Virus record (IMG/VR): IMGVR_UViG_2599185261_000001
Location: 2,531-66,530 of that record
DNA length: 64,000 nt
Source of the DNA: a virus
Reading direction: 5' to 3' (one strand)
Numbering within the stretch: position 1 is the first letter of the stretch; each line of letters opens with the position of its first letter. Made by a program: the position numbers and the translations under genes. A model generated the notes under the pieces. The model saw only the letters and a list, made by a program, of their open reading frames with translations. It was not told where the DNA came from and searched no databases. Positions 1-64,000 of the stretch are shown here, in pieces.

Positions 1-183
1 TTGAATAAGTGGTTCAAATTTCTTTATGTCCTCAAATTTAATATAACGGTAATATAAATCATCAATTAAATAAATACAGTCGTCAGGCACCGCAGCATAA
101 AGAGCCTTAAAAAAACTCTCCATTTCCTCAATTGTTCCTATAGCAAGTAATCTACAACCACCAGCAAAACCAGCATTGCTCAT
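1..183 (-). CDS. Putative orphan immunity protein (runs off the left window edge)
   Basis: ATG at 183 with AGGAGA RBS; frame MSNAGFAGGCRLLAIGTIEEMESFF... stays open to position 1; lies directly after an orphan nuclease toxin tip. Confidence 0.55.
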   Translation of the reverse strand, partial: MSNAGFAGGCRLLAIGTIEEMESFFKALYAAVPDDCIYLIDDLYYRYIKFEDIKKFEPLIQ

Positions 184-199
184 TTAAGTATCTCCTATA

Positions 200-560
200 T
201 TATAAAAACTGTATATCGTCATTTTTAATTATCCTATTTGATTTTTGCGCAATCAAATCAGCATTTTTTTTAGTTGTGCTTTCGAGACAGTCTGCCCTCT
301 GGTATCTAAAAGCACTTGCTGCTTTATGTTTTCAAGAAGGTGCTGCTGCCTCGCCGTTGCCTGCTCTGAAAGTTTATTCCTTAACCCATTGACATTCAGG
401 TTCAAATCATAATTTTTTACTTCAATACATATTTCGGAGCTACAATAATCTGGTCTTGTACTTCCTGGTGTACCATATGGCACTTCTTTACGATTGAGCT
501 AACTTACTTATGGTCTGAAATCAGTCATTAAACTTTGCATGACAAATTTTTCAGTTTCGT
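200..560 (-). pseudogene. Orphan CdiA-CT fragment, PD-(D/E)xK nuclease-like toxin, degraded
   Basis: EVPYGTPGSTRPD...IEVKNYDL...DTRGQ motifs; no proper start; a frameshift in the T8 run at 264-271 moves the apparent true C-terminus (ADLIAQKSNRIIKNDDIQFL*) into another frame ending at 200. Confidence 0.6.
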
Positions 561-640
561 CAGGTCGAAACCTACCGCCTTTTGCCAAGTCTTTTGTTTG
601 TGTAATTTTCATTTCACAGTTTCACAAAGTTTTTATCATT

Positions 641-1129
641 TCATTTCGAGTCTATATTTTCTATAACGCCATTTGTGTTCTCTTTATTTTTGAGATTCAT
701 CTTTCTCATTTCACTATGCTTTATAAAATTAAGTACTCTACCGACAACAAGCACTGTAATTCCGCCCATGATATAAAAAGGATATGTTGCTGAGCTTACT
801 ATGTAACTTACTCCATATCTCGATACGTCCAACCACCAACCTGGTAACAGCCATAACACACAAACTAAAACCCCAGAAATGCCGCATATTAACTCTTGAA
901 TGACATAATGCTTCTTTTGGGTTCCGACGTATATTACTCCAACAATAGTTGCAGGAATACAAAAGAAAATTAAACCCACTAAACCTATTACACCCATTAA
1001 TGCAGGTAAATAATTTATTTTTTCAAATGAATTGGAGTCATATGGTGCAAAGATAAGAACTAATGCTAATCCTGTAAAAAAAGGGCTCATTGCAAAAATT
1101 GTGATAGATGTTGAGTTCGTTATTTTCAT
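641..1129 (-). CDS. Membrane protein, putative orphan immunity protein
   Basis: About four hydrophobic segments; resembles the C-terminal half of 3068-4111 (GLVGLIFFCIPATI vs GLIGAIVFMPATI); overlaps the stop of the upstream orphan CT. Confidence 0.65.
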   Translation of the reverse strand: MKITNSTSITIFAMSPFFTGLALVLIFAPYDSNSFEKINYLPALMGVIGLVGLIFFCIPATIVGVIYVGTQKKHYVIQELICGISGVLVCVLWLLPGWWLDVSRYGVSYIVSSATYPFYIMGGITVLVVGRVLNFIKHSEMRKMNLKNKENTNGVIENIDSK

Positions 1130-1485
1130 GGTCTGAACCCATCTGATTCTGAATACCCCATCTTATAACAGCCAAAATTGAAGCGACTTTTGTAGTCCAT
1201 TAAATTAACACTATTTCCATCATTCAAAGCACCTGTGAGAAGTTCTCCTGCCCAATTGAAAAGAGGTTGTTCTCTTAAATGTGTCATATGAATATACTGT
1301 AACATGGTTTGTTCACTTCTTAATTGATTAATATCCCACTCCATTGCATTAGAATAGATACCGTTATACAGATTTTGAAAGTTATCAAAACCAACGTACA
1401 TTAGCGCATTTCCAGCATCGCTATGCCATACTTGCAGTGGTTGTTTCCAATTTTTATCATTAAATAGGTCTAAATTTTCCTGCAA
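1126..1485 (-). pseudogene. Orphan CdiA-CT fragment paralogous to the active CdiA toxin tip
   Basis: WHSDAGNALMYVGFDNFQNLYN and WDINQLRSEQTMLQYIH match CdiA WRAEAGKKIMEGGFNNFSNLYN and WNVDQLISEQKMLQPVH; SVNLMD matches SVNIMD. Confidence 0.7.
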
Positions 1486-1518
1486 TATCCACCTTAGTTG
1501 AACAGTACAATCTCTAAT

Positions 1519-2205
1519 TATTGATGTGCGCTGTTGGTATCACGATTTAATTTGTCGATGTCTTGTGTATGTTTATCTTTGAGAGTAATATCAATATTAC
1601 CGCTAATCGTAGCTTTGGTTTAACTCTCTGTGTTGTTACTATGATTGCTATGGGTTGCACAAGGGGTACTTAATCCCCCTAGGCAATATTGCTGTGCTGT
1701 TTTACCATAATTAAGTTTGCCTTTTGTTCATGCATATACTCAATAGAAATCAAGATATAGGTTTTAGCATTACTCAATACCCACAGAATGACAATCGGAA
1801 TAATATCTACCCCTGTAACTCGAAGTAACTTCAGTATAGATACCAGCTTGTTATTAGACGTTTGCATAGTCACTGTCTATTTTTGTTTTGCTGTGACTGA
1901 TACTCATACTGCCAGTACCCACGCTGACATTTTCGCTGAAGTCAGTTTGTTTGCTGTAATAGTTATCTGTATGCTGTAAACTTTCTATCCGTAAATCATT
2001 GCCTACGTTTAATGTTACACCATCCCCTTTAACTTGAGTGCCTATGATTTGGGTGTCTCGGCCACTATTAAGTGTGATGAGGTTACCAGCATTGAGTTCG
2101 CTAGCAATATTGGTTAGGCCTAGACTCCCCCCTTTACTCCCATTTTTATCATCTAGATTTGAGGTATCTTTTGCTACTTGTAATAAAATGTCGCGTTTGG
2201 CATCT
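1519..2205 (-). pseudogene. Degenerate duplicated pieces of the cdiA stalk region
   Basis: DNA similarity by eye: ~1519-1700 with ~5950-6140, ~1860-2110 with ~6350-6610, ~2120-2200 with ~6690-6775; contains deletions and stops. Confidence 0.8.
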
Positions 2206-2329
2206 ACTGCTGCTAATTTAATACTAAATATTCTAATCTCTCAATCTTTTAATATCAGGCATCTTCATCGTTCACGAGTATAGCGGACTAATGAAAATAT
2301 TTAACTTGATTGCAATCTCATTTAAACTG

Positions 2330-2403
2330 AGAACGCCTTTTGATTGAACTAGCTTCATAGCATTACTTTTAAATTCGGCTGAAAATGTTTATTTAGTCAT
2401 CAT
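2330..2403 (-). mobile_element. Possible IS3-family OrfA relic
   Basis: Reads MTK*TFSAEFKSNAMKLVQSKG, like the FSAEFK...A..LV N-terminus of IS3-family transposases; very short, with an internal stop. Confidence 0.4.
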
Positions 2404-2452
2404 TGCCCCTTTTTATTTAGAAAAGTACATGAGCATCTTTGTGACATCTATC

Positions 2453-2968
2453 CTACACTATATAGGTCAACACACAATTGTGAGCATACTTTTGGTATTT
2501 TGTACCAGCTTTATATAAATACTTTTCCCAATTCTTATAGAGTTGAATAATATTTTCTTCATGGGAATTATTTATAGACGTTTTATCCATTACAGGCATA
2601 TACCTAACAAAGGACTCAATCTCTTCTGGATAGTCAAATTCAGCATATATTTTTTCTACGTCCCCAAATGGGTCTGAGATTGATGCACGATTATCGAAAA
2701 TATATTTAAGCTCAATATACAACCACTTACCGACATCATAATTCTCAAGTTTTATATCAAGTTGATCTAATAAAGAATCTAATTTGAATACTGTACTTTT
2801 ATCAATAAACGATATTTCGGCAATTAATTCATTTATATTATTACCTTCTAATAAACTATCAGAGGCATAATTAACTACATCTCTCCACCCTATTAACTTG
2901 TGTTTATAGCCCCAATGAATATCTGTCCACTCTAAAAAAATATATTTTTTCACTATCTCGTATTTCAT
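2453..2968 (-). CDS. DUF2247-like immunity protein
   Basis: W.DI.WGY..KLIGW..VV.YA, KWLY and IYAEFDYPEEIESFVRYMP motifs; located in the orphan immunity array. Confidence 0.75.
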   Translation of the reverse strand: MKYEIVKKYIFLEWTDIHWGYKHKLIGWRDVVNYASDSLLEGNNINELIAEISFIDKSTVFKLDSLLDQLDIKLENYDVGKWLYIELKYIFDNRASISDPFGDVEKIYAEFDYPEEIESFVRYMPVMDKTSINNSHEENIIQLYKNWEKYLYKAGTKYQKYAHNCVLTYIV

Positions 2969-2987
2969 TTGATATTCTCATTTTTAT

Positions 2988-3058
2988 ATTGATTTCTGCA
3001 GGATCTGGATGAGGGTTCATATGGATATCTTCCACATAAAAAGGAAAGCTACTTGTAC
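2988..3058 (-). pseudogene. ~70-bp relic of a CdiA-CT paralogue
   Basis: Encodes SFPFYVEDIHMNPHPDPAEIN versus CdiA NFPDYVEGIHMNPYSDSAEIN (~4357-4425). Confidence 0.7.
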
Positions 3059-3067
3059 ACATTCGCG

Positions 3068-4111
3068 TTAATTCAATTGATAATAAAAAGCAATTTGCAA
3101 TTTAACGATATATAAATAGGGTAGAATAAGCATAAGCAATATATACGCTATGATAAGATTAATTAATGCTATATTCGCAGGAATTTTTCTATAGTAATTT
3201 AAGCCTGCAGCGACTATAAAACCGCCTAAAAACCCCATGTAGCTTAATGGCTCAACTGCCTTAATGAACTCCAAAATATTCAATTCGCCCTTGAAATAAC
3301 TTACAAGATCAGAGTAATCCGTTATAGCTGCACAAGTTATGAACCCGACCAAACTGCATAAAACATTTTGAATATATCTATGAATTTTAGTCGTGAGCAT
3401 ATAAAATATGCTAGTTGCTATTGTTGCAGGCATAAAAACAATAGCCCCAATCAAACCAATTACATACAGCATTATCGAAACAGGAAAAATACCTAATAAA
3501 TCCCTTCCCCCATCTTTATCATCTATATGAATTTCAAACATAAATATGTGCATCATTGCAGGTCCTAGATATATTGGACAAAATATAAAAAATAGGAATG
3601 CATATAGTTTGAAATTAAAATTATCAATTTTTTTTATTATATAATGTGGAGCATATTTTTCTTTCTGCAATATATTTATAAAAAATAATAACATGACAAA
3701 AAAATACAAAAACTGCAACACATCTACAACAACATTTTGATGTGGGTAATTAAATATGTGAAGTAACGCTCTCCACAATACAAAACTAGTACAACTAATT
3801 TTCAAAATTTTAATTTGTTGCTTATATTTATCTTTTTCTTTTAAATATTTAAAGGTTAATCCTGCAATCAAAAAAGGCAAAGAAAAAGGTAATATTACAA
3901 TCACGCCAACACCGTACTCTGAGGCTTTTGAAATTGAAATTTCACTAGGAAACCTAGGAAGAAATAGCCTAAGAACTCTAAATTCCATAAGCAAACTATA
4001 TAAACTGGCTAAATGTGTATACACAGCCGAACTTAAAATAATGCTAAGCAGTATAAATAAATAGAACTGTTTTCTTTCGTTTATATCAATCACAACTATA
4101 TTCCCCATCAA
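3068..4111 (-). CDS. Multi-pass membrane protein, probable cognate CdiI immunity protein
   Basis: Start overlaps the cdiA stop; many hydrophobic helices; very AT-rich. Confidence 0.7.
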   Translation of the reverse strand: MMGNIVVIDINERKQFYLFILLSIILSSAVYTHLASLYSLLMEFRVLRLFLPRFPSEISISKASEYGVGVIVILPFSLPFLIAGLTFKYLKEKDKYKQQIKILKISCTSFVLWRALLHIFNYPHQNVVVDVLQFLYFFVMLLFFINILQKEKYAPHYIIKKIDNFNFKLYAFLFFIFCPIYLGPAMMHIFMFEIHIDDKDGGRDLLGIFPVSIMLYVIGLIGAIVFMPATIATSIFYMLTTKIHRYIQNVLCSLVGFITCAAITDYSDLVSYFKGELNILEFIKAVEPLSYMGFLGGFIVAAGLNYYRKIPANIALINLIIAYILLMLILPYLYIVKLQIAFYYQLN

Positions 4112-7100
4112 TTTTCATTCCATTAAGTCCATGTTGCACCCTGCTATTACAATCCATAATATTAACCGAGTGTTCTCCAAAATTTTTTAATTTCAATTGG
4201 ATTTTGGATTGAAGTGTAGGAAGTTCAAGAATGGTCACATTAAGAGGCATATCCTTAAGATAACTGACTAGTTTTGCTAATTCTGTAGTATTTGAATTAT
4301 TGGAAGGCTGCTTTTCATCTTTTGTTGACAACATGTATTGTATAAAATTAAGCATGTTGATTTCTGCAGAATCCGAATAAGGGTTCATATGGATACCTTC
4401 CACATAATCAGGGAAGTTACCTGTAGCGTATGTACCCAATTCACCAAGCGGTGGGAAATTAGAGTTATTTGGAATATATTTTTCATGTACTGGTTGCAAC
4501 ATTTTTTGCTCACTTATTAACTGATCAACATTCCAAATCATTGAATAAACATCAGGGTTATTTGAGAATAAAGTATATAAATTTAATTTTACTGAATTCA
4601 CCTTACCAGAATCATCAAAATTTAGTACACTTAGATTAACATTATCATAATTTCCATTGCTGAGATTATACAGATTGCTAAAATTATTAAATCCGCCTTC
4701 CATTATTTTTTTCCCAGCTTCTGCACGCCATGCATCCAAGTCGGCATCTAAAGCCCAATCATATAATTCAAATGTATATTCAGAACCGCAGCCTGTTGCT
4801 CCCAACCCAGTTAAACAAGCACGGCTGACTTTTTCTGCTTCCCCATACCATTTAATGGGGATGCCTAATTCGTCAAAATAATAGTCATTCATTCCAAAAA
4901 AATCAGCACGATTATCAATACTCTCTACTCTCTCACTGATTAACGCTTTTGCATCTTGTCCATTGTATAAAATATTTAGTGTGTTATTACTCGAATAAAA
5001 ACGGTCACCTAATAAATCTCTCGCATCAATAATTTTATCATTAATACCACCATTATAAGCAATCGCATCTTTTAATGCTGCAGTACAAGCACTAGAATCT
5101 GGTTTTTCTTCACATACTGAAACTAAATCAACATCTTGTTCTAGACTGATTTCACTATATTTTTTAATTAATTCATCTCTACGGATTTTACATGCATCAG
5201 TAAAACAAATCCCCTCATAATTACTTATAAATTCCTCAGCTTGCATTTGTGTCAGATAATTATTTTCGACTGCATTCTTACCAACAAGTGCTCCTTGAGC
5301 AGCATCGCTAGAGCTACCAGCTGCTAATCCGCCTGCTAAACCTGCTGCAATTTGCGACAATGCTGAAATGTTTTGACGTTCCGCTTCAGTCAAATCCTCA
5401 AAAGGTTTATTTCCATAAAGTTGCTCTTTTACTAATTGCGCCGCAACTTTTGCTGATAGCGTACTTAACCCACCTGCAAATGCATTATTGCCATTTGCGT
5501 GACTGAGTAATGCACCTAAGATGGCATGCGCACCAAGATTAGCCTCAAGGTTAATGCTTCCATCTGGATTGGTGGTGGCTTTCTTAATGGCTTCTGCTAG
5601 GTAGGGTGCACTGCCATTAGCAAGGGCTTTGGTGATATCGCCCCCCAATGCGCCTTGCAGAGCACCGGTGAGGGCTTGGGTTACTTGTTGATATTTCCCA
5701 CCTGTTCCCCAATCGCGCTGTGCATTGTTTTGAGCTCTTTGTTCTATCTCTTGTTTTGAGGGTTCTTTACCTTCTGCAAGGAGTTCTTTCTCGGCTTGTT
5801 TCAAGGCATTTTCATCACTCTTCGCTTTCTCTGCGCGTATTTGTCCTTCTGTACGAACAAGATTGCTCAGTTGATTGCCGATATCTGCCATCAGTTGTTG
5901 TTCATCTAATCTTGATTGTTCTTTATCTTTATCAAAGATGGTCTCTAATGATTGATGTGCATTATTGGTATCACGATTTAATGTGGCGATGTCTTGTGTC
6001 TGTTTATCTTTATCTTTGAGAGTAATGTCAATATTACCGCCAATGGTAGCTTTGGTTTCACTCTCTGAGTTGCCACTATGATTGCTATGGGTTGCACCAG
6101 GGGTACTGAATCCCCCTAGGCCATTTTGCTGTGCTGACTCACCAAGGTTAAGATTGCCATTTATTCCGATACCACTACTTGAAACGTCAAATTCGGCTTT
6201 ATTTTTGATGTCCTCAAAGGTGAGAGTGCCAGTGCTTAGGGTGTTATGCTCTCCTTCACTTGCGATAATTCCCCCTTTGAGGTGAGTATTATTTCCAACT
6301 TCAATATCAACGCCTTTTGTACCAGCAAAAATCCCTGCTTGCTCTTGAACGCTTGCATAGTCACTGTCCATTTGGGTTTTGCTGGCACTGATACCCCCAC
6401 CCATACTGCCAGTACCCACGCTGATATTTGCGCTGAAGTCAGTTTGTTTGCTGTGATAGTTATCTGTATCCTGTAAGCTTTCTATCCGTAAATCATTGCC
6501 TACGTTTAATGTGACACCATCCCCTTTAACTTGACTGCCTATAATGTGGGTGTCTCGGCCACTATTGAGTGTGATGAGGTTACCAGCATTCAGTTCGCTG
6601 CCGATATTGGTCACGCCATTGCCGTTTTCACTGCCTTTGCCTTTATTAAAGCCGGCATTCACCCCAAAACCACCGTTGTAGGTCACGCCTAGGCTGCCAC
6701 CTTTACTCTCATTTTTACCATCTAGTTTTGAGGTATCCTTTGCTGCTTGTAATAAAATGTCACGCTTTGCATCTAGGGTCAGGTTATTTGTGGCATCTAG
6801 GGTGCTACCTTGTACTAAGATGTCTTGTTCAGTTGCGACAAGATTAATATCACCCCCTGCGGTTAAGTTACTACCAGTATGGTTAACTTGATTGAGGGTT
6901 TGCTCTGAGCGTGTGGATTGGGTGCCATAGCTTAGGTTGATGCCAACTGTACTGGATGTATTATTTTGTGCTTTCGCCAATCGATAGTCTTGAGCTGCTT
7001 GTGCGCCAGATAAGGCGCTACTGACACCAAGTAATGCATTTTTACGGTCACTGTTGTTTTTGCTGATTTGTGTAGCGTTACTAACTGCGCTACTGATAGC

Positions 7101-10100
7101 GCTGCCAACTGAGCCACCAAGACTGACTGTGAACCCAGAGCTTTTGGTTTCAGTAACATGTTTTTCATCATGGGTATTGGCGGCGGCTGTGATATCGATA
7201 CTTTTGGCTAGCGCATTGATATCACCACCTGCGATGACTTCTGAGCCATGTATGGTGGCTTTATTGCCTGCTTGGATTAATACATCCCCATTGAGGCTAC
7301 CAATTGTGCTGCCAACCTCTACGCCATCACGACTGCTATCGTCATTTTTTTGACTTTTTTTACCAATAAAGACGCCGAGGCCGCCACCACTCATTAATCC
7401 GGACCTTTTGGTTTCGGTAGTGGTTTGGGTATAATACTGCTCTTTTGCGGTAGTGATATTGACATCTTTTCCGGCTTTTAGGCTAAGGGTTTCATCTGCA
7501 ATGATATCGCTACCTTGAACGGTTAAATCTTGACCTGCACTTAGGCTAATGGTGCCTCCATTAAATTGGCTGCCTATACTGGTTTGGTTATCAATTTGTG
7601 TTCGGGTAGTTGTAGTTGAGCTAGAAAGCAGTCCTTTATTAGACGCTTTAGTCTGTGAATCTAGGGTCTCGGTCGCAATACCTTCTCGTATGGTTAGGTC
7701 ATTGCCAGCTTGAACATTCAAGGCTTTATCTGCAGTAACATTAGCTGCGATACTGTCAATATCATTACCTGCAATGATATTAAGGTCACCTGCCGCGTAT
7801 ATTTGGGTGCCTACATCTGTGGTGCTCTCTTGGCGCCAATAGTTATCTCCATCACCGACTTGTTCTTTATTTTTCGTTTGTACGGTATTAAGGGTGAGGT
7901 TATTACCGGCTTTAAGTTGGGTTTGGCTGTCTTCGCCTTGATTGACGATGTTTGCAGCGGTCAGGGTAAGGTCGTTCCCTGCATCTAATACTAATACGCC
8001 TTCATTGCCAGTGACACCCATTTGTCCGATTTGGTTGATAACGGTTCGTTCTGCGCCATTGGTTGGGGTAATGCCAGTGTTATTAGCGGTAGTGGTGATC
8101 ACATTAATATCACCGCCTGCTTTTGCTATCAATGTATCGGCTGCTACTATGCTTCCACCTATGTTATTAATGTCTTGTTTTGCTGTCAGTCCGATTTCTT
8201 TACCACTCAGTTTCCCTGCGTTGTTATTAATGTTATTTGCATTCACTAACAAGGTCTGTTGTGTTTGTATTCTCCCGCTATTATTTAAATCATCTTTGAG
8301 ATCTAACTGCATGTTTTTAGCGCTGAGCAAGGCACCTGCATTGGTTAAATCTTCTGGTTGTACTTTTGCATACACTTGAGGAACTAACACTTCTTGTGTT
8401 GTACCATCTGGCAAGGTTACGTTTTGGGTGACTAACCAAACGATATCGGTTGTCAGGCTAGCAACTTGCTCGGCTGAAAGTGCTATACCTGGGGTAAGGT
8501 TGAATTTTTCTGCAGCGGCTAGGCCTGCATCCATTAAGGCTTTATATTGTTCTTCATCATTAGTGTAGTCACCTAGATAACGATTACCTGTCAGGCTTAT
8601 GATTTGGTCTTTTACGAGTTTTTGCTCGTAATATCCATCACCCAGTCGTTTATGCTGATTGCTATGATTGCTATTAAACGCTTTGAGCATGTAATCAGAG
8701 CCTAACCATTTTTTTTGATCGGTAAAGCGTGGGTCGGTTTCTATTAAATAGTCTGCTTTGCCATTGGGGTTAATTTGATATAGGCTATTTGTCGGTAATG
8801 TCAGTGATGGCAAAGTGGTGTTAATGCCATTTACCGTGCTTTCACTGATATTAGCGGTGTGTGTAATAGCTTGATTGGCTTTATATTCGGTTAGTTCTAA
8901 ATCAATATTCACTTCTTGGTAATTATTGATGCTAAAACCATTTGAATCCTGATAAGTCCTATTTTGCAAAAAACCATGTTCTACATTGGAAAACCAATGA
9001 GTGCCACTTCCCTTTTCACTGATGCGTCTGATGCCGATGGTTTCAAAATTATTGAGTTCAACCGCATCCACGAGTAAGGATTTACCTGCTAAGATATGGC
9101 TATCTAGGTTATCTATTTTTTTTGCATCGATGACTAAATTACCGCCGGCTATGATTTCTCCTGGGTTAGTTTCTTGTATGACGTCATCAACAAATACTCG
9201 GGTAAAATAGAGTTCTTGCCAATCATTGCTTTTAGTGCCGGTAGGAACTGTGATGTGTGTTACGTCATATTTATCATTACAGGGTTTTATTTCATTATAA
9301 TCGTATACGGTCGGGCTTCCCCATAACCCTGCTTTATGGTGAACTGTACGACTAGTCTCTTCTTGTGTGATAATTAATTGAGCATTCTTATTTAGCAGGT
9401 AGTCACTATTAATATACATGTCATTGAGGGATTCAATGCGTGCACTGCTATTTTCAACAATCGATGCGGCGCCACTGACTTCATAATCATCGGTTAAGGT
9501 ACCGCCGATTGCTAAATCACCTCCACTGTAAATTAAACTATGCCAGTCATTGACGAGTATGGTAGTACCAATATTCAAAAGTTCTCGCGCGGCTAGTGTT
9601 GCGCTTTTATCTGCTTCACTGAGATTTTGTAAGGTATGTGTTTTAAATGCGATGATATCACCATAGATTCTTCCTGTGCCTATGTTACTTAATAATTCGG
9701 TTTGAATGGTGGTGGTGAGTCCATCTATGAGTCCTCGGTTAGTCAGGGTGTCGGTGAGATTCAGATTAGCCCAACCTGCTGTCACTTCGCCAACTAAATG
9801 ATTATTAAATGATAGAGCATTAATGTTGGCCTGCTTAGCGGCCCAAAATGTCCCCAAATTATCAATGGTGCCGGTCGAGCTCAGGTTAAGTGTTCCGTTA
9901 GCAATCATGGTACCGGTATGTTCATAGCCGCTACCTAATGTCACCGCCATATTTCCTTCGGATTGGACTTTCCCTGGGCTCGTTAGGTATGTGGTTTCAA
10001 TTTCAAGGTTGTTACCTGCGGCAAGTTCACCTATGTTATCAACGCGCTGCTTCGCCTTAATGTGAAGCTGCTGATTGGCAACCATCTCCCCTGAATTAGT

Positions 10101-11443
10101 TAGGCTTTGACCACTGAGCGTAATGTCACCTTTGGCTGCAACGAGACCGGTATTGTCTATTTCCTGCGCAGCCACTGCTACCGTATTTTCGGCATAGAGG
10201 GTGCCTGTGTTGTTGACGATATTCGCATTAACGTTCAGGGTACCTTTATTTTGTATGTCACCGGTATTATTGAGTATACGGGTATTCACTGAGGTATTTT
10301 TATGACTTTCAATGTTACCTTGGTTAGTCAATGCGCTCGACGTTAACTCAATATTGCCTTCTGCATAAAGTTGACCACTATTATCGATATGGTTGCTATG
10401 TGAGGTCAATGAGACATCGCCTTTCGCTTGTATTGCGCCGGTATTAACGAGTTTACCATCAGCGGTAATGGTAATGTTACTGGCTGAAGCGCCTATTTTC
10501 CCGGTATTTTTGACGCCAACTCCGTGTTCGGTACCTACTAAACGGATTTTACCAGCATACATGCCTCCTAAGTCGGAGACATCTATCGCTACGGTAGGTC
10601 TATTCACTTCACTTTGTACGGCATTTTGGATAACGGTCATGTTATCTGCATCGATTTGGTTTTGCCCAGTCGTCACGGTTAGTTCATTCGCCCAGACATC
10701 CCCATTGACTTCAACCGCCCTTGAGATTAAATCAGTTTTATCCTGCCGAGAGCTATCAAGTCCTGCTCCTTGAACGACAATTTTACCATCACTCACCTGA
10801 TAGCCCGTCACTGCGCCATTTTCAACTACGACATTCCCGGTGGTTAGGGTTGCTCGGTGGCTATTAATAAATCCACATCCCTCACAAGTTACGCCGGCTG
10901 GATTGGCGATAATGACTTGGGCTTTTTTGCCCGCTACTTCAACAAACCCATTTAAATGACTAGGATTCTTACTGTTCACTTCATTCAAAATAATTCGTGC
11001 TTCACCTGTTGCAAGGTATGGATTGGCATCTACCATTCCACCTAGCTCAGTTTGACTGGGTTTGCGACCATTATTTAGAATAACCCCTTTTGATTAACGT
11101 CAAACTGGGAATATTTATTGTGTGAAACGCCTGAGGCGCTAGGGGTGTGTATGTTAACTTGAGGGGTACCATTAGCACTCTCAATGATGATGGGTCTTTG
11201 GTTACCAGGTGCATTCGCATCAGCAACAATATTCGCATCCACAGACGATACCCAAAGGATATTACCAAGTACCAGACTGGTCAACCAAACTAACTTTTGC
11301 AAGTTAAATACACTTGATATGGTGTTAACGCCCTCTATCACCGCATCATCTTTATTCGGTTGATGGATTTTGGCTAGCTCAGAGACTGCCGTCATTACAC
11401 CTAAAGCTTGATTGAAGATCACGCGATAACGAAGTTTGTTCAT
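4086..11443 (-). CDS. cdiA: CdiA / filamentous-haemagglutinin-family toxin with VENN pre-toxin motif, interrupted by a 1-nt frameshift at ~11084-11091
   Basis: ESPR-type N-terminus (MNKLRYRVIFNQ...AVSELAK), TPS domain (NPAG, CEGCGFIN), haemagglutinin repeats, GKNAVENNY; adding one base in CAAAAGGGGTT joins ORF 11075-11443 to 4086-11036 via QKGVILNNGRKPSQTELGGMVDANP. Confidence 0.9.
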
Positions 11444-11531
11444 TTGTAATTACCTTTCTCTGTTTTAATATGCATTAAGATATATTTAAGATGTATTATT
11501 CTTTTAAATTTAAATAATCGATATTGATTTG

Positions 11532-13247
11532 CTAGAATTCATAATTCAAATTAAAAGCAAACATTAAATCATCCGTGATGAACCCTTCTGGTTTAGACAA
11601 TGGATGCCCCATATAGAAGTCATAACCAAAATTTTGCCTGCTGCCTCTTATGCCAAGTGCTCCACCTGCTAAATGGGTACCTAATAAAAACTCTGTATCA
11701 GGACCAGTTACTACGCCATAATCAGTTGCTAAGTAAACTTGATAAGAGCCTGTTGGTGCGTGCCAAGAGAATTCACCACGGGTAAACCACCCATTATCCG
11801 CACTTAACGTCCGTTCACCATCAAATCCTCTGACGCTATAGCGACTACCGATGGAAAATTGATCTTGTGAAGTTAACCGATTGACAGCAATCTGCTGTTG
11901 ATGTTGTAGTGAAAAACTAAATTGATCGTTTTGAATCTTAAACGGTAAAGAAAGTCCCGCATCGAATCGCCAAATTTTTGCAAGCGCTGTACCCTCATCA
12001 AACAACTCTTCTGGTGCTGGCTTTGCACCAAACCAACGTGTTCCTCGTTGATAACTGATCCCACCATTTAACGTGAAATTTTCGAAATAGTGTTTGTGCT
12101 GTAATCCTAATTTCCAGGCGGAAGTGCGTCTTCTCTGAACCTCTATTTCAGTATCATCAATATAGTTTTTGGTGCTGCGATAATTAATGTCGTAACTAAC
12201 GGTCGTTTTATGCGATGCGGCTCTGTGCAGCATATGAGCCACTTGAAGGTTTAAACTATTATTGTCTCCACTATAAACATAATCAGTTGTCAGCCCTGCT
12301 ACGGTTTGATGGTAGTTATATCGACTACCTGTAAAGGAGAACAAAGTATCACCAAATGGTAAAGAATAATGCCCTGTTAGGTTTTGAGTTCCTTGTGAAC
12401 TTTTACCATGTACGTCATTATTCCAAGAAACATATGCTAAATCACTGAGTGCCAATGGGTTATCAACATATAAGGTTGCGCTCCCTTGATAGGTGCCTGT
12501 TGATTTTGAACCTGAGTTATCAAGAGACAAAGCAACACGCCAGAATTTCTTCTGATGACGTTTTATGACGATATCACTCTCACCTTGATTTTCGGTTGGC
12601 ACAATTTCCATCTCAGCTTGGACTGTCGAAAGACGCTGTAGGTTTTCTAAACCCTGTTCTATTTTTCGTAAATCCAATAAATCGCCAGACCTTGCTGGCA
12701 TTGCTGTCCATAAAAATGCATATTTAGCACTGCCTTCTTCAAAATAGACTTGACGAACTTTACCTGGGATAATTTTGAGCGTTAAAATACCTGTGGTTAA
12801 ATCTTGCTCCGGTGCAACGATACGAGTGGTAACGTACCCTCTATCAATGATTAAATTTTGTAAGTTACTAACTAACTGACTAATGCCTATTCCACCTAAG
12901 CATAATCCTTGCGCTGATTCTTTCACGAAATTAAGTGGAATAGCTTGTGGAAGCGATTCCTTATCTTCAATTACAATTTGATTAATGACAAAACAGATAT
13001 CCTCAGTTGGATAATCTGAAGAAGACGCTATTCCTGTGCTAGCATCAAATCGCACAGACGGCAATTCTTGAGCAAGCGCTGCCTGCCTTGCTTCCTGCCT
13101 CTGCTGTTGAATAATTTGTTGTTGTTTAATAATTTCATTTCCATTTACATTCAATTCTACGGCATCAATAGAATAAACAAAGAATACGCATAAAAATAAA
13201 ACAAAAGATTTAGAACAAATGGATAACACTGTAACCCCATTAAGCAA
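11532..13247 (-). CDS. cdiB: TpsB/CdiB (ShlB/FhaC/HecB family) outer-membrane transporter
   Basis: POTRA motifs (RGYVTTR, LDLRKIEQGLENL), VRGF loop (SIGSRYSVRGFDGE), C-terminal F; lies upstream of cdiA. Confidence 0.95.
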   Translation of the reverse strand: MLNGVTVLSICSKSFVLFLCVFFVYSIDAVELNVNGNEIIKQQQIIQQQRQEARQAALAQELPSVRFDASTGIASSSDYPTEDICFVINQIVIEDKESLPQAIPLNFVKESAQGLCLGGIGISQLVSNLQNLIIDRGYVTTRIVAPEQDLTTGILTLKIIPGKVRQVYFEEGSAKYAFLWTAMPARSGDLLDLRKIEQGLENLQRLSTVQAEMEIVPTENQGESDIVIKRHQKKFWRVALSLDNSGSKSTGTYQGSATLYVDNPLALSDLAYVSWNNDVHGKSSQGTQNLTGHYSLPFGDTLFSFTGSRYNYHQTVAGLTTDYVYSGDNNSLNLQVAHMLHRAASHKTTVSYDINYRSTKNYIDDTEIEVQRRRTSAWKLGLQHKHYFENFTLNGGISYQRGTRWFGAKPAPEELFDEGTALAKIWRFDAGLSLPFKIQNDQFSFSLQHQQQIAVNRLTSQDQFSIGSRYSVRGFDGERTLSADNGWFTRGEFSWHAPTGSYQVYLATDYGVVTGPDTEFLLGTHLAGGALGIRGSRQNFGYDFYMGHPLSKPEGFITDDLMFAFNLNYEF

Positions 13248-13397
13248 ATAAACAACTTTTCAAAAAATAAGATATAAATAAGATAATATATTTTCACAAG
13301 AAATGGGTTACGCAACTTAAATCAAGGCACTTATAACCTCTTAAAAGAAACATTAAACAATTTTAATATAAAAACATAATCACACAAAAAATATAAC

Positions 13398-13445
13398 AAT
13401 TAAATAATTAAATAATTAAATAATTAAATAATTAAATAATTAAAT
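13398..13445. repeat. Tandem repeat (AATTAAAT)x6 upstream of cdiB
   Basis: Six perfect 8-bp units, 150-200 bp upstream of the cdiB start. Confidence 0.9.
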
Positions 13446-14466
13446 GAAAAATTCACATAAAAATATAATACAACAAAGCAAATAAATTCTCCACTTTATT
13501 TTATGAATTATTTAAGTTATATATATTTAAGTTTTAAAAATAAATTACAGGTACATTTATATAAGTGTTATTCATATTGCTTATTTAAAAAAACCAACAC
13601 AATACTTCAATTACAAACTAAAATATAAATTTAAAAGAAAATTATATAACCAGTAACATAATTACCAATAGTTTAATAAAAAAACAACACTCACCTTTCA
13701 TTATTCAAACAATCACCAAATAAATAGAATCTAATTCATTACATTAATATAATTTAAAGTCAATTAAATATCAGCTATTTAAGTTACTATAAAATCGAAT
13801 CATAGCTTAATAATCATCATGCAACCTTAGTTTAATCACCTATTAAACGTAATAAATTTAATTTAAACAAACATGCATTACATATATCTTTCAGAGTTAT
13901 TTAATTATCAATCTAATTTTTTATAAACCAAGCTATATATCGCATTAACTTTTTAATAAGATATTATTTGCATAACTGAAATAATTAAAAATATTATAAA
14001 AATAAAAATAAAAATTAATTTAAAATAACTAACACCTATTATGATAATTATAAATAATTAGTAAAATAGCTATTGATAAATAAGATCTAGAATACGACAT
14101 AACATAAAGGAAATTTGCTTATCAACGATAAAGAGTGCATTTATATAATTAACTGATCGATTATAGAATATTACTATTAGACACAGTAAAAGGCCAAGTA
14201 ACATCCGAAAAAGAATGTATATTAGATCTTTTTATCGTATAAGTCGAATGTATCATAAGAATACATGTCTTGTTTACTACGCTACTAAATAGTTGCCATA
14301 CTTATTTATTACTGTTTGTAAGTTTGTTATAATATTTGTAAGAAAATTACGAATACATATTCTTATGCTACTACATGATTTAAATACAATATCACTACAG
14401 TTTTACCATCTATAATAGAAAGATTCTAACCTACATTTTTAATGACATTTAATACAAGGATATATT

Positions 14467-15144
14467 ATGAATAACATCGTAAAAGCATTACCTCTCGCAC
14501 TTATCACATTAACATTCTCAGCATTTTCTAATGTAGAGGGTACATATGCTGGTCATAACAAAGCACGCATTCATTTATGGTCTTACAAAGATTCTGATAT
14601 TTACCAATATCAATTAGTCTTTACGGACGCTTATGGCCAGCAACCAAATGCATTCCAAGCACCAAGTGCTGCTGAAATCACATTTGGTAAAACATATACA
14701 TTCAAACAAAATGGTAGCCGCTATGATGACACCCAGCCTAGCCAATGTATTATTAAAGCAACGTTTGATGAGGGAATACTTACGATTGACACTCAAAATG
14801 GTTGTAATGACTATACAGGTCAATATTCTTTTTCAACTAAAGCATCATACATTCCAGAAGAATATCGAGGTACTTGGAGTAAGGAACCTGATTGCAATAC
14901 AGTCGCAATCATAGATGAAACATGGTTTGCTGTAGATGCTGATTATGGTTCTGCATTTGTTGTTGATGTTGTAGATGGCAATGATCAAAGCCATAACATA
15001 GTTGGACTAGAGTATTATGAGGATTTCTATGGTTCAGCAGCGATTAATATAAAACGTATTGATGACAAACTTTATATAAAAGGTGAACATCATGCAATAC
15101 CTTATGATGATATATTTTCACGTTGCAATAAAAAATCATTTTAA
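14467..15144 (+). CDS. Hypothetical secreted protein
   Basis: AAGGA RBS, signal-peptide-like N-terminus, 225-aa ORF. Confidence 0.75.
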   Translation: MNNIVKALPLALITLTFSAFSNVEGTYAGHNKARIHLWSYKDSDIYQYQLVFTDAYGQQPNAFQAPSAAEITFGKTYTFKQNGSRYDDTQPSQCIIKATFDEGILTIDTQNGCNDYTGQYSFSTKASYIPEEYRGTWSKEPDCNTVAIIDETWFAVDADYGSAFVVDVVDGNDQSHNIVGLEYYEDFYGSAAINIKRIDDKLYIKGEHHAIPYDDIFSRCNKKSF

Positions 15145-15260
15145 CACCTGAAAATTCTGATTCATAAATGGTTTGAGCTTAATTAAGCAGCTATAGTTTT
15201 TGGGGGTTCTGCTAAGTTGCTAAGTAATTTATTATACTGTCAATGGTAATTTTAAAATCC

Positions 15261-15719
15261 TCACTTATTGATTTCAGAGTAACTGACACACGCTTCTGGA
15301 ATTCCATTATTACAAGACAAATTATAAAATTCCTTAGCTTTTTGATAATCTTGTTTTATCCCATACCCCTTATGATAGATTACTCCGAGTAAGAATTGCG
15401 CATCTGAATCTCCTTGACTAGACGCTAACTCAAAATATTTTTTAGCTTTGTAATAATCTTGTATTACTCCTTCACCAACATAATACATAGACCCAAGTTT
15501 AAATTGTGCATCGGAAAATCCTTGATTAGCCGATAAATCAAAATATTTTTTAGCTTCTTGGTAATCTTTTTTTGTCCCTACACCATAAGCATAAATAACC
15601 CCAAGATTATATTGAGCCTTAGCGTCTCCTTCAATTGCCATAGCTTCTAATTTTTTAAAATCAGCAAATATTGAAACAGAAAACAAGCAGAGAACATAAA
15701 ATAATATTTTTTTCATCAT
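15261..15719 (-). CDS. Sel1-repeat (SLR) exported protein
   Basis: AQYNLGVIYAYGVGTKKDYQEAKKYF-type repeats; signal peptide MMKKILF; GAGG RBS puts the start at ~15719 rather than 15794. Confidence 0.9.
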   Translation of the reverse strand: MMKKILFYVLCLFSVSIFADFKKLEAMAIEGDAKAQYNLGVIYAYGVGTKKDYQEAKKYFDLSANQGFSDAQFKLGSMYYVGEGVIQDYYKAKKYFELASSQGDSDAQFLLGVIYHKGYGIKQDYQKAKEFYNLSCNNGIPEACVSYSEINK

Positions 15720-15789
15720 CACCTCAATAGCAAAAGAATTACAGTAAAATTTTCGCTGCACTAAATAATGCTTATGATACCGCATACAA

Positions 15790-15974
15790 CTCACAATTAT
15801 TGTTTATTTAATTGTGTTTTTGTTTAGTTCGCTAACAGCGGGAAAGAACAGTTCAACCACCTAATTTCTTAATAAATTTACTGCTTCTTTATGTCTGAAA
15901 GTAAAGCCTAAAAAGTCAAATTTATTGTGTTTCACTCGTTTATTTGTCCACACATCACAATTTACTATTTTGCT
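15790..15974 (-). pseudogene. Relic of a group II intron reverse transcriptase/maturase
   Basis: Translates SKIVNCDVWTNKRVKHNKFDFLGFTFRHKEAVNLLRN*VVELFFPAVSELNKNTIK*; KIV.C, FDFLG.TFR and F.PAVS match RT domain 7 and the thumb start. Confidence 0.6.
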
Positions 15975-16724
15975 GCTGAGCCAGCTAAAACCATTATTGA
16001 AAGTCACGTTTAGCTTTGTTAGCGTGAGTGATTCGTACTCGCAGTTTTGATATGCAGTTTTGACATTACTTTTTACTTAACGACACGACATCAATGATTC
16101 ATTTTCATTCAGCTTATTACTACAGAACTGACAATTTAAACATTGTTTTTTAGCTCCGCGCTCACCACGAAATCACTAAAATAACTCAGCTAGAGCCGAT
16201 TTAACACCAAGTCATAAGAGCATAAATATTGAATTTTATTCTCTGGTTATACCAGTCTAAAGCAAGTTATGGTAACGTTTTTTTCAGTAAATTTATATAG
16301 GTGTATTCTTGTATTAGGTAATTTTTTAGAGGACTTATTATTTCTTTGAATGATAATCAGGTATTTAAATAACTTCCTTATTTAAAATGATTATCTCTAT
16401 GCTTTAGAAATTACTTGATTATTTAGTATTATTTAGCTACTTCATTAAGTTAAGACAATGTTTTCTGTGATCTATAACTCAAATCAGCATTAAACTCACC
16501 TTTTATTAACACATATCTAACATTTCTAGAATATATTGATTGATATACTTATTGAAGTATCCTACTTTGTTTATACTCAATTCTCTAAATTAGCAGAAAC
16601 TGAGCCTGTTCCAAGTATTATCCAAGATGTATTCGCGATTACTGAAGCCTGCATTTAAATTTTTTTATTGAGTATATGCTTTTAAATGTTTCATTTATAA
16701 CTCTCAAATTAAAGGTGGCAAATT

Positions 16725-18389
16725 ATGAATAGATTTAAATTGACTGCTATTATTTCCTATTTTTTATCAGTTCCCTTAATGTTTTTTCATGCACCAATAA
16801 CAGCAGATACTGAAAAAATTTCTAATGTAAAAAATGTTATTTTTTTAATTCCTGATGGTATGAGTGGCACAAGCGCTACACTTGCTAGGTTATATAAAGG
16901 TGAACATTTAGTAATGGATGGTCTGGCAAGTGGATTGATGAGTACATGGAGTGCTGATGGTACAGTTGCTGATTCAGCTCCTGCAGGTACAGCTATGGCA
17001 ACAAGTTGGAAAGCTCAAAGTGGTAATGTAGGTATCACTGGAGAAGTTTATGATTTCCCAAATGCTAAAACTCCACCAGAAACTGAAAGACTTAGACCAG
17101 TAGCTTCTTTATTAGAAGCGGCTAAGTTATCAGGTAAATCTGTTGGCATAGTTAGCACTAGCGAGTTTATGCATGCAACACCTGCGGCATTTACAGCTCA
17201 TGATATCTCAAGAAAAAATTATGACAATTTAACTGAGCAAATTTTGCATAATGGATTGACTGTAATTCTCGGGGGAGGACTTAAATATCTTCAAGTTGAT
17301 GAAAGAAAAGACAACGAGGATATGCAACTTATCGCTCAACAAGAAGGTTTTTCACGGGTTAATAATACATCTGAATTAATGGCATTCGATGGTCAAAAAT
17401 TATTAGGTGTATTTGCAAAAAATCCTAGTGCTACCTCAATATCTTATGATATAGATAGGGATAAAGACTTAGAACCAAGTTTATCGCAAATGACAAAAAA
17501 AGCGATTGAAATTTTAAATAAAAATGATGACGGATTTTTTTTAATGGTTGAAGGCTCTAAAGTTGACTGGGCTGCGCATGCAAATGATCCTATTGCTATT
17601 GTAAGTGAGGTATTAAGCTTTGATTCAGCAGTGCATGAAGCTTATGAATTTGCAAAAAAGGACCAAAATACACTCGTCATTATAGTTCCTGATCACGGTA
17701 ATTCAGGAATATCAATTGGTGATAGATCAACTAGTACATCATATAACAAGACACATTGGAGTAATTTTGTAGATCCATTAAAAAATGCAAAAATGACTGG
17801 TGAAGCTTTTGAGGACATACTTCCCAATAATTTTAGGGATCAATCAATAGAAGCATTCACACCAATTATTAGCCAACTTGTTGAACAAAATTTCGGAATT
17901 ACAGATTTAACGAATGAAGAAATTAAGTCAATTCATGAGGCTAAAGTTGGTTATATGGGGTATGCAATAGGCCCAATAATGGCAAATAGGGCTAAAATAG
18001 GTTTTACAACCAATGGGCACACTGGCCAGGACGTTATATTATATTCATATGATCCCCGTGGTAAATTAATCGGTGGTTTACTAGAAAACACCGAACTATC
18101 TGAATTTATAGCTAAATCGATAGGGGTTGATTTAGATAGAACAACAAATGAATTATTTATTAATGTCGAAAATGAGTTTAAAAATGATAGCAAAGTAATT
18201 ATTAAACAAAATGATGATGACCCTGAAAATCCGGTTCTGATTTTAACTAAAAATGATGATGTATTAATAATTCCTAGAAACAAAAATTATGTTACATTTA
18301 ATGATGATAAAATTTTTTCTAAAGGTGTTAATATTTTTAATGGGACGAATTGGTTTGTATCTGAATCTATTATCTCACTTATGAAGTAA
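16725..18389 (+). CDS. phoA: Alkaline phosphatase (PhoA family)
   Basis: NVIFLIPDGM, catalytic DSA, HATPAAF, MVEGSKVDWAAH.ND, DHG and GHTG motifs; signal peptide. Confidence 0.93.
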   Translation: MNRFKLTAIISYFLSVPLMFFHAPITADTEKISNVKNVIFLIPDGMSGTSATLARLYKGEHLVMDGLASGLMSTWSADGTVADSAPAGTAMATSWKAQSGNVGITGEVYDFPNAKTPPETERLRPVASLLEAAKLSGKSVGIVSTSEFMHATPAAFTAHDISRKNYDNLTEQILHNGLTVILGGGLKYLQVDERKDNEDMQLIAQQEGFSRVNNTSELMAFDGQKLLGVFAKNPSATSISYDIDRDKDLEPSLSQMTKKAIEILNKNDDGFFLMVEGSKVDWAAHANDPIAIVSEVLSFDSAVHEAYEFAKKDQNTLVIIVPDHGNSGISIGDRSTSTSYNKTHWSNFVDPLKNAKMTGEAFEDILPNNFRDQSIEAFTPIISQLVEQNFGITDLTNEEIKSIHEAKVGYMGYAIGPIMANRAKIGFTTNGHTGQDVILYSYDPRGKLIGGLLENTELSEFIAKSIGVDLDRTTNELFINVENEFKNDSKVIIKQNDDDPENPVLILTKNDDVLIIPRNKNYVTFNDDKIFSKGVNIFNGTNWFVSESIISLMK

Positions 18390-18416
18390 ACAGCATATCT
18401 AATTAAAAGTGACAAT

Positions 18417-18450
18417 TTCGAGCTAGATGTGACGTTACTCCTAGCTCGAA
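18417..18450. terminator. Inverted repeat between convergent phoA and hicB
   Basis: TTCGAGCTAG ... CTAGCTCGAA, 10-bp perfect stem. Confidence 0.55.
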
Positions 18451-18562
18451 TTCATTTGCCCAGTTAAATAATAACAAGTATAAGACACCCGTTTCGCTCG
18501 TTTGCGTTCACAGAACTGTTTGTGAAATTCTCCATTCATATAGCCCCTCTATTAATTATCAA

Positions 18563-18985
18563 TCAGGCCTTAGCTTTCTGTAACTCTTTTCTAGCGGCAT
18601 TCGCAAGAAAGTAACTCCTACTCTTATACTCAGCATTTGATTTAACAACTAAATCAATCTGATAAATTAACCTATGAGGCAAAGTAACATTAATTCTTTC
18701 AACTTTACCGTCATACTTTGATGTGTCTATGGAAACATTGAACCACTGACCATCTTGATATATACCATCTGAGTCATTTCTTAAATGCTCAAATACATTG
18801 CATGGCTGAGGTATATCGTCACCTTTCTCAGCTAATGATTCGAAGTGAAAATCAAGCGCACTTATCGCCTCGCTAAACAAATCTCCATCAGGCTCAATGG
18901 CAAAGTAACAGCCAACAACATCAGGAAAAAATCCACTCGCTGAACCATCTTCACCAAAATGCACATAAGCTGGGTAGATATTCAT
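18563..18985 (-). CDS. hicB: HicB antitoxin (RHH C-terminus)
   Basis: YPAYVH...GFFPDVVGC, A..AL..H, and C-terminal ERINVTLP..L...ID....SRS.FLA.AA. Confidence 0.9.
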   Translation of the reverse strand: MNIYPAYVHFGEDGSASGFFPDVVGCYFAIEPDGDLFSEAISALDFHFESLAEKGDDIPQPCNVFEHLRNDSDGIYQDGQWFNVSIDTSKYDGKVERINVTLPHRLIYQIDLVVKSNAEYKSRSYFLANAARKELQKAKA

Positions 18986-19046
18986 ATTTGTACTCCTTAA
19001 TTATAACTTATCATAAAGAGCGCGCCTTTCAGCGCTTCTCTTACAG

Positions 19047-19230
19047 TTATTTCAAATTTGCATCTTTCATAATTTTCTTAACTGTTCCAATTTGCATATC
19101 TTTTCGAGGGTGTGGAACAGTAATTGTTAGTGGGTTATCTGGGTGTTCGAATTGATGATGGCTGCCTTTTACTCTTTTTAACACCTAACCGTTTTTTTTC
19201 TAACAACTTTATCAATTCTGCACTAGTCAA
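19047..19230 (-). pseudogene. hicA: HicA toxin pseudogene
   Basis: Restored frame MTSAELIKLLEKNG*VLKRVKGSHHQFEHPDNPLTITVPHPRKDMQIGTVKKIMKDANLK; needs removal of one A from the A8 run (19192-19199) and has TAG where Trp is usual. Confidence 0.88.
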
Positions 19231-19259
19231 CTTCCCCCCTTATTTATTTCAATAGGCTT

Positions 19260-19304
19260 ATTATACACACGATACACAACAAGTAAATATTTAATGTGTG
19301 TATA
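19260..19304 (-). promoter_or_regulatory. hicAB promoter/operator
   Basis: TATAAT (minus strand, 19260-19265) overlapped by the inverted repeat TATACACAC (19262-19270) / GTGTGTATA (19296-19304). Confidence 0.5.
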
Positions 19305-19405
19305 GTGTGTTTTATTTATCTTTGGTTTTATTGTTAAAAAATACAGCTAGAGAACCAATTAAACAAAAAACCGCCACTTGGGCGGTTGAATATTATTTTT
19401 TGTTT

Positions 19406-20206
19406 TTATTGCAGTATATGAATATCACTGTGGCTTATGGGATAGCTTTTAAATTCAACAGGCAAGAAACCCAATGTTTTACAAATCCCTGTCGCCATAT
19501 CATTAAATGTATCTGATTCACCGGTAAAAAATACCCTCGTTTTCATTACATTGCCTGATACAAATACTCTGACTAAATAACGCTTTTAGAATGAGAACGG
19601 TATCAACTTATCAAAGCTAATGTCTTTTTTAGATTCTGGTTGCTCTGCTTCGAGTAGCTCGCCCACTAATGCCAACTTATGCACGTACTCTACAGCAACA
19701 GGAAGCATTGAAGGTTCTAGTTCATTAATATGTTTAACGTTGAATCTCTGATGAACGTATGAATACGCTTCTGGATAAAGAATGTGTTTTTTGCTTACTA
19801 AGAGGTTGATTGCGTCTCTTAGTGGTGTTCTGTCATCAGCTGTTGATTTGCTATTTGTGGTTGACTGATTAAAACTAGCTCTTAATCTTTTCTCGCACTC
19901 AATAAAGTACCGTCTAATTTCTCTTCCTTTATCGTTACGCTCAACCATCGCTAGTTCTTTTGCTGTATCGAGTGTTAGGTGGTAACCTTTTTTGTTGTGT
20001 CCGCCTCTACCTTTTTGCTTACCAATTTTGGTAAGCAAAATAAAGTCTTGATTTTCAATGAAACCGTAATCAGTTATACGTTCCATGATCCAACTTGCAA
20101 ATTGCTTTCCGACCTGCAAGAAAGCATGCAATTCTCGCGCATCACATAGTAAATTAGTTTCATTATTGATTTGACTCTCAAAGACAGGGATTAATTGATT
20201 AGTCAT
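19406..20206 (-). pseudogene. AntA/AntB-type antirepressor with probable premature stop at 19586
   Basis: CDARELHAFL...FASWI..RI..YGF.ENQDF, LDTAKELAMVERNDKGREIRRYFIECEK; the same frame continues 59 codons past the TAA (KRYLVRVF...HILQ*) to 19406, just before a terminator. Confidence 0.75.
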
Positions 20207-20549
20207 AATCGATAAATTTCAAAGAAATCATATGTTACTTTCTCAAGAGTCTGTTTTTTGTTTTTTTGGATTTCGATTGAATTACGCGGATCATCGCCAT
20301 TTGCTAAATGTTCTAAAAACTCTATTTTTTTATTTCTTGCATCTTTAAGTGATATGATGGGATATTAGCCAATTGTGATCACTGCTCTTTTTTTGTCGCC
20401 GGTGCATAGTACCTAAACCGCCAAGTTTTTGTACCATAAACCCTAATTAGCAACTCTAACCCATCACCGTCAAAAAGAGTACTATCAGAATCTGTTGGTT
20501 TAGTTTGTTTTATTTCTGCATCTATAAGAGGTCGAATTTTTTTAGCCAT
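20203..20549 (-). pseudogene. P4-type integrase N-terminal (arm-binding) relic
   Basis: MAKKIRPLIDAEIKQTKP...LFDGDGLELLI...GTKTWRFRYYAP...IG*YP.ISLKDAR...LANGDDP; frameshift in an A7 run, internal stop, truncated at the antirepressor start. Confidence 0.85.
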
Positions 20550-20761
20550 TTCAATGTTTTCCTTATTTATGGTAACACAAGGTTTTTTTCCTCATGCTGT
20601 GTTACCATCCATGTTACTATTATTGAATGCTACTATGGAATATGACCGAACAAGTGAGTACATTTGAGAACATAAAATTTACAAAAAACACGTTAAATAT
20701 ATGTCTTAAAAGGGAATTTTTAGGATAATAGAACAGATAAGAACAGGTGAGAATATTTGAT

Positions 20762-20779
20762 TGGCGTCCCCAGCAGGAA
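20762..20779 (-). other. att-like core: duplicated tRNA 3' end
   Basis: Minus strand TTCCTGCTGGGGACGCCA (T-stem 3' half, acceptor stem, CCA), resembling the tRNA-Arg(CCU) 3' end; no rest of a tRNA upstream; lies at the prophage/island boundary. Confidence 0.65.
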
Positions 20780-20893
20780 ACGTCTATCTATTTTATTCAA
20801 TGGTTTATTTTAATTATGCGCCTTTCGTGCGTACGCAGTTAAAAATAAGATAAATCTGATGTGTCAATTCATTTCTATTTCTTGTGAGTCTTT

Positions 20894-21793
20894 ATGTTAA
20901 AGCTAATTAAAAAAATATTCAATCGAGAAAAAACAGTCAACTCTTTTATTCCAACCTACATTCAAATCCTAGAATCAAAAAATCTTAAGCTTAAAACTCT
21001 AAATGATAAAAAGCTTCATTTAAGCAGATTCACATCTGCACTGGGTCATCGACTGCTTGATGATATTAAGCCAATTGATGTTATAAATCTAACACAACCA
21101 CTTGTCGAACAAGGCAAGCATAATTCAGCTCGAAAACTGTATTGGAACATCAAAGAGTTTTATTCCGAAGCTATCATCCACGGCTTGTGTGAATCAAGCC
21201 CTTTGACGCATATCAAACCGCCCAGAGATTCAGTAAAAAGAAATCGTTTAGCTACCAAAGATTTTTTAACTATGCTGCAAGCATCAAAACAACTCAATCG
21301 TAAAAAATGGTTTTATTTGGCTTTGCTATTAGCAGTAATCACAGGCCAACGCAGACATGATATATCGAAAATGAAATTCTCTGATATTTGGGACGGCTAT
21401 CTACACATTAAGCAGCAGAAGACAGGCGCTATGGTCGCACTACCAATTGATTTGCGTCTTGATGTAATTGGTATGTCAATTAATGATGTCGTTAGCTTAT
21501 GCAAAATTGGTAATAATTCTGAATTTCTACTAGTACATAAAAATAGCAGTCAAGTGCGTCCTCATTCACTGTCAGACGGATTTAGAACATTGTATGTAGA
21601 TTGCTTCGGAGAGTGGGAAAAAGAGGGTACTCAGCCGAGTTTTCATGAAATTCGCTCGCTATCAGAGCGATTGTATCGTGAGCAAGGGATTAACACCCAA
21701 GTACTACTTGGCCATAAAAGAGCATCAATGACTGATATGTATAATGATGATCGAGGTCTTAGTAGCAAGGATTGGAAAAGATTGAAACTTTAA
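20894..21793 (+). CDS. Tyrosine recombinase, lambda-Int-like core without an obvious arm-binding domain
   Basis: TGQRRHDI, QQKTG, FHEIRSL, LLGHK and MTDMY catalytic motifs; only 299 aa. Confidence 0.9.
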   Translation: MLKLIKKIFNREKTVNSFIPTYIQILESKNLKLKTLNDKKLHLSRFTSALGHRLLDDIKPIDVINLTQPLVEQGKHNSARKLYWNIKEFYSEAIIHGLCESSPLTHIKPPRDSVKRNRLATKDFLTMLQASKQLNRKKWFYLALLLAVITGQRRHDISKMKFSDIWDGYLHIKQQKTGAMVALPIDLRLDVIGMSINDVVSLCKIGNNSEFLLVHKNSSQVRPHSLSDGFRTLYVDCFGEWEKEGTQPSFHEIRSLSERLYREQGINTQVLLGHKRASMTDMYNDDRGLSSKDWKRLKL

Positions 21794-21871
21794 CTTGCTT
21801 GCATGATAAAATTCTTCATGTAGACTGCAGTCACCCTCACAGCAGTGAGTCTTTTCTTTTTTGAGGTATTT

Positions 21872-22063
21872 ATGGAAAAAAAACATGGGCTAGTTGGCAA
21901 ACCAAGCAACAATTCAAAAGATATAACGAAAAAAATGATAAGTATCAGAGTCGATCCTGTTGATTTAGAACGTTGGAAATCGATTGCAGAATCTAATAAT
22001 ATGAAGTTCACTGAATTTTTTGAACAAGCTCTTAATGAAAAGTGTGCGAAATATCACAGTTGA
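21872..22063 (+). CDS. Small putative DNA-binding (RHH/CopG-like) protein
   Basis: GAGG RBS before MEKKHG; KMISIRVDP..LERWK..A......TEF..QAL pattern. Confidence 0.55.
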   Translation: MEKKHGLVGKPSNNSKDITKKMISIRVDPVDLERWKSIAESNNMKFTEFFEQALNEKCAKYHS

Positions 22064-22076
22064 AATTTAAAATGTA

Positions 22077-22105
22077 TTGACATGTTAAATATCAATCATT
22101 ATAAT
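22077..22105 (+). promoter_or_regulatory. Perfect consensus sigma70 promoter
   Basis: TTGACA (22077-22082), 17 bp, TATAAT (22100-22105). Confidence 0.85.
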
Positions 22106-22140
22106 GCCCCCATCAACTAACAAAAGTGGAGCTAACGAAA

Positions 22141-22521
22141 ATGAATGTAATGACTAAAGCATGGGAAATCTCTAGAAACGCAGTGGCAAAATTTGGCGGT
22201 AAAGCTAGTGATTATTTTCGTTCAGCTCTAAAAATGGCATGGGGTATTATAAGAGGTGTTACTATGAGTACAGAGCAAAAATTATTAGATTTGGGCTTAG
22301 AATCTTGGAAAGGTAAAAGAATCTACATTAAAGATGACTTCTTTGAAGTAGTTTTCGGATTGAAATTGGATAGATACAAATCAGGACAAATTAAAAAAGC
22401 TTATCTTAATGGCGAAGAAATTTCCAATAATCAAGCTTGGAAATTGTCTCAGCGTGAATATATTTACTTTGATATTGAAAAAAATGTATTTGTTGGTACT
22501 GAAATGAAACCAATTATTTAA
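22141..22521 (+). CDS. Hypothetical moron protein
   Basis: GGAG RBS then MNVMTKAWEISR...FGG...ALKMAW; has its own promoter and terminator. Confidence 0.7.
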   Translation: MNVMTKAWEISRNAVAKFGGKASDYFRSALKMAWGIIRGVTMSTEQKLLDLGLESWKGKRIYIKDDFFEVVFGLKLDRYKSGQIKKAYLNGEEISNNQAWKLSQREYIYFDIEKNVFVGTEMKPII

Positions 22522-22529
22522 TTGTTTTG

Positions 22530-22552
22530 GGGGCATATAGCCCCTTTTTTTT
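22530..22552 (+). terminator. Rho-independent terminator
   Basis: GGGGC-ATATA-GCCCC followed by T8. Confidence 0.75.
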
Positions 22553-22554
22553 AT

Positions 22555-23064
22555 TCAAACCGCCCCATAAAGCGCCTTTAGCTCGTCGGGCGCATTCCAG
22601 CCTAAATACAAAGCCTCAAAGAATAACCAATAGCTCATATCTGGCATTTTTTCTAAATCAGGAAACGTATCTGATTGTGGCCATCTTCTAAACTCATCTC
22701 TAACTTGAATCAGTTCTTCCCTTTCTTCTTCAGTCAACCTATGGTCAGCTATCGTATAATCAATAACAGTCATTCTATCCGTTGCAGATAGAAACGAATC
22801 TCTACATTGACGCGCGATAACTTTTGGGTCTGGTTTCTCTACCTCAACGATTTCAATCTCGCCAAATTCTCCCTCCATTGCTCGCTGATAGATGTCGAAC
22901 GTACTATCATCTGGATTACTGATTGCCCCGAACGGATACATATACTCGCCATCTTGGTAGATGTCTAGCTCTATAAATTTTTTGATGTTAATAGTGCGAG
23001 GGTTATGGTAAGTGACAACGGGCTCTTTGATTTCTTTTTGTTCATCTAAATTTTCATATTGCAT
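22555..23064 (-). CDS. Tail fibre assembly chaperone-like protein
   Basis: Follows the fibre gene; PFGA...D, G.FGEI, R..RD.FL..TD and R..FRRWPQ...FP motifs. Confidence 0.7.
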   Translation of the reverse strand: MQYENLDEQKEIKEPVVTYHNPRTINIKKFIELDIYQDGEYMYPFGAISNPDDSTFDIYQRAMEGEFGEIEIVEVEKPDPKVIARQCRDSFLSATDRMTVIDYTIADHRLTEEEREELIQVRDEFRRWPQSDTFPDLEKMPDMSYWLFFEALYLGWNAPDELKALYGAV

Positions 23065-23110
23065 TGGATATTCCTTTTAAGTTGATGCAAGCAAATTAAT
23101 TTTTATAAAT

Positions 23111-24775
23111 TTAGTTTATTCGCGTCCATGTTTGGACATATAAACCTAAAAAGTAATCGTAGACATCAGATACAAATCTATAAGTTCCTGCTAGGTTCCA
23201 AGAAAGAGTTGTACCTGCTATCGTACAGTTTTTATAATTAGGGTCATCATCCATAGGTGAATCCCACATCCGAGTAACAGATGAACCAACACCATTAAAA
23301 GCACCTGCGTTACCTGTGTGTAAAACTTCATTTTTTGAATAAGTCAGCCTGTTGTCTTCACGGAGTGTTAAATCATGATTATTTTTGCTGTTATATATTA
23401 CTATTCTATCGTAAAACTTAGATGTACCTGCCTCAGCTACTCGCCCTATATAACCGAAATTCTGACCATTAGTATCTCTAAACCATATTTGAGAATTTTG
23501 ACCTGCCATATTAGGCTTGACAATTAAACCACCTCCACCAACTGTCATTAACTTAGTAAAATTTAGCGTTGCATTTTCATGAGCAACTTGAGTCCATTTT
23601 GACCATACGCTTGTTCCGTTTAAAACTCTAAAACTAATTACCTCGCCTACAACGGCAATTTGAGTAATATAAGTGGATTCACCATGTTGCAAAACTAGCA
23701 TTGCCCCACCTGATGAAGTATTCGCCCAATTTTTAGCAGTGCTAGCTATACTATAAAAACCTGCTTTCAATAGTGTGTTTACATCATTCAATGTTGGTGT
23801 CAAGTCATGGGCTAACGCATTGCTTTTCATTGCACCTAAGTTCAGCAATGCCCTAGCTTTATCCTGGACATCATTTAAATCATTTTTAGCTAACAATGCG
23901 CCATCAAGGCTCATTTCTTCAACACCAAGATGATCTTTGATTGCTTGTTTTTCTTCATCACTTAACGCTTCAAATTCTTGAATCAGCAAATCTTTATTAA
24001 ATCCGCTTGTTGCATTTAAAGCAGCTTGTTTAGCTTCTTCAGCACTGACCTTAGATTCAGATGCTGATTGAGCTGAATCATTAGCGCTAGATTGAGCGTT
24101 ATTAGCATGACTGAGAGCGGTATCTTCACTTTGCTTAGCTTGAGTAGCAGATTGACTTGCATTACTTGCGCTAGATGCTGAATCATTAGCAGATTGTAGA
24201 GATTTACTCGCTGATTCTGCTGATTTAGTTGCTGAATCTTTGGATTGTTTAGCAGAATTAGACGCATTTAGTGCGTACTGACTTGCATCACTCGCACTAG
24301 ATTGAGCGTGATTCGCTGAGCTTTCGGCAGCTGTTGCATAATTTGTAACAGTTTGTATTGTTTGGTTTAAGTCTTGAAGATTCACGCTTAGTAGTGAATA
24401 TGGATACATCTCAATTTCAGTACCATCTGGTTTTATAACTGTGAATGGCTCAGTGCCAGAGTACATTTGGTCAAATACTTGCATCTGTTCTTGATAGTGA
24501 GCGAGTGCTTTAGATGCTTTAAGTGCCACATCGCCAAGTGAACCGTAAACGACGCTCATAATCACGTAAGCACTGTTTGTCACATCTTCAAGCGCTAATT
24601 CTTTGATATAGAGTTCAGTATCACTCTTTACTTCTGTTATTTCATAAATGTTGTTGTTGACGATTAAAGGCTGACCTGCTTCAACGTTCGCTAGTTTGTC
24701 CTGCCACTTCGTTCCCATTCCAAGCACTTTATTGGTGCCTTTTTTGAGTGTTACTGTTCCGTTTCTGTACCACAT
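23111..24775 (-). CDS. Tail fibre protein
   Basis: MWYRNGTV...V.G.GT.W N-terminus, Ser/Ala-rich repeats, NDLNDV.DK..A..NLG, knob-like segment (N.L.KAGFY...WSKW). Confidence 0.85.
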   Translation of the reverse strand: MWYRNGTVTLKKGTNKVLGMGTKWQDKLANVEAGQPLIVNNNIYEITEVKSDTELYIKELALEDVTNSAYVIMSVVYGSLGDVALKASKALAHYQEQMQVFDQMYSGTEPFTVIKPDGTEIEMYPYSLLSVNLQDLNQTIQTVTNYATAAESSANHAQSSASDASQYALNASNSAKQSKDSATKSAESASKSLQSANDSASSASNASQSATQAKQSEDTALSHANNAQSSANDSAQSASESKVSAEEAKQAALNATSGFNKDLLIQEFEALSDEEKQAIKDHLGVEEMSLDGALLAKNDLNDVQDKARALLNLGAMKSNALAHDLTPTLNDVNTLLKAGFYSIASTAKNWANTSSGGAMLVLQHGESTYITQIAVVGEVISFRVLNGTSVWSKWTQVAHENATLNFTKLMTVGGGGLIVKPNMAGQNSQIWFRDTNGQNFGYIGRVAEAGTSKFYDRIVIYNSKNNHDLTLREDNRLTYSKNEVLHTGNAGAFNGVGSSVTRMWDSPMDDDPNYKNCTIAGTTLSWNLAGTYRFVSDVYDYFLGLYVQTWTRIN

Positions 24776-24794
24776 TTCCTTTCTCCTAAAATGC

Positions 24795-24818
24795 AAAAAG
24801 CCCTCGAAGTGAGGGCTT
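24795..24818 (-). terminator. Rho-independent terminator upstream of the fibre gene
   Basis: AAGCCCTC/GAGGGCTT stem with a minus-strand U tract. Confidence 0.65.
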
Positions 24819-25539
24819 ATTTAAGATTTGCGTATGTATCGTATTTATCAGTCTCTATATAAAATATTTTCTGTAGAACTGACGGTTTATTTTCGATTGG
24901 TTCGGGAATATTAAAACTTTCAACTATATTTTTTAAAAAAATTTCATTCTGATGAGCCCCTGTAACTACGTGCCAATATGATCTTCCATCGTACAAGTTA
25001 TTATATACAGAAGCGATGACTTGACGGCTGGTAGAAGCAGTTAGAACAGCAACATTATTGGTTAAAATTTTAGAAGCGTCATGCTTATTCTGAATATCAA
25101 TACCGACATCTAAACTTTTAAATTCCAAAGGCATCCAACTCGAATTAAAGACCTCTACATTAAATTTACTATTGCTTTTCTCACCATAAATTGACATGCC
25201 ATATTTGCTTAACGTTTTAGGTTGTTGAGAGAACACATACAAATCAGCACCAAAAGACACTTCTTTTTGAGTAGTTATTAGATTTCTTGGTTTTATAGCA
25301 TTATTAGTCTGCCTTGGTGTGTAAGAGCGATAATCATTTATGTTCGATTCAATTAAAACAGCTGCATTTCTTGATTTTGAACGCATAAAAATCATAACTG
25401 GTAAGTTAGCACCAACCTCTGGCAATGTAATATATTGACCCGGAACAACATCAACTGCGTATTTACCGTGAAAAAAATAAGGTCTTCTGTTTAAAGAAAA
25501 CCATAACCTTTTAGCATTATTTATCTCTATACCAAACAT
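24817..25539 (-). CDS. Tail-tip accessory protein
   Basis: MFGIEI.N and YGMSIY..G...FNS motifs; position after J. Confidence 0.6.
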   Translation of the reverse strand: MFGIEINNAKRLWFSLNRRPYFFHGKYAVDVVPGQYITLPEVGANLPVMIFMRSKSRNAAVLIESNINDYRSYTPRQTNNAIKPRNLITTQKEVSFGADLYVFSQQPKTLSKYGMSIYGEKSNSKFNVEVFNSSWMPLEFKSLDVGIDIQNKHDASKILTNNVAVLTASTSRQVIASVYNNLYDGRSYWHVVTGAHQNEIFLKNIVESFNIPEPIENKPSVLQKIFYIETDKYDTYANLK

Positions 25540-25541
25540 AT

Positions 25542-25835
25542 TTACTCCAAATAGATCATAAATTTATCCCATCGACCGCATACGACTAATACAGAACTAC
25601 CGCTTATATCTATATATGAGCCAGTTTTAGGAGGCTCATCAACAAAGCAAGCTTTCAATGACAACCCCCTTTGAATTTCTATTTGACAAATAAGCTTAAT
25701 TAATCCCTCTTCATAATATTCCCATTTAGCATCTTTATATTTATCTGCCCAACCATAATGTAGAACAAAATTAGGAGATAATTGTGAAACTATATCCCTT
25801 CCATCATCTAGCTTTATTTGTAATCCATATGACAT
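25542..25835 (-). CDS. Small tail-tip accessory protein
   Basis: MSYGLQI...DG N-terminus; directly after J. Confidence 0.6.
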   Translation of the reverse strand: MSYGLQIKLDDGRDIVSQLSPNFVLHYGWADKYKDAKWEYYEEGLIKLICQIEIQRGLSLKACFVDEPPKTGSYIDISGSSVLVVCGRWDKFMIYLE

Positions 25836-25847
25836 AAATAACCCTTC

Positions 25848-28800
25848 TTAAAGTTCACCCATTCGGACACGTAAGACACCTTTCTCATCGAATACATCAA
25901 TTCTATTATTTGTAATGCTTATTCTCCCCCCTAAGCCAGAGCCATTAATTTCAATCTTGCCGCTTTTATCAATTCTCCAACCTGTTTTGCCTGTTACAAA
26001 ATCATTTGATTGAATGAAATCCCCAATTTTAGCGTTAGTGATCGAGCCATCTTGAATAACTGCATTTCTCATAAAGACTTGACCGCCATTGACAAAGAAA
26101 GGGCTAACTTGTGTACCGTTGATTGAATTTAGAATTGAGAAATTATCTGCAAGGAACACTACATTAGCTTGTGTTTTGCCGTTGACCTCTTCAACACCTA
26201 AGCTCATTCCAGCGGCATAAATAACACCATTTGAGCTTATTTTTGCTGAAATAGAGTAAGTTGAAGATAAATTCCCTTTCAAATCAGCTAGAACGTTAGA
26301 TTGAGTATTTAAACTTGCCGACAAACCATCAATATTCGCTTCTAAAATCTGATTTGAATAAGCTTGGGCTTTTTCTAAGTCTACAAGTGCCTCGTTAAAT
26401 GTTACTAATTTAGCAGTCACAATATCATCAAAATTCGCTTGTAATTGTTCAATAGACTTAGCTGTCGCCTCTTTCTCATTGGCGATAACTTGGTAAACTT
26501 GAAGAATATCAGCTAATATTTCATGATCTTGTTCGCTCATTTGAGCTTTAAGGTTTTGTATTGCCTCTGCCATTGCCTCAGATTCAGTTACAACCGTTTT
26601 TTCAACTCGAGTAATTTCGGCTAAAAATTTACCATTCTGCTTCCTCTGACGTTGGATGTCTTCATCATTAGCAGTGGCATTGGAAATAATTGCAAGTGAT
26701 TGTTTAAGTAAATCATCTGCGTGTTGCTCTATTGCGTCAAATTTATCTGAGAATTCGTCATTCAGTTGCTTAAATACATCAGATTCTTTAAGTGCGTCAG
26801 TAACAACTTTTTCAATATCATCAACACTAGTAGATGAAATGCCCTGTATCCAATCAGTCCAATCGCTTTGATTTCCCAATTTGTCTACTAAGCGTGCTTT
26901 GTAGAAGAACATCTGACCAGCACTTAACCCCATTTGCTGATAAGTACCTTGCGGATAAGAAATATCAGCAAGCAATAAAGCTCCCTTGTCACTATCTTGA
27001 GTGTTGTACCAAATCTCGGTTTTTAAGGTATCAGTTGCTTCTGCAGGAAAGTACCAGTTTAACTGGATACCAAAAGTAATAGGATTTGTAGTAAATCCTA
27101 CAGGCATAGGCGGTTTACCTGCTTTACCTGTAATAGTCATTTCATCAGCATAAGACCAGCCTGAACTAATATCAGACGCATTAATAGCTCTTACACGCGC
27201 CTGATAGCGACCTGAGTAGATGCCCTCTATATCGAACGAATTAACACTTGAGCGTAGAGCTGGTATCCAATTGCCATTGTCCTTGCGCCACTCTGATTCA
27301 TAACTGATTGCGCCATCTGTTTTATCCCATTCAACATGAAGTGTGGCAATATTGATACCCTGTTCCACCCTTGATGATGACGTGATTACAACGTTAGCAA
27401 CAGGCTTTTGAATTGATGAGGGTACGACTGAGATTGGTTTAGATTCAATCCTTGCGCCATTGTCGATTCGTGCGTATTTATCAGGATCGTGAGATGTTGC
27501 CGTGATAGCATAAGTACCATCATTGTTATCAGCGATAGAAACCACTCTAAACTGCTGAATTGCCAAATCATCAGCGTCAATACTCCAAACCGATTCTTTC
27601 ATCGGCGCTTCTGAGTAGTCAGCTGAAACCGTTAAGATTTTGTCTTTAACCCCTTGGATAGTGCGTGCTTCTGCTTTACCGCTAGGTAAATTGATGATTA
27701 ATCTATCGCCTACCTTTGCATCAGATTTTCTATCTAAAGTGATGTTGCGACCATTTACAGCACTGATTCGACCACCAAGCACTCGTCCTGATAATTTAGG
27801 GTCCGCAATTCCTATGATGCCGCCTGGTCTTGGGATATTACCGTCAAGCCCAACATTAAAAGAGATGGTTCTATCATTTCGATTTGTCTGAAGTATCCAA
27901 TCTGCCCTGCGTCTGGCTTCGCTTTCCCTTGTGCAGCCAATTGCCGTGATTGATGTTTCTACGTAACCATAACGCCTAACCAAATCAGGGTCAGATACCA
28001 CCGCGACCTCATCTTGGTATTGATTGTCAGGATTAGACCAGGAAACCATCACAGTTGAGTATTTAGTGTTGTGAGCCGCACCGGAGTAATTGAATTTGCC
28101 ATCAACAACATTTGCAGGTGTGTAGATGTAATCAATGTCGGCTGGCATATCAGCAATAGAAGCTAAAATCCCTTTTGACCAGTACGTCATACCTCTAAAA
28201 ATTGCTGCCAAGTCTCTTAGAACTGTGTAAGCTTCTGCTTTTGATTGAATATACACATCACATATGAAACGCGGCTCAGTACCACTTCCACCTCTACCGT
28301 CAGGTACCAATTCATCACAATATTGTGCGATTCTGTACAGTTCCCACTTGTCAATTTGTTCAAGTGAAATACGCTTACCAAGCCCAAAACGTTCATTAGT
28401 TACGATATCAAAGAAAACCCAAGCAGGGTTATTGGTCCATGCCCACTTGAATTGACCATTCCAAAGGCCTGAATATGTGCGAGTTATAGGGTCATAGTTA
28501 TTCGGCACTCTAATCACACGCCCTTTAGGTTTGCAGCTAATCTTAGGGATAGACTGAAACTGCTTAGAGTCAAATTCAACATAGAGCAATGCAGTATTTG
28601 GATAACTCAACTTTGCATCAATAATTTCAGTAATTGCTTGAATATTAGTTTTATCCGCCACTTTTGCAGTACTCGAGTCAGCAGTTAAGCGTCTAACACG
28701 TATCATCCACCCTGTTGTGGCTTTTGGTAGGTTGATTCTATGTGAACGCTCGTAGAGTGATGTTGTTTTGCCGTCAAATGCGGACCTGATAATTTCTTGA

Positions 28801-29270
28801 TAACTTCCACCGTCTGTTGCTACATCGATAGCATATTCAACTCGTGAGCCTGTCACATCTCCGTTATCATGTTGACGTTGTAATGCTTGCACACCAAGTC
28901 TTACTCTAACAGCTGATAATTGAGTGTTGGTTATTGATTTCGCATAGGGATTAGCTGCTTTAAGTTCGGTACCAATTGTTTGTTCATTCTCAACTGCAGG
29001 AAACCCTTGTATGTAATCTTGGTCTTGGGTACCAGTTCTTAACTCCCAAGATACACCCGTAAAATTCATTGTGCCATCAGCATTAGCTAGTGGTGTGCCG
29101 TCCAAGTAAATATCCTGCGCTGTTAATCCACCTGCGATTTCACCCTCGCATAAAGCTATTAGAATTTTAGCCTTAGCGACTGATAAAAGAGAATCAGGGG
29201 ACTCTACAGGCGTATGCTGACTACCGCCACCACCTTTTTTGCCTTTAATCATTAAGTTATTGTTGGTCAT
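25848..29270 (-). CDS. Host-specificity / central tail protein J
   Basis: KGGGG..HTP.E.PD.L.S, EGEI.G, AWTNNPAW, EPRF.C, FN3-like and coiled-coil regions, LRVRMG end. Confidence 0.95.
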   Translation of the reverse strand: MTNNNLMIKGKKGGGGSQHTPVESPDSLLSVAKAKILIALCEGEIAGGLTAQDIYLDGTPLANADGTMNFTGVSWELRTGTQDQDYIQGFPAVENEQTIGTELKAANPYAKSITNTQLSAVRVRLGVQALQRQHDNGDVTGSRVEYAIDVATDGGSYQEIIRSAFDGKTTSLYERSHRINLPKATTGWMIRVRRLTADSSTAKVADKTNIQAITEIIDAKLSYPNTALLYVEFDSKQFQSIPKISCKPKGRVIRVPNNYDPITRTYSGLWNGQFKWAWTNNPAWVFFDIVTNERFGLGKRISLEQIDKWELYRIAQYCDELVPDGRGGSGTEPRFICDVYIQSKAEAYTVLRDLAAIFRGMTYWSKGILASIADMPADIDYIYTPANVVDGKFNYSGAAHNTKYSTVMVSWSNPDNQYQDEVAVVSDPDLVRRYGYVETSITAIGCTRESEARRRADWILQTNRNDRTISFNVGLDGNIPRPGGIIGIADPKLSGRVLGGRISAVNGRNITLDRKSDAKVGDRLIINLPSGKAEARTIQGVKDKILTVSADYSEAPMKESVWSIDADDLAIQQFRVVSIADNNDGTYAITATSHDPDKYARIDNGARIESKPISVVPSSIQKPVANVVITSSSRVEQGINIATLHVEWDKTDGAISYESEWRKDNGNWIPALRSSVNSFDIEGIYSGRYQARVRAINASDISSGWSYADEMTITGKAGKPPMPVGFTTNPITFGIQLNWYFPAEATDTLKTEIWYNTQDSDKGALLLADISYPQGTYQQMGLSAGQMFFYKARLVDKLGNQSDWTDWIQGISSTSVDDIEKVVTDALKESDVFKQLNDEFSDKFDAIEQHADDLLKQSLAIISNATANDEDIQRQRKQNGKFLAEITRVEKTVVTESEAMAEAIQNLKAQMSEQDHEILADILQVYQVIANEKEATAKSIEQLQANFDDIVTAKLVTFNEALVDLEKAQAYSNQILEANIDGLSASLNTQSNVLADLKGNLSSTYSISAKISSNGVIYAAGMSLGVEEVNGKTQANVVFLADNFSILNSINGTQVSPFFVNGGQVFMRNAVIQDGSITNAKIGDFIQSNDFVTGKTGWRIDKSGKIEINGSGLGGRISITNNRIDVFDEKGVLRVRMGEL

Positions 29271-29871
29271 CTGTGTATATCCCTGCTGAAATGATTGCCC
29301 CACCTATTTCTCGGTGACCATAGTACACTGCCACTGGATTGCCTTGTGCCGTAGTATTTACAGAACCACCAAAAGCGTAATTAGGTTTATTTTCTGGCGA
29401 TTCTGATATGCCTAATCCTTTAGGTTGTGGCGATAGCATTTGGACGATGCCGCCTAGTAACATGGCAGCACCCATTAACCCAAATGTGCCTGCTGTGGTA
29501 CCTGCAGCGAACATTCCAGCTGCGCCAAGAACGGTGCCACCAGTCATAATTGCTGCTACACCAAGTAACGCAACCCCTAAAATGGTTTGAAATAGACCAC
29601 CAGATTTATTGCCAATCACTACTGGCACAATTCTTATCTCATTCTGGCCAACGTTATCGTGCATTTCATCAATGCCTATATTCCTCTTAGATTTAAAAAC
29701 AGCAAACGTTAAGCCCATTTTTTTAGAGTCCAACAGAAACTTATCAAAGCCTTGAATTTGCGTTGATAATGCTCGAATTGCTTCTGCAGTAGTTGAAATA
29801 TCTAACTCAAAGATCTTGCCAAATTTCCTGCCAAGTACTCCGCCTAGCCTAATCTTAGTAAGTCTCGCCAT
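29257..29871 (-). CDS. Tail assembly protein I
   Basis: IRLGG.LG.KFG, NTTAQGNPV..YG...IGGA.ISAG. Confidence 0.92.
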   Translation of the reverse strand: MARLTKIRLGGVLGRKFGKIFELDISTTAEAIRALSTQIQGFDKFLLDSKKMGLTFAVFKSKRNIGIDEMHDNVGQNEIRIVPVVIGNKSGGLFQTILGVALLGVAAIMTGGTVLGAAGMFAAGTTAGTFGLMGAAMLLGGIVQMLSPQPKGLGISESPENKPNYAFGGSVNTTAQGNPVAVYYGHREIGGAIISAGIYTDDQQ

Positions 29872-29913
29872 TTCCTTTGCTCCATAAAAAAAGCCCCTGA
29901 TTTCTCAAGGGCT

Positions 29914-30615
29914 CTAAAGTAATGATTTATGTCTAACTATTCGTATCGTTCGGTCTCGATAATAACCGCCATACGGTACCCGTTGGCTCAATTGTCCGTA
30001 CAGATGATGAAGTAACATTCCATTTTCAAGTAATATGCCTGCGTGATTGGCTACATCAGCTTGTACTTGCATGATGATGACATCGCCCACTTGCGGTGTA
30101 TCCACTTCTATGAATCCAGCTTCAGTGAAATTATCTTCGTAACGATTTTCGCCTGCTTCCCACCACCTGTAATCTACTCGATAATCAGGTATTTCAATGC
30201 CGTGCTCTAATTTGTAGTAGTCCATGATTAAACCGTAGCAATCAGAATGACCTAAAACAAATTGACGACCAACTAAGGGTAAAATACCTCTCGGTTGAAT
30301 GGTACCAATATCGCCCTCTGGCCAACTGAATATATGCCACGTTAGATTAGTAGCATCGCACATTGATTTATCTAACTCACTTGGTTGAGTAGTAGCGTCT
30401 GGGTGAGAGTGAACTATTGCGATGATCTCGCCCCAATCTTCCGCATTAGCGTAATCTTCTGGTGATAAGATGAATTGCTCTTTAGGTGATTGTGCTAGGT
30501 TTCGGCATGGTAAGTACTTCTGCACTCGTCCTTTAATTGCTATCACACCGCATGATTCTTTCGGGTATTCGGCCTTGACGTGTCGCCAAATTGATTTTTC
30601 TACTTTTTTTCTCAT
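29914..30615 (-). CDS. Tail assembly protein K (MPN + NlpC/P60)
   Basis: YPKESCG, VHSHPD, DCYGL, NHAGI, LHH. Confidence 0.93.
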   Translation of the reverse strand: MRKKVEKSIWRHVKAEYPKESCGVIAIKGRVQKYLPCRNLAQSPKEQFILSPEDYANAEDWGEIIAIVHSHPDATTQPSELDKSMCDATNLTWHIFSWPEGDIGTIQPRGILPLVGRQFVLGHSDCYGLIMDYYKLEHGIEIPDYRVDYRWWEAGENRYEDNFTEAGFIEVDTPQVGDVIIMQVQADVANHAGILLENGMLLHHLYGQLSQRVPYGGYYRDRTIRIVRHKSLL

Positions 30616-30666
30616 ATTGTACCCAATAAAAAACCCTCTGGAGAGGGTTTGACTAATTTAAACATA

Positions 30667-31541
30667 TCAAATAGGTGTAAATTTGATTTCTTGAGTATCA
30701 AAATCCAAACCCATTCTTTCGAAAGTTACATGCCTTAAGGATTGGTTTTCTTGAAATTTTTCGATGACATACTTAATATAAATTTCAGGTGTATAACATC
30801 CAAAATATATTTTTTTTATTGCGCTATGCCCGTATTTCACTAATCCTTCTTTTTCAAAAACAAACCTGTATTCATCCTCATACAACCAATCAGCTGTTTT
30901 CATAAAATAATTAGATATGAAATAATCAGCAAAACTAGAGTCTACTAGATTTTCACTCTCAATCCTTTTTTCACCACTTTCGATGTAAGAAATTTTCCGG
31001 TGATAAAATAATTTTTCTTCTTGCAGGGAAAGTTCAAACGCCTCAGGATCATACTCTATGCAAATTCCACGATAGTTATCTGTATACCTATCCCAAAGGC
31101 TTAACGACTTATTTGTTAGAGAAACGCAATAAATCCCCCAGCCATTCATATCTCCAATAATTTCATCGGAAATCTGACATGCAATACCATAGAATTGCGC
31201 ATTAAATTTTTCTAAATCATCTCTTTTGGCATTAACAACATCAATATCTTGGTCTTTCAGTAACTCACGCTTTTTCTTATTTAAACGTCCTGGTATTTTG
31301 AGTGTGTTATGAAAACTGAGCGATGAAAAATTCGATATTTCACCAATAAGATACTGATAAAAAAATCAATCATTTTTTGCCTGGTACTTTTAGCAAATGC
31401 TCCTTCTTTGATATCGTTCATCTGATCTACTGTTGATGCGTATATCTGGCTCTTTAGGAGCATATCTAAATTTCTGCATTTCATATCTTTATCAAAATTT
31501 AACTCTCTATACTTAAAATACCTTAACTGTTTTTTATCCAC
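30667..31541 (-). pseudogene. DUF2971-like moron, split by a 1-nt frameshift
   Basis: FKYR, MND..EG, YCVSL...LWDRY...YRGICIEY, K..DW.YEDEYR and IYFG motifs; one extra T in the run at 31359-31365 joins 31281-31541 to 30667-31149 with no stops. Confidence 0.8.
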
Positions 31542-31576
31542 GCAAACACCTTAGCTTATTAAAGTAAAAAATGATA

Positions 31577-32326
31577 TCACCGCCTAATCAAACTAGACGC
31601 AGGAAACCCACCGAAAGGCAACTTGGCATCTTCACCAAACCTCGCCTTACAGTCAGATAATAACCCACCGCACGAATCCTTACTAGGGTCATCAGTCACA
31701 TTTCCTTTCCTGTCGAAATATTTGGTACCCAAGTAATTACAACCATCACCACTGCGGTACTTTCCACAGTTAGCCCAATGGCATTGTGCGTGAATCTGCC
31801 GGTTAGGCAATGATACACCCTGTAAATCAAAAGGCGAGCCAAGAGTAAACTCGACTATCTCATCATTTTCAGCTGATTTCTGATTAATATAGAAGATGTG
31901 AATTCGTTCTTGGCTTGGGTCAGATTGTGGATTACCTTCAGGAAAATTGCGTTCATCTAAAAAGCATTTAAAGGTTTCATGAATTGTTACTTTGGCATTA
32001 AGCATGTCATCAAAACGCAAGCAAAGCGCTGTGATAAGTTGGTCCACATTCATAATGGATAACTTAGGTTCAGCAGATTGGCCATCAGTAGAAGCTTCTA
32101 TACCCTCAATTTGATATGGAAACGGCATGTACTCATTACCCTGCCACCAGATAGACTTAACTGGAAGTTCCTTACCGCTTTGTCTTGCAAGCTCTAATTC
32201 ATCTTGAGTGTAAGTAATTCTCTCATAATGAAAACGCATAATGTCAGCACCAAAAGCTTCACCGTCCACCTCAATCAGCTTAATCCTTGCGTCAGGCTGC
32301 AATAACTGTTCTTGTGCTGAAATCAT
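31577..32326 (-). CDS. Minor tail protein L
   Basis: WQG.EY.P.P, C.W...YR...C.Y, D.C...LS.C..RF, FGGFP. Confidence 0.93.
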   Translation of the reverse strand: MISAQEQLLQPDARIKLIEVDGEAFGADIMRFHYERITYTQDELELARQSGKELPVKSIWWQGNEYMPFPYQIEGIEASTDGQSAEPKLSIMNVDQLITALCLRFDDMLNAKVTIHETFKCFLDERNFPEGNPQSDPSQERIHIFYINQKSAENDEIVEFTLGSPFDLQGVSLPNRQIHAQCHWANCGKYRSGDGCNYLGTKYFDRKGNVTDDPSKDSCGGLLSDCKARFGEDAKLPFGGFPASSLIRR

Positions 32327-32661
32327 ACGTGATGCGCCTCTTTAAATGTGAAATTGAGCTTAACGTTACCGCCCACCATTGAGTACTTTATTGATTCTTT
32401 CTCTACTCGATAAGTACCTAATTCATTGAATTGATTGCGCCAAATAAACGCTTTCGTTACATGGTCACGCACAAAGTCTAGGATTGGTGATATCTGTTCG
32501 ATGGTACCAATCTGACTTAACTGAATCGTTTTAGTCTCTGAGTTAATTCCCTTTTCGACAACTTGCTCGTAACCATCGCCGAATTTGACCTCTGAAACAT
32601 CCTTAGTAATCGATGTCTCAAGGCCATCCTGAATCTGTACTTTGAATTTGAATTCGTCCAT
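32323..32661 (-). CDS. Minor tail protein M
   Basis: VKFGDGYEQ....GIN and F.W motifs; synteny. Confidence 0.9.
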   Translation of the reverse strand: MDEFKFKVQIQDGLETSITKDVSEVKFGDGYEQVVEKGINSETKTIQLSQIGTIEQISPILDFVRDHVTKAFIWRNQFNELGTYRVEKESIKYSMVGGNVKLNFTFKEAHHV

Positions 32662-32680
32662 TTTGCTTGCTCCAGAAACG

Positions 32681-32709
32681 AAAAAACCGCCTTGGGGCGG
32701 TTTGTTTTT
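32681..32709 (-). terminator. Terminator closing the retron operon
   Basis: AAACCGCC/GGCGGTTT stem with tracts on both sides. Confidence 0.75.
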
Positions 32710-32724
32710 TGTATTTTAAATTCT

Positions 32725-33657
32725 TTATAAATTTGAAAAATATTCAATTTTGTGCTGCAGTCTAGTATCTATTAATTTCAGTGCGTTAACCCGACCAAGT
32801 AATCTTTTTTTAGTAATTTCATAACAACTAGGTGCTCCACCAGATAATTTACAGGCATTTATAACAGTCAAATCTTGATATATCGCTTTATGATGCTTAT
32901 TCATTATTAAAATTTTACTTCCTTTAATAACCACACCAGTTACAATTTTATTTTCCTTACTCGCATACAATTTGGTTTTATTTGGATGAGGCGTATGATT
33001 ATTAGAAATAATGATTTTTTTTACCACTGATAAGAAAAGGTTATTTACACTATTACCAGAAAATGTAATATCATCAACATACACCGTCATTTTGGCGTTA
33101 TGCTTTTCTGCAAGCCCATTCAATTGGGAAAACATTCTAAAATTAGACCAAAAAACTAATGGCATGCTCAATTGGCTGCCAGTAGGAATATGATCATTAT
33201 AAGTAGATAATTTTGATAAAATATCTGCTACATAAACAGAACATTTCATTATATTTAAGAAAAAATTAAAAACTTTGTATCTTAGAGTGGATGGGTAGAA
33301 ACTCTTAATATCTGTTGATAATAGGTTTGTATCTCCAATGTGTACTTTGGCATTTGAAATATTTGAATGTTTTTTCTTGCCTGACTGTAAATATTCAGGG
33401 ACATTTACCCTAATCAAAAGACTAGCAATACGCCAATGAACTTTTTTTAAAACCCCTATAGGAGTTTCAATTACTCTTGTTCCATTTAAAAAAACATTGT
33501 AATTTAGTGGAGATGTAATGCAATCTTTTAATTCTGCTTCATTTATACAGAGTAGCGCAAGTAATTTTTTTTTGCTTTGCAATTTATAAAACGGTGATTG
33601 ATCTAAATGGTAGCACTTTTGATTAGAAATCAGTTTGAGTTTCTTTGTTTTTTTCAT
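32725..33657 (-). CDS. Retron reverse transcriptase
   Basis: NAKVH (NAxxH region X), DIKSFYPS, IPTGSQLS, catalytic YVDD, VTG (region Y). Confidence 0.93.
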   Translation of the reverse strand: MKKTKKLKLISNQKCYHLDQSPFYKLQSKKKLLALLCINEAELKDCITSPLNYNVFLNGTRVIETPIGVLKKVHWRIASLLIRVNVPEYLQSGKKKHSNISNAKVHIGDTNLLSTDIKSFYPSTLRYKVFNFFLNIMKCSVYVADILSKLSTYNDHIPTGSQLSMPLVFWSNFRMFSQLNGLAEKHNAKMTVYVDDITFSGNSVNNLFLSVVKKIIISNNHTPHPNKTKLYASKENKIVTGVVIKGSKILIMNKHHKAIYQDLTVINACKLSGGAPSCYEITKKRLLGRVNALKLIDTRLQHKIEYFSNL

Positions 33658-33943
33658 TTTTAGCAACCAACCATTCCATCAGTTTTAAAATTTTAGTTGT
33701 AGCCATCTTCTTAAATTTACTTGAGAGTAAATTTTTATTATGAATATTTTCAGAAAAAAACACTAAAGAAGAAACGGGCATATCAAAAATTTGCGCATAT
33801 TTATTTAATAATTCAACGCTAACAACTTTTTTATTACCTTCAATTTCTGAGAGAAACGATTTTGATATGCCAAGTTTTTCAGCAAGTTCAACTTGCTTGT
33901 AACCATGATATTGCCTGATTAATTTTAAAGCTTTGCTTAACAT
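33623..33943 (-). CDS. XRE-family HTH protein of the retron operon
   Basis: LKLIR......Q.ELAEKLGISKSFLSEIE; overlaps the RT start; GAGG RBS. Confidence 0.9.
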   Translation of the reverse strand: MLSKALKLIRQYHGYKQVELAEKLGISKSFLSEIEGNKKVVSVELLNKYAQIFDMPVSSLVFFSENIHNKNLLSSKFKKMATTKILKLMEWLVAKNEKNKETQTDF

Positions 33944-33978
33944 AGCATCCTCACTTATGAAATTTAGGGGACCGCTAA

Positions 33979-34125
33979 CTATTCATCACCTTCAAAAAAC
34001 CTAAGAGCATCATATACTAGAATTGCTAAGCGGATAAGCATTTTCAACACTTTCCATGATGACCTTTCTTTTTTCTCTGGTTTCTTTTTACTAGCGTCTT
34101 TTGAAAACAATAATTTGATTAACAT
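33979..34125 (-). CDS. Unannotated 48-aa basic/amphipathic small protein, candidate retron effector
   Basis: AAAAGGT RBS, then MLIKLLFSKDASKKKPEKKERSSWKVLKMLIRLAILVYDALRFFEGDE*; below the ORF-track length cut-off. Confidence 0.7.
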   Translation of the reverse strand: MLIKLLFSKDASKKKPEKKERSSWKVLKMLIRLAILVYDALRFFEGDE

Positions 34126-34129
34126 ATAT

Positions 34130-34377
34130 TTTACCTTTTGGTTTTCTACATACACTATGCATGTAGTTTCGCCTAACCAAGAAGCTGGAGATTTTCAAAA
34201 GTTAACCCCTAGATTCCGCGCTGCGTTTTCGCCGCAGCGCGGGACTTGCGGTTTGCTCTCCGTGATACGCCTGCGTATCACGGGGGGAGACCGTAAGAGA
34301 GTAGTAGAAAACAAATTCATGCTTTCCATTGAGTTTTCACTCAAGTTATTTGGCGATTATTTCTCCTAAATTATTGC
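34130..34377 (-). ncRNA. Retron non-coding RNA (msr/msd-like structured leader)
   Basis: GC-rich hairpins at 34214-34244 and 34245-34297 inside the inverted repeat GTTTTCTAC (34141-34149) / GTAGAAAAC (34304-34312), between the promoter and the small ORF; exact ends uncertain. Confidence 0.75.
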
Positions 34378-34383
34378 CTTGCA

Positions 34384-34435
34384 ATTATAGGGCGGACAGA
34401 ATACTAAGTCAACAAAAAAATTCGCTCAAAGCGAA
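34384..34435 (-). promoter_or_regulatory. Retron promoter with adjacent palindromic operator candidate
   Basis: Minus strand TTGACT (34412-34407), 17 bp, TATAAT (34389-34384); TTCGCT-CAA-AGCGAA at 34421-34435. Confidence 0.75.
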
Positions 34436-34654
34436 CAAACTTAATAACAAATAGTGCATACTAAAATTATACAGATTACACATAACTCTTCCAATTAGCC
34501 TCTACAATTAAAAAGTAGCGCTCAAAAAATAAAGCCCTAAGCTAAATTTAGGGCTCTTGCCTTATCTTAATTTTATATCACACCACACAACTTTCTCTAT
34601 CAAAGCCAAAAAGTCTTTTATAAAAAAGTATCTAACCATTTTCTTTGTTAGGAT

Positions 34655-35446
34655 TTAAAAACCTTTTTTGTTCAACTTTGCATACGCATCACAACCGTAT
34701 TGTTCGCCATTATCACAAGATAATCCAAAATACTCCTTTGCTTTATCAAGATTTTGCTCAACACCATATCCTTCAGCATACATTGACCCAAGCATTGCTT
34801 GTGCAATTGCTGATCTCTTATCAGCCGCTGATTCTAAGTACCATTTTGCTTTTTGATAATCTTGTTTAACTCCTTGACCTTCAGCATACATTACCCCAAG
34901 AATTGCTTGTGCAATTGTGATTCCCTTATCTGCAGCCAATTCTAAATACTTTTTTGCTTTATAAAAATCTGGCTCAGTGCCTTGACCATTATAATACATC
35001 AAACCAAGCATCTCTTGAGCTTTAATATCCCCTCTATCAGCTGCTAGTTCGAAGTATTTTTTTGCTTTGGAATAATCCTGCTTAATGCCTTGACCATCAA
35101 AATACAAACTAGCAAGCATCGTTTGTGCTGGAAGATTTCCCTTATCAGCCGCTAGTTCTAAATACTCTTTTGCTTTCTGGTAGTCTTGTTTTACTCCTTT
35201 GCCTTCAGCATACATCCCAGCAAGCATGGATAGTGCAACATCACTTCCCTTATTCGCAGCTAATTCAAAATATTCTCTTGCTTTATAATAATCTTGCTCA
35301 ACATAACGGCCTTCATAATATTTAAAACCCAAAGTTAATCCCATATTTATATTATCTTGATCAATCTTATTTCCTAAACTTGCAACATCTGCAGAAACCG
35401 AGAATGACAACAAACAGACAATACAAAACAATATTTTTTTCATCAC
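34655..35446 (-). CDS. Sel1-repeat exported protein (prophage moron)
   Basis: About six 36-aa SLR repeats (G.GVKQDY.KAK.Y.E.AA.KG); signal peptide. Confidence 0.9.
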   Translation of the reverse strand: MMKKILFCIVCLLSFSVSADVASLGNKIDQDNINMGLTLGFKYYEGRYVEQDYYKAREYFELAANKGSDVALSMLAGMYAEGKGVKQDYQKAKEYLELAADKGNLPAQTMLASLYFDGQGIKQDYSKAKKYFELAADRGDIKAQEMLGLMYYNGQGTEPDFYKAKKYLELAADKGITIAQAILGVMYAEGQGVKQDYQKAKWYLESAADKRSAIAQAMLGSMYAEGYGVEQNLDKAKEYFGLSCDNGEQYGCDAYAKLNKKGF

Positions 35447-35537
35447 GACCTCAATTGTAAATGGATACAGTTCAATTTAAGTTACTATAATAACCCAAAC
35501 CGAACAAAACTTGAATCCATAGACAATGAGGCCAGTT

Positions 35538-38500
35538 TTATCGCCCAATCCTATTGTTAATCACCTGATGAATAATCCCACCTTGTTTAGTCTCTTTCAT
35601 GATTGCTTCACGAACGACACCTCCGATTACTTTACCTAGATTATCTCCACCGCCAGAAGTGCTTGATTGAGTCTCAGTGTTGCCACCGTTGTTGTTTACA
35701 ACTACGCTGACGTGGATGTCGCCTGTGCCCAACCCTATCATAGAAGGGATATGAGAATTGTTGACTGTGGGAGCCATCCCACCTCCAACGGCACCACCTT
35801 GAGCATAACCTCCATGCGCCCTATTCATGATCTCATAAAGATTCCGAACACCTAACCTCTGTGTAGCCTCTTTGGTAAAAACAAATTCACCTTTATGAAC
35901 AATACCAGCTGGTTCGTATTTATTTCCTGTTCCTGTAAATCCACCACTAGACTTACCTGGTAACCCCAAAAATGAACCAAAAGCGGTGCCAGTGAAAGCT
36001 GTTTGTATTGCGCTAAACATAGCCATTTTTACAATCATGCTTGATAAATCACGGATTACTGACTTAGCCAAATCAGCAAAATCTGCTTTACCTGTCATAA
36101 CCATATCTGTTAACGCATCAGATATTCCATTGAACGCACCAGAACAGACCTGAGCTACATTGGTCGATACGCTCATAGCATTCGCTGCATAATCATTCCA
36201 AGCCTTAACAGCCCCATTTTTCCAGCTACCCTCAGCTTCAGATAATTCCGCATAGGCCCTCTTGCTATACTCAATTGCAGATTGTTGCTGTAATGCCAAT
36301 GAAGCTGCATACATAGGACCAGCAATACCTGCGTTACCAATCTCCTCTCGTTTTTGAGTAAACTGATTTTTGATTTGCTGCTCCCTAGCATATTGAGCCG
36401 CTTGCTTGGAGCTCATTGTCAAGGTAGCTAATTGTTGCTTGAGATTCTCCTCTTGGTTTCGTTGCTCAAGAGAAATCTGTTTGCTTATATCTAGATAGGC
36501 TTGTTTTCCATTGACCATCTTTGCAATTATTGCTTCTTCTTGCAGTGATGATCTTATAAGTGACTCCTGAGCAAGCAATGCCAAATCATCTGCAGTTTGA
36601 GCCTTGCCTTTTATTAATAAGATTCGCTCCTCAAATTCAGCAAGGCGCTTTTCCTCTGCAGTTAACTTCTCGCTTGCTCTTAATTGCTCTGTCAGAGTTC
36701 GCAAGCGTTCTTTTGAATCAAGTAATGCCCTGATGCCTGAGTCGTCTTTAGCACCGCCACCGCCTTTAGAGCCCTTTTCTCTTTCAGAATTAAGTTCATT
36801 TTGTTTGTCAATTTTTAACCGAGTTTGCGCGGCTTGTGTAGCTGACTCTTCATTAAATCCCTCTTTTTCCAAATAGTCCTGTTTGTAACTTGCTAAAGTT
36901 CTTTTCTCCTTATCGACAATCTTCGTAATTTCAAGCTCTTTTTGTAATCTAGCAAGTTCAGCTGTAACACTTTCAGGAGGACCCATAGAATCAGCTAAAC
37001 TCACATTCATTGCAGCTTGCATTTGTCCTAGTGCATATGCTATTCCAGAGCCTAGATTTCGCCATGCTACTGCTTGTTGACCTAAATTAATTGCTGCTTG
37101 AGTACCTTTAGTGATTGTTTGTTCTTGAGTAAAATTCAAAATTGATAAAGCCGTTTTATCTTTATCAACTAATACTGTGTGCTTAGCTGTTTCATCGTTT
37201 AATTTTTGCCGTAATACGATGATTTCTTGTTCCAACCTTGCATCTTTCTCATCTCTGAATTTATCTCCTTCGCCATAAGTTTCATTTTGAGATTTAATCT
37301 TAGCCCTTTCTAGTTTTAAGCTTGCAATTTTATCTTGTAAACCCTTTATTTCATTTACTGAATCAAGAATTGGTTGCTTGAGAGCGTTACGCAAAGCGCC
37401 TGTCTCATATGATATCTGCCTAATAGAATCAAGGGTAAGACTTGATGCGTTTGCTTTCATCTTTTCCATTTCATCATTAATTGATTTGTTAGATTCTTTT
37501 AGCTGAATAACCAGTCCATCTAATCCAAGCTTTACTAAATCTCTTTGTTTCTTTAGCTCAATAATCTTTTCTTGGGCTTCTTGATCGTTTTTAAACAATT
37601 TCCCAAATGTAGCTTTAGATCCTTCATAGCTAGAAATATCATTTTCAAGCTTATCTAACTCCTCTCTTTGATTTCTTATTTTTTCAATAATCGAAAATGA
37701 ATCACTGTTAGATTTTACAATAGAAAAGCTTGCTACTTTCTTCATAGAATTAGCTAAATTTTCCATTTCTTTGCCTAAGTTAACCGCTTCCTCTCTAGCT
37801 TGCTTAGACTTTTCATAAAAGTAATAAAGTGCGCTAGCGGCAATTATAGCAACTCCAGCTTTCCCCCCTATTGCGCCTAAAGCTCTATTCATTGTAGATA
37901 ATGATGCTGCCCTTGCTTGTGCTGCTGCAGTTGCGTTAGTTGCTTGGCCAAGTGCTTGCTCGCTTTGTCTTGCTTGCATGTTTGCTCTAACTAATCTTAG
38001 TCTGGCCGCCTCTAAATTTCTATTAGCTTGAGCGGCTCTATCAGTTCCTGCAGCAGCTTGTTGTTCAGCTAATCTCTGATTTACAAGATTTTGAATTCTA
38101 GCTTGGTTAGCGACCCTATCTAAATTTGTTCTAATTGCTTGTGTTTTAGCTGACTGAGCTTGAGTGACCGCTAATTGAGCCTCTGACCTTAATAATGTTA
38201 GATTTGCATTAGCCGCTTGAATTCTTGATTGACTAAATTTAACAGCCCAAACAACCGCAGACATCATTCCTACTGCTAAAGCTGTCTTTATAACTGTTGC
38301 AACCGTTGCTGAATTTTCCTCAAGTGCTTTCACTGCGCTGGTAGCAAGACTTACACCATCAGTAAATTCACTCATGAATGAAGCACCCATCTTCACTTTA
38401 AGATCATCAACGTAACGGCTCATTGATCGTAATTGTTTGCCAGCCTCGCTCATAGATGCTTCATAAGCACCTGATATCATTGCACCTCGTTCCATTACCG

Positions 38501-39092
38501 CATTAACACGAGCTTGTGTCTTTTCTTGCTCAGTCAATGAATTAGCTGTTTTACCTATTTGTGCAGCCATCTTCTTATAGGCTTCTTCAAAGTTAACCGT
38601 GATACCGATTGTTCTCAGTACATCTGTTTGCGCAGTCTGAACACCGTAAATCAAGCGACTGTAAGCCTCTGATGAATTTAAACCACCAATAACAGCGGCA
38701 TCTTGCGCTAAACGAGCAAGACCTGTAGCTTTAGATAGGTCAATATTCGCTTGGATTAGATTCGCAATACTCGAACGAGACTCAAGCGCACTGATCCCTG
38801 TTTTTTTCAGCGCACCTTCAACATCTAATAATTGCTTGGAAGTATATCCTGCATTCATACCAATCGCTTTCATCGTAACACCAAGCTCACGGTATCGAGC
38901 ATTGGCCATTGTTGCTTCTTTAACGATTTTAGTGAGACTGGTACCAATGATGAATCCCGCAAAGGCCTTACCTAGCTCTTTGACTGTCATCGCTGAGTTT
39001 TTGCCTGTTTCATCTAAATCTAATAATGCTTGTTTCGCATCCTTAACTTCTTTTGTGTTGATCCTTAAGTGCAGGTTTGCTATGTCTGTCAT
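35538..39092 (-). CDS. Tail tape-measure protein
   Basis: 1184 aa, Ala-rich helical; lambda-type C-terminus (GKADFADLAKSV, GGFTG.G.KYEPAGIVHKGEFV). Confidence 0.95.
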   Translation of the reverse strand: MTDIANLHLRINTKEVKDAKQALLDLDETGKNSAMTVKELGKAFAGFIIGTSLTKIVKEATMANARYRELGVTMKAIGMNAGYTSKQLLDVEGALKKTGISALESRSSIANLIQANIDLSKATGLARLAQDAAVIGGLNSSEAYSRLIYGVQTAQTDVLRTIGITVNFEEAYKKMAAQIGKTANSLTEQEKTQARVNAVMERGAMISGAYEASMSEAGKQLRSMSRYVDDLKVKMGASFMSEFTDGVSLATSAVKALEENSATVATVIKTALAVGMMSAVVWAVKFSQSRIQAANANLTLLRSEAQLAVTQAQSAKTQAIRTNLDRVANQARIQNLVNQRLAEQQAAAGTDRAAQANRNLEAARLRLVRANMQARQSEQALGQATNATAAAQARAASLSTMNRALGAIGGKAGVAIIAASALYYFYEKSKQAREEAVNLGKEMENLANSMKKVASFSIVKSNSDSFSIIEKIRNQREELDKLENDISSYEGSKATFGKLFKNDQEAQEKIIELKKQRDLVKLGLDGLVIQLKESNKSINDEMEKMKANASSLTLDSIRQISYETGALRNALKQPILDSVNEIKGLQDKIASLKLERAKIKSQNETYGEGDKFRDEKDARLEQEIIVLRQKLNDETAKHTVLVDKDKTALSILNFTQEQTITKGTQAAINLGQQAVAWRNLGSGIAYALGQMQAAMNVSLADSMGPPESVTAELARLQKELEITKIVDKEKRTLASYKQDYLEKEGFNEESATQAAQTRLKIDKQNELNSEREKGSKGGGGAKDDSGIRALLDSKERLRTLTEQLRASEKLTAEEKRLAEFEERILLIKGKAQTADDLALLAQESLIRSSLQEEAIIAKMVNGKQAYLDISKQISLEQRNQEENLKQQLATLTMSSKQAAQYAREQQIKNQFTQKREEIGNAGIAGPMYAASLALQQQSAIEYSKRAYAELSEAEGSWKNGAVKAWNDYAANAMSVSTNVAQVCSGAFNGISDALTDMVMTGKADFADLAKSVIRDLSSMIVKMAMFSAIQTAFTGTAFGSFLGLPGKSSGGFTGTGNKYEPAGIVHKGEFVFTKEATQRLGVRNLYEIMNRAHGGYAQGGAVGGGMAPTVNNSHIPSMIGLGTGDIHVSVVVNNNGGNTETQSSTSGGGDNLGKVIGGVVREAIMKETKQGGIIHQVINNRIGR

Positions 39093-39157
39093 TTTCTATG
39101 CTCCAGAAACGAAAAAACCGCCTCGAGGGCGGTTGAACTTATGAATTATCTTACGTA

Positions 39158-39562
39158 TTATTTTGTTGCTACTGTATTTATTATAAGCTTGCTTGCTGCT
39201 TCAATTGTATTTTCTGCGTGCAAAATAACAGAATCAACTGCCATTTGAGATATATTTCTATTTAGATCGTAGTCGCTTTCATTTCTTTTCTTCCTCATAA
39301 AAGCTAACATATTCGCTATAGCACCCGCAGTTACTTTATCATATTTTGTTGGTAATGCCTTATCATTAAATTTACCTTTAAGATATTTTATCAAGTTATC
39401 ATGTGCTGAAGGTCTTAAATCTGGTGGATCGATTAGTTGAGACAGAACCTCATGATAAGCTGAATAATAAGCCCTTGATATAGAACACCGAAAGTTAACT
39501 TCATTTTTTGTTTGATTGCATTGTTTCGCAAAATCTAAAAATTCAGATGGCTTTATAGACAT
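39158..39562 (-). CDS. HEPN-domain protein (copy 1)
   Basis: ISRAYYSAYH...H..L...RNESDYDL. Confidence 0.8.
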   Translation of the reverse strand: MSIKPSEFLDFAKQCNQTKNEVNFRCSISRAYYSAYHEVLSQLIDPPDLRPSAHDNLIKYLKGKFNDKALPTKYDKVTAGAIANMLAFMRKKRNESDYDLNRNISQMAVDSVILHAENTIEAASKLIINTVATK

Positions 39563-40341
39563 TAATTAGTAGCTCCATCTAAATGATCATAATCATCATA
39601 ATCAAAACCTATAACTAGATCAGATTCAAGCAATCCTCTTTTAGATAATTCAAATGATAACTCTAAATTCATATCAGCAATATCTTTTGGCTTTGCTACT
39701 ACATAAAAAATCAAGGAAAAATCATTGCTTGATGGTTGAGAGACTTGTCCAATGTAGGCTTTATGTTTTTGAGCGTAACTTAAAGCTATTCTATGAATTT
39801 CTTTATACTGAGTTTTATCAATAAATCTCATAACAAAACCCTCAACATTGGCTGTTTCATCAAAATTAATACCGTGTTTACATAAATCAATCTTTAATTT
39901 GTGTAAATTAGCGACAATAGACTTACGAAAATCAATATCCCCAAAAATTAATGAATAAAAAAATAATTTCACTAAAACCATTTCATCAAAAGGGTAAGTT
40001 TTTAATGCGGTTTCCATAGCATTAGGCATTTTTTCATACTCTGATAGCATCCATAGCGTTGTTAAATAGTTATAACAACAATCAGCGTCAACTAATGAAT
40101 ATGATTGTAATTTACAAATACCTGAATTTATATTCCCTCTAAGTATATCTAGAAAAGCATCACAAGTAATTGCCCGTATGCTATTTTCTACTAGTAGCTC
40201 ATCTTTTATTTTTTTGTGCATTTGAGCTAATTCAATTTCATTTTCAACGAAATCATTTTTAAAGTCTCTAAACTTACTTTTCATCAAAAATTGAAGTCTT
40301 TCAAAAATAACACTTGAATTTGTAGCTGGTTGTATTTTCAT
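39562..40341 (-). CDS. Hypothetical helical protein coupled to HEPN copy 1
   Basis: TAATG stop/start overlap with the HEPN gene; distantly similar to 43577-44365. Confidence 0.75.
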   Translation of the reverse strand: MKIQPATNSSVIFERLQFLMKSKFRDFKNDFVENEIELAQMHKKIKDELLVENSIRAITCDAFLDILRGNINSGICKLQSYSLVDADCCYNYLTTLWMLSEYEKMPNAMETALKTYPFDEMVLVKLFFYSLIFGDIDFRKSIVANLHKLKIDLCKHGINFDETANVEGFVMRFIDKTQYKEIHRIALSYAQKHKAYIGQVSQPSSNDFSLIFYVVAKPKDIADMNLELSFELSKRGLLESDLVIGFDYDDYDHLDGATN

Positions 40342-40566
40342 TATATTTTCTTGGATATCTGAAAAAAGCCTTAAAACTTAAAGAAAGTTTCCAAAATAGC
40401 AATTATCAGTAATCTGACATTATTAGTTAGATTGCTGGGTAGAGGTTGTTAAAAAACAAAATAAGCGCCCTAGGCGCTCATCCATGATTGTTTTTGTCTT
40501 AAAGAGCAATAGCTAAGCTATTTATATCATTTTTCCACTTTAAACACAGCTTGTGTTTTAATGCGT

Positions 40567-40595
40567 ATTATAGGGCGCAAAGAGCAAAAGCGCAA
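40567..40595 (-). promoter_or_regulatory. sigma70 promoter for the HEPN cassette 1
   Basis: Minus strand TTGCGC, 17 bp, TATAAT. Confidence 0.6.
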
Positions 40596-40711
40596 TGAAA
40601 AAACATCTCAAAAAGGTTGACATTTTGATAAAGCAAACCGCATAAGGCTTTAAACCCTGCAATACATTGCATCACAGGATTTCTTCTAAGGTGAATTTTT
40701 TATTACAACAA

Positions 40712-41572
40712 TCAGTTTCTCAAAGACTCCAACGCATACCGCCAATTAGAATGAGACAACCAAGTCGGATGCGGATTGATATCTCGAGTTTCACGCTCTA
40801 AGGTTACTTTGGCTTTATTAATTACTCGCCTGTATTCCATTGACATTGAGTAAAAACTAGCGGCATAGCCTGATTTTAAAGACCTCAATGGCGCTTCAAC
40901 TTCTTCAATGCTACTTCGCATACGTTCAGCTGCTTTCCATAACCAAGCAAGATTGCATAACTCATCATCTGTTAAAGAAATGGTATGCATTAATTCCTGT
41001 TCGCCATTTTTAACTGGTGCGTCTAAAACCTCTCCAGTTAAAACAAGTTTATGTACGTACTCTACTGCTGTGGTTATTTCAGATGGCTCTAGTTCATCAA
41101 TATGTTTAACATTGAATCTCTGATGAACGTAAGAATATGCCTCTGGGTAAAGAATGTGTTTTTTACTTACTAAAAGGTTGATTGCGTCTCTTAGTGGTGT
41201 GCGGTCATCAGCTGTTGATTTTGATGTCTTGGTATTTTCTGCTGTATATGAACCTGTTTTTCGGATTGCAGGTAACACTTCGTTTGTTACCCACTTTCTG
41301 AATAATTGAGCTTCTTTTTTTCGTGATTTGAATAATGCGTGATATAGGCCTGATTCATTGATGATAAGCATATCTTGGTCTCCGGAGGGGGTACGCATAT
41401 TGTGCGTATCCCTCTCATCACTATCTAATACACGCGTTAAATCACTCGCATTCCTATATTCAAGCACTTTTGCTACATCGGACGCAACGAACCAGACAAC
41501 AGAGTCTTTAAAAACTGTTCTAACTTCGTGTGAATTAAAATTGAATACTGCAGGTGTGGCTTGATTAGTCAT
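40712..41572 (-). CDS. BRO-N antirepressor with P22_AR_C-like C-terminus
   Basis: WFVASDV..VLEY.N, IINESGLY....SRK.EA..FRKWVT.EVLPAIRKTGSY; EL.NLAWLW. Confidence 0.9.
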   Translation of the reverse strand: MTNQATPAVFNFNSHEVRTVFKDSVVWFVASDVAKVLEYRNASDLTRVLDSDERDTHNMRTPSGDQDMLIINESGLYHALFKSRKKEAQLFRKWVTNEVLPAIRKTGSYTAENTKTSKSTADDRTPLRDAINLLVSKKHILYPEAYSYVHQRFNVKHIDELEPSEITTAVEYVHKLVLTGEVLDAPVKNGEQELMHTISLTDDELCNLAWLWKAAERMRSSIEEVEAPLRSLKSGYAASFYSMSMEYRRVINKAKVTLERETRDINPHPTWLSHSNWRYALESLRN

Positions 41573-41584
41573 ATTGACCTCGTT

Positions 41585-41800
41585 TTTTCTTCTGAAGGAA
41601 ATTTACTACCTTAAATGGTAGTGCCAGGAGGTTCAGAACAGTAAACGTACTGCGGACTTATTTCTCTTTCGAGTATTGTATTAGTCGCCCTCCCGACATA
41701 GATCGAGAAAGTGATTGCTTTTGCTAGGATACAAAAACAAAAAATCCAACACTGACGGGGTTGGTTAATTAATCCGCGTTTAGGGTTCTGACGCCTACAA
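41585..41800 (-). ncRNA. C4/CI-like antisense RNA leader upstream of the antirepressor
   Basis: Minus-strand stem ATGTCGGGAGG/CCTCCTGGCAC with G-U pairs; internal GTTCTGA complementary to TCAGAAC upstream (~41785-41791) and TCAGAA near the RBS (~41590-41595). Confidence 0.5.
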
Positions 41801-42022
41801 CAAATATACTAACATCTCGGAATGATGTCAACAAAAAAGCCCCAAAGGAGCTTTAAATGCGAACATGTTAATATTAAACATAATCAGAAATTGTATAACG
41901 ACTCAAGCTTGAAAGAGATTTTAATTTACATACATTTAATCACTAAAACAAGGGCTACAATTGATATTTCATATTAAGTGAAATTAGATTGCAAATCTTC
42001 TACACCAGCCGTAATAAAGCCC

Positions 42023-42517
42023 TTATTTGATTTTAGGCGTTATTCTTTTTTCAATACTTTTGAGTGTTTTTTCAGCAAGATTTATTGATTTTTTATCTCC
42101 TATCTTTATAGCGGATTTTAACATCAACTTAACCTCTGTAACTTTAACATTAGAGTAACTTGAAAAATAGCCAACTGTTCTCTTTTTCTTATGAACACCT
42201 GACCAATATCTAGCCATCTCATTGAGCATTGCATCATTTAAATGGATAATTTCCGTAACCATCTCAATAACAGTTTCCAGTTCATTATTTTTAAATTTTA
42301 GCTTAATTTTATCTCTTAACAATTTAAATAGCTCTCTATAGTATCCATGTGCTATTGTTGGTTTGCTTGTTAGATGCCTTAATATTATTTCCGCTTTTTC
42401 TAGTTCACCATTTTTTATTAATCGTACCGCCTCGTCATACTCTGCAACACTGCCTTGCCATTTTGAGAGTTCACTAACTACTTCGTCTGTAAGATTATTA
42501 ATATCACCAACGTTCAT
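42023..42517 (-). CDS. Hypothetical helical (TPR-like) moron protein
   Basis: 164-aa ORF with YDEAVRLIKNGELEKAE pattern. Confidence 0.65.
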   Translation of the reverse strand: MNVGDINNLTDEVVSELSKWQGSVAEYDEAVRLIKNGELEKAEIILRHLTSKPTIAHGYYRELFKLLRDKIKLKFKNNELETVIEMVTEIIHLNDAMLNEMARYWSGVHKKKRTVGYFSSYSNVKVTEVKLMLKSAIKIGDKKSINLAEKTLKSIEKRITPKIK

Positions 42518-42627
42518 AAGCCTATTTCCATTAATCTATTCATATTACCACTTTAATTATTTGCATTACAGAAAATTCAGGTACGATCATCACGAATTAA
42601 TTCATAACTTTATTGCTTCATAACGAA

Positions 42628-43100
42628 TTAAGTTTGCATTACTATAAATGCAATTATGGCTGCAATCGCTAATAAGAAAATCCAAACACCATAAGAATTT
42701 ACTTTCTCAAACTCTTGCTCTGCTTTTTCTTGATTAGTTCTATCATTTAGTATTTTTTCCATTTTATGAGGGTCTAAATATTGCTCTGGAGTTAGGTTGT
42801 TTAATATGCAAAATTCTTTTGCTTCTAAAGCCTGCATGATTGCTTGATGTAAGTCATATTTGGATGATTCTTTATCATAAGGTTGATAGAGAGTTTCATT
42901 CAATTTAAAGTAAAATTTGTCCTCATCCCACTCACAAATGGAAAGCCCATTACCAAAATCCTTTAATGCTGCAAAAATCTCTGATTGGGCATTTATATCT
43001 AACGTAACTTTATATAGATCATCTAAAGTAAAAACTCCACTCTCAGGTATAAATTCAACCAGAGCTAAAACTTGCTCTTTTGTAGCTATTCTTAAGCTCA
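42628..43100 (-). CDS. Hypothetical moron protein with C-terminal membrane anchor
   Basis: Ends GVWIFLLAIAAIIAFIVMQT; likely start MSLR near 43101. Confidence 0.65.
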
Positions 43101-43194
43101 TAAAACACCCCAAATATCAGTTAAAAGTTCCTTATGATAACTTACAAAACTAAACATTTAAAGGGGGGTCAAATTGTGTTCCATCTTAACTTAG

Positions 43195-43593
43195 TTAATT
43201 TTCTTGAATATTATCTTTTATGGATTTAACTTTACTAATGAACTTATTGGCTGTTGCAATACTTTGCTTTGCGTCAAGCTCATTAAGCTGAGAATCTAAT
43301 TTGTAATCAGCAATAATTCTTTTATTTCTTTCGTTTTCTAAGGTGTAAAGTAGCCGCTTAAGTTTTTTTTCATCTGCTTCTTTAACGTTTAACCTGCTTA
43401 AATTTATGGCTAACTGCTGATGAACCCCTTTTTTCGGTATCTTTTTAAATGGGCCAAACTCATTAAGAATGCAGTGGTACATTGCGTAATAAGATCTTGA
43501 TACTACATTCCTGTTGTAAATCTCTGAATTATTCAGACCTATTATTGATGTAGCAAAATCCAAAAATGATAAATAATTAATTTGCGCTGACAT
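43195..43593 (-). CDS. HEPN-domain protein (copy 2)
   Basis: VSRSYYAMYH...GVHQQL...RIIADYKL. Confidence 0.8.
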   Translation of the reverse strand: MSAQINYLSFLDFATSIIGLNNSEIYNRNVVSRSYYAMYHCILNEFGPFKKIPKKGVHQQLAINLSRLNVKEADEKKLKRLLYTLENERNKRIIADYKLDSQLNELDAKQSIATANKFISKVKSIKDNIQEN

Positions 43594-44365
43594 TTATCCC
43601 ATACCCTATTTTGCTGTTTACTGAGAAGTAAATTGGGAATTTAACGTCTCCCTCATACAAATCGACTATTTTATCCGCTAGCTCGAAATTAAGATCAACT
43701 ACTGTATCAACATCAGCATCAAGACAGATGAACATTGTAGGAGTTAACTCATTAGGTAAACAAACTCGTGTGATATTGAAACTAGATGTTTCGATTAAGC
43801 TTAGAGCCAACTTTATATTACGCAAAATATTATCTGGGTTTTCTTTGGTTGCCTTTATAGCTTTCTGAATAGCTGTCGTATATTTTCTTTGCATTTTAAC
43901 ATCCACCTTTGCATCATCAAGAATCTCTTTTTCTTCAGTAAATCTGACTTTATTAATCACAGCAAAAGCACTTGTTATTATTTTTAGGTCACAAAATAAA
44001 TACCCTATGAAAATTACATTTGTCAAAACCCCGTTATCTAAATGAAAGTCAACTTGTTCTAATTCCTTTATCAAATTATATGAGCTAATATATTGATTTT
44101 TCATATTAAGTGCAAAAAGATAATTATTGGCAACAAGACCTGAAATATGTGCTCCTCCTGAAAAAATGGACATTGCTTCGTCTAAATTTCCTAAATAGGC
44201 ACTCAACAAGCCCTCACAGGAAATTCTGATTTCTATATCATCACATAAAAGGATATCTCTTTTTATCATAGCTAATTGGAATTCAGTAAGTACTGATTTA
44301 TTTTTCAATGCATCAGCCAGAAGCACTACATGCTCAAAAGCTTTGGGTTTGGGTATCATGCTCAT
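43577..44365 (-). CDS. Hypothetical helical protein coupled to HEPN copy 2
   Basis: GGAG RBS before MSMIPKPK; overlaps the HEPN gene; C-terminal DLNFELA matches DMNLELS in 39562-40341. Confidence 0.75.
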   Translation of the reverse strand: MSMIPKPKAFEHVVLLADALKNKSVLTEFQLAMIKRDILLCDDIEIRISCEGLLSAYLGNLDEAMSIFSGGAHISGLVANNYLFALNMKNQYISSYNLIKELEQVDFHLDNGVLTNVIFIGYLFCDLKIITSAFAVINKVRFTEEKEILDDAKVDVKMQRKYTTAIQKAIKATKENPDNILRNIKLALSLIETSSFNITRVCLPNELTPTMFICLDADVDTVVDLNFELADKIVDLYEGDVKFPIYFSVNSKIGYGINVSAN

Positions 44366-44845
44366 CAGTATCACTCCAATAAATTTATTCAAATTGTTGC
44401 AATACTAACTTATACAGCTCCATATTTAAAGGAGGATTTAGACTGGTTAACTTTTGTACTTTGATAATCCAAATTTGGAGAACCAAAGTGTGAAACGTAG
44501 ACATCCATTTGGGTATTACGGTAAAATCAAAGTGGTAGCACATCAAATTGACGTTAAGGAATAATATCAATTACATAACAAGGCTAACGCCTAAATGGTG
44601 TTAAGGAACAAAATCAATAAATCAGATGATGTGCTTTTGTTGAGGTCGTCGAATCAACGACCCGAGTAATTCCATTGGTAGTCGAATCAACTACCAATGA
44701 CCACAACAACTAAATTAACCCGCAACTTTTCGCAGGTTATTCCTTGTTATTACATAAACCAAAACTGATATTTATAATAAAATCAATATACTAGATTGCT
44801 AAATTCTAGTATTTACTTTAAATTCAGTTAACTAGATTATATAGC

Positions 44846-45421
44846 TTATTTCTTTTCACCAATAAGCGCAAATTCGAACTGCAATTGATAGCGTTTCGTC
44901 CAAGCCTCAACCCTTTCTTTGATTTCTTTCTTAGCTCTTTTACGTACATTCATAAATACAGCGCCTTTACTTGCGTTCTCAAAAGTCTCTTTGTCGTACC
45001 GAGCTATTTCTTGGGCTTCCACTTCAGCAGGACTAAATGACCTAGGTTTGACCTGACCAGTAGTCCAGTATTCATAGAGAACATCATCGCACTGTTCTTG
45101 GTACTGAATAACTTTATCGCGTATTTCAGGTTTAACTTTGCTTGGGCTGATGGTTGCCAACCAACCAGCTAATTTGCGGAGGGCAAGGCAGGTCATCATC
45201 TGATCACCTCCTTTTGAAGGTATAACGATTTCCGTTACACCTTTTGTAAAGCGCCGCTTTAACTTCTCATTTTGAGATTGCCAAGTTAAGCCCATACCTT
45301 CAACAACAGGTTTCATGGGAACAAATGGTTCACCATTATGTTCAACAACAAATAAATCAGCACCGTGAAATGGAACTCTGATAGTCGAATTGGTATTAAC
45401 TGTGCTTAATTGATTTTGCAT
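44846..45421 (-). CDS. P22 Ant N-terminal-domain antirepressor
   Basis: VPFHG..L....NGEPFVPMKPVVEGMGL.W..Q..KL, L.GWL..I.P.KVKPEIR.KVIQYQ..CDDVLYEYWT; TAAGGAG RBS. Confidence 0.9.
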   Translation of the reverse strand: MQNQLSTVNTNSTIRVPFHGADLFVVEHNGEPFVPMKPVVEGMGLTWQSQNEKLKRRFTKGVTEIVIPSKGGDQMMTCLALRKLAGWLATISPSKVKPEIRDKVIQYQEQCDDVLYEYWTTGQVKPRSFSPAEVEAQEIARYDKETFENASKGAVFMNVRKRAKKEIKERVEAWTKRYQLQFEFALIGEKK

Positions 45422-45573
45422 AATAATTCTCCTTATGGAATGAGCCAAAGCGCACGGATATGTAGCCCACAGAGTTAGAATTAACTACTTACCCCATTGG
45501 CTCATTCCGTAAAGCCCTGTGATTATGTCGCGCCGTGCGTGGCGCATAAAAAAGCCCCGAGGATTAGTCGAGG

Positions 45574-46193
45574 CTATTTGTTTGATTTATGGATTTCAGC
45601 GAGTGCCGTATATTCCATAATTTGAAGATCACTAAAAATTTGCGGTCGCTCTTTCTTTTTGATACCAAGTAGATCAAAAATCGCTGGCAAAGCGTTATAG
45701 TCCAAGCCTGTTGCGCCACCGAATGAATAGCGCCATTGAGAACCCATTCTTTGAAATACTGATACACTCAATTCATTTTCAGGATAGATATCGACACTGA
45801 AATCATCCTCAGTGAAGCCTAAAAATTCAAGACCTGACTTATCAACTTGTTGGTATAAAGCCTTAGCGACCTCGACTAGTTTTTTTCGCGTGAACCAGTC
45901 ATTTCTTCTGAATATGCGCTGATAATTGCATGAGCAGAGCGAGGGTAATTATCAAGGAGTATTTTAAAGTTATCTTCATTAAACTTATCTTCTAAGTCCC
46001 AATCAGATACAAAGCGAGAAAGGTATTCTGCGTCATGAACATCCTGATCATCTTCAATTTGCATTAATTCAATTAGTTTTTCTCTTGGGTGATGTTTAAA
46101 AGTAAATTCAATATCAGCGTTGCCTTTCCCTGGTACTGGTATTTTTACTTTTAGTTTGAATGTTGGATTTGGATTTAGTGTTATTTTAGCCAT
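45574..46193 (-). CDS. Tail assembly chaperone pair (G / GT) joined by a programmed -1 frameshift
   Basis: 45876-46193 ends ...CGC GAA AAA AAC TAG; the -1 frame is open (KLVEVAKALY...YPENELSVSVFQRMGSQWR...TGLDY) to 45574. Confidence 0.85.
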
Positions 46194-46276
46194 TTTGCAC
46201 CTTTAACTTTGTTGATTATTTGCGCACCCTAAAATGGAGAGCGCAAAATTTAGACTTTTGTTTTTATAAACTTTAT

Positions 46277-46936
46277 CTATTCGCTGTATTTATGGAACGT
46301 TAAGCGAGATGATTCAACGTTGATACCTGCTGAAATCGTTTCTGCTTCGTTCTGTTTTGATGTTGGAGTGTCATCAAAAGAGATTGTTCCAGCGAAGTAT
46401 CTATTTTCGCTTGCTTTCGGCACGTACATCTTAATTGCATGAATGGCTTGTGATTCATCAGCCTTACGCATTAATGGATAGAATGGCAAAGTAGAATCAT
46501 GAACAATCGTCAGTTTTACTGCCTTTGGAGACTTATAGGTGTTAATTTGGCGCGCTTTATCGTCAGATAGAAATTGAACCTCAGTGGTTTGCTGTTCCCC
46601 ACCTGAAAAATCAATATCTTTAATCTGTGAGATTTCAGTCCAGCCCTCAATTTTCTGAATAGAGCCTATACCACCACCTTCATTGAAACGGTTGGTGTTA
46701 GATGTATCTACACCCTTAAGTGTAATTTGGTCTCCTGTAACTTCAATTTCAGTTACTAACTGATTGATACCAGACCAGCCTGATTTTATGAGAACCACAT
46801 CACCAGTTTTTAACGTATGAGTATCTTCAAGTGTTACAATTGCATTTTCAGCATTTGAAATCTCTGAAAACGCTAAGGCAGTCGCTAACAATGTACTAGC
46901 GGATAGTGTTGCGCCATTTGGTAATGAAATAGCCAT
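46277..46936 (-). CDS. Major tail (tube) protein
   Basis: SLPNGAT, I.SGW..IN, W.EI.QI.....GGEQQ. Confidence 0.88.
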   Translation of the reverse strand: MAISLPNGATLSASTLLATALAFSEISNAENAIVTLEDTHTLKTGDVVLIKSGWSGINQLVTEIEVTGDQITLKGVDTSNTNRFNEGGGIGSIQKIEGWTEISQIKDIDFSGGEQQTTEVQFLSDDKARQINTYKSPKAVKLTIVHDSTLPFYPLMRKADESQAIHAIKMYVPKASENRYFAGTISFDDTPTSKQNEAETISAGINVESSRLTFHKYSE

Positions 46937-47001
46937 AATAATTTCCTCGTTTAGAAATAAAAAACCGCCTCAAGGGCGGCTATTAATGTTTAAATAATCG
47001 T

Positions 47002-47403
47002 TTAGGTATCAGCTCGATAATTAAAGCTAATTGATTGTGTGAAAATGAAATTCTGTGTTATTGGTGGAAGCGTATAAGGAACACTGATGACATGAACTTT
47101 AGTGCCATTTTTTTCTAACGTGCTATTAAAATCAAACAATTGAATTAACTCATTTGCGATCTCAAGCACTTTGGATTCTCCAGTACCTGCCTGAGTGTTA
47201 ATGTTAATCTGACACACACCTTTGTAAGTTCTCATGCCACCGGCAACATCTATAGAAGTGGTTGTAGCCGGCATGATATGTAATTCAAGATGTGTTTCTG
47301 ATTTACTATCAAATGATAAATTTGGATAAGCAATCTGTAGCCCTTTTGTATCAGCATAGTGAGCTAATTTAGAACGAATCAGGTTATTGATTTCTTTTTG
47401 CAT
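47002..47403 (-). CDS. Tail terminator-like protein
   Basis: IAYPN..F, GVCQINI...G.G; synteny. Confidence 0.75.
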   Translation of the reverse strand: MQKEINNLIRSKLAHYADTKGLQIAYPNLSFDSKSETHLELHIMPATTTSIDVAGGMRTYKGVCQININTQAGTGESKVLEIANELIQLFDFNSTLEKNGTKVHVISVPYTLPPITQNFIFTQSISFNYRADT

Positions 47404-47816
47404 TATCTATTCAGCTCCCTTGCTATCTCATCAATCCAGTCTTGAATCTCAATTGCAGTAATTCGCACCATGCCTCTTGGAGCTTGTTTAGAATGGCCGT
47501 CCTCCAATTCAATTGCATAAGGCAAACTGTTTTGAATATAAATAGCCTCAACACCTGAATTAAAAGCATCTAAAGCGGCCTGCCCAGTGCTAATTACAAT
47601 GGCTCCTGTTTTGTCTAGATTTTCAAATTGGGTCATATCTTCTTTATTGAAAGATACGTGCCAATTTCCTCGAAAGCGTCCAGTATCAACGGGAGATTTC
47701 ATAACTAATGAGCTTAAGACTCTTAAACCTAACATTTTAACGAAATCGTCAAGCCTATCCGAATAACTTTGAAGTAAAGATGATAAATCAATATCCCAAC
47801 CAGATTGATTAGACAT
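47403..47816 (-). CDS. HK97 gp10-like tail completion protein
   Basis: SPVDTGRFRGNW, N.LPYA..LE.GHSKQAP.GMV. Confidence 0.85.
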   Translation of the reverse strand: MSNQSGWDIDLSSLLQSYSDRLDDFVKMLGLRVLSSLVMKSPVDTGRFRGNWHVSFNKEDMTQFENLDKTGAIVISTGQAALDAFNSGVEAIYIQNSLPYAIELEDGHSKQAPRGMVRITAIEIQDWIDEIARELNR

Positions 47817-48179
47817 TTAACACCTCAATTGCAACTCATAATAGATAACAATATCAGCAGGCTGAAATGGATTAGGAGATACAACGCGCCATTTTTTACC
47901 ATCCATAATGACAAAATCACCTACTCGTATTTCATTATCTGCAGTACACATCAGTTTTACATCGCCTACTTGTATAAGTGAACTTGTTAACTCCGATGGG
48001 TATTGAGTTTGTCTTGGGCCATATGAGAATCGTACACCTTTAACTTCAAATGTTTCGTCTTCTTTGGGTTGCTCGATTCCATTAACAATTTCAACACCAC
48101 CGCCGCGCACTACTTGATAAGTAATTCCATTTTTACTTATCATTCTCATGGCTGTTTGCTTTGCCTTTGAATAATCCAT
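47817..48179 (-). CDS. Head-closure / head-tail joining protein
   Basis: LIQ.GD.KL, DG.KWRVV and Y.LQLR motifs; synteny; start at MDYSK. Confidence 0.7.
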   Translation of the reverse strand: MDYSKAKQTAMRMISKNGITYQVVRGGGVEIVNGIEQPKEDETFEVKGVRFSYGPRQTQYPSELTSSLIQVGDVKLMCTADNEIRVGDFVIMDGKKWRVVSPNPFQPADIVIYYELQLRC

Positions 48180-48180
48180 A

Positions 48181-48642
48181 CTACCCCCTTGTAATTGCTG
48201 CTGATCCAAAGCTAACTTTGGTTGTGAAAGGTTTAAGTAATTCATCAACCACAGGAAACTTCTTTTTGAAACCGTCAGAGTTGACTGCGAACGTTGTTGA
48301 CATAGAGCCGAGTGATTCGCTGACAACCTGAGGCTCATGCTGTGACGGCATTAAATCCCCTTTATCAGCTTCAATAGCTAGAATTAACTGAGCGGTGATG
48401 ATTTGCCTCGGTATTGAGTTAATATCAACAGCGTCAATTCCAATCCTTGGAAATGACAGCGGTTGACTTGCTTCCATGCGTGAGCCTGAGTATTCCTTTG
48501 ATTCGAGATAATCCATTGCTCTTATCAAAAGATGTTCAAGCTTTCCATTTAATGTGATACCGCGCGCCTCAGCGTAAAAATTCAGCTCATCAACAGTAGC
48601 GTAGGAATTGAAACCTAGTGAATCGATATCATTATCAATCAT
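48181..48642 (-). CDS. Head-tail adaptor (DnaT-like-annotated family)
   Basis: NSYATV, L.RAMDYLE, Q.L.FPR, IP..I..AQ. Confidence 0.75.
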   Translation of the reverse strand: MIDNDIDSLGFNSYATVDELNFYAEARGITLNGKLEHLLIRAMDYLESKEYSGSRMEASQPLSFPRIGIDAVDINSIPRQIITAQLILAIEADKGDLMPSQHEPQVVSESLGSMSTTFAVNSDGFKKKFPVVDELLKPFTTKVSFGSAAITRG

Positions 48643-48650
48643 GTTAGCTC

Positions 48651-49025
48651 CTACTCGCTTGCGCCCTGCTTTTCAACCTGTTGTGTTTCTTCAAGCAGTT
48701 TAGATAATTCAGCTTTACTAGCATTTGCATTAAACTCAATGCCTTTTTCAGCTAAAAGTGCCTTGATTTGCTTTGATGTTAACTCGGTTTGCTTATCTGG
48801 TTTATCATCATCACTTGATTCTAAGCCACTAAAATCAATATCAGCCACATCATATTTATCCAAATAGGCTTTTGGCGCATCACCACAAACCGCATCAGCT
48901 TTTTCGATTAAGTCACCGTCTTGATAAGCAGTGCTATCACGGATAGTTAAAGCGTTACGTCTAGCAAAGTCGATTTGTAATGCTGTGGCGACACCAGTAA
49001 TAAACCAAAGTGTTTTTTTGTTCAT
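48651..49025 (-). CDS. Small head-associated protein with HeH/LEM-like C-terminus
   Basis: LT.KQIKA.L.EKGIEF.ANASKAEL..LL; follows the capsid gene. Confidence 0.65.
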   Translation of the reverse strand: MNKKTLWFITGVATALQIDFARRNALTIRDSTAYQDGDLIEKADAVCGDAPKAYLDKYDVADIDFSGLESSDDDKPDKQTELTSKQIKALLAEKGIEFNANASKAELSKLLEETQQVEKQGASE

Positions 49026-49106
49026 AGTTAAAACCTTTAAATGATAAAGGGGCTTTCGCCCCTTATTTGTTGATGTTATGAAACTTTGTGATGGCAAAAG
49101 CTTTGA

Positions 49107-50066
49107 TTAGCCTTTGCTGATGTAGAGAACACCTGCCGTATCTTTGTGACTAGAAGCAGAGCGCTCCCAATTAGCAGATGTACCGATTGAGGTATCTGTT
49201 GGTGAAACACCGCCGTTCTCTTTCAACCACTTATAGCCTTGAACGCTAAGGTTGTAAGACCACTCAGACTGGTACTTGCTTGTGATATTTTCTTTACCAG
49301 TTGTACGCTCTAAAACTGCATCAAAATCATCATTGCTTGCGACACGAACAGCCGCATCAGTTAAGCCAAGCGATCGGAATTTACGAGTATCGCCAGTACC
49401 TTGAACGAGTGCCTCTGAGTCAGTAACTACTATCAAGCGGCCGAATGGGTCACGTTGAATGTTTACACCTTCGTAAGAGAACAAGCGTTCATTATTTGTA
49501 AGGGCATTTTGATAAAGTTGGCTTGCTGCACCTGAGTGCATAATCCACGCTTTAATTGCACTTGAGCGGTCACCAAATTTAAAGCCTGCATCAGTTAAAC
49601 CTGCAAATGATGCATTGTTTGCGCCGCCGTCGTGAGTTACATCTGCATTGCCTGAAATTGCTGCAACTGCTGCTCGAACACCACTATTTACCATATCAAG
49701 TGTTCTGGCGCGTGCTAATTGCTCACCGATGGTATAAGCCGCTAACTGTGGATTTTGACGAACCCAGTTGTACTGCGCGTTATCCCATAATAGCGTAGGT
49801 GTACCCGCTGCGACTTTAACAGCGATATCTACAAGCTGTTGTAAGCGAGTAGAGTTGATATCAGCATCGGAGTTCACATCACGTCTACGAACAAGACCGT
49901 TGACAAGCTTGAAACTTGCGCGGACTGCTTCGTCACCTGTAATAGGCTTGTTCTCGATGATAATGGTACCGGCAGATGCTTCATTAAAAGCGTTGATATT
50001 TTGCGATGCTAATTCAGTAATCGCAGTGTAAGTTTGTTGATTAAATTTAGCTAAATCGAAAGGCAT
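49107..50066 (-). CDS. Major capsid protein
   Basis: 319 aa after the scaffold gene; FNEASAG.I, KFGD, WIMHS, G..W...G.SPT and KDTAGV motifs. Confidence 0.88.
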   Translation of the reverse strand: MPFDLAKFNQQTYTAITELASQNINAFNEASAGTIIIENKPITGDEAVRASFKLVNGLVRRRDVNSDADINSTRLQQLVDIAVKVAAGTPTLLWDNAQYNWVRQNPQLAAYTIGEQLARARTLDMVNSGVRAAVAAISGNADVTHDGGANNASFAGLTDAGFKFGDRSSAIKAWIMHSGAASQLYQNALTNNERLFSYEGVNIQRDPFGRLIVVTDSEALVQGTGDTRKFRSLGLTDAAVRVASNDDFDAVLERTTGKENITSKYQSEWSYNLSVQGYKWLKENGGVSPTDTSIGTSANWERSASSHKDTAGVLYISKG

Positions 50067-50077
50067 AATTTATTTCC

Positions 50078-50881
50078 TTATTTTGAGTTTGCATTAAGCC
50101 ACGCAACGCGTTGCTCATCTGTTTTGCATTCTGCTAATGTTGCCGGCAGATTGCCATTTGGCTTACCTGTACCGCCTGCCCCAGTGCCCTGAGCCTGTGG
50201 CCAAAGATGCGGCGCTGTTTCTTTGGTTGATTCAATCCACTCTTGCACGGTTAGCGGTGTTCTGCCGTCCTTGCCATAAATAACTGAACCGTCCTTATCT
50301 AGTGCGACAGCCTCGCCATCATCACTGATTTTAAATACTGATTGAGCACGTAAAAGTAAGTCTTCATCAGCTCCAGAAAGGGCGCCGGCCTTGCTAGCAA
50401 TCCCACGAACTAAATCCCCAAGCATTCTTCCTTTGAATTTATTAGCGAATTCCCTCGCTGCTTGGAGTTCAGCATCTTTTGCTTGTAGTTGCTTTTCTGT
50501 GTCACTTCTAAAACGCTCTGTACGACGATTTATAACTTCATCAAAATTGCCCTCGGCAATTAACTTAGCCTCTTCATCGGTTTCAACGCGTTTCATTAGA
50601 GCTTTAAGGGCGACTGGATCGAATCCCTCAAAGTTTTTGAGTTGTTCAGCTTGCTCCTTAAGCTTGCCGTGCAACTCAGAATTTTTATTTTTAAGACCAG
50701 TAGTAACCTCGTTAATTTTCTTATCTATAATCGCTTGCACTTCTGGTGTAATTTCAGGGGCTTTTGGAGGGTTATTACCTCCATCACCAGAACCGCCACC
50801 ATCACCATCTCCATTTGCAGCATCTCTATATAAACGCCCTGCTGATTGAGCTTCAATAAGCATTCTTAAAAATTTATTCAT
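50078..50881 (-). CDS. Capsid scaffolding protein
   Basis: Coiled coil with GLKNKN.EL and APHLWP...G.GA; lies between minor head and capsid genes. Confidence 0.8.
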   Translation of the reverse strand: MNKFLRMLIEAQSAGRLYRDAANGDGDGGGSGDGGNNPPKAPEITPEVQAIIDKKINEVTTGLKNKNSELHGKLKEQAEQLKNFEGFDPVALKALMKRVETDEEAKLIAEGNFDEVINRRTERFRSDTEKQLQAKDAELQAAREFANKFKGRMLGDLVRGIASKAGALSGADEDLLLRAQSVFKISDDGEAVALDKDGSVIYGKDGRTPLTVQEWIESTKETAPHLWPQAQGTGAGGTGKPNGNLPATLAECKTDEQRVAWLNANSK

Positions 50882-50950
50882 TATTAATTTCCTATGTCTA
50901 TAAACGAAAAAACCCACTACGATGAGTGGGTTAGGTTGATTTAACTACTA

Positions 50951-52030
50951 TTATAAAATCTGTTTTAATTGCTCAAGTGTCAAAAACTCGCCATTGTCAG
51001 TGAACATCTTCTCGACTGTTACACCATCTTGAAGTAGCTTTGCTCGCTCTTTACCAAGTACTTGCACTTGGCGCTCAAATGATTGTCTTTGTAGCCAATC
51101 GCTGTACTTAGTATCTTCTGGTACTTGACCATCCATTGAAGCTCGTGTGCTAGGTTTAAGTTCTTTGAAATCAAACCCCATATCTTTCCATGATTTGAGT
51201 ATTGGTACCATTGTGCTTCTACAACAAAAGTGTGCTTTACCGGCACCGCCTAAATATGGTAATTCATGACCAATAGGCTTACCAGTTAAAGTGTATTCCT
51301 TACCATCTCTAGCGATACAAATTTTTGTGGTCCTTGTATCGAGAGTCGAACACCAAACTTGACCCTTAATATACTCCTCATTCTCCTTGAATAACTCAGC
51401 TCTTGTTGTAGATGCATAATGAGAAACTGCAGTTCTAACAATTGAATTCACATTCTTCCTGTTAATCTCAAGAATGCCATCTTTGTATTTATTTTTCTTT
51501 GTCCCCATGATTTTTCTAGCAATCTGCTGATTAGTTAATCCCTCAACATATCCACTATAAACTGTTTGAACTATTTTATTTAGGCTTGTCTCTGCTAATT
51601 TAGCGGCCCATTCACTTAGCAATCTACCTTGGAATGCCTTTTCTGCCGCAGTAATAGCAATAATACTTTCAGAAGCCGCAACAAATACTATTTGAGATAG
51701 AATTTCAACTGGTATCAATGCTGTAAATAAACTGTACTGTTTTTCATTTAGCGTACTAGAAAACTCTTCAAGCTCAGATTGCAACTCACTAAAACTCTTC
51801 TCTAATTGAGTAGAATATAATTCATTAATTGGCTCTAGGGCTGCTTCTATCTGAGATAAAGTCAATGAATACACATTTAAGTTATCTAAGGCATCTAGTA
51901 GCTCACGTTCAATTATTGGATCTAACTTCAATAGCAACTTTAGTATTCTTTGAGCTGCTGAACGACCATATCTATCTATGAATACATTTTGATAAATTAA
52001 ACCATCTAATATTTTCTGACTAAGGCTCAT
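50951..52030 (-). CDS. Minor head protein (SPP1 gp7 / Mu F family)
   Basis: IVRTA..H, W.STLD.RT..IC..RDG, HFCCRS. Confidence 0.9.
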   Translation of the reverse strand: MSLSQKILDGLIYQNVFIDRYGRSAAQRILKLLLKLDPIIERELLDALDNLNVYSLTLSQIEAALEPINELYSTQLEKSFSELQSELEEFSSTLNEKQYSLFTALIPVEILSQIVFVAASESIIAITAAEKAFQGRLLSEWAAKLAETSLNKIVQTVYSGYVEGLTNQQIARKIMGTKKNKYKDGILEINRKNVNSIVRTAVSHYASTTRAELFKENEEYIKGQVWCSTLDTRTTKICIARDGKEYTLTGKPIGHELPYLGGAGKAHFCCRSTMVPILKSWKDMGFDFKELKPSTRASMDGQVPEDTKYSDWLQRQSFERQVQVLGKERAKLLQDGVTVEKMFTDNGEFLTLEQLKQIL

Positions 52031-52038
52031 TTATCACC

Positions 52039-53406
52039 TCACAACAATTGCGTCTGTTGCTCTAACTCAGCCATTACCTCGTCAGGATTCGCCTCTGGGT
52101 CGATGATTTCAGCCTTTTGCAACTGATTAACCATATCGACTTTACGAATCGCCCCTTGTTGCCAAGCAGATACAAGCGTCATAACGTTTTGAGGATTGAT
52201 TTCGGTACCAATAAACTTGCGGTTAATCTCGAAAAGTATTTCTTCATCTTTGATGTTCATGTACTTAGCACAAAACTTGATAGCCTGAGTGTAGGCCTCT
52301 GAAACGTTTGATACGCACGTCGCCAAAACAGATGTTTGAGCGCTTGCGTCATTCTCGGCTTGTGTCGCTGTTTTATTGCTACTTTTAGCCTCAACCAATC
52401 TTGCGCCTAACATTACCATCAAATCTTGTTTATCTAACATAGCCTCGCGTACAAGTGGATTGGGTTGTGCTTGTGTGTAATTAAAAGCCCCACCTACAGG
52501 CAGTAACAAAGCATTCCTAGAGCCTATTTTTACACCTGATTTTTCAAGATGATTGCGCCACTCTTCAGTTAAACCACTAATTGACGGCTGAACTTGACCA
52601 CAGAAAAACACACTATCTTCATAATCCGCTGAATTACGATAGTGAGCAATATTCATATTCGCCAAATCTAATAGCGGTGATTCATCGATTGAAGAATCGT
52701 TATTTTGAGCCCCAACAAATGTACAAGGAATCTCATCCCATGCGCCACCTGCGGTAACATTTGGAGTGTATTCAGCATCAACAACAAACTCGCCTTTATC
52801 GTTTGCACGATGAACCCGACAAATAAACTTTCCATCTTCAATGGCCAGTTCGCGATATTGAGTAATTGATTTGAATCCGTAACCGTCAGCGACCTCAACA
52901 ATTTCTTTTAAAACCACCAGCACCAACTGATTACGGCCATTAACTCTATCTACTCGCCAGTTAATCACGTTTTCAGCAGGGTACGAGAATATTTGTGCTT
53001 GTTTCGATTGGTCGTTATAGTCAATGTAGAGAAAGTGCCTACCAACCTCTAAAACGTTCTCAAGTACGTTCTGCGCCTGTTGATAGATTGAAGTTCCCGA
53101 ACCATCAGCATTAGTTTTCAAAAAGTTTAATTTATCACTTACATTCATAAGTGGGTTCTTTCTAAATGCCATGCCAAGGTAACCATTTTTTGTTGTACCT
53201 GTGGCATTGAGAAATACAGCTCTTTCTAAATAGGATTTGTTTCTAGCATCGTTCTCTGGACTATCGTTAGTTGGGTCCAATTTAGGCAAATAGTCATTGC
53301 CCTTCTCTTTTACTGCTTGCTGACCACGACAAACATCTCTTACCAGTTGCCAAACTGGGTAAGCGCTTGTCAGCTCTGGTCTTGTAAATGTGATGTCGTT
53401 AGCCAT
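52039..53406 (-). CDS. Portal protein (DUF4055-like)
   Basis: Follows terL; YLP, Y..RA.F.N.T, PLLDLA..NI.HYR.SADYE. Confidence 0.88.
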   Translation of the reverse strand: MANDITFTRPELTSAYPVWQLVRDVCRGQQAVKEKGNDYLPKLDPTNDSPENDARNKSYLERAVFLNATGTTKNGYLGMAFRKNPLMNVSDKLNFLKTNADGSGTSIYQQAQNVLENVLEVGRHFLYIDYNDQSKQAQIFSYPAENVINWRVDRVNGRNQLVLVVLKEIVEVADGYGFKSITQYRELAIEDGKFICRVHRANDKGEFVVDAEYTPNVTAGGAWDEIPCTFVGAQNNDSSIDESPLLDLANMNIAHYRNSADYEDSVFFCGQVQPSISGLTEEWRNHLEKSGVKIGSRNALLLPVGGAFNYTQAQPNPLVREAMLDKQDLMVMLGARLVEAKSSNKTATQAENDASAQTSVLATCVSNVSEAYTQAIKFCAKYMNIKDEEILFEINRKFIGTEINPQNVMTLVSAWQQGAIRKVDMVNQLQKAEIIDPEANPDEVMAELEQQTQLL

Positions 53407-54896
53407 TAGTAAATAGTTCCTAAGTTGATTTCTGTCGCAAACTCGACCTTGTTTTTAACTGACACAGCGAAATATCTGAAAGCATCAGCACCATGCGATG
53501 TGTGATCGTGAAGTGGTTTATCTTTCCAACAACCGCGCTTGTCGTCCCATTCCTTGCGATAACCTTCAAGGTGTTTTATGCCCTGGTCGCACTTGGCGCT
53601 ATCGAATACGCAATGAGGTAATAACTCACGAACTGCCTCAATACCTGTATCCACGCTGACTTTAGGCGCAATCTTGAAAGAGACGCTATATATCTCACCG
53701 TCAATTTCATAACCTTGCCTTGCTATTTCTAATCGTGATTTAGCGTCACTCATCATTTCACGATTTTGAATATCATGCGGTGCGGTGTGACTGCCATACT
53801 CATAGCCTTTGTCTTTAAGCACTTTGAAGTAGTGTTTCATGCCCTCGCCACTGTTCTCGTAATAGTCAATGACGTGCCACTCGGTACCAATTTTCCTAAC
53901 AAACCAAATCGATGTAGAATCGCCCACACCTAAATCCCAGTAGGTATGCACTGGTTGATGTGAGTTTTCAGGTAGATTCTCAATTATTCGCTGATTAGCG
54001 TAGAGATATAAAAACTGTTTAGCGTAGTAAGCGCCCTCGATAGATTGCTTAAATGCTTCCTCTGGGATTGATGGGTACTCACGCATGATGTCCGCACCGA
54101 GCGTCTTTTCTTTCGCTTGGTACCACGCTTTTTGTTCTGGTGTTAATTTGATGCCATACTTTGATTCTAGCTCATCAAAGTACTCAATTAATCTGTCTGG
54201 TAACTTACTCGTCACTTCAAGCGAGTATTCAGGATTAAGCCACCATGAGAAGAAAAAGAATTTCCAGTCAAGTGGACTTAATGTGACACCCATTTTCAGC
54301 ATTTTTTCGGCTAATTGAGAGAACTCGAAGAAGTAACCACTTCGCCCCTCGGCTGTACTTTCAATTGTCGCAAAACAATCCTTTGACACTGCTTCAAGCG
54401 CACCAGTAACAATCTCTTGCGCCTTGTGCGGATACTTGGCGCATATCTTCCCAAACTCTGAAATGTGCAAATATCGTAAGGTACCGCCACGGAATGAGGT
54501 TGATACGGTTACCGAGCCGCCTTTTTGAAAGACTAGCTCACCTGCAGCATCGTTACTAGCAGGATTGGCTGCTTTGATTTCATCGGGTAGCTTATCGTAG
54601 GCGAATTTTACTTTCTCACGGAATAAACGTTTAGCATCAGGCAAGGTATGAGCAATCAGCGCACATTTAGCACCCTCAAACAGCGCCGCATCAAGTTGCA
54701 TGATACAAACCAGTGTCGTGAAACCTAACTGCCTTGCTTTTAGAATGATGTTGCGGTGATGAATACCCTCAAAATAAGCCAATTGCTCGGCTGTCATCTT
54801 GAATCGGACAATTTTACCTGACTTATCGACGATAAAGTAAAGATGGTTTAACCGCCAGAACTTATCGCTCAATAACTTGATATGTTCTGGTCTCAT
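53406..54896 (-). CDS. terL: Terminase large subunit
   Basis: ILKARQLGFTT (Walker A), LHISE (Walker B), ESTAEG, WDLG..D, H.ADAFRY. Confidence 0.95.
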   Translation of the reverse strand: MRPEHIKLLSDKFWRLNHLYFIVDKSGKIVRFKMTAEQLAYFEGIHHRNIILKARQLGFTTLVCIMQLDAALFEGAKCALIAHTLPDAKRLFREKVKFAYDKLPDEIKAANPASNDAAGELVFQKGGSVTVSTSFRGGTLRYLHISEFGKICAKYPHKAQEIVTGALEAVSKDCFATIESTAEGRSGYFFEFSQLAEKMLKMGVTLSPLDWKFFFFSWWLNPEYSLEVTSKLPDRLIEYFDELESKYGIKLTPEQKAWYQAKEKTLGADIMREYPSIPEEAFKQSIEGAYYAKQFLYLYANQRIIENLPENSHQPVHTYWDLGVGDSTSIWFVRKIGTEWHVIDYYENSGEGMKHYFKVLKDKGYEYGSHTAPHDIQNREMMSDAKSRLEIARQGYEIDGEIYSVSFKIAPKVSVDTGIEAVRELLPHCVFDSAKCDQGIKHLEGYRKEWDDKRGCWKDKPLHDHTSHGADAFRYFAVSVKNKVEFATEINLGTIY

Positions 54897-54899
54897 ACT

Positions 54900-55937
54900 C
54901 TACTCCGATAATCTATCCATTAATTCAGATAATGCGTTAACTGTGGCGTCACCTTTACCCTCTAAAATATTTTTAAGTCTCTGAATCTCTAATTGTTGTT
55001 TTTCTATACTTGTTTGCAGCGCTCGCTTAGTTAATTCACTGTCCTGCATACCTAAGTATCTGGCCAGCATTTTGGCAACTTCAACCTGTGAGTTCATCAT
55101 GATTTCGGTGCCATTTTTAGTTTGTTTGATACCTGCATACAAGCGCCTTGCTTGACGGCTTAAATCACGAGTATCTTTAAACAATACGCTACCAACCCCT
55201 TTACCTCTACACTTAGGGCAGTCAGGATTAGGATCCATTTCTTTATCGAAATTAAATCCGCCATCGCAGCTAGGCTCTGCTATATCTTTTGCAGCTGCTT
55301 CTTGTGCCGCTTCATCATATTCAACTTCATCTATCCACTGATACTGATGCCCCTTACCCCAGCAATGACGGCAATTAACGCGCCTATGCTCAACTAGCTC
55401 ATTTGGGTCCGCACTCAAGATATCTGACATCCAAACCAATACTGAATCAACAGTGATCTCAGTCCTTACCTGCCTTAAATCGAGCGCATCTTGGATGGGT
55501 TTGGCAATCTTAACTGTTCTTAACATCCTTGAGGCGCTAATATAAGCCACGTCATTTGTGCCCGTGTAACCTGCCTCTTTGTATGCTTTAATTCGGTCGC
55601 CTGTTCTAATATAAGTTTCTACAAACTTAATCTGCTTATCATTTAAACCATAATCAAGCAGGTTTATAACAAATCTATTTTGTGACGCTTCTTGTCCATT
55701 ACCAATCACATCTGCTTGAGGTATTTCTTGGTTAATAAGTTCGGATTTATCATTCAAACTTTTAGGTTTGATGTTTTTACGTTTTTTTACACCATCAAAC
55801 TTTTGCCAACCCTCAGCTTTTGCTTTTTTGTGAATTGCTGTGTCACTTATTCCATGAAGTTCAGCAAGAGCTCTAACGGATATTTTTGATGATGTATACT
55901 CTCGCTCAATTTTCTTCCAATCAATGCCGTTGCTCAT
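54900..55937 (-). CDS. terS: Terminase small subunit with HTH and Zn-binding insert
   Basis: N-terminal HTH, L..KQ..FV..Y, AY..AGY, CRHC and CPKC.G.G. Confidence 0.88.
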   Translation of the reverse strand: MSNGIDWKKIEREYTSSKISVRALAELHGISDTAIHKKAKAEGWQKFDGVKKRKNIKPKSLNDKSELINQEIPQADVIGNGQEASQNRFVINLLDYGLNDKQIKFVETYIRTGDRIKAYKEAGYTGTNDVAYISASRMLRTVKIAKPIQDALDLRQVRTEITVDSVLVWMSDILSADPNELVEHRRVNCRHCWGKGHQYQWIDEVEYDEAAQEAAAKDIAEPSCDGGFNFDKEMDPNPDCPKCRGKGVGSVLFKDTRDLSRQARRLYAGIKQTKNGTEIMMNSQVEVAKMLARYLGMQDSELTKRALQTSIEKQQLEIQRLKNILEGKGDATVNALSELMDRLSE

Positions 55938-55938
55938 A

Positions 55939-56193
55939 CTATTTTCCTTCTTTGTTGTTTAGATTGTCGAGCATGTATGTTATCGCTCGTATATCTCCTT
56001 TTTTAGCTTTTTTATATAACTCGTTGGTTAGATCGGCTATGACTAATGCCTTACCTCTGCGAATTGATTTTCTTATTTGATTGGTTAGCTCTTTATCGTT
56101 ATCGCAATTTAACTTTAAGATACTTTTTATCTGCTGTTCAGTTAAACCACGACCAGCTAACCCCTCAATTTTATCAAGTAAATTATCTTCCAC
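55939..56193 (-). CDS. Small HTH-like phage protein upstream of terS
   Basis: IEGLAGRGLT.QQI, IRRG.A, LY..A..GD.RA. Confidence 0.7.
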   Translation of the reverse strand: MEDNLLDKIEGLAGRGLTEQQIKSILKLNCDNDKELTNQIRKSIRRGKALVIADLTNELYKKAKKGDIRAITYMLDNLNNKEGK

Positions 56194-56278
56194 TTTTAGC
56201 CCCTCAAGGTCTCGAACTAAGCCGGTAGTTTCGCTAATATCGGCTTATATAACAAACACTACCGATAGTTGAGGATTA

Positions 56279-56506
56279 ATGATGAAAAAGAAAATTGATA
56301 CACTACGTGAATACGCAATGAATGAAGATTGGCACACAGCAATAAAATTAGCAGCATCTTTCCCTAGACTTGGAAATGAAAAAATAGCTATCACTCGCGC
56401 TAAAGAAGCTTTAGTGCGTCCTGATTTTCAAATTCAATTAGGGAGAAATCCTGATTTGTTACTTGCTGAGGGTATTAAAGCATTGAGAAATAAGTATTCG
56501 TTTTAA
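56279..56506 (+). CDS. Hypothetical protein, opposite to the late operon
   Basis: GAGG RBS; W..A..LAA.FPRLG, I.RA.EA...P.F..QLG..P. Confidence 0.7.
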   Translation: MMKKKIDTLREYAMNEDWHTAIKLAASFPRLGNEKIAITRAKEALVRPDFQIQLGRNPDLLLAEGIKALRNKYSF

Positions 56507-57957
56507 AGTACTTCCTCATCTACTTCACTGCCTATATCTTCTATTTCAATATCACCACAGGCTAAAGTGGCTTTTTTAGGGTCGCCTTTAACGAACACTA
56601 AAATATTTTGATGTGTTTTAGATAATTTACGACTTGCCTTAAATGTTCTTGATGCTGTCATAGCTACACCACCAACGCTTGTCGCTAATATGGCTTCATT
56701 ATAATAATCAGCGCCGGCATCAATAAATGCTTGAATCGTATCCGATACAAAGTTCCTATATATCCCTTTCTTGTCTCGTACATCACCCACAACAAAACAG
56801 GCGAAACGATCTTCTTTTAGCATTGAGACACATTCTTTAATTATTTGTCTGTACGCCTTTAGAAACTCAGGGTAATCCATTGTAGATAAATCATCTGGGT
56901 TATCTGAATAAACTTCTAAATCTGCATAAGGTGGGCAACTAAAAATAAGATCAGCTTGCGCATTATCTGCATGCTTCCTAATGTATGTGCTATCACCACA
57001 TTTCCAAATTGGTGTGTATTCATCATCTGGGCTTTTAATATCTTCCCACTGCTGAATATTTGCTGAAATCTGTTCAGCTCGTAAATCGCAACCAATATAA
57101 TTGCGTTTAGTCTTAGCTGCTACTACGCCACGAACAGAACCTCCTGAGAATGGGTCTAAAATTAAACCTCCTTCAGGGGAAAACCATCTATAAGCTAGCT
57201 CACATAGAACAGGATCAAATATACTTGTACCAGGTAATAATTTTACATCTGGGTTAGCTTCAAAGAATTCATCCCAAGAAACCTTTTTACCCACCTTTTC
57301 TTCATAACGATTTTTTTCATCATAAACTGCAGGTGGTTGGTGTGATTTATTGAATGTTAAACTTTCATCACGACCTTCTTCGGATTTAATGCCTAACGCT
57401 ATCCATTGTTTCTTTCGCTCTTGCCACTTTCCATCTCTGGCACTAAGTACTGTAAATGGAGGAAATAGAAATTTTTCAAATAATGACCCCGATTTATTAC
57501 CGCCAGATAGTTCGCCAATATCAACATCTGTTTTTAAGTCTAAAAGATCATCAATCTCTAGTTGAGTAAATCCTAATGTATCAATATCAAAACCTGACTC
57601 AATAAGCTCATTAATCTCAATCTTTAAAAGTTCTTCATTCCACCCTGCATTTAAAGGTAAACGATTATCAGCTATTCGATATGCTTGTTTCTGTGTTTCA
57701 GTCAAACCAGTAAGCATTATTGATGGCACTTCATCTAGTGCCAATCTTTCAGCGGCCATCAAACGACCGTGACCAGCGATTAATACTCCCTCCTCATCAA
57801 TTAGAACAGGATTAGTCCAACCAAATTCTTTTATACTCCCCATTAACTGGGTTACTTGTTCATCTGAGTGTGTTCTGGTGTTTCTTGCGTAAACAATCAG
57901 CTCTTTGACTGATTTATATTCGATTGATAGTGTATTGTTATTGTTTTTTGTTGTCAT
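56503..57957 (-). CDS. ParB-like N-terminal domain fused to an amino-DNA methyltransferase
   Basis: N.RTH...QV..L..SI.EFGW.NP.L...IAGHGR..AA, RIADN; DPFSGGS (motif I) and SCPPY (motif IV-like). Confidence 0.88.
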   Translation of the reverse strand: MTTKNNNNTLSIEYKSVKELIVYARNTRTHSDEQVTQLMGSIKEFGWTNPVLIDEEGVLIAGHGRLMAAERLALDEVPSIMLTGLTETQKQAYRIADNRLPLNAGWNEELLKIEINELIESGFDIDTLGFTQLEIDDLLDLKTDVDIGELSGGNKSGSLFEKFLFPPFTVLSARDGKWQERKKQWIALGIKSEEGRDESLTFNKSHQPPAVYDEKNRYEEKVGKKVSWDEFFEANPDVKLLPGTSIFDPVLCELAYRWFSPEGGLILDPFSGGSVRGVVAAKTKRNYIGCDLRAEQISANIQQWEDIKSPDDEYTPIWKCGDSTYIRKHADNAQADLIFSCPPYADLEVYSDNPDDLSTMDYPEFLKAYRQIIKECVSMLKEDRFACFVVGDVRDKKGIYRNFVSDTIQAFIDAGADYYNEAILATSVGGVAMTASRTFKASRKLSKTHQNILVFVKGDPKKATLACGDIEIEDIGSEVDEEVL

Positions 57958-57979
57958 TAAGGCATCCCTTGATTATGAT
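57951..57979 (+). promoter_or_regulatory. sigma70 promoter overlapping the methylase start codon, firing in the opposite direction
   Basis: TTGTCA (57951-57956), 17 bp, TATGAT (57974-57979). Confidence 0.7.
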
Positions 57980-57985
57980 ACCTGC

Positions 57986-58095
57986 GCTCTCGAGAGCAGG
58001 TGGGTCTTGGTTTGCGCTCATTAACTTAGGTGTGATGAGTGTAAATGGCTACTGATAATTCCAGTTATCAGTGGTCGCCCACTCCTCAAGAGCAG
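57986..58095 (+). ncRNA. Candidate structured small RNA (multi-stem)
   Basis: Closing stems plus two 13-bp hairpins with six G-U pairs that work only on the + strand; begins 7 nt after the -10 box. Confidence 0.6.
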
Positions 58096-58135
58096 TTTTA
58101 TATCTTATTTATTAATTTGTTATGTCCTATAAATG

Positions 58136-58160
58136 AAAAACCCACCGAAGTGGGTTTGTT
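58136..58160. terminator. Bidirectional-type terminator
   Basis: AAACCCAC-CGAA-GTGGGTTT. Confidence 0.7.
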
Positions 58161-58181
58161 AATTGGTGCTCATTAACTTTA

Positions 58182-58643
58182 CTAATTTGTTAGATCAAGC
58201 ATGCTCTTAGGTTTTGATTTCATTTCAACTGCATTTTGGATTGTAAACACAAGAAAATCTAAAATTTGCTCAGCCGCCCTAAATGCATCTGGATATGTAA
58301 AACCAATTTTATTAAATAGCTCTTTATCATTTAATATATTCGGCATTTCTACTACTTCAATTTTTGCTTTGCCTATTTGGCTTATTACTTTGTCTAGCAA
58401 AATTAAATTATACGAGATATCACCAAAGTGTTTAGTTTCGAAAACAATCGATATTATGTAAGTTAACCCCTTTTGTTTAGTTTTGCCACCTGTTTTTTTT
58501 AGTTTAATATCATCTAAGCCTATATTCTTTAGCTGCTCATGAATAGCACTTAAGACTCTCTTTTCTGTCTCGATTGCTTCCTCATGAAATTTTTCAATCT
58601 GTAAAACTTTATTCGGATAAGCTGTTTTTAGTTCACTCAACAT
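58182..58643 (-). CDS. Hypothetical moron protein
   Basis: AGGAG RBS, 153-aa ORF, AT-rich. Confidence 0.65.
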   Translation of the reverse strand: MLSELKTAYPNKVLQIEKFHEEAIETEKRVLSAIHEQLKNIGLDDIKLKKTGGKTKQKGLTYIISIVFETKHFGDISYNLILLDKVISQIGKAKIEVVEMPNILNDKELFNKIGFTYPDAFRAAEQILDFLVFTIQNAVEMKSKPKSMLDLTN

Positions 58644-58742
58644 AATTTGCTCCTTTTTGTCTGCTTTAAGAGCTTTATATATTGAGGGTAATAATATAAT
58701 TTCAATCTTTTTTCTTAAACAAAGTTGAAAATAAGATCAAAG

Positions 58743-59117
58743 TCACAGTTTTTCTCTTTTTTCTTTAATGCTCAAAACCTGCTTAACCACCCAATCACTC
58801 AAATAAGTCAAAGCTTCGTGATTATTAGCATCTAATTTAACACCTGCGTTCTCAAGAATTACCCAAGCTGCATGAATTGATTCGTGGCTAATTACATGGA
58901 ATGGGATATTGTCTATATCATCGAATATGATGATCACAGATAAAGTTCCATTATTACCAAAGGCCTTAATCGTCAATCCATTATAATCATTACCATATTG
59001 TTCAAAATCAATATTTTTGAAGTAGGATTTAGCAGCTTCAATTGATTCGCAGATACTAATATGCCCTGAGTAGATAGGAACTTTTAAGTGGACGATTGGC
59101 TTAGCAAGTTTCTTTAT
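58743..59117 (-). CDS. Hypothetical protein with HExxH motif (apparent ATA start)
   Basis: Frame open from ATA at 59117 downstream of GAGG; SHESIH...NHEALTYL. Confidence 0.6.
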   Translation of the reverse strand: MKKLAKPIVHLKVPIYSGHISICESIEAAKSYFKNIDFEQYGNDYNGLTIKAFGNNGTLSVIIIFDDIDNIPFHVISHESIHAAWVILENAGVKLDANNHEALTYLSDWVVKQVLSIKEKREKL

Positions 59118-59248
59118 TTTGGTTACCTCTAAAAATAATTATTAACATCAATTGAAAAGATAAATTTAAACCATATATATTAGTTTCGTCAGAAGATGCT
59201 ATCTTCTGTATTTTTCACTTTTATTAATTATTAAATGAGGTATTACTA

Positions 59249-59491
59249 ATGAGCAACGCATTAAGCCCACATAATAAAAAATTGTTAACAGGTTTTCTCA
59301 GTGATAAATCCTATACAACAAAAGATGTTAACGCTGGGATAAAATATTCACACCCTGATGGGAACGGGCCGCACTGCACAATTTACTTGAAAGCTGACGG
59401 AACAAACACTTATCAAGTTCAAACTGGTTCTAATTTAGCTGCTGCAGAAGAGTTAAATAAATTCATTCAGGTTTCTTTTGTTCAGAGCTAA
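59249..59491 (+). CDS. Hypothetical small protein, opposite to the late operon
   Basis: GAGG RBS, 80-aa ORF. Confidence 0.6.
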   Translation: MSNALSPHNKKLLTGFLSDKSYTTKDVNAGIKYSHPDGNGPHCTIYLKADGTNTYQVQTGSNLAAAEELNKFIQVSFVQS

Positions 59492-59805
59492 TTTGATAAA
59501 AACAGCATTTGTTTGGCTCTTAGAGCTTCAATCTCTCTGAGAGCCCTTTTATCTACATTGCATTGACCTAGCCTGCCTAATAACTCGATATTCAAGTCCA
59601 TACTAGCTCCAAAAGTTAGCGGTTCTGGAATAATCGGGATATTTACGTCAGCTAGCAAATTTGGGTCAGTTGGTTGATGCAGGGTTACGTATTCTGTCCG
59701 CGTACTGCCGCAACCTATCAGCAGCGGCATTAGGCACAAGAGTGTTAGAGCAATCAGCAGTTTTGATAATCGTTCTGACAATCTCTTTTGTTTGATTCTC
59801 ATCAT
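59488..59805 (-). CDS. Rz1: o-spanin lipoprotein (Rz1-like)
   Basis: Lipobox LLIGC, Pro-rich, L.QCN.DK..LR; overlaps Rz. Confidence 0.85.
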   Translation of the reverse strand: MMRIKQKRLSERLSKLLIALTLLCLMPLLIGCGSTRTEYVTLHQPTDPNLLADVNIPIIPEPLTFGASMDLNIELLGRLGQCNVDKRALREIEALRAKQMLFLSN

Positions 59806-60016
59806 CTGATAAATCCTTTTTGGTTTGGATAACTGCATTACTTACGGCATTCATAGATTGAGTAAAGGCTGACTGCAGTTTGATTGTTGTGTCGAGTTCA
59901 GTCACTTGGTCATTAGCGAGTGTTAGTCTATCTCTAAGGCTTAATGTGTAATTAACACCAAGAATCAATAGCCCAAAACCAACAACAGCCAATAAAATAA
60001 GATGGGCTTTACTCAT
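59666..60016 (-). CDS. Rz: i-spanin (Rz-like)
   Basis: N-terminal TM, coiled coil, C....VP.AAA..L. Confidence 0.82.
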   Translation of the reverse strand: MSKAHLILLAVVGFGLLILGVNYTLSLRDRLTLANDQVTELDTTIKLQSAFTQSMNAVSNAVIQTKKDLSDDENQTKEIVRTIIKTADCSNTLVPNAAADRLRQYADRIRNPASTN

Positions 60017-60432
60017 TATGGATACTCTTTGCGAGATAATTCAAAATGAGGGCCATCATAAAACCGCTCATCATCTGAACGACCATTCTCGTTCCAATCT
60101 CCGCCCCATCGGATATGAATCCCTAATTCATTGGCAGCTTCAAACATTGCATCTGAAATAGCTTTGAATTTTGAAGTATCATTCCATGGGATCGTTCCTT
60201 GTACCCATGGGGCACAATCAACTGCGTGACCGGTGATATGCCGAGAATTCATAGTCTGACTAGCACCTTTGGCTACTAAATCTTGTTGCCTTGCTTTTGT
60301 CCTTAAACCTTCAATAACACGAAAATCAACAGTGCTTTTATGAAGTGCTAAAGTAACAACTTTTACCAAATCTGGGTGAATGCCTTTCAAGTTTTTAAGG
60401 CTTACTTCTGAAAATTTAAAATGACTAGCCAT
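60016..60432 (-). CDS. Endolysin, M15-family (L-Ala-D-Glu) peptidase
   Basis: EGLRT..RQ..LV..G.S.T.NSRH.TG.AVD, WGGDW, DGPHFEL. Confidence 0.92.
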   Translation of the reverse strand: MASHFKFSEVSLKNLKGIHPDLVKVVTLALHKSTVDFRVIEGLRTKARQQDLVAKGASQTMNSRHITGHAVDCAPWVQGTIPWNDTSKFKAISDAMFEAANELGIHIRWGGDWNENGRSDDERFYDGPHFELSRKEYP

Positions 60433-60487
60433 AGTTACTACTCCATGTATAATTAACAATCTATTTAACTAAATTAAGGGGATTTAA

Positions 60488-60703
60488 ATGTCTACATACA
60501 AAAAAATTGCTGAATTCGTTAAAGATAAGCACCATGTAACAGTCAAAAGTTGTCACATAGCACACTGTAAAGAGCTTTTTGGGTTACCTAGAAAGAACTC
60601 ACATAATCGAAGAGACCCAAGCAAACGAGTTTATGAGTGCCCTGAAAAATTTAAACCCTTCATAAAAGAGGCATTCATTAATTTTGGGTTGCTTAAAAAA
60701 TAA
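60488..60703 (+). CDS. Small basic protein inserted antisense between holin and endolysin
   Basis: AAGGGG RBS; TYKKI..FVK......VKSC.IAH.KE..GL...CP......I.EAF..FG. Confidence 0.7.
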   Translation: MSTYKKIAEFVKDKHHVTVKSCHIAHCKELFGLPRKNSHNRRDPSKRVYECPEKFKPFIKEAFINFGLLKK

Positions 60704-60735
60704 AAAACCAGTTGGGTGGTTGGGGTTATTTACTG

Positions 60736-61062
60736 TTACTTTTTTAAAAAGGTAGATGTCATTGCTTTTAAGGCTTTATAAACATTACCTCTTTCAATAA
60801 CAATGAATATAAGTAATGTGGCATTTAGACCTAACTCACCTAAATCAATATTACCGTCATAAGTAAGGGTAATGATTCTAAAGCTAATAAAGCCCATCCA
60901 AAACATCATTAGTGAAGCCAATAAAGACTTTGCGTAGTTTGGCTTATTTTCAACAGGCCTATGAAAAGCAAACATCATTAGAAAATTGATTAAACATATA
61001 ACTAAATTTGATAATGTCATCCAATTGTAAGTTGTTATTAGCTCGTGGATATAATTACTCAT
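60736..61062 (-). CDS. Holin-like membrane protein
   Basis: Three TM segments, ends RGNV...; GGAGG RBS; in the lysis cassette. Confidence 0.75.
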   Translation of the reverse strand: MSNYIHELITTYNWMTLSNLVICLINFLMMFAFHRPVENKPNYAKSLLASLMMFWMGFISFRIITLTYDGNIDLGELGLNATLLIFIVIERGNVYKALKAMTSTFLKK

Positions 61063-61456
61063 CATCCACCTCCTTGCCTTTTCTGATGTCTTGAACGTCT
61101 TTTGCCACTCCTTTAATACCACGCCTTTGAATATACCCATAAACTGCTACAACAGAGGAAGATAACACCAATGCGATAAAGAAACCGATTGCATGATTAT
61201 CATCTCGGATATAACCACGATTAATCATCCATACTTGAACACCTGGTGTCATAAAGAAACCAATGCCAAATGAAATGATAGCCAGTGGTAATTTAAGTAA
61301 TAGCTTGTAGTGTTGATTTAAAAAGGTAAACAACAATGCACCGGCTAGAGACCCTGCAAACACGAGAGTGTTATAATCGTAGAATGATGAGGATATTGCT
61401 GCGGTAGTCGTTGCACCCGCGACAGTTACTACTGCGGTGCTGAGATTAGGTTCCAT
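61055..61456 (-). CDS. Putative holin / antiholin
   Basis: MEP start, GS.AGALLF, several TMs, basic C-terminus; first gene after Q. Confidence 0.75.
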   Translation of the reverse strand: MEPNLSTAVVTVAGATTTAAISSSFYDYNTLVFAGSLAGALLFTFLNQHYKLLLKLPLAIISFGIGFFMTPGVQVWMINRGYIRDDNHAIGFFIALVLSSSVVAVYGYIQRRGIKGVAKDVQDIRKGKEVDDE

Positions 61457-61569
61457 TTTCAGTCACCTCATTCAAAAACAGATTAAACATATGCTCTCCT
61501 TGCACTGATGAAAATAAAAAGCCCCAGTTCTTAGGCTGAGGCTTGGTGTGTTTATTTGATTTTTAGGCA

Positions 61570-61645
61570 CAAAAAAACCTCGATTTTTAGGTCGAGGTTT
61601 ATTGCTTAGTGCTAACAGATATAAAAATCCCACTATGGGTGTCAA
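61570..61645 (-). promoter_or_regulatory. Probable late promoter (pR'-like) and terminator
   Basis: Minus-strand TTGACA at 61645-61640 just after Q, with a weak -10; then hairpin AAAACCTCGA/TCGAGGTTTT (~61574-61600). Confidence 0.4.
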
Positions 61646-61682
61646 TTTATAACAGTTTTATGCAATTTGCAATACTTATTTT

Positions 61683-62378
61683 TTACTTAGTTACTTTTTT
61701 TATCGTGCTATTTGCAAAATTTTCCTCTATCTCACACTTTATAACTAAATGGTCTAATAATGGCTTAAACCTTCTAGACCATGTTGATTGTGTTAATTCA
61801 GTTACTATCGATGAAACAGCCCTATAAGCAACACTAGAGGGTATTTTAAAGAAGCCTTTCCCATTACAACGACTACAAATTTTTTCAGTCAAAACGCCTG
61901 TTTTATTAGTTCTCACTTGATCAATCACTTTACCTGAGCCATGACACTGGCAACGATTCTTAACTAAGCCAGTCCCTTTGCAATGTTTGCAACCAATTCC
62001 ATTTATCTTTTTAGCGCCCTTACACACAGGACACTCTTTATCAGCATCTGGCGAATTAACGTATTCAGCGTAAGCAGCTTGAGCTAAAATCTTAACCACC
62101 ATACCCAGTTGACGACCGCTAACTGATTTACCCAGATACTTTGGCGCTTGAGTCAATGCATATCTAGTTAATTCAGCAATTGCGATCTCTTTTGCTTCTT
62201 GGCTTAAATCTACTTTTGCAAAGAATAAAGCCATACCAAATTGAGATTTAGCTGTGGCCATTCCTAGTGCGCCCATAATGTCGGTAGCTGTTAGTCTATC
62301 ATCAGCAGTACACGGTGATTCCGTTGTGATACTTAATGATTTTGGACTGAAATATTTAACTGCTGATTCTAGATTCAT
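61683..62378 (-). CDS. Q: Late-gene antiterminator Q
   Basis: LESAVKYFSPKS, LT.TD.M.ALGM, CxxCxG zinc motifs, W.R.FKP. Confidence 0.9.
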   Translation of the reverse strand: MNLESAVKYFSPKSLSITTESPCTADDRLTATDIMGALGMATAKSQFGMALFFAKVDLSQEAKEIAIAELTRYALTQAPKYLGKSVSGRQLGMVVKILAQAAYAEYVNSPDADKECPVCKGAKKINGIGCKHCKGTGLVKNRCQCHGSGKVIDQVRTNKTGVLTEKICSRCNGKGFFKIPSSVAYRAVSSIVTELTQSTWSRRFKPLLDHLVIKCEIEENFANSTIKKVTK

Positions 62379-62385
62379 AACTACC

Positions 62386-62979
62386 TCACTTATTTGATAA
62401 TTCTTTTAACTTGTTTTTGTACTCAACTTCAATCGCCTGCAGTTCTTCAACGGTCCATCTCTTCGATTCGTTGTTGTTTTCTATAAACTCTAGTCGCTCT
62501 AATCCTATTTTTTCAATCAGCGCGAGGCGATAAGGAGCAATATTTCCAGACTTGTACTGATTGCAGACTACACATTGCTTGTGAATATTGTCTTCGTGAA
62601 ACCTTAATTGCGGCGATGACGCTACTGTTCGATAGTGCCCTGCGTCCCACTGGACTGATTCTATCGCACCACAACTAATGCAATTTTTGTCTGCATCTCT
62701 TTCTCTGATATATCGATTAACTGCTTTTTGAGCCCTATTAGCCCAATACGAGCGAGGTTTTACTTTTAGCTTACGCTGCCTAATTTCCGCCCTTTCCACT
62801 TTTAAAACTTCATCGCGCTTGCGTTGCTCTTTCAGCCTGTTTTCATGCCTAACTTTTTCGATAGAACATTTAGGACTACATACCACTTGCAAACTGTTTC
62901 TTGGCTCAAACGTTTCTTTGCACCACCTGCAAGCTTTCGGCTTGAGCTTTCTCTTTTTGGTATTCTTCCCATGCGTCAT
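62386..62979 (-). CDS. ninG: NinG/Rap recombination endonuclease
   Basis: N.YIR.RD...CISCG, DAGHYR, LRF.E.NIH.QC..CN..SGN. Confidence 0.92.
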   Translation of the reverse strand: MTHGKNTKKRKLKPKACRWCKETFEPRNSLQVVCSPKCSIEKVRHENRLKEQRKRDEVLKVERAEIRQRKLKVKPRSYWANRAQKAVNRYIRERDADKNCISCGAIESVQWDAGHYRTVASSPQLRFHEDNIHKQCVVCNQYKSGNIAPYRLALIEKIGLERLEFIENNNESKRWTVEELQAIEVEYKNKLKELSNK

Positions 62980-63097
62980 TGATATGCTCCTTTGTGTAAA
63001 ATTCACCAGTCCAGTATATTTTTAAGCTGATTTTTTCAACAAGCTTCATGCTTATAAGTTCAAACTCAAACTCAGCGCGCAAATCTTTGGTATTCAT
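62906..63097 (-). CDS. Possible small nin-region protein
   Basis: MNTKDLRAEFE...YT...IN.AW..YQ; overlaps both neighbours. Confidence 0.4.
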   Translation of the reverse strand: MNTKDLRAEFEFELISMKLVEKISLKIYWTGEFYTKEHINDAWEEYQKEKAQAESLQVVQRNV

Positions 63098-63491
63098 CTG
63101 GTAGCACTTCTTTAAATTTGACGTTATTCTCGGTACCAAAAGCCGTCATAAGCTCAATCATGAATGTCATATCTTTAATGCTCATTGAACGAGTAGATAA
63201 CCCAACTGCAATAAATCCACGCCCCTCGATATCAGGTACCGTTTTTAATTTCTTCATTGAAGCCGTAAAAAAGTCTTTCCATTCTTCGCTAGTGAGCTTA
63301 TAACCATGCCAAACAACTTGCTCGCTAATATCTTTCAGCATCGCCCAAAGTTTCGAATTTTGTTCTAAAGTTCGTTTACTCTCTTTGATTTCAATCATTA
63401 GAGGTTTATCGTCTCTAGTCTCTAATGAACGAATGAAATCAATAGCATTTTGTTTAATTTGGTTATTACGAAGAAAGAAAGACTGTTTCAT
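63072..63491 (-). CDS. ninB: NinB/Orf recombination protein
   Basis: RTLEQN.KLWAML.DIS.QV.W.G..L..EEWK, G.STR.M. Confidence 0.92.
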   Translation of the reverse strand: MKQSFFLRNNQIKQNAIDFIRSLETRDDKPLMIEIKESKRTLEQNSKLWAMLKDISEQVVWHGYKLTSEEWKDFFTASMKKLKTVPDIEGRGFIAVGLSTRSMSIKDMTFMIELMTAFGTENNVKFKEVLPDEYQRFAR

Positions 63492-63495
63492 TGGA

Positions 63496-64000
63496 TCACT
63501 CCATTGTTTTAACTAAATCTGCAATCAAATCATTCAATTCGGCAGTGTAGAGGATTAAATCCGCATCAAACCGTTGAGCGTAGTCATCGCATTTATCATC
63601 AGCTCTTTGATCTAATACAAATTCACTGAACTTGATATTTTTTACTTTGAAATCCTCATCAAGCACAAAATTAATTTTTTCTCGCCAATTAAGACCGATT
63701 TGCTTAACTTCCCCTGAACAGGCCAACTCAACCATTTCATCATTAAGGTCGCTATCTTTAAAAGTGGCAGTGGCATTATCTTCATCAACGATTTTCAACT
63801 TTCCATCGAATTCTAAATAGTGAGGAAATTCATTAGTAACCCAATTTGTAATCGTTCTTGATACTGGTGTTTCAAACATACCAAACGGTACCACCGGCAA
63901 AGACCCTAGCACTCTTCTAAGCAATCCAAGTACTAACTCGGCTTGTTTAGCGCTTGATGTATCGACACTGATTCTCTCATTCTCATGATCAACCCAGATT
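63496..64000 (-). CDS. rdgC: Recombination-associated protein RdgC (5' part outside the window)
   Basis: LLRR.LGSLPVVP, V.QIGLNW..KI.FVL......K.IKF, RFDAD..L...EL. Confidence 0.9.
   Translation of the reverse strand, partial: IWVDHENERISVDTSSAKQAELVLGLLRRVLGSLPVVPFGMFETPVSRTITNWVTNEFPHYLEFDGKLKIVDEDNATATFKDSDLNDEMVELACSGEVKQIGLNWREKINFVLDEDFKVKNIKFSEFVLDQRADDKCDDYAQRFDADLILYTAELNDLIADLVKTME

Follow-up and report, generated by a model that had tools for sequence, protein, structure and literature searches.

Within the tail operon of a prophage, a compact minus-strand locus encodes a reverse transcriptase (RT) behind a structured RNA and two small proteins. What kind of element is this, is it exchangeable cargo of the phage, and how would a toxin encoded in it be held back? 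We addressed these questions in 64,000 nt of viral DNA (IMG/VR record IMGVR_UViG_2599185261_000001, positions 2,531 to 66,530), hereafter the window; coordinates count from its first letter.

The window carries an intact type VI retron

The initial annotation described a self-contained minus-strand unit of promoter, structured RNA, 48-aa ORF, helix-turn-helix (HTH) gene and RT. Each of these was found, together with a hairpin at the 3' end:

34384..34412, minus strand: sigma-70-type promoter TTGACT-17-TATAAT (11/12 consensus; position matches relatives)
33944..34378, minus strand: predicted hybrid RNA of ~435 nt comprising msr-msd, riboregulator and small-protein coding sequence (fold and alignment; ends inferred)
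33979..34125, minus strand: small protein (SP) of 48 aa, likely toxin (relatives have a similar ORF in this position)
33623..33943, minus strand: XRE/Cro-C1 HTH protein of 106 aa with intact recognition helix (HTH_VI 3.7e-35; Pfam HTH_3)
32725..33657, minus strand: retron RT, type VI, 310 aa (PADLOC RT_VI 7.7e-89)
32684..32703, minus strand: intrinsic terminator-like hairpin (stem; prophage backbone element)

The annotated promoter is present, at 34412-34384 on the minus strand, and is the top scorer among 20 promoter-like matches, a number that is itself not above chance (14.7 ± 3.8 in shuffles). The terminator stood only in part: the hairpin is present, but it belongs to the prophage backbone and not to the retron unit, being shared with the homologous, retron-free prophage of a same-genus genome (G001) and having further copies elsewhere in the prophage. 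An Rfam search of the retron locus gave no match.

The RT frame is open, with no internal stop, and encodes 310 aa counted from ATG or 313 from TTG. The retron-RT motifs read from it by the initial annotation were borne out, with NAKVH (NAxxH) at residues 102-106, YVDD at 193-196 and VTG at 240-242. Two checks proposed at that stage were carried out. PADLOC points to type VI through both RT_VI (295.7 bits, 7.7e-89) and HTH_VI (3.7e-35); the next RT type reached 133.6 bits (1.7e-39) and the RT_V profile 74.6 bits. In RT trees the window RT falls among type VI RTs and separately from those of types II, III and XI with support of 99-100, these being fast trees in which type IV and V RTs were not included. 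The predicted RT structure (pLDDT 92.7) has the retron RTs Ec67 and Ec86 as its best fold matches. The RT_VI profile and the retron RT fold rule out an RT of another kind (group II intron, DGR, Abi or DRT).

Type VI is defined in the accessible text of PMC7736814 by a clade 3 RT, a Cro/C1 HTH protein of 91-110 aa and small accessory proteins. The window locus has an RT on this branch, a 106-aa HTH protein and a small helical ORF upstream of HTH; the HTH gene overlaps the RT gene, as annotated, by 35 nt. As an intact type VI retron, the locus is ordinary for its family and novel only as an additional member; the closest of 283 RT homologues are 50-55% identical, and the window RT sits on a long branch. 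Relatives were found with an alignment-based search, single-sequence scans of genome and viral contigs having found none, and from 138 records of relatives, 54 loci that have both HTH and SP and are not duplicates were taken forward to later counts.

The 48-aa ORF was confirmed at 34125-33979, and by analogy with the characterized retrons described below its product is likely the toxin. SP combines a basic N-terminus with an amphipathic C-terminal helix (hydrophobic moment up to 0.60), through which, at a guess, it may act on the membrane. It matches the PHROG 15287 profile (E 1.4e-5); searches with PADLOC and Pfam gave no match, and across the SP family PADLOC returned a single weak match each in two of 27 members and otherwise none. 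Members of the family begin with a basic stretch, have a near-invariant Trp and a hydrophobic helix, and in many cases end in an acidic tail. The window SP deviates from this pattern at its N-terminus and is smaller than the SPs of clusters 2075, 2760 and 3272 (75-79 aa). Most relatives have AGGAG as ribosome site, a stronger one than the AAAGGT found here; the ATG of the window SP keeps a spacing from the direct repeat (see below) that is homologous to theirs. A 58-aa SP starting at the GTG at 34155 was rejected, as that start lies within a hairpin, lacks a ribosome site and has the wrong repeat spacing.

The retron occupies an exchangeable slot in a lambdoid tail operon

PHROG matches outline a lambdoid late operon (lysis, terminase, portal, head, tail), in which the retron lies between the tape measure/Sel1 genes and the tail genes M, L, K, I and J. 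The contig ends at a cI-like gene, the left arm of the prophage lying beyond it. The retron fills the following segment:

32706..34652, no strand assigned: variable cargo slot between Sel1 and tail gene M (similarity to G001 breaks at its edges)

The slot is bordered by Sel1 (34655-35446) and tail gene M (32323-32661), with the tape measure gene (35538-39092) upstream. Likeness to the G001 prophage ends at 32705 and returns at 34653; the slot there holds an unrelated pair of genes for 262 and 126 aa. In run X4, homologous contigs diverge from the window at the terminator. Runs X1 and X2 are identical to the window and possibly its source, and hence not independent; low-depth pieces from X3 and X4 were left unused. 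The gap between the tape measure gene and M could be scored in 26 of 36 related phage loci: it is too small for a gene in 24 and holds other cargo in two, and none of the 26 has an RT there. The coding part of the cassette has 29% GC, compared with 40-41% in the flanking tail genes, and a neighbouring DUF2971 cargo gene is split. The earlier description of the retron as a moron holds, given a swappable slot, other cargo in the G001 prophage, an own promoter and low GC. By these sequence comparisons the retron is swappable moron cargo in a lambdoid prophage tail operon.

Phages commonly carry such retrons: 42 viral loci match and, of 23 phage records with a match, 16 cover 80% of the RT. Only one of 60 relatives of the host has a match at the level of type VI. 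Carriage of type VI retrons by temperate phages is already in print: the accessible part of PMC8541194 places them in Shewanella MuM16-1, Klebsiella ST147-VIM1phi7.1, P2_2H1 and Burkholderia KS5, and that of PMC9122126 records retrons at the hotspots of P2 and P4. The type VI cassettes of MuM16-1 and Yersinia phage 56.17 lie between structural genes, as in the window prophage. The window differs in its lambdoid carrier and in the slot itself, tape measure/Sel1 to M, where none of the 26 scored phage loci has an RT.

The retron groups with a Vpa2 stand-in and has a predicted Vpa2-like RNA plan

Two type VI retrons have been characterized, Vpa2 (10.1101/2025.10.22.683967) and Sen3 (10.64898/2026.04.27.721009). 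According to the accessible text on Vpa2 (Zhang et al., 'Large' lineage), the SP toxin lies within a 470-nt hybrid RNA, HTH limits reverse transcription, and one copy of a 7-nt direct repeat sits in the msd hairpin loop; a trigger-induced 86-nt msDNA with a 5' stem-loop frees SP translation, by a mechanism that the authors leave unexplained (10.1101/2025.10.22.683967). Sen3 is described with a 79-aa SP, constitutive ssDNA of 112 and 145 nt and post-translational control, HTH being a protein antitoxin (10.64898/2026.04.27.721009). The initial annotation had looked for toxicity in the small ORF and/or the HTH protein. The accessible text of both preprints favours the small ORF and makes HTH the restraint, which rules out HTH as the toxin. 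A delta-HTH clone is expected to be toxic, given that HTH restrains SP.

We compared Vpa2 by way of a stand-in locus, L192. L192 encodes a 55-aa SP with K15, F43 and F45 and an HTH protein with R7, in agreement with the published Vpa2 residue numbers, I39 being L39. Its RT, nearly identical to a V. parahaemolyticus cluster, has the motif YVDD, where the Vpa2 preprint (10.1101/2025.10.22.683967) writes YADD. The Vpa2 RT accession WP_069548583.1 was absent from the accessions of the four clusters looked up. The window and L192 RTs are 44% identical and share a clade, whose support is 96-97 in two of three fast trees and 84 in the other. Judged through this near-copy, the window retron likely belongs to the Retron-Vpa2 lineage.

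Vpa2 and the window share the order RNA-SP-HTH-RT and a short SP with a hydrophobic C-terminal helix, as well as a hybrid RNA with a stem over the SP start, an inverted repeat after SP and a 7-nt direct repeat. They differ in SP, which has 55 aa in Vpa2 and 48 aa in the window with little identity, and in residue 7 of HTH (R7 vs K7). Since the RT groups with L192 and the RNA plan is the same, a Vpa2-like logic is to be expected, with Sen3 as the rival. The elements of the RNA are as follows:

34305..34345, minus strand: two conserved msr-like hairpins (fold; invariant G, GG and CT columns in 31 loci)
34216..34300, minus strand: predicted msd, a long stem-loop plus a 10-bp hairpin at 34242-34216 (RNA and DNA folds; ends inferred)
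34206..34211, minus strand: IR1 TAGGGG (complementary to IR2; conserved)
34098..34201, minus strand: predicted riboregulator arm (10-bp stem 34201-34192 / 34107-34098)
33965..33970, minus strand: IR2 CCCCTA, 3' of the SP stop (complementary to IR1)

The structured leader of ~250 nt that had been described does fold (z = -5.6; none of 200 shuffles equally stable); its length did not stand, as the structure likely continues across the small ORF to ~33944. The region 34378-33944 folds at z = -4.4, with none of 100 shuffles as stable. The msDNA is predicted to be ~84 nt long.

GGCGAAA is the sole 7-mer direct repeat in the leader, with copies at 34233 and 34173. Copy 1 (34233-34227) sits in the loop of the msd hairpin 34242-34216; copy 2 (34173-34167) is enclosed by the riboregulator stem together with a hairpin (34166-34146), the ribosome site (34138-34133) and the SP start. 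The two copies share a 5-mer in 36 of 49 loci, compared with 21.2 in shuffles. Across 49 loci the riboregulator stem has a pairing run of 7.92 within its own locus vs 4.56 for swapped loci (0/300), and the IR1/IR2 pairing is conserved and covaries weakly (1/300 shuffles for Watson-Crick pairs, 25/300 with GU). All Vpa2-type RNA features were found, namely the SP start in a stem, the inverted repeat after SP and the 7-nt direct repeats, the RNA ends being predicted. Absence of RT-DNA from uninfected cells would be compatible with a Vpa2-type retron.

A palindrome ahead of the promoter is a predicted HTH operator

Upstream of the promoter we found a perfect inverted repeat, ending 8 nt ahead of the -35 box:

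34421..34435, no strand assigned: palindrome TTCGC-N5-GCGAA, predicted HTH operator (10/10 match)

In the comparison of loci a box was called at nine or more of ten matches, and the recognition helix counted as intact at 5-6/6 over Q17 and S27-K-S-x-x-S-E33. The palindrome occurs in 42 of 46 loci with an intact helix vs none of the 19 with a decayed one, L192 among them; its chance rate is 0.005 per 320 nt. Where the HTH gene is absent, six of seven loci score below 9/10, and the match in the seventh is far upstream of the promoter. Joint loss of palindrome and helix takes five changes on the tree, three of them forced by strong branches (at least three lineages). The helix score and cut-offs were chosen after part of this first set had been viewed, and the fair test is the count in held-out loci from metagenomes (80 in all; 64 of them have HTH, and the 32 that were long enough and <90% identical were kept). 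There the palindrome accompanies 22 of 23 intact helices vs two of nine others, both exceptions scoring 4/6 (Fisher p 8e-5, overstated by kinship). The box is present in alpha-, beta- and gammaproteobacterial and in verrucomicrobial loci, and occurs three times in the 3.55-Mb host genome. In 13 of 41 loci a further half-site lies across the -35 box; the window has none.

This pattern of joint presence and loss suggests that HTH likely autoregulates the operon through the palindrome, unlike in the Vpa2 stand-in: the window retron, in its tail-operon slot, has an intact recognition helix and a promoter palindrome, and L192 has neither. Across the loci compared, the operator and the 5' latch described below are family-wide and not special to the window locus. 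The operator suggests that the Vpa2 studied so far is without a control layer that most sampled relatives keep, a layer bearing on the safe establishment of the cassette in a new cell after phage delivery.

Restriction-modification C proteins are small XRE proteins with a palindromic site ahead of the -35 box of their own operon. PezA, C.BclI and SinR are among the four PDB matches of the HTH profile, the antitoxin PezA being the best named one. C proteins such as C.BclI resemble the HTH/palindrome layout, including the second site over the -35 box in some retron relatives. The box is a different one, and type VI HTH proteins also have a published role in a complex with RT and RNA: the likeness is a resemblance only. 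The accessible texts of the Vpa2 and Sen3 preprints make no mention of an operator, a palindrome or autoregulation, and no relevant paper on a type VI retron operator was found, by title and abstract or passage, in a wider search of mostly openly accessible literature. The box in PMC9769523 differs from TTCGC-N5-GCGAA.

The RNA 5' end is a candidate latch

A further element near the RNA 5' end is complementary to the riboregulator:

34352..34366, minus strand: 5' latch GGAGA + TCGCC (covariation in 49 loci and in held-out loci)

TCGCC (34356-34352) complements the direct repeat and GGAGA (34366-34362) complements TCTCC (34191-34187), a little 5' of repeat copy 2, and the four segments stand in pseudoknot order. 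In 49 loci (the 54 minus three without an automatic anchor and two misanchored) the five core pairs hold in 229 of 245 cells, compared with 214.9 ± 1.9 in shuffles (0/5000) and 75-116 in slid controls, and the GGAGA helix has a pairing run of 5.18 vs 4.11 in controls (0/500). A change from G-C to A-U (C-to-T form) is present in eight loci and took at least two events on the RT tree; further compensated forms were identified by eye in L192, in L006/L042 and in a separate five-locus clade. Of the 32 held-out loci, 25 had an automatically found repeat, one of them found wrongly; these 25 gave a run of 5.04 vs 4.21 (0/2000), and six held-out loci with a variant core each have a matching complement of their own. 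These numbers refer to helices of 5 bp each and to related loci, which are not independent samples. The latch fits copy 1 better in seven of the 49 loci and copy 2 in 22 (about six from a misplaced copy 1).

The msDNA loop would show TCGCC; it would thereby mimic the RNA 5' end and could displace it. The 5' complement is, on this pairing evidence, a candidate latch that msDNA would displace. Covariation argues for the pairing itself and does not distinguish an off-state from an on-state. We found no paper on a type VI retron msDNA with a pseudoknot in the literature since 2024; the accessible main text of the Vpa2 preprint mentions no pseudoknot and, of such elements, the two repeats alone, and figure S4 of the preprint may show the element. 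The value of the locus is that of a test case, as the covarying 5' complement gives exact compensatory mutations. Strand exchange and HTH autoregulation together, if true, would supply the missing mechanism of msDNA-driven translation and a second, transcriptional output of the sensor.

Proposed mechanism and alternative explanations

We consider it probable that this is a Vpa2-lineage retron, carried as swappable tail-operon cargo, which likely protects lysogens by abortive infection, with a phage-triggered msDNA predicted to unlock the 48-aa toxin. As laid out in the sequence, the operon would be read from its own promoter into an RNA that folds over the ribosome site and start of SP, followed by HTH and RT. 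RT, HTH and RNA would form a complex, as in Vpa2, in which reverse transcription is kept low and SP untranslated, while the RNA 5' end (GGAGA...TCGCC) is predicted to pair into the riboregulator loop as a pseudoknot-like latch. Recombination proteins of an incoming phage, or inhibition of RecBCD, would then let the ~84-nt msDNA accumulate, as suggested by Vpa2 and Sen3. Its hairpin loop, showing the same TCGCC, is predicted to compete for repeat copy 2 and so free the ribosome site; SP would be produced and the cell arrested. HTH is also predicted to bind the palindrome ahead of the -35 box and set operon transcription, a layer lost in the Vpa2 stand-in. From these analogies we infer protection of the lysogen by the retron, as well as its defence activity, msDNA and toxicity. 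The wider proposal, that most type VI HTHs autoregulate a conserved TTCGC-N5-GCGAA operator, repeatedly lost and absent in the Vpa2 model, and that the toxin is switched by a three-part strand exchange, a mimic msDNA displacing the 5' latch, is put forward tentatively.

The same gene order could also serve another mechanism, as the Sen3 data show: SP would always be made, HTH would be a protein antitoxin, msDNA would be constitutive, inhibition of RecBCD would release the toxin, and the operator would reflect autoregulation as in type II toxin-antitoxin systems. Sen3, compared by description only, shares with the window the gene order, a YVDD RT and an SP encoded within a structured transcript that contains a long-range inverted repeat; an operator-binding antitoxin fits as well, PezA being the best named PDB match of HTH, and the host encodes RecC. 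We nevertheless find this unlikely. Sen3 (lineage cl2075) has an SP of 79 aa with a long N- and C-terminal extension compared with 48 aa here, the window RT groups with L192, and both the stem that covers the SP start and the pair of repeats show conservation with covariation. It is also conceivable, and in our view quite improbable, that this is a real type VI retron of no useful defence in its host, or one acting mainly on its carrier or on co-resident prophages, whose own recombination genes would trigger it. The long branch (nearest RT 55%), the weak ribosome site, the atypical SP N-terminus, three RecT genes in the genome and the split DUF2971 gene next door lean that way, against which stand three open ORFs, intact catalytic motifs, the retention of all conserved RNA elements and a perfect palindrome, and related cassettes in inducible temperate phages such as MuM16-1.

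The regulatory elements might, finally, have a plainer origin, the palindrome being bound by a regulator of the host, or else a terminator-like hairpin left behind, and the 5' complement a folding aid that takes no part in the switch of a plain Vpa2-like retron. The segment 34436-34420 did score as terminator-like in a scan, and for Vpa2 the accessible text reports tests of the 23-nt msDNA stem-loop only (10.1101/2025.10.22.683967). Such an origin is highly improbable given that the box recurs in diverse proteobacterial and verrucomicrobial loci, has three occurrences in the host genome, was lost together with the recognition helix in at least three lineages, and is missing near the promoter from loci without HTH.

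Besides RecC, the host encodes the three RecT genes, one of them beside exonuclease VIII on the phage-like contig C41; Gam and ERF were searched for in the host genome and not found. Contigs C41 and C19 have no end overlap, and C41 may be the left arm of the carrier prophage. With possible RecE/RecT genes in its lambdoid carrier, the retron also poses the question of how a prophage avoids setting off a retron of its own.

Cargo genes of the prophage

Morons are unusually plentiful in the window prophage, and the late operon carries numerous cargo genes besides three anti-repressor (Ant) genes. The features concerned are as follows (window positions).

19586-20206; 40712-41572; 44846-45448: anti-repressor (Ant) genes in the late operon
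30667-31541: DUF2971 gene (PADLOC PDC-S31), a defence candidate lying between L and K of the tail genes
39158-40341; 43195-44392: a two-gene module present twice (~260 aa + ~130 aa, PHROG 5176)
41615-41697: Rfam match to sRNA-Xcc1, preceding an anti-repressor gene

The two-gene modules give weak HEPN-like matches, and a pair of the same kind occupies the retron slot of G001, the same-genus genome whose homologous prophage lacks the retron. The modules are possible toxin-antitoxin or defence cargo. The DUF2971 gene is broken into two ORFs of 86 aa and 160 aa; at the matching site G001 has a 279-aa gene and sequencing run X4 has 884 letters of other sequence. The terminator at the end of the retron slot has a second copy, which the sRNA-Xcc1 match overlaps.

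Other retrons and the small-protein N-terminus

The host genome contains a second retron, of type II-A.

G000:C20:91685-93564: type II-A retron (L002), NDT_II-A gene followed by the RT gene

Type VI-like RTs without an HTH gene, each with a small ORF immediately 5' of the RT, were found at L189 (1543-3649), L047, L048, L049, L051, L064 and L080. L189, which has an IS on its upstream side and a gene for a TIR protein on the other, retains the three-copy RNA motif (two direct-repeat copies and the 5' complement). In the window retron, the stretch encoding the N-terminus of the 48-aa small protein (34098-34125) is conserved as RNA and is read in a different frame from that of its relatives, giving KDA versus their QTL; this frame change suggests that RNA pairing is kept rather than the peptide.

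A split large gene and a candidate left arm

Within window 4086-13247 a large gene appears to be split, because a 2316-aa and a 122-aa ORF match consecutive parts of a single PHROG family. A 571-aa ORF lies upstream of them, and our impression is that the region looks like a candidate two-partner secretion locus. Finally, host contig C41 (16.7 kb), which encodes an integrase, SSB, a methylase, RecT and exonuclease VIII, is a candidate for the left arm of the prophage.
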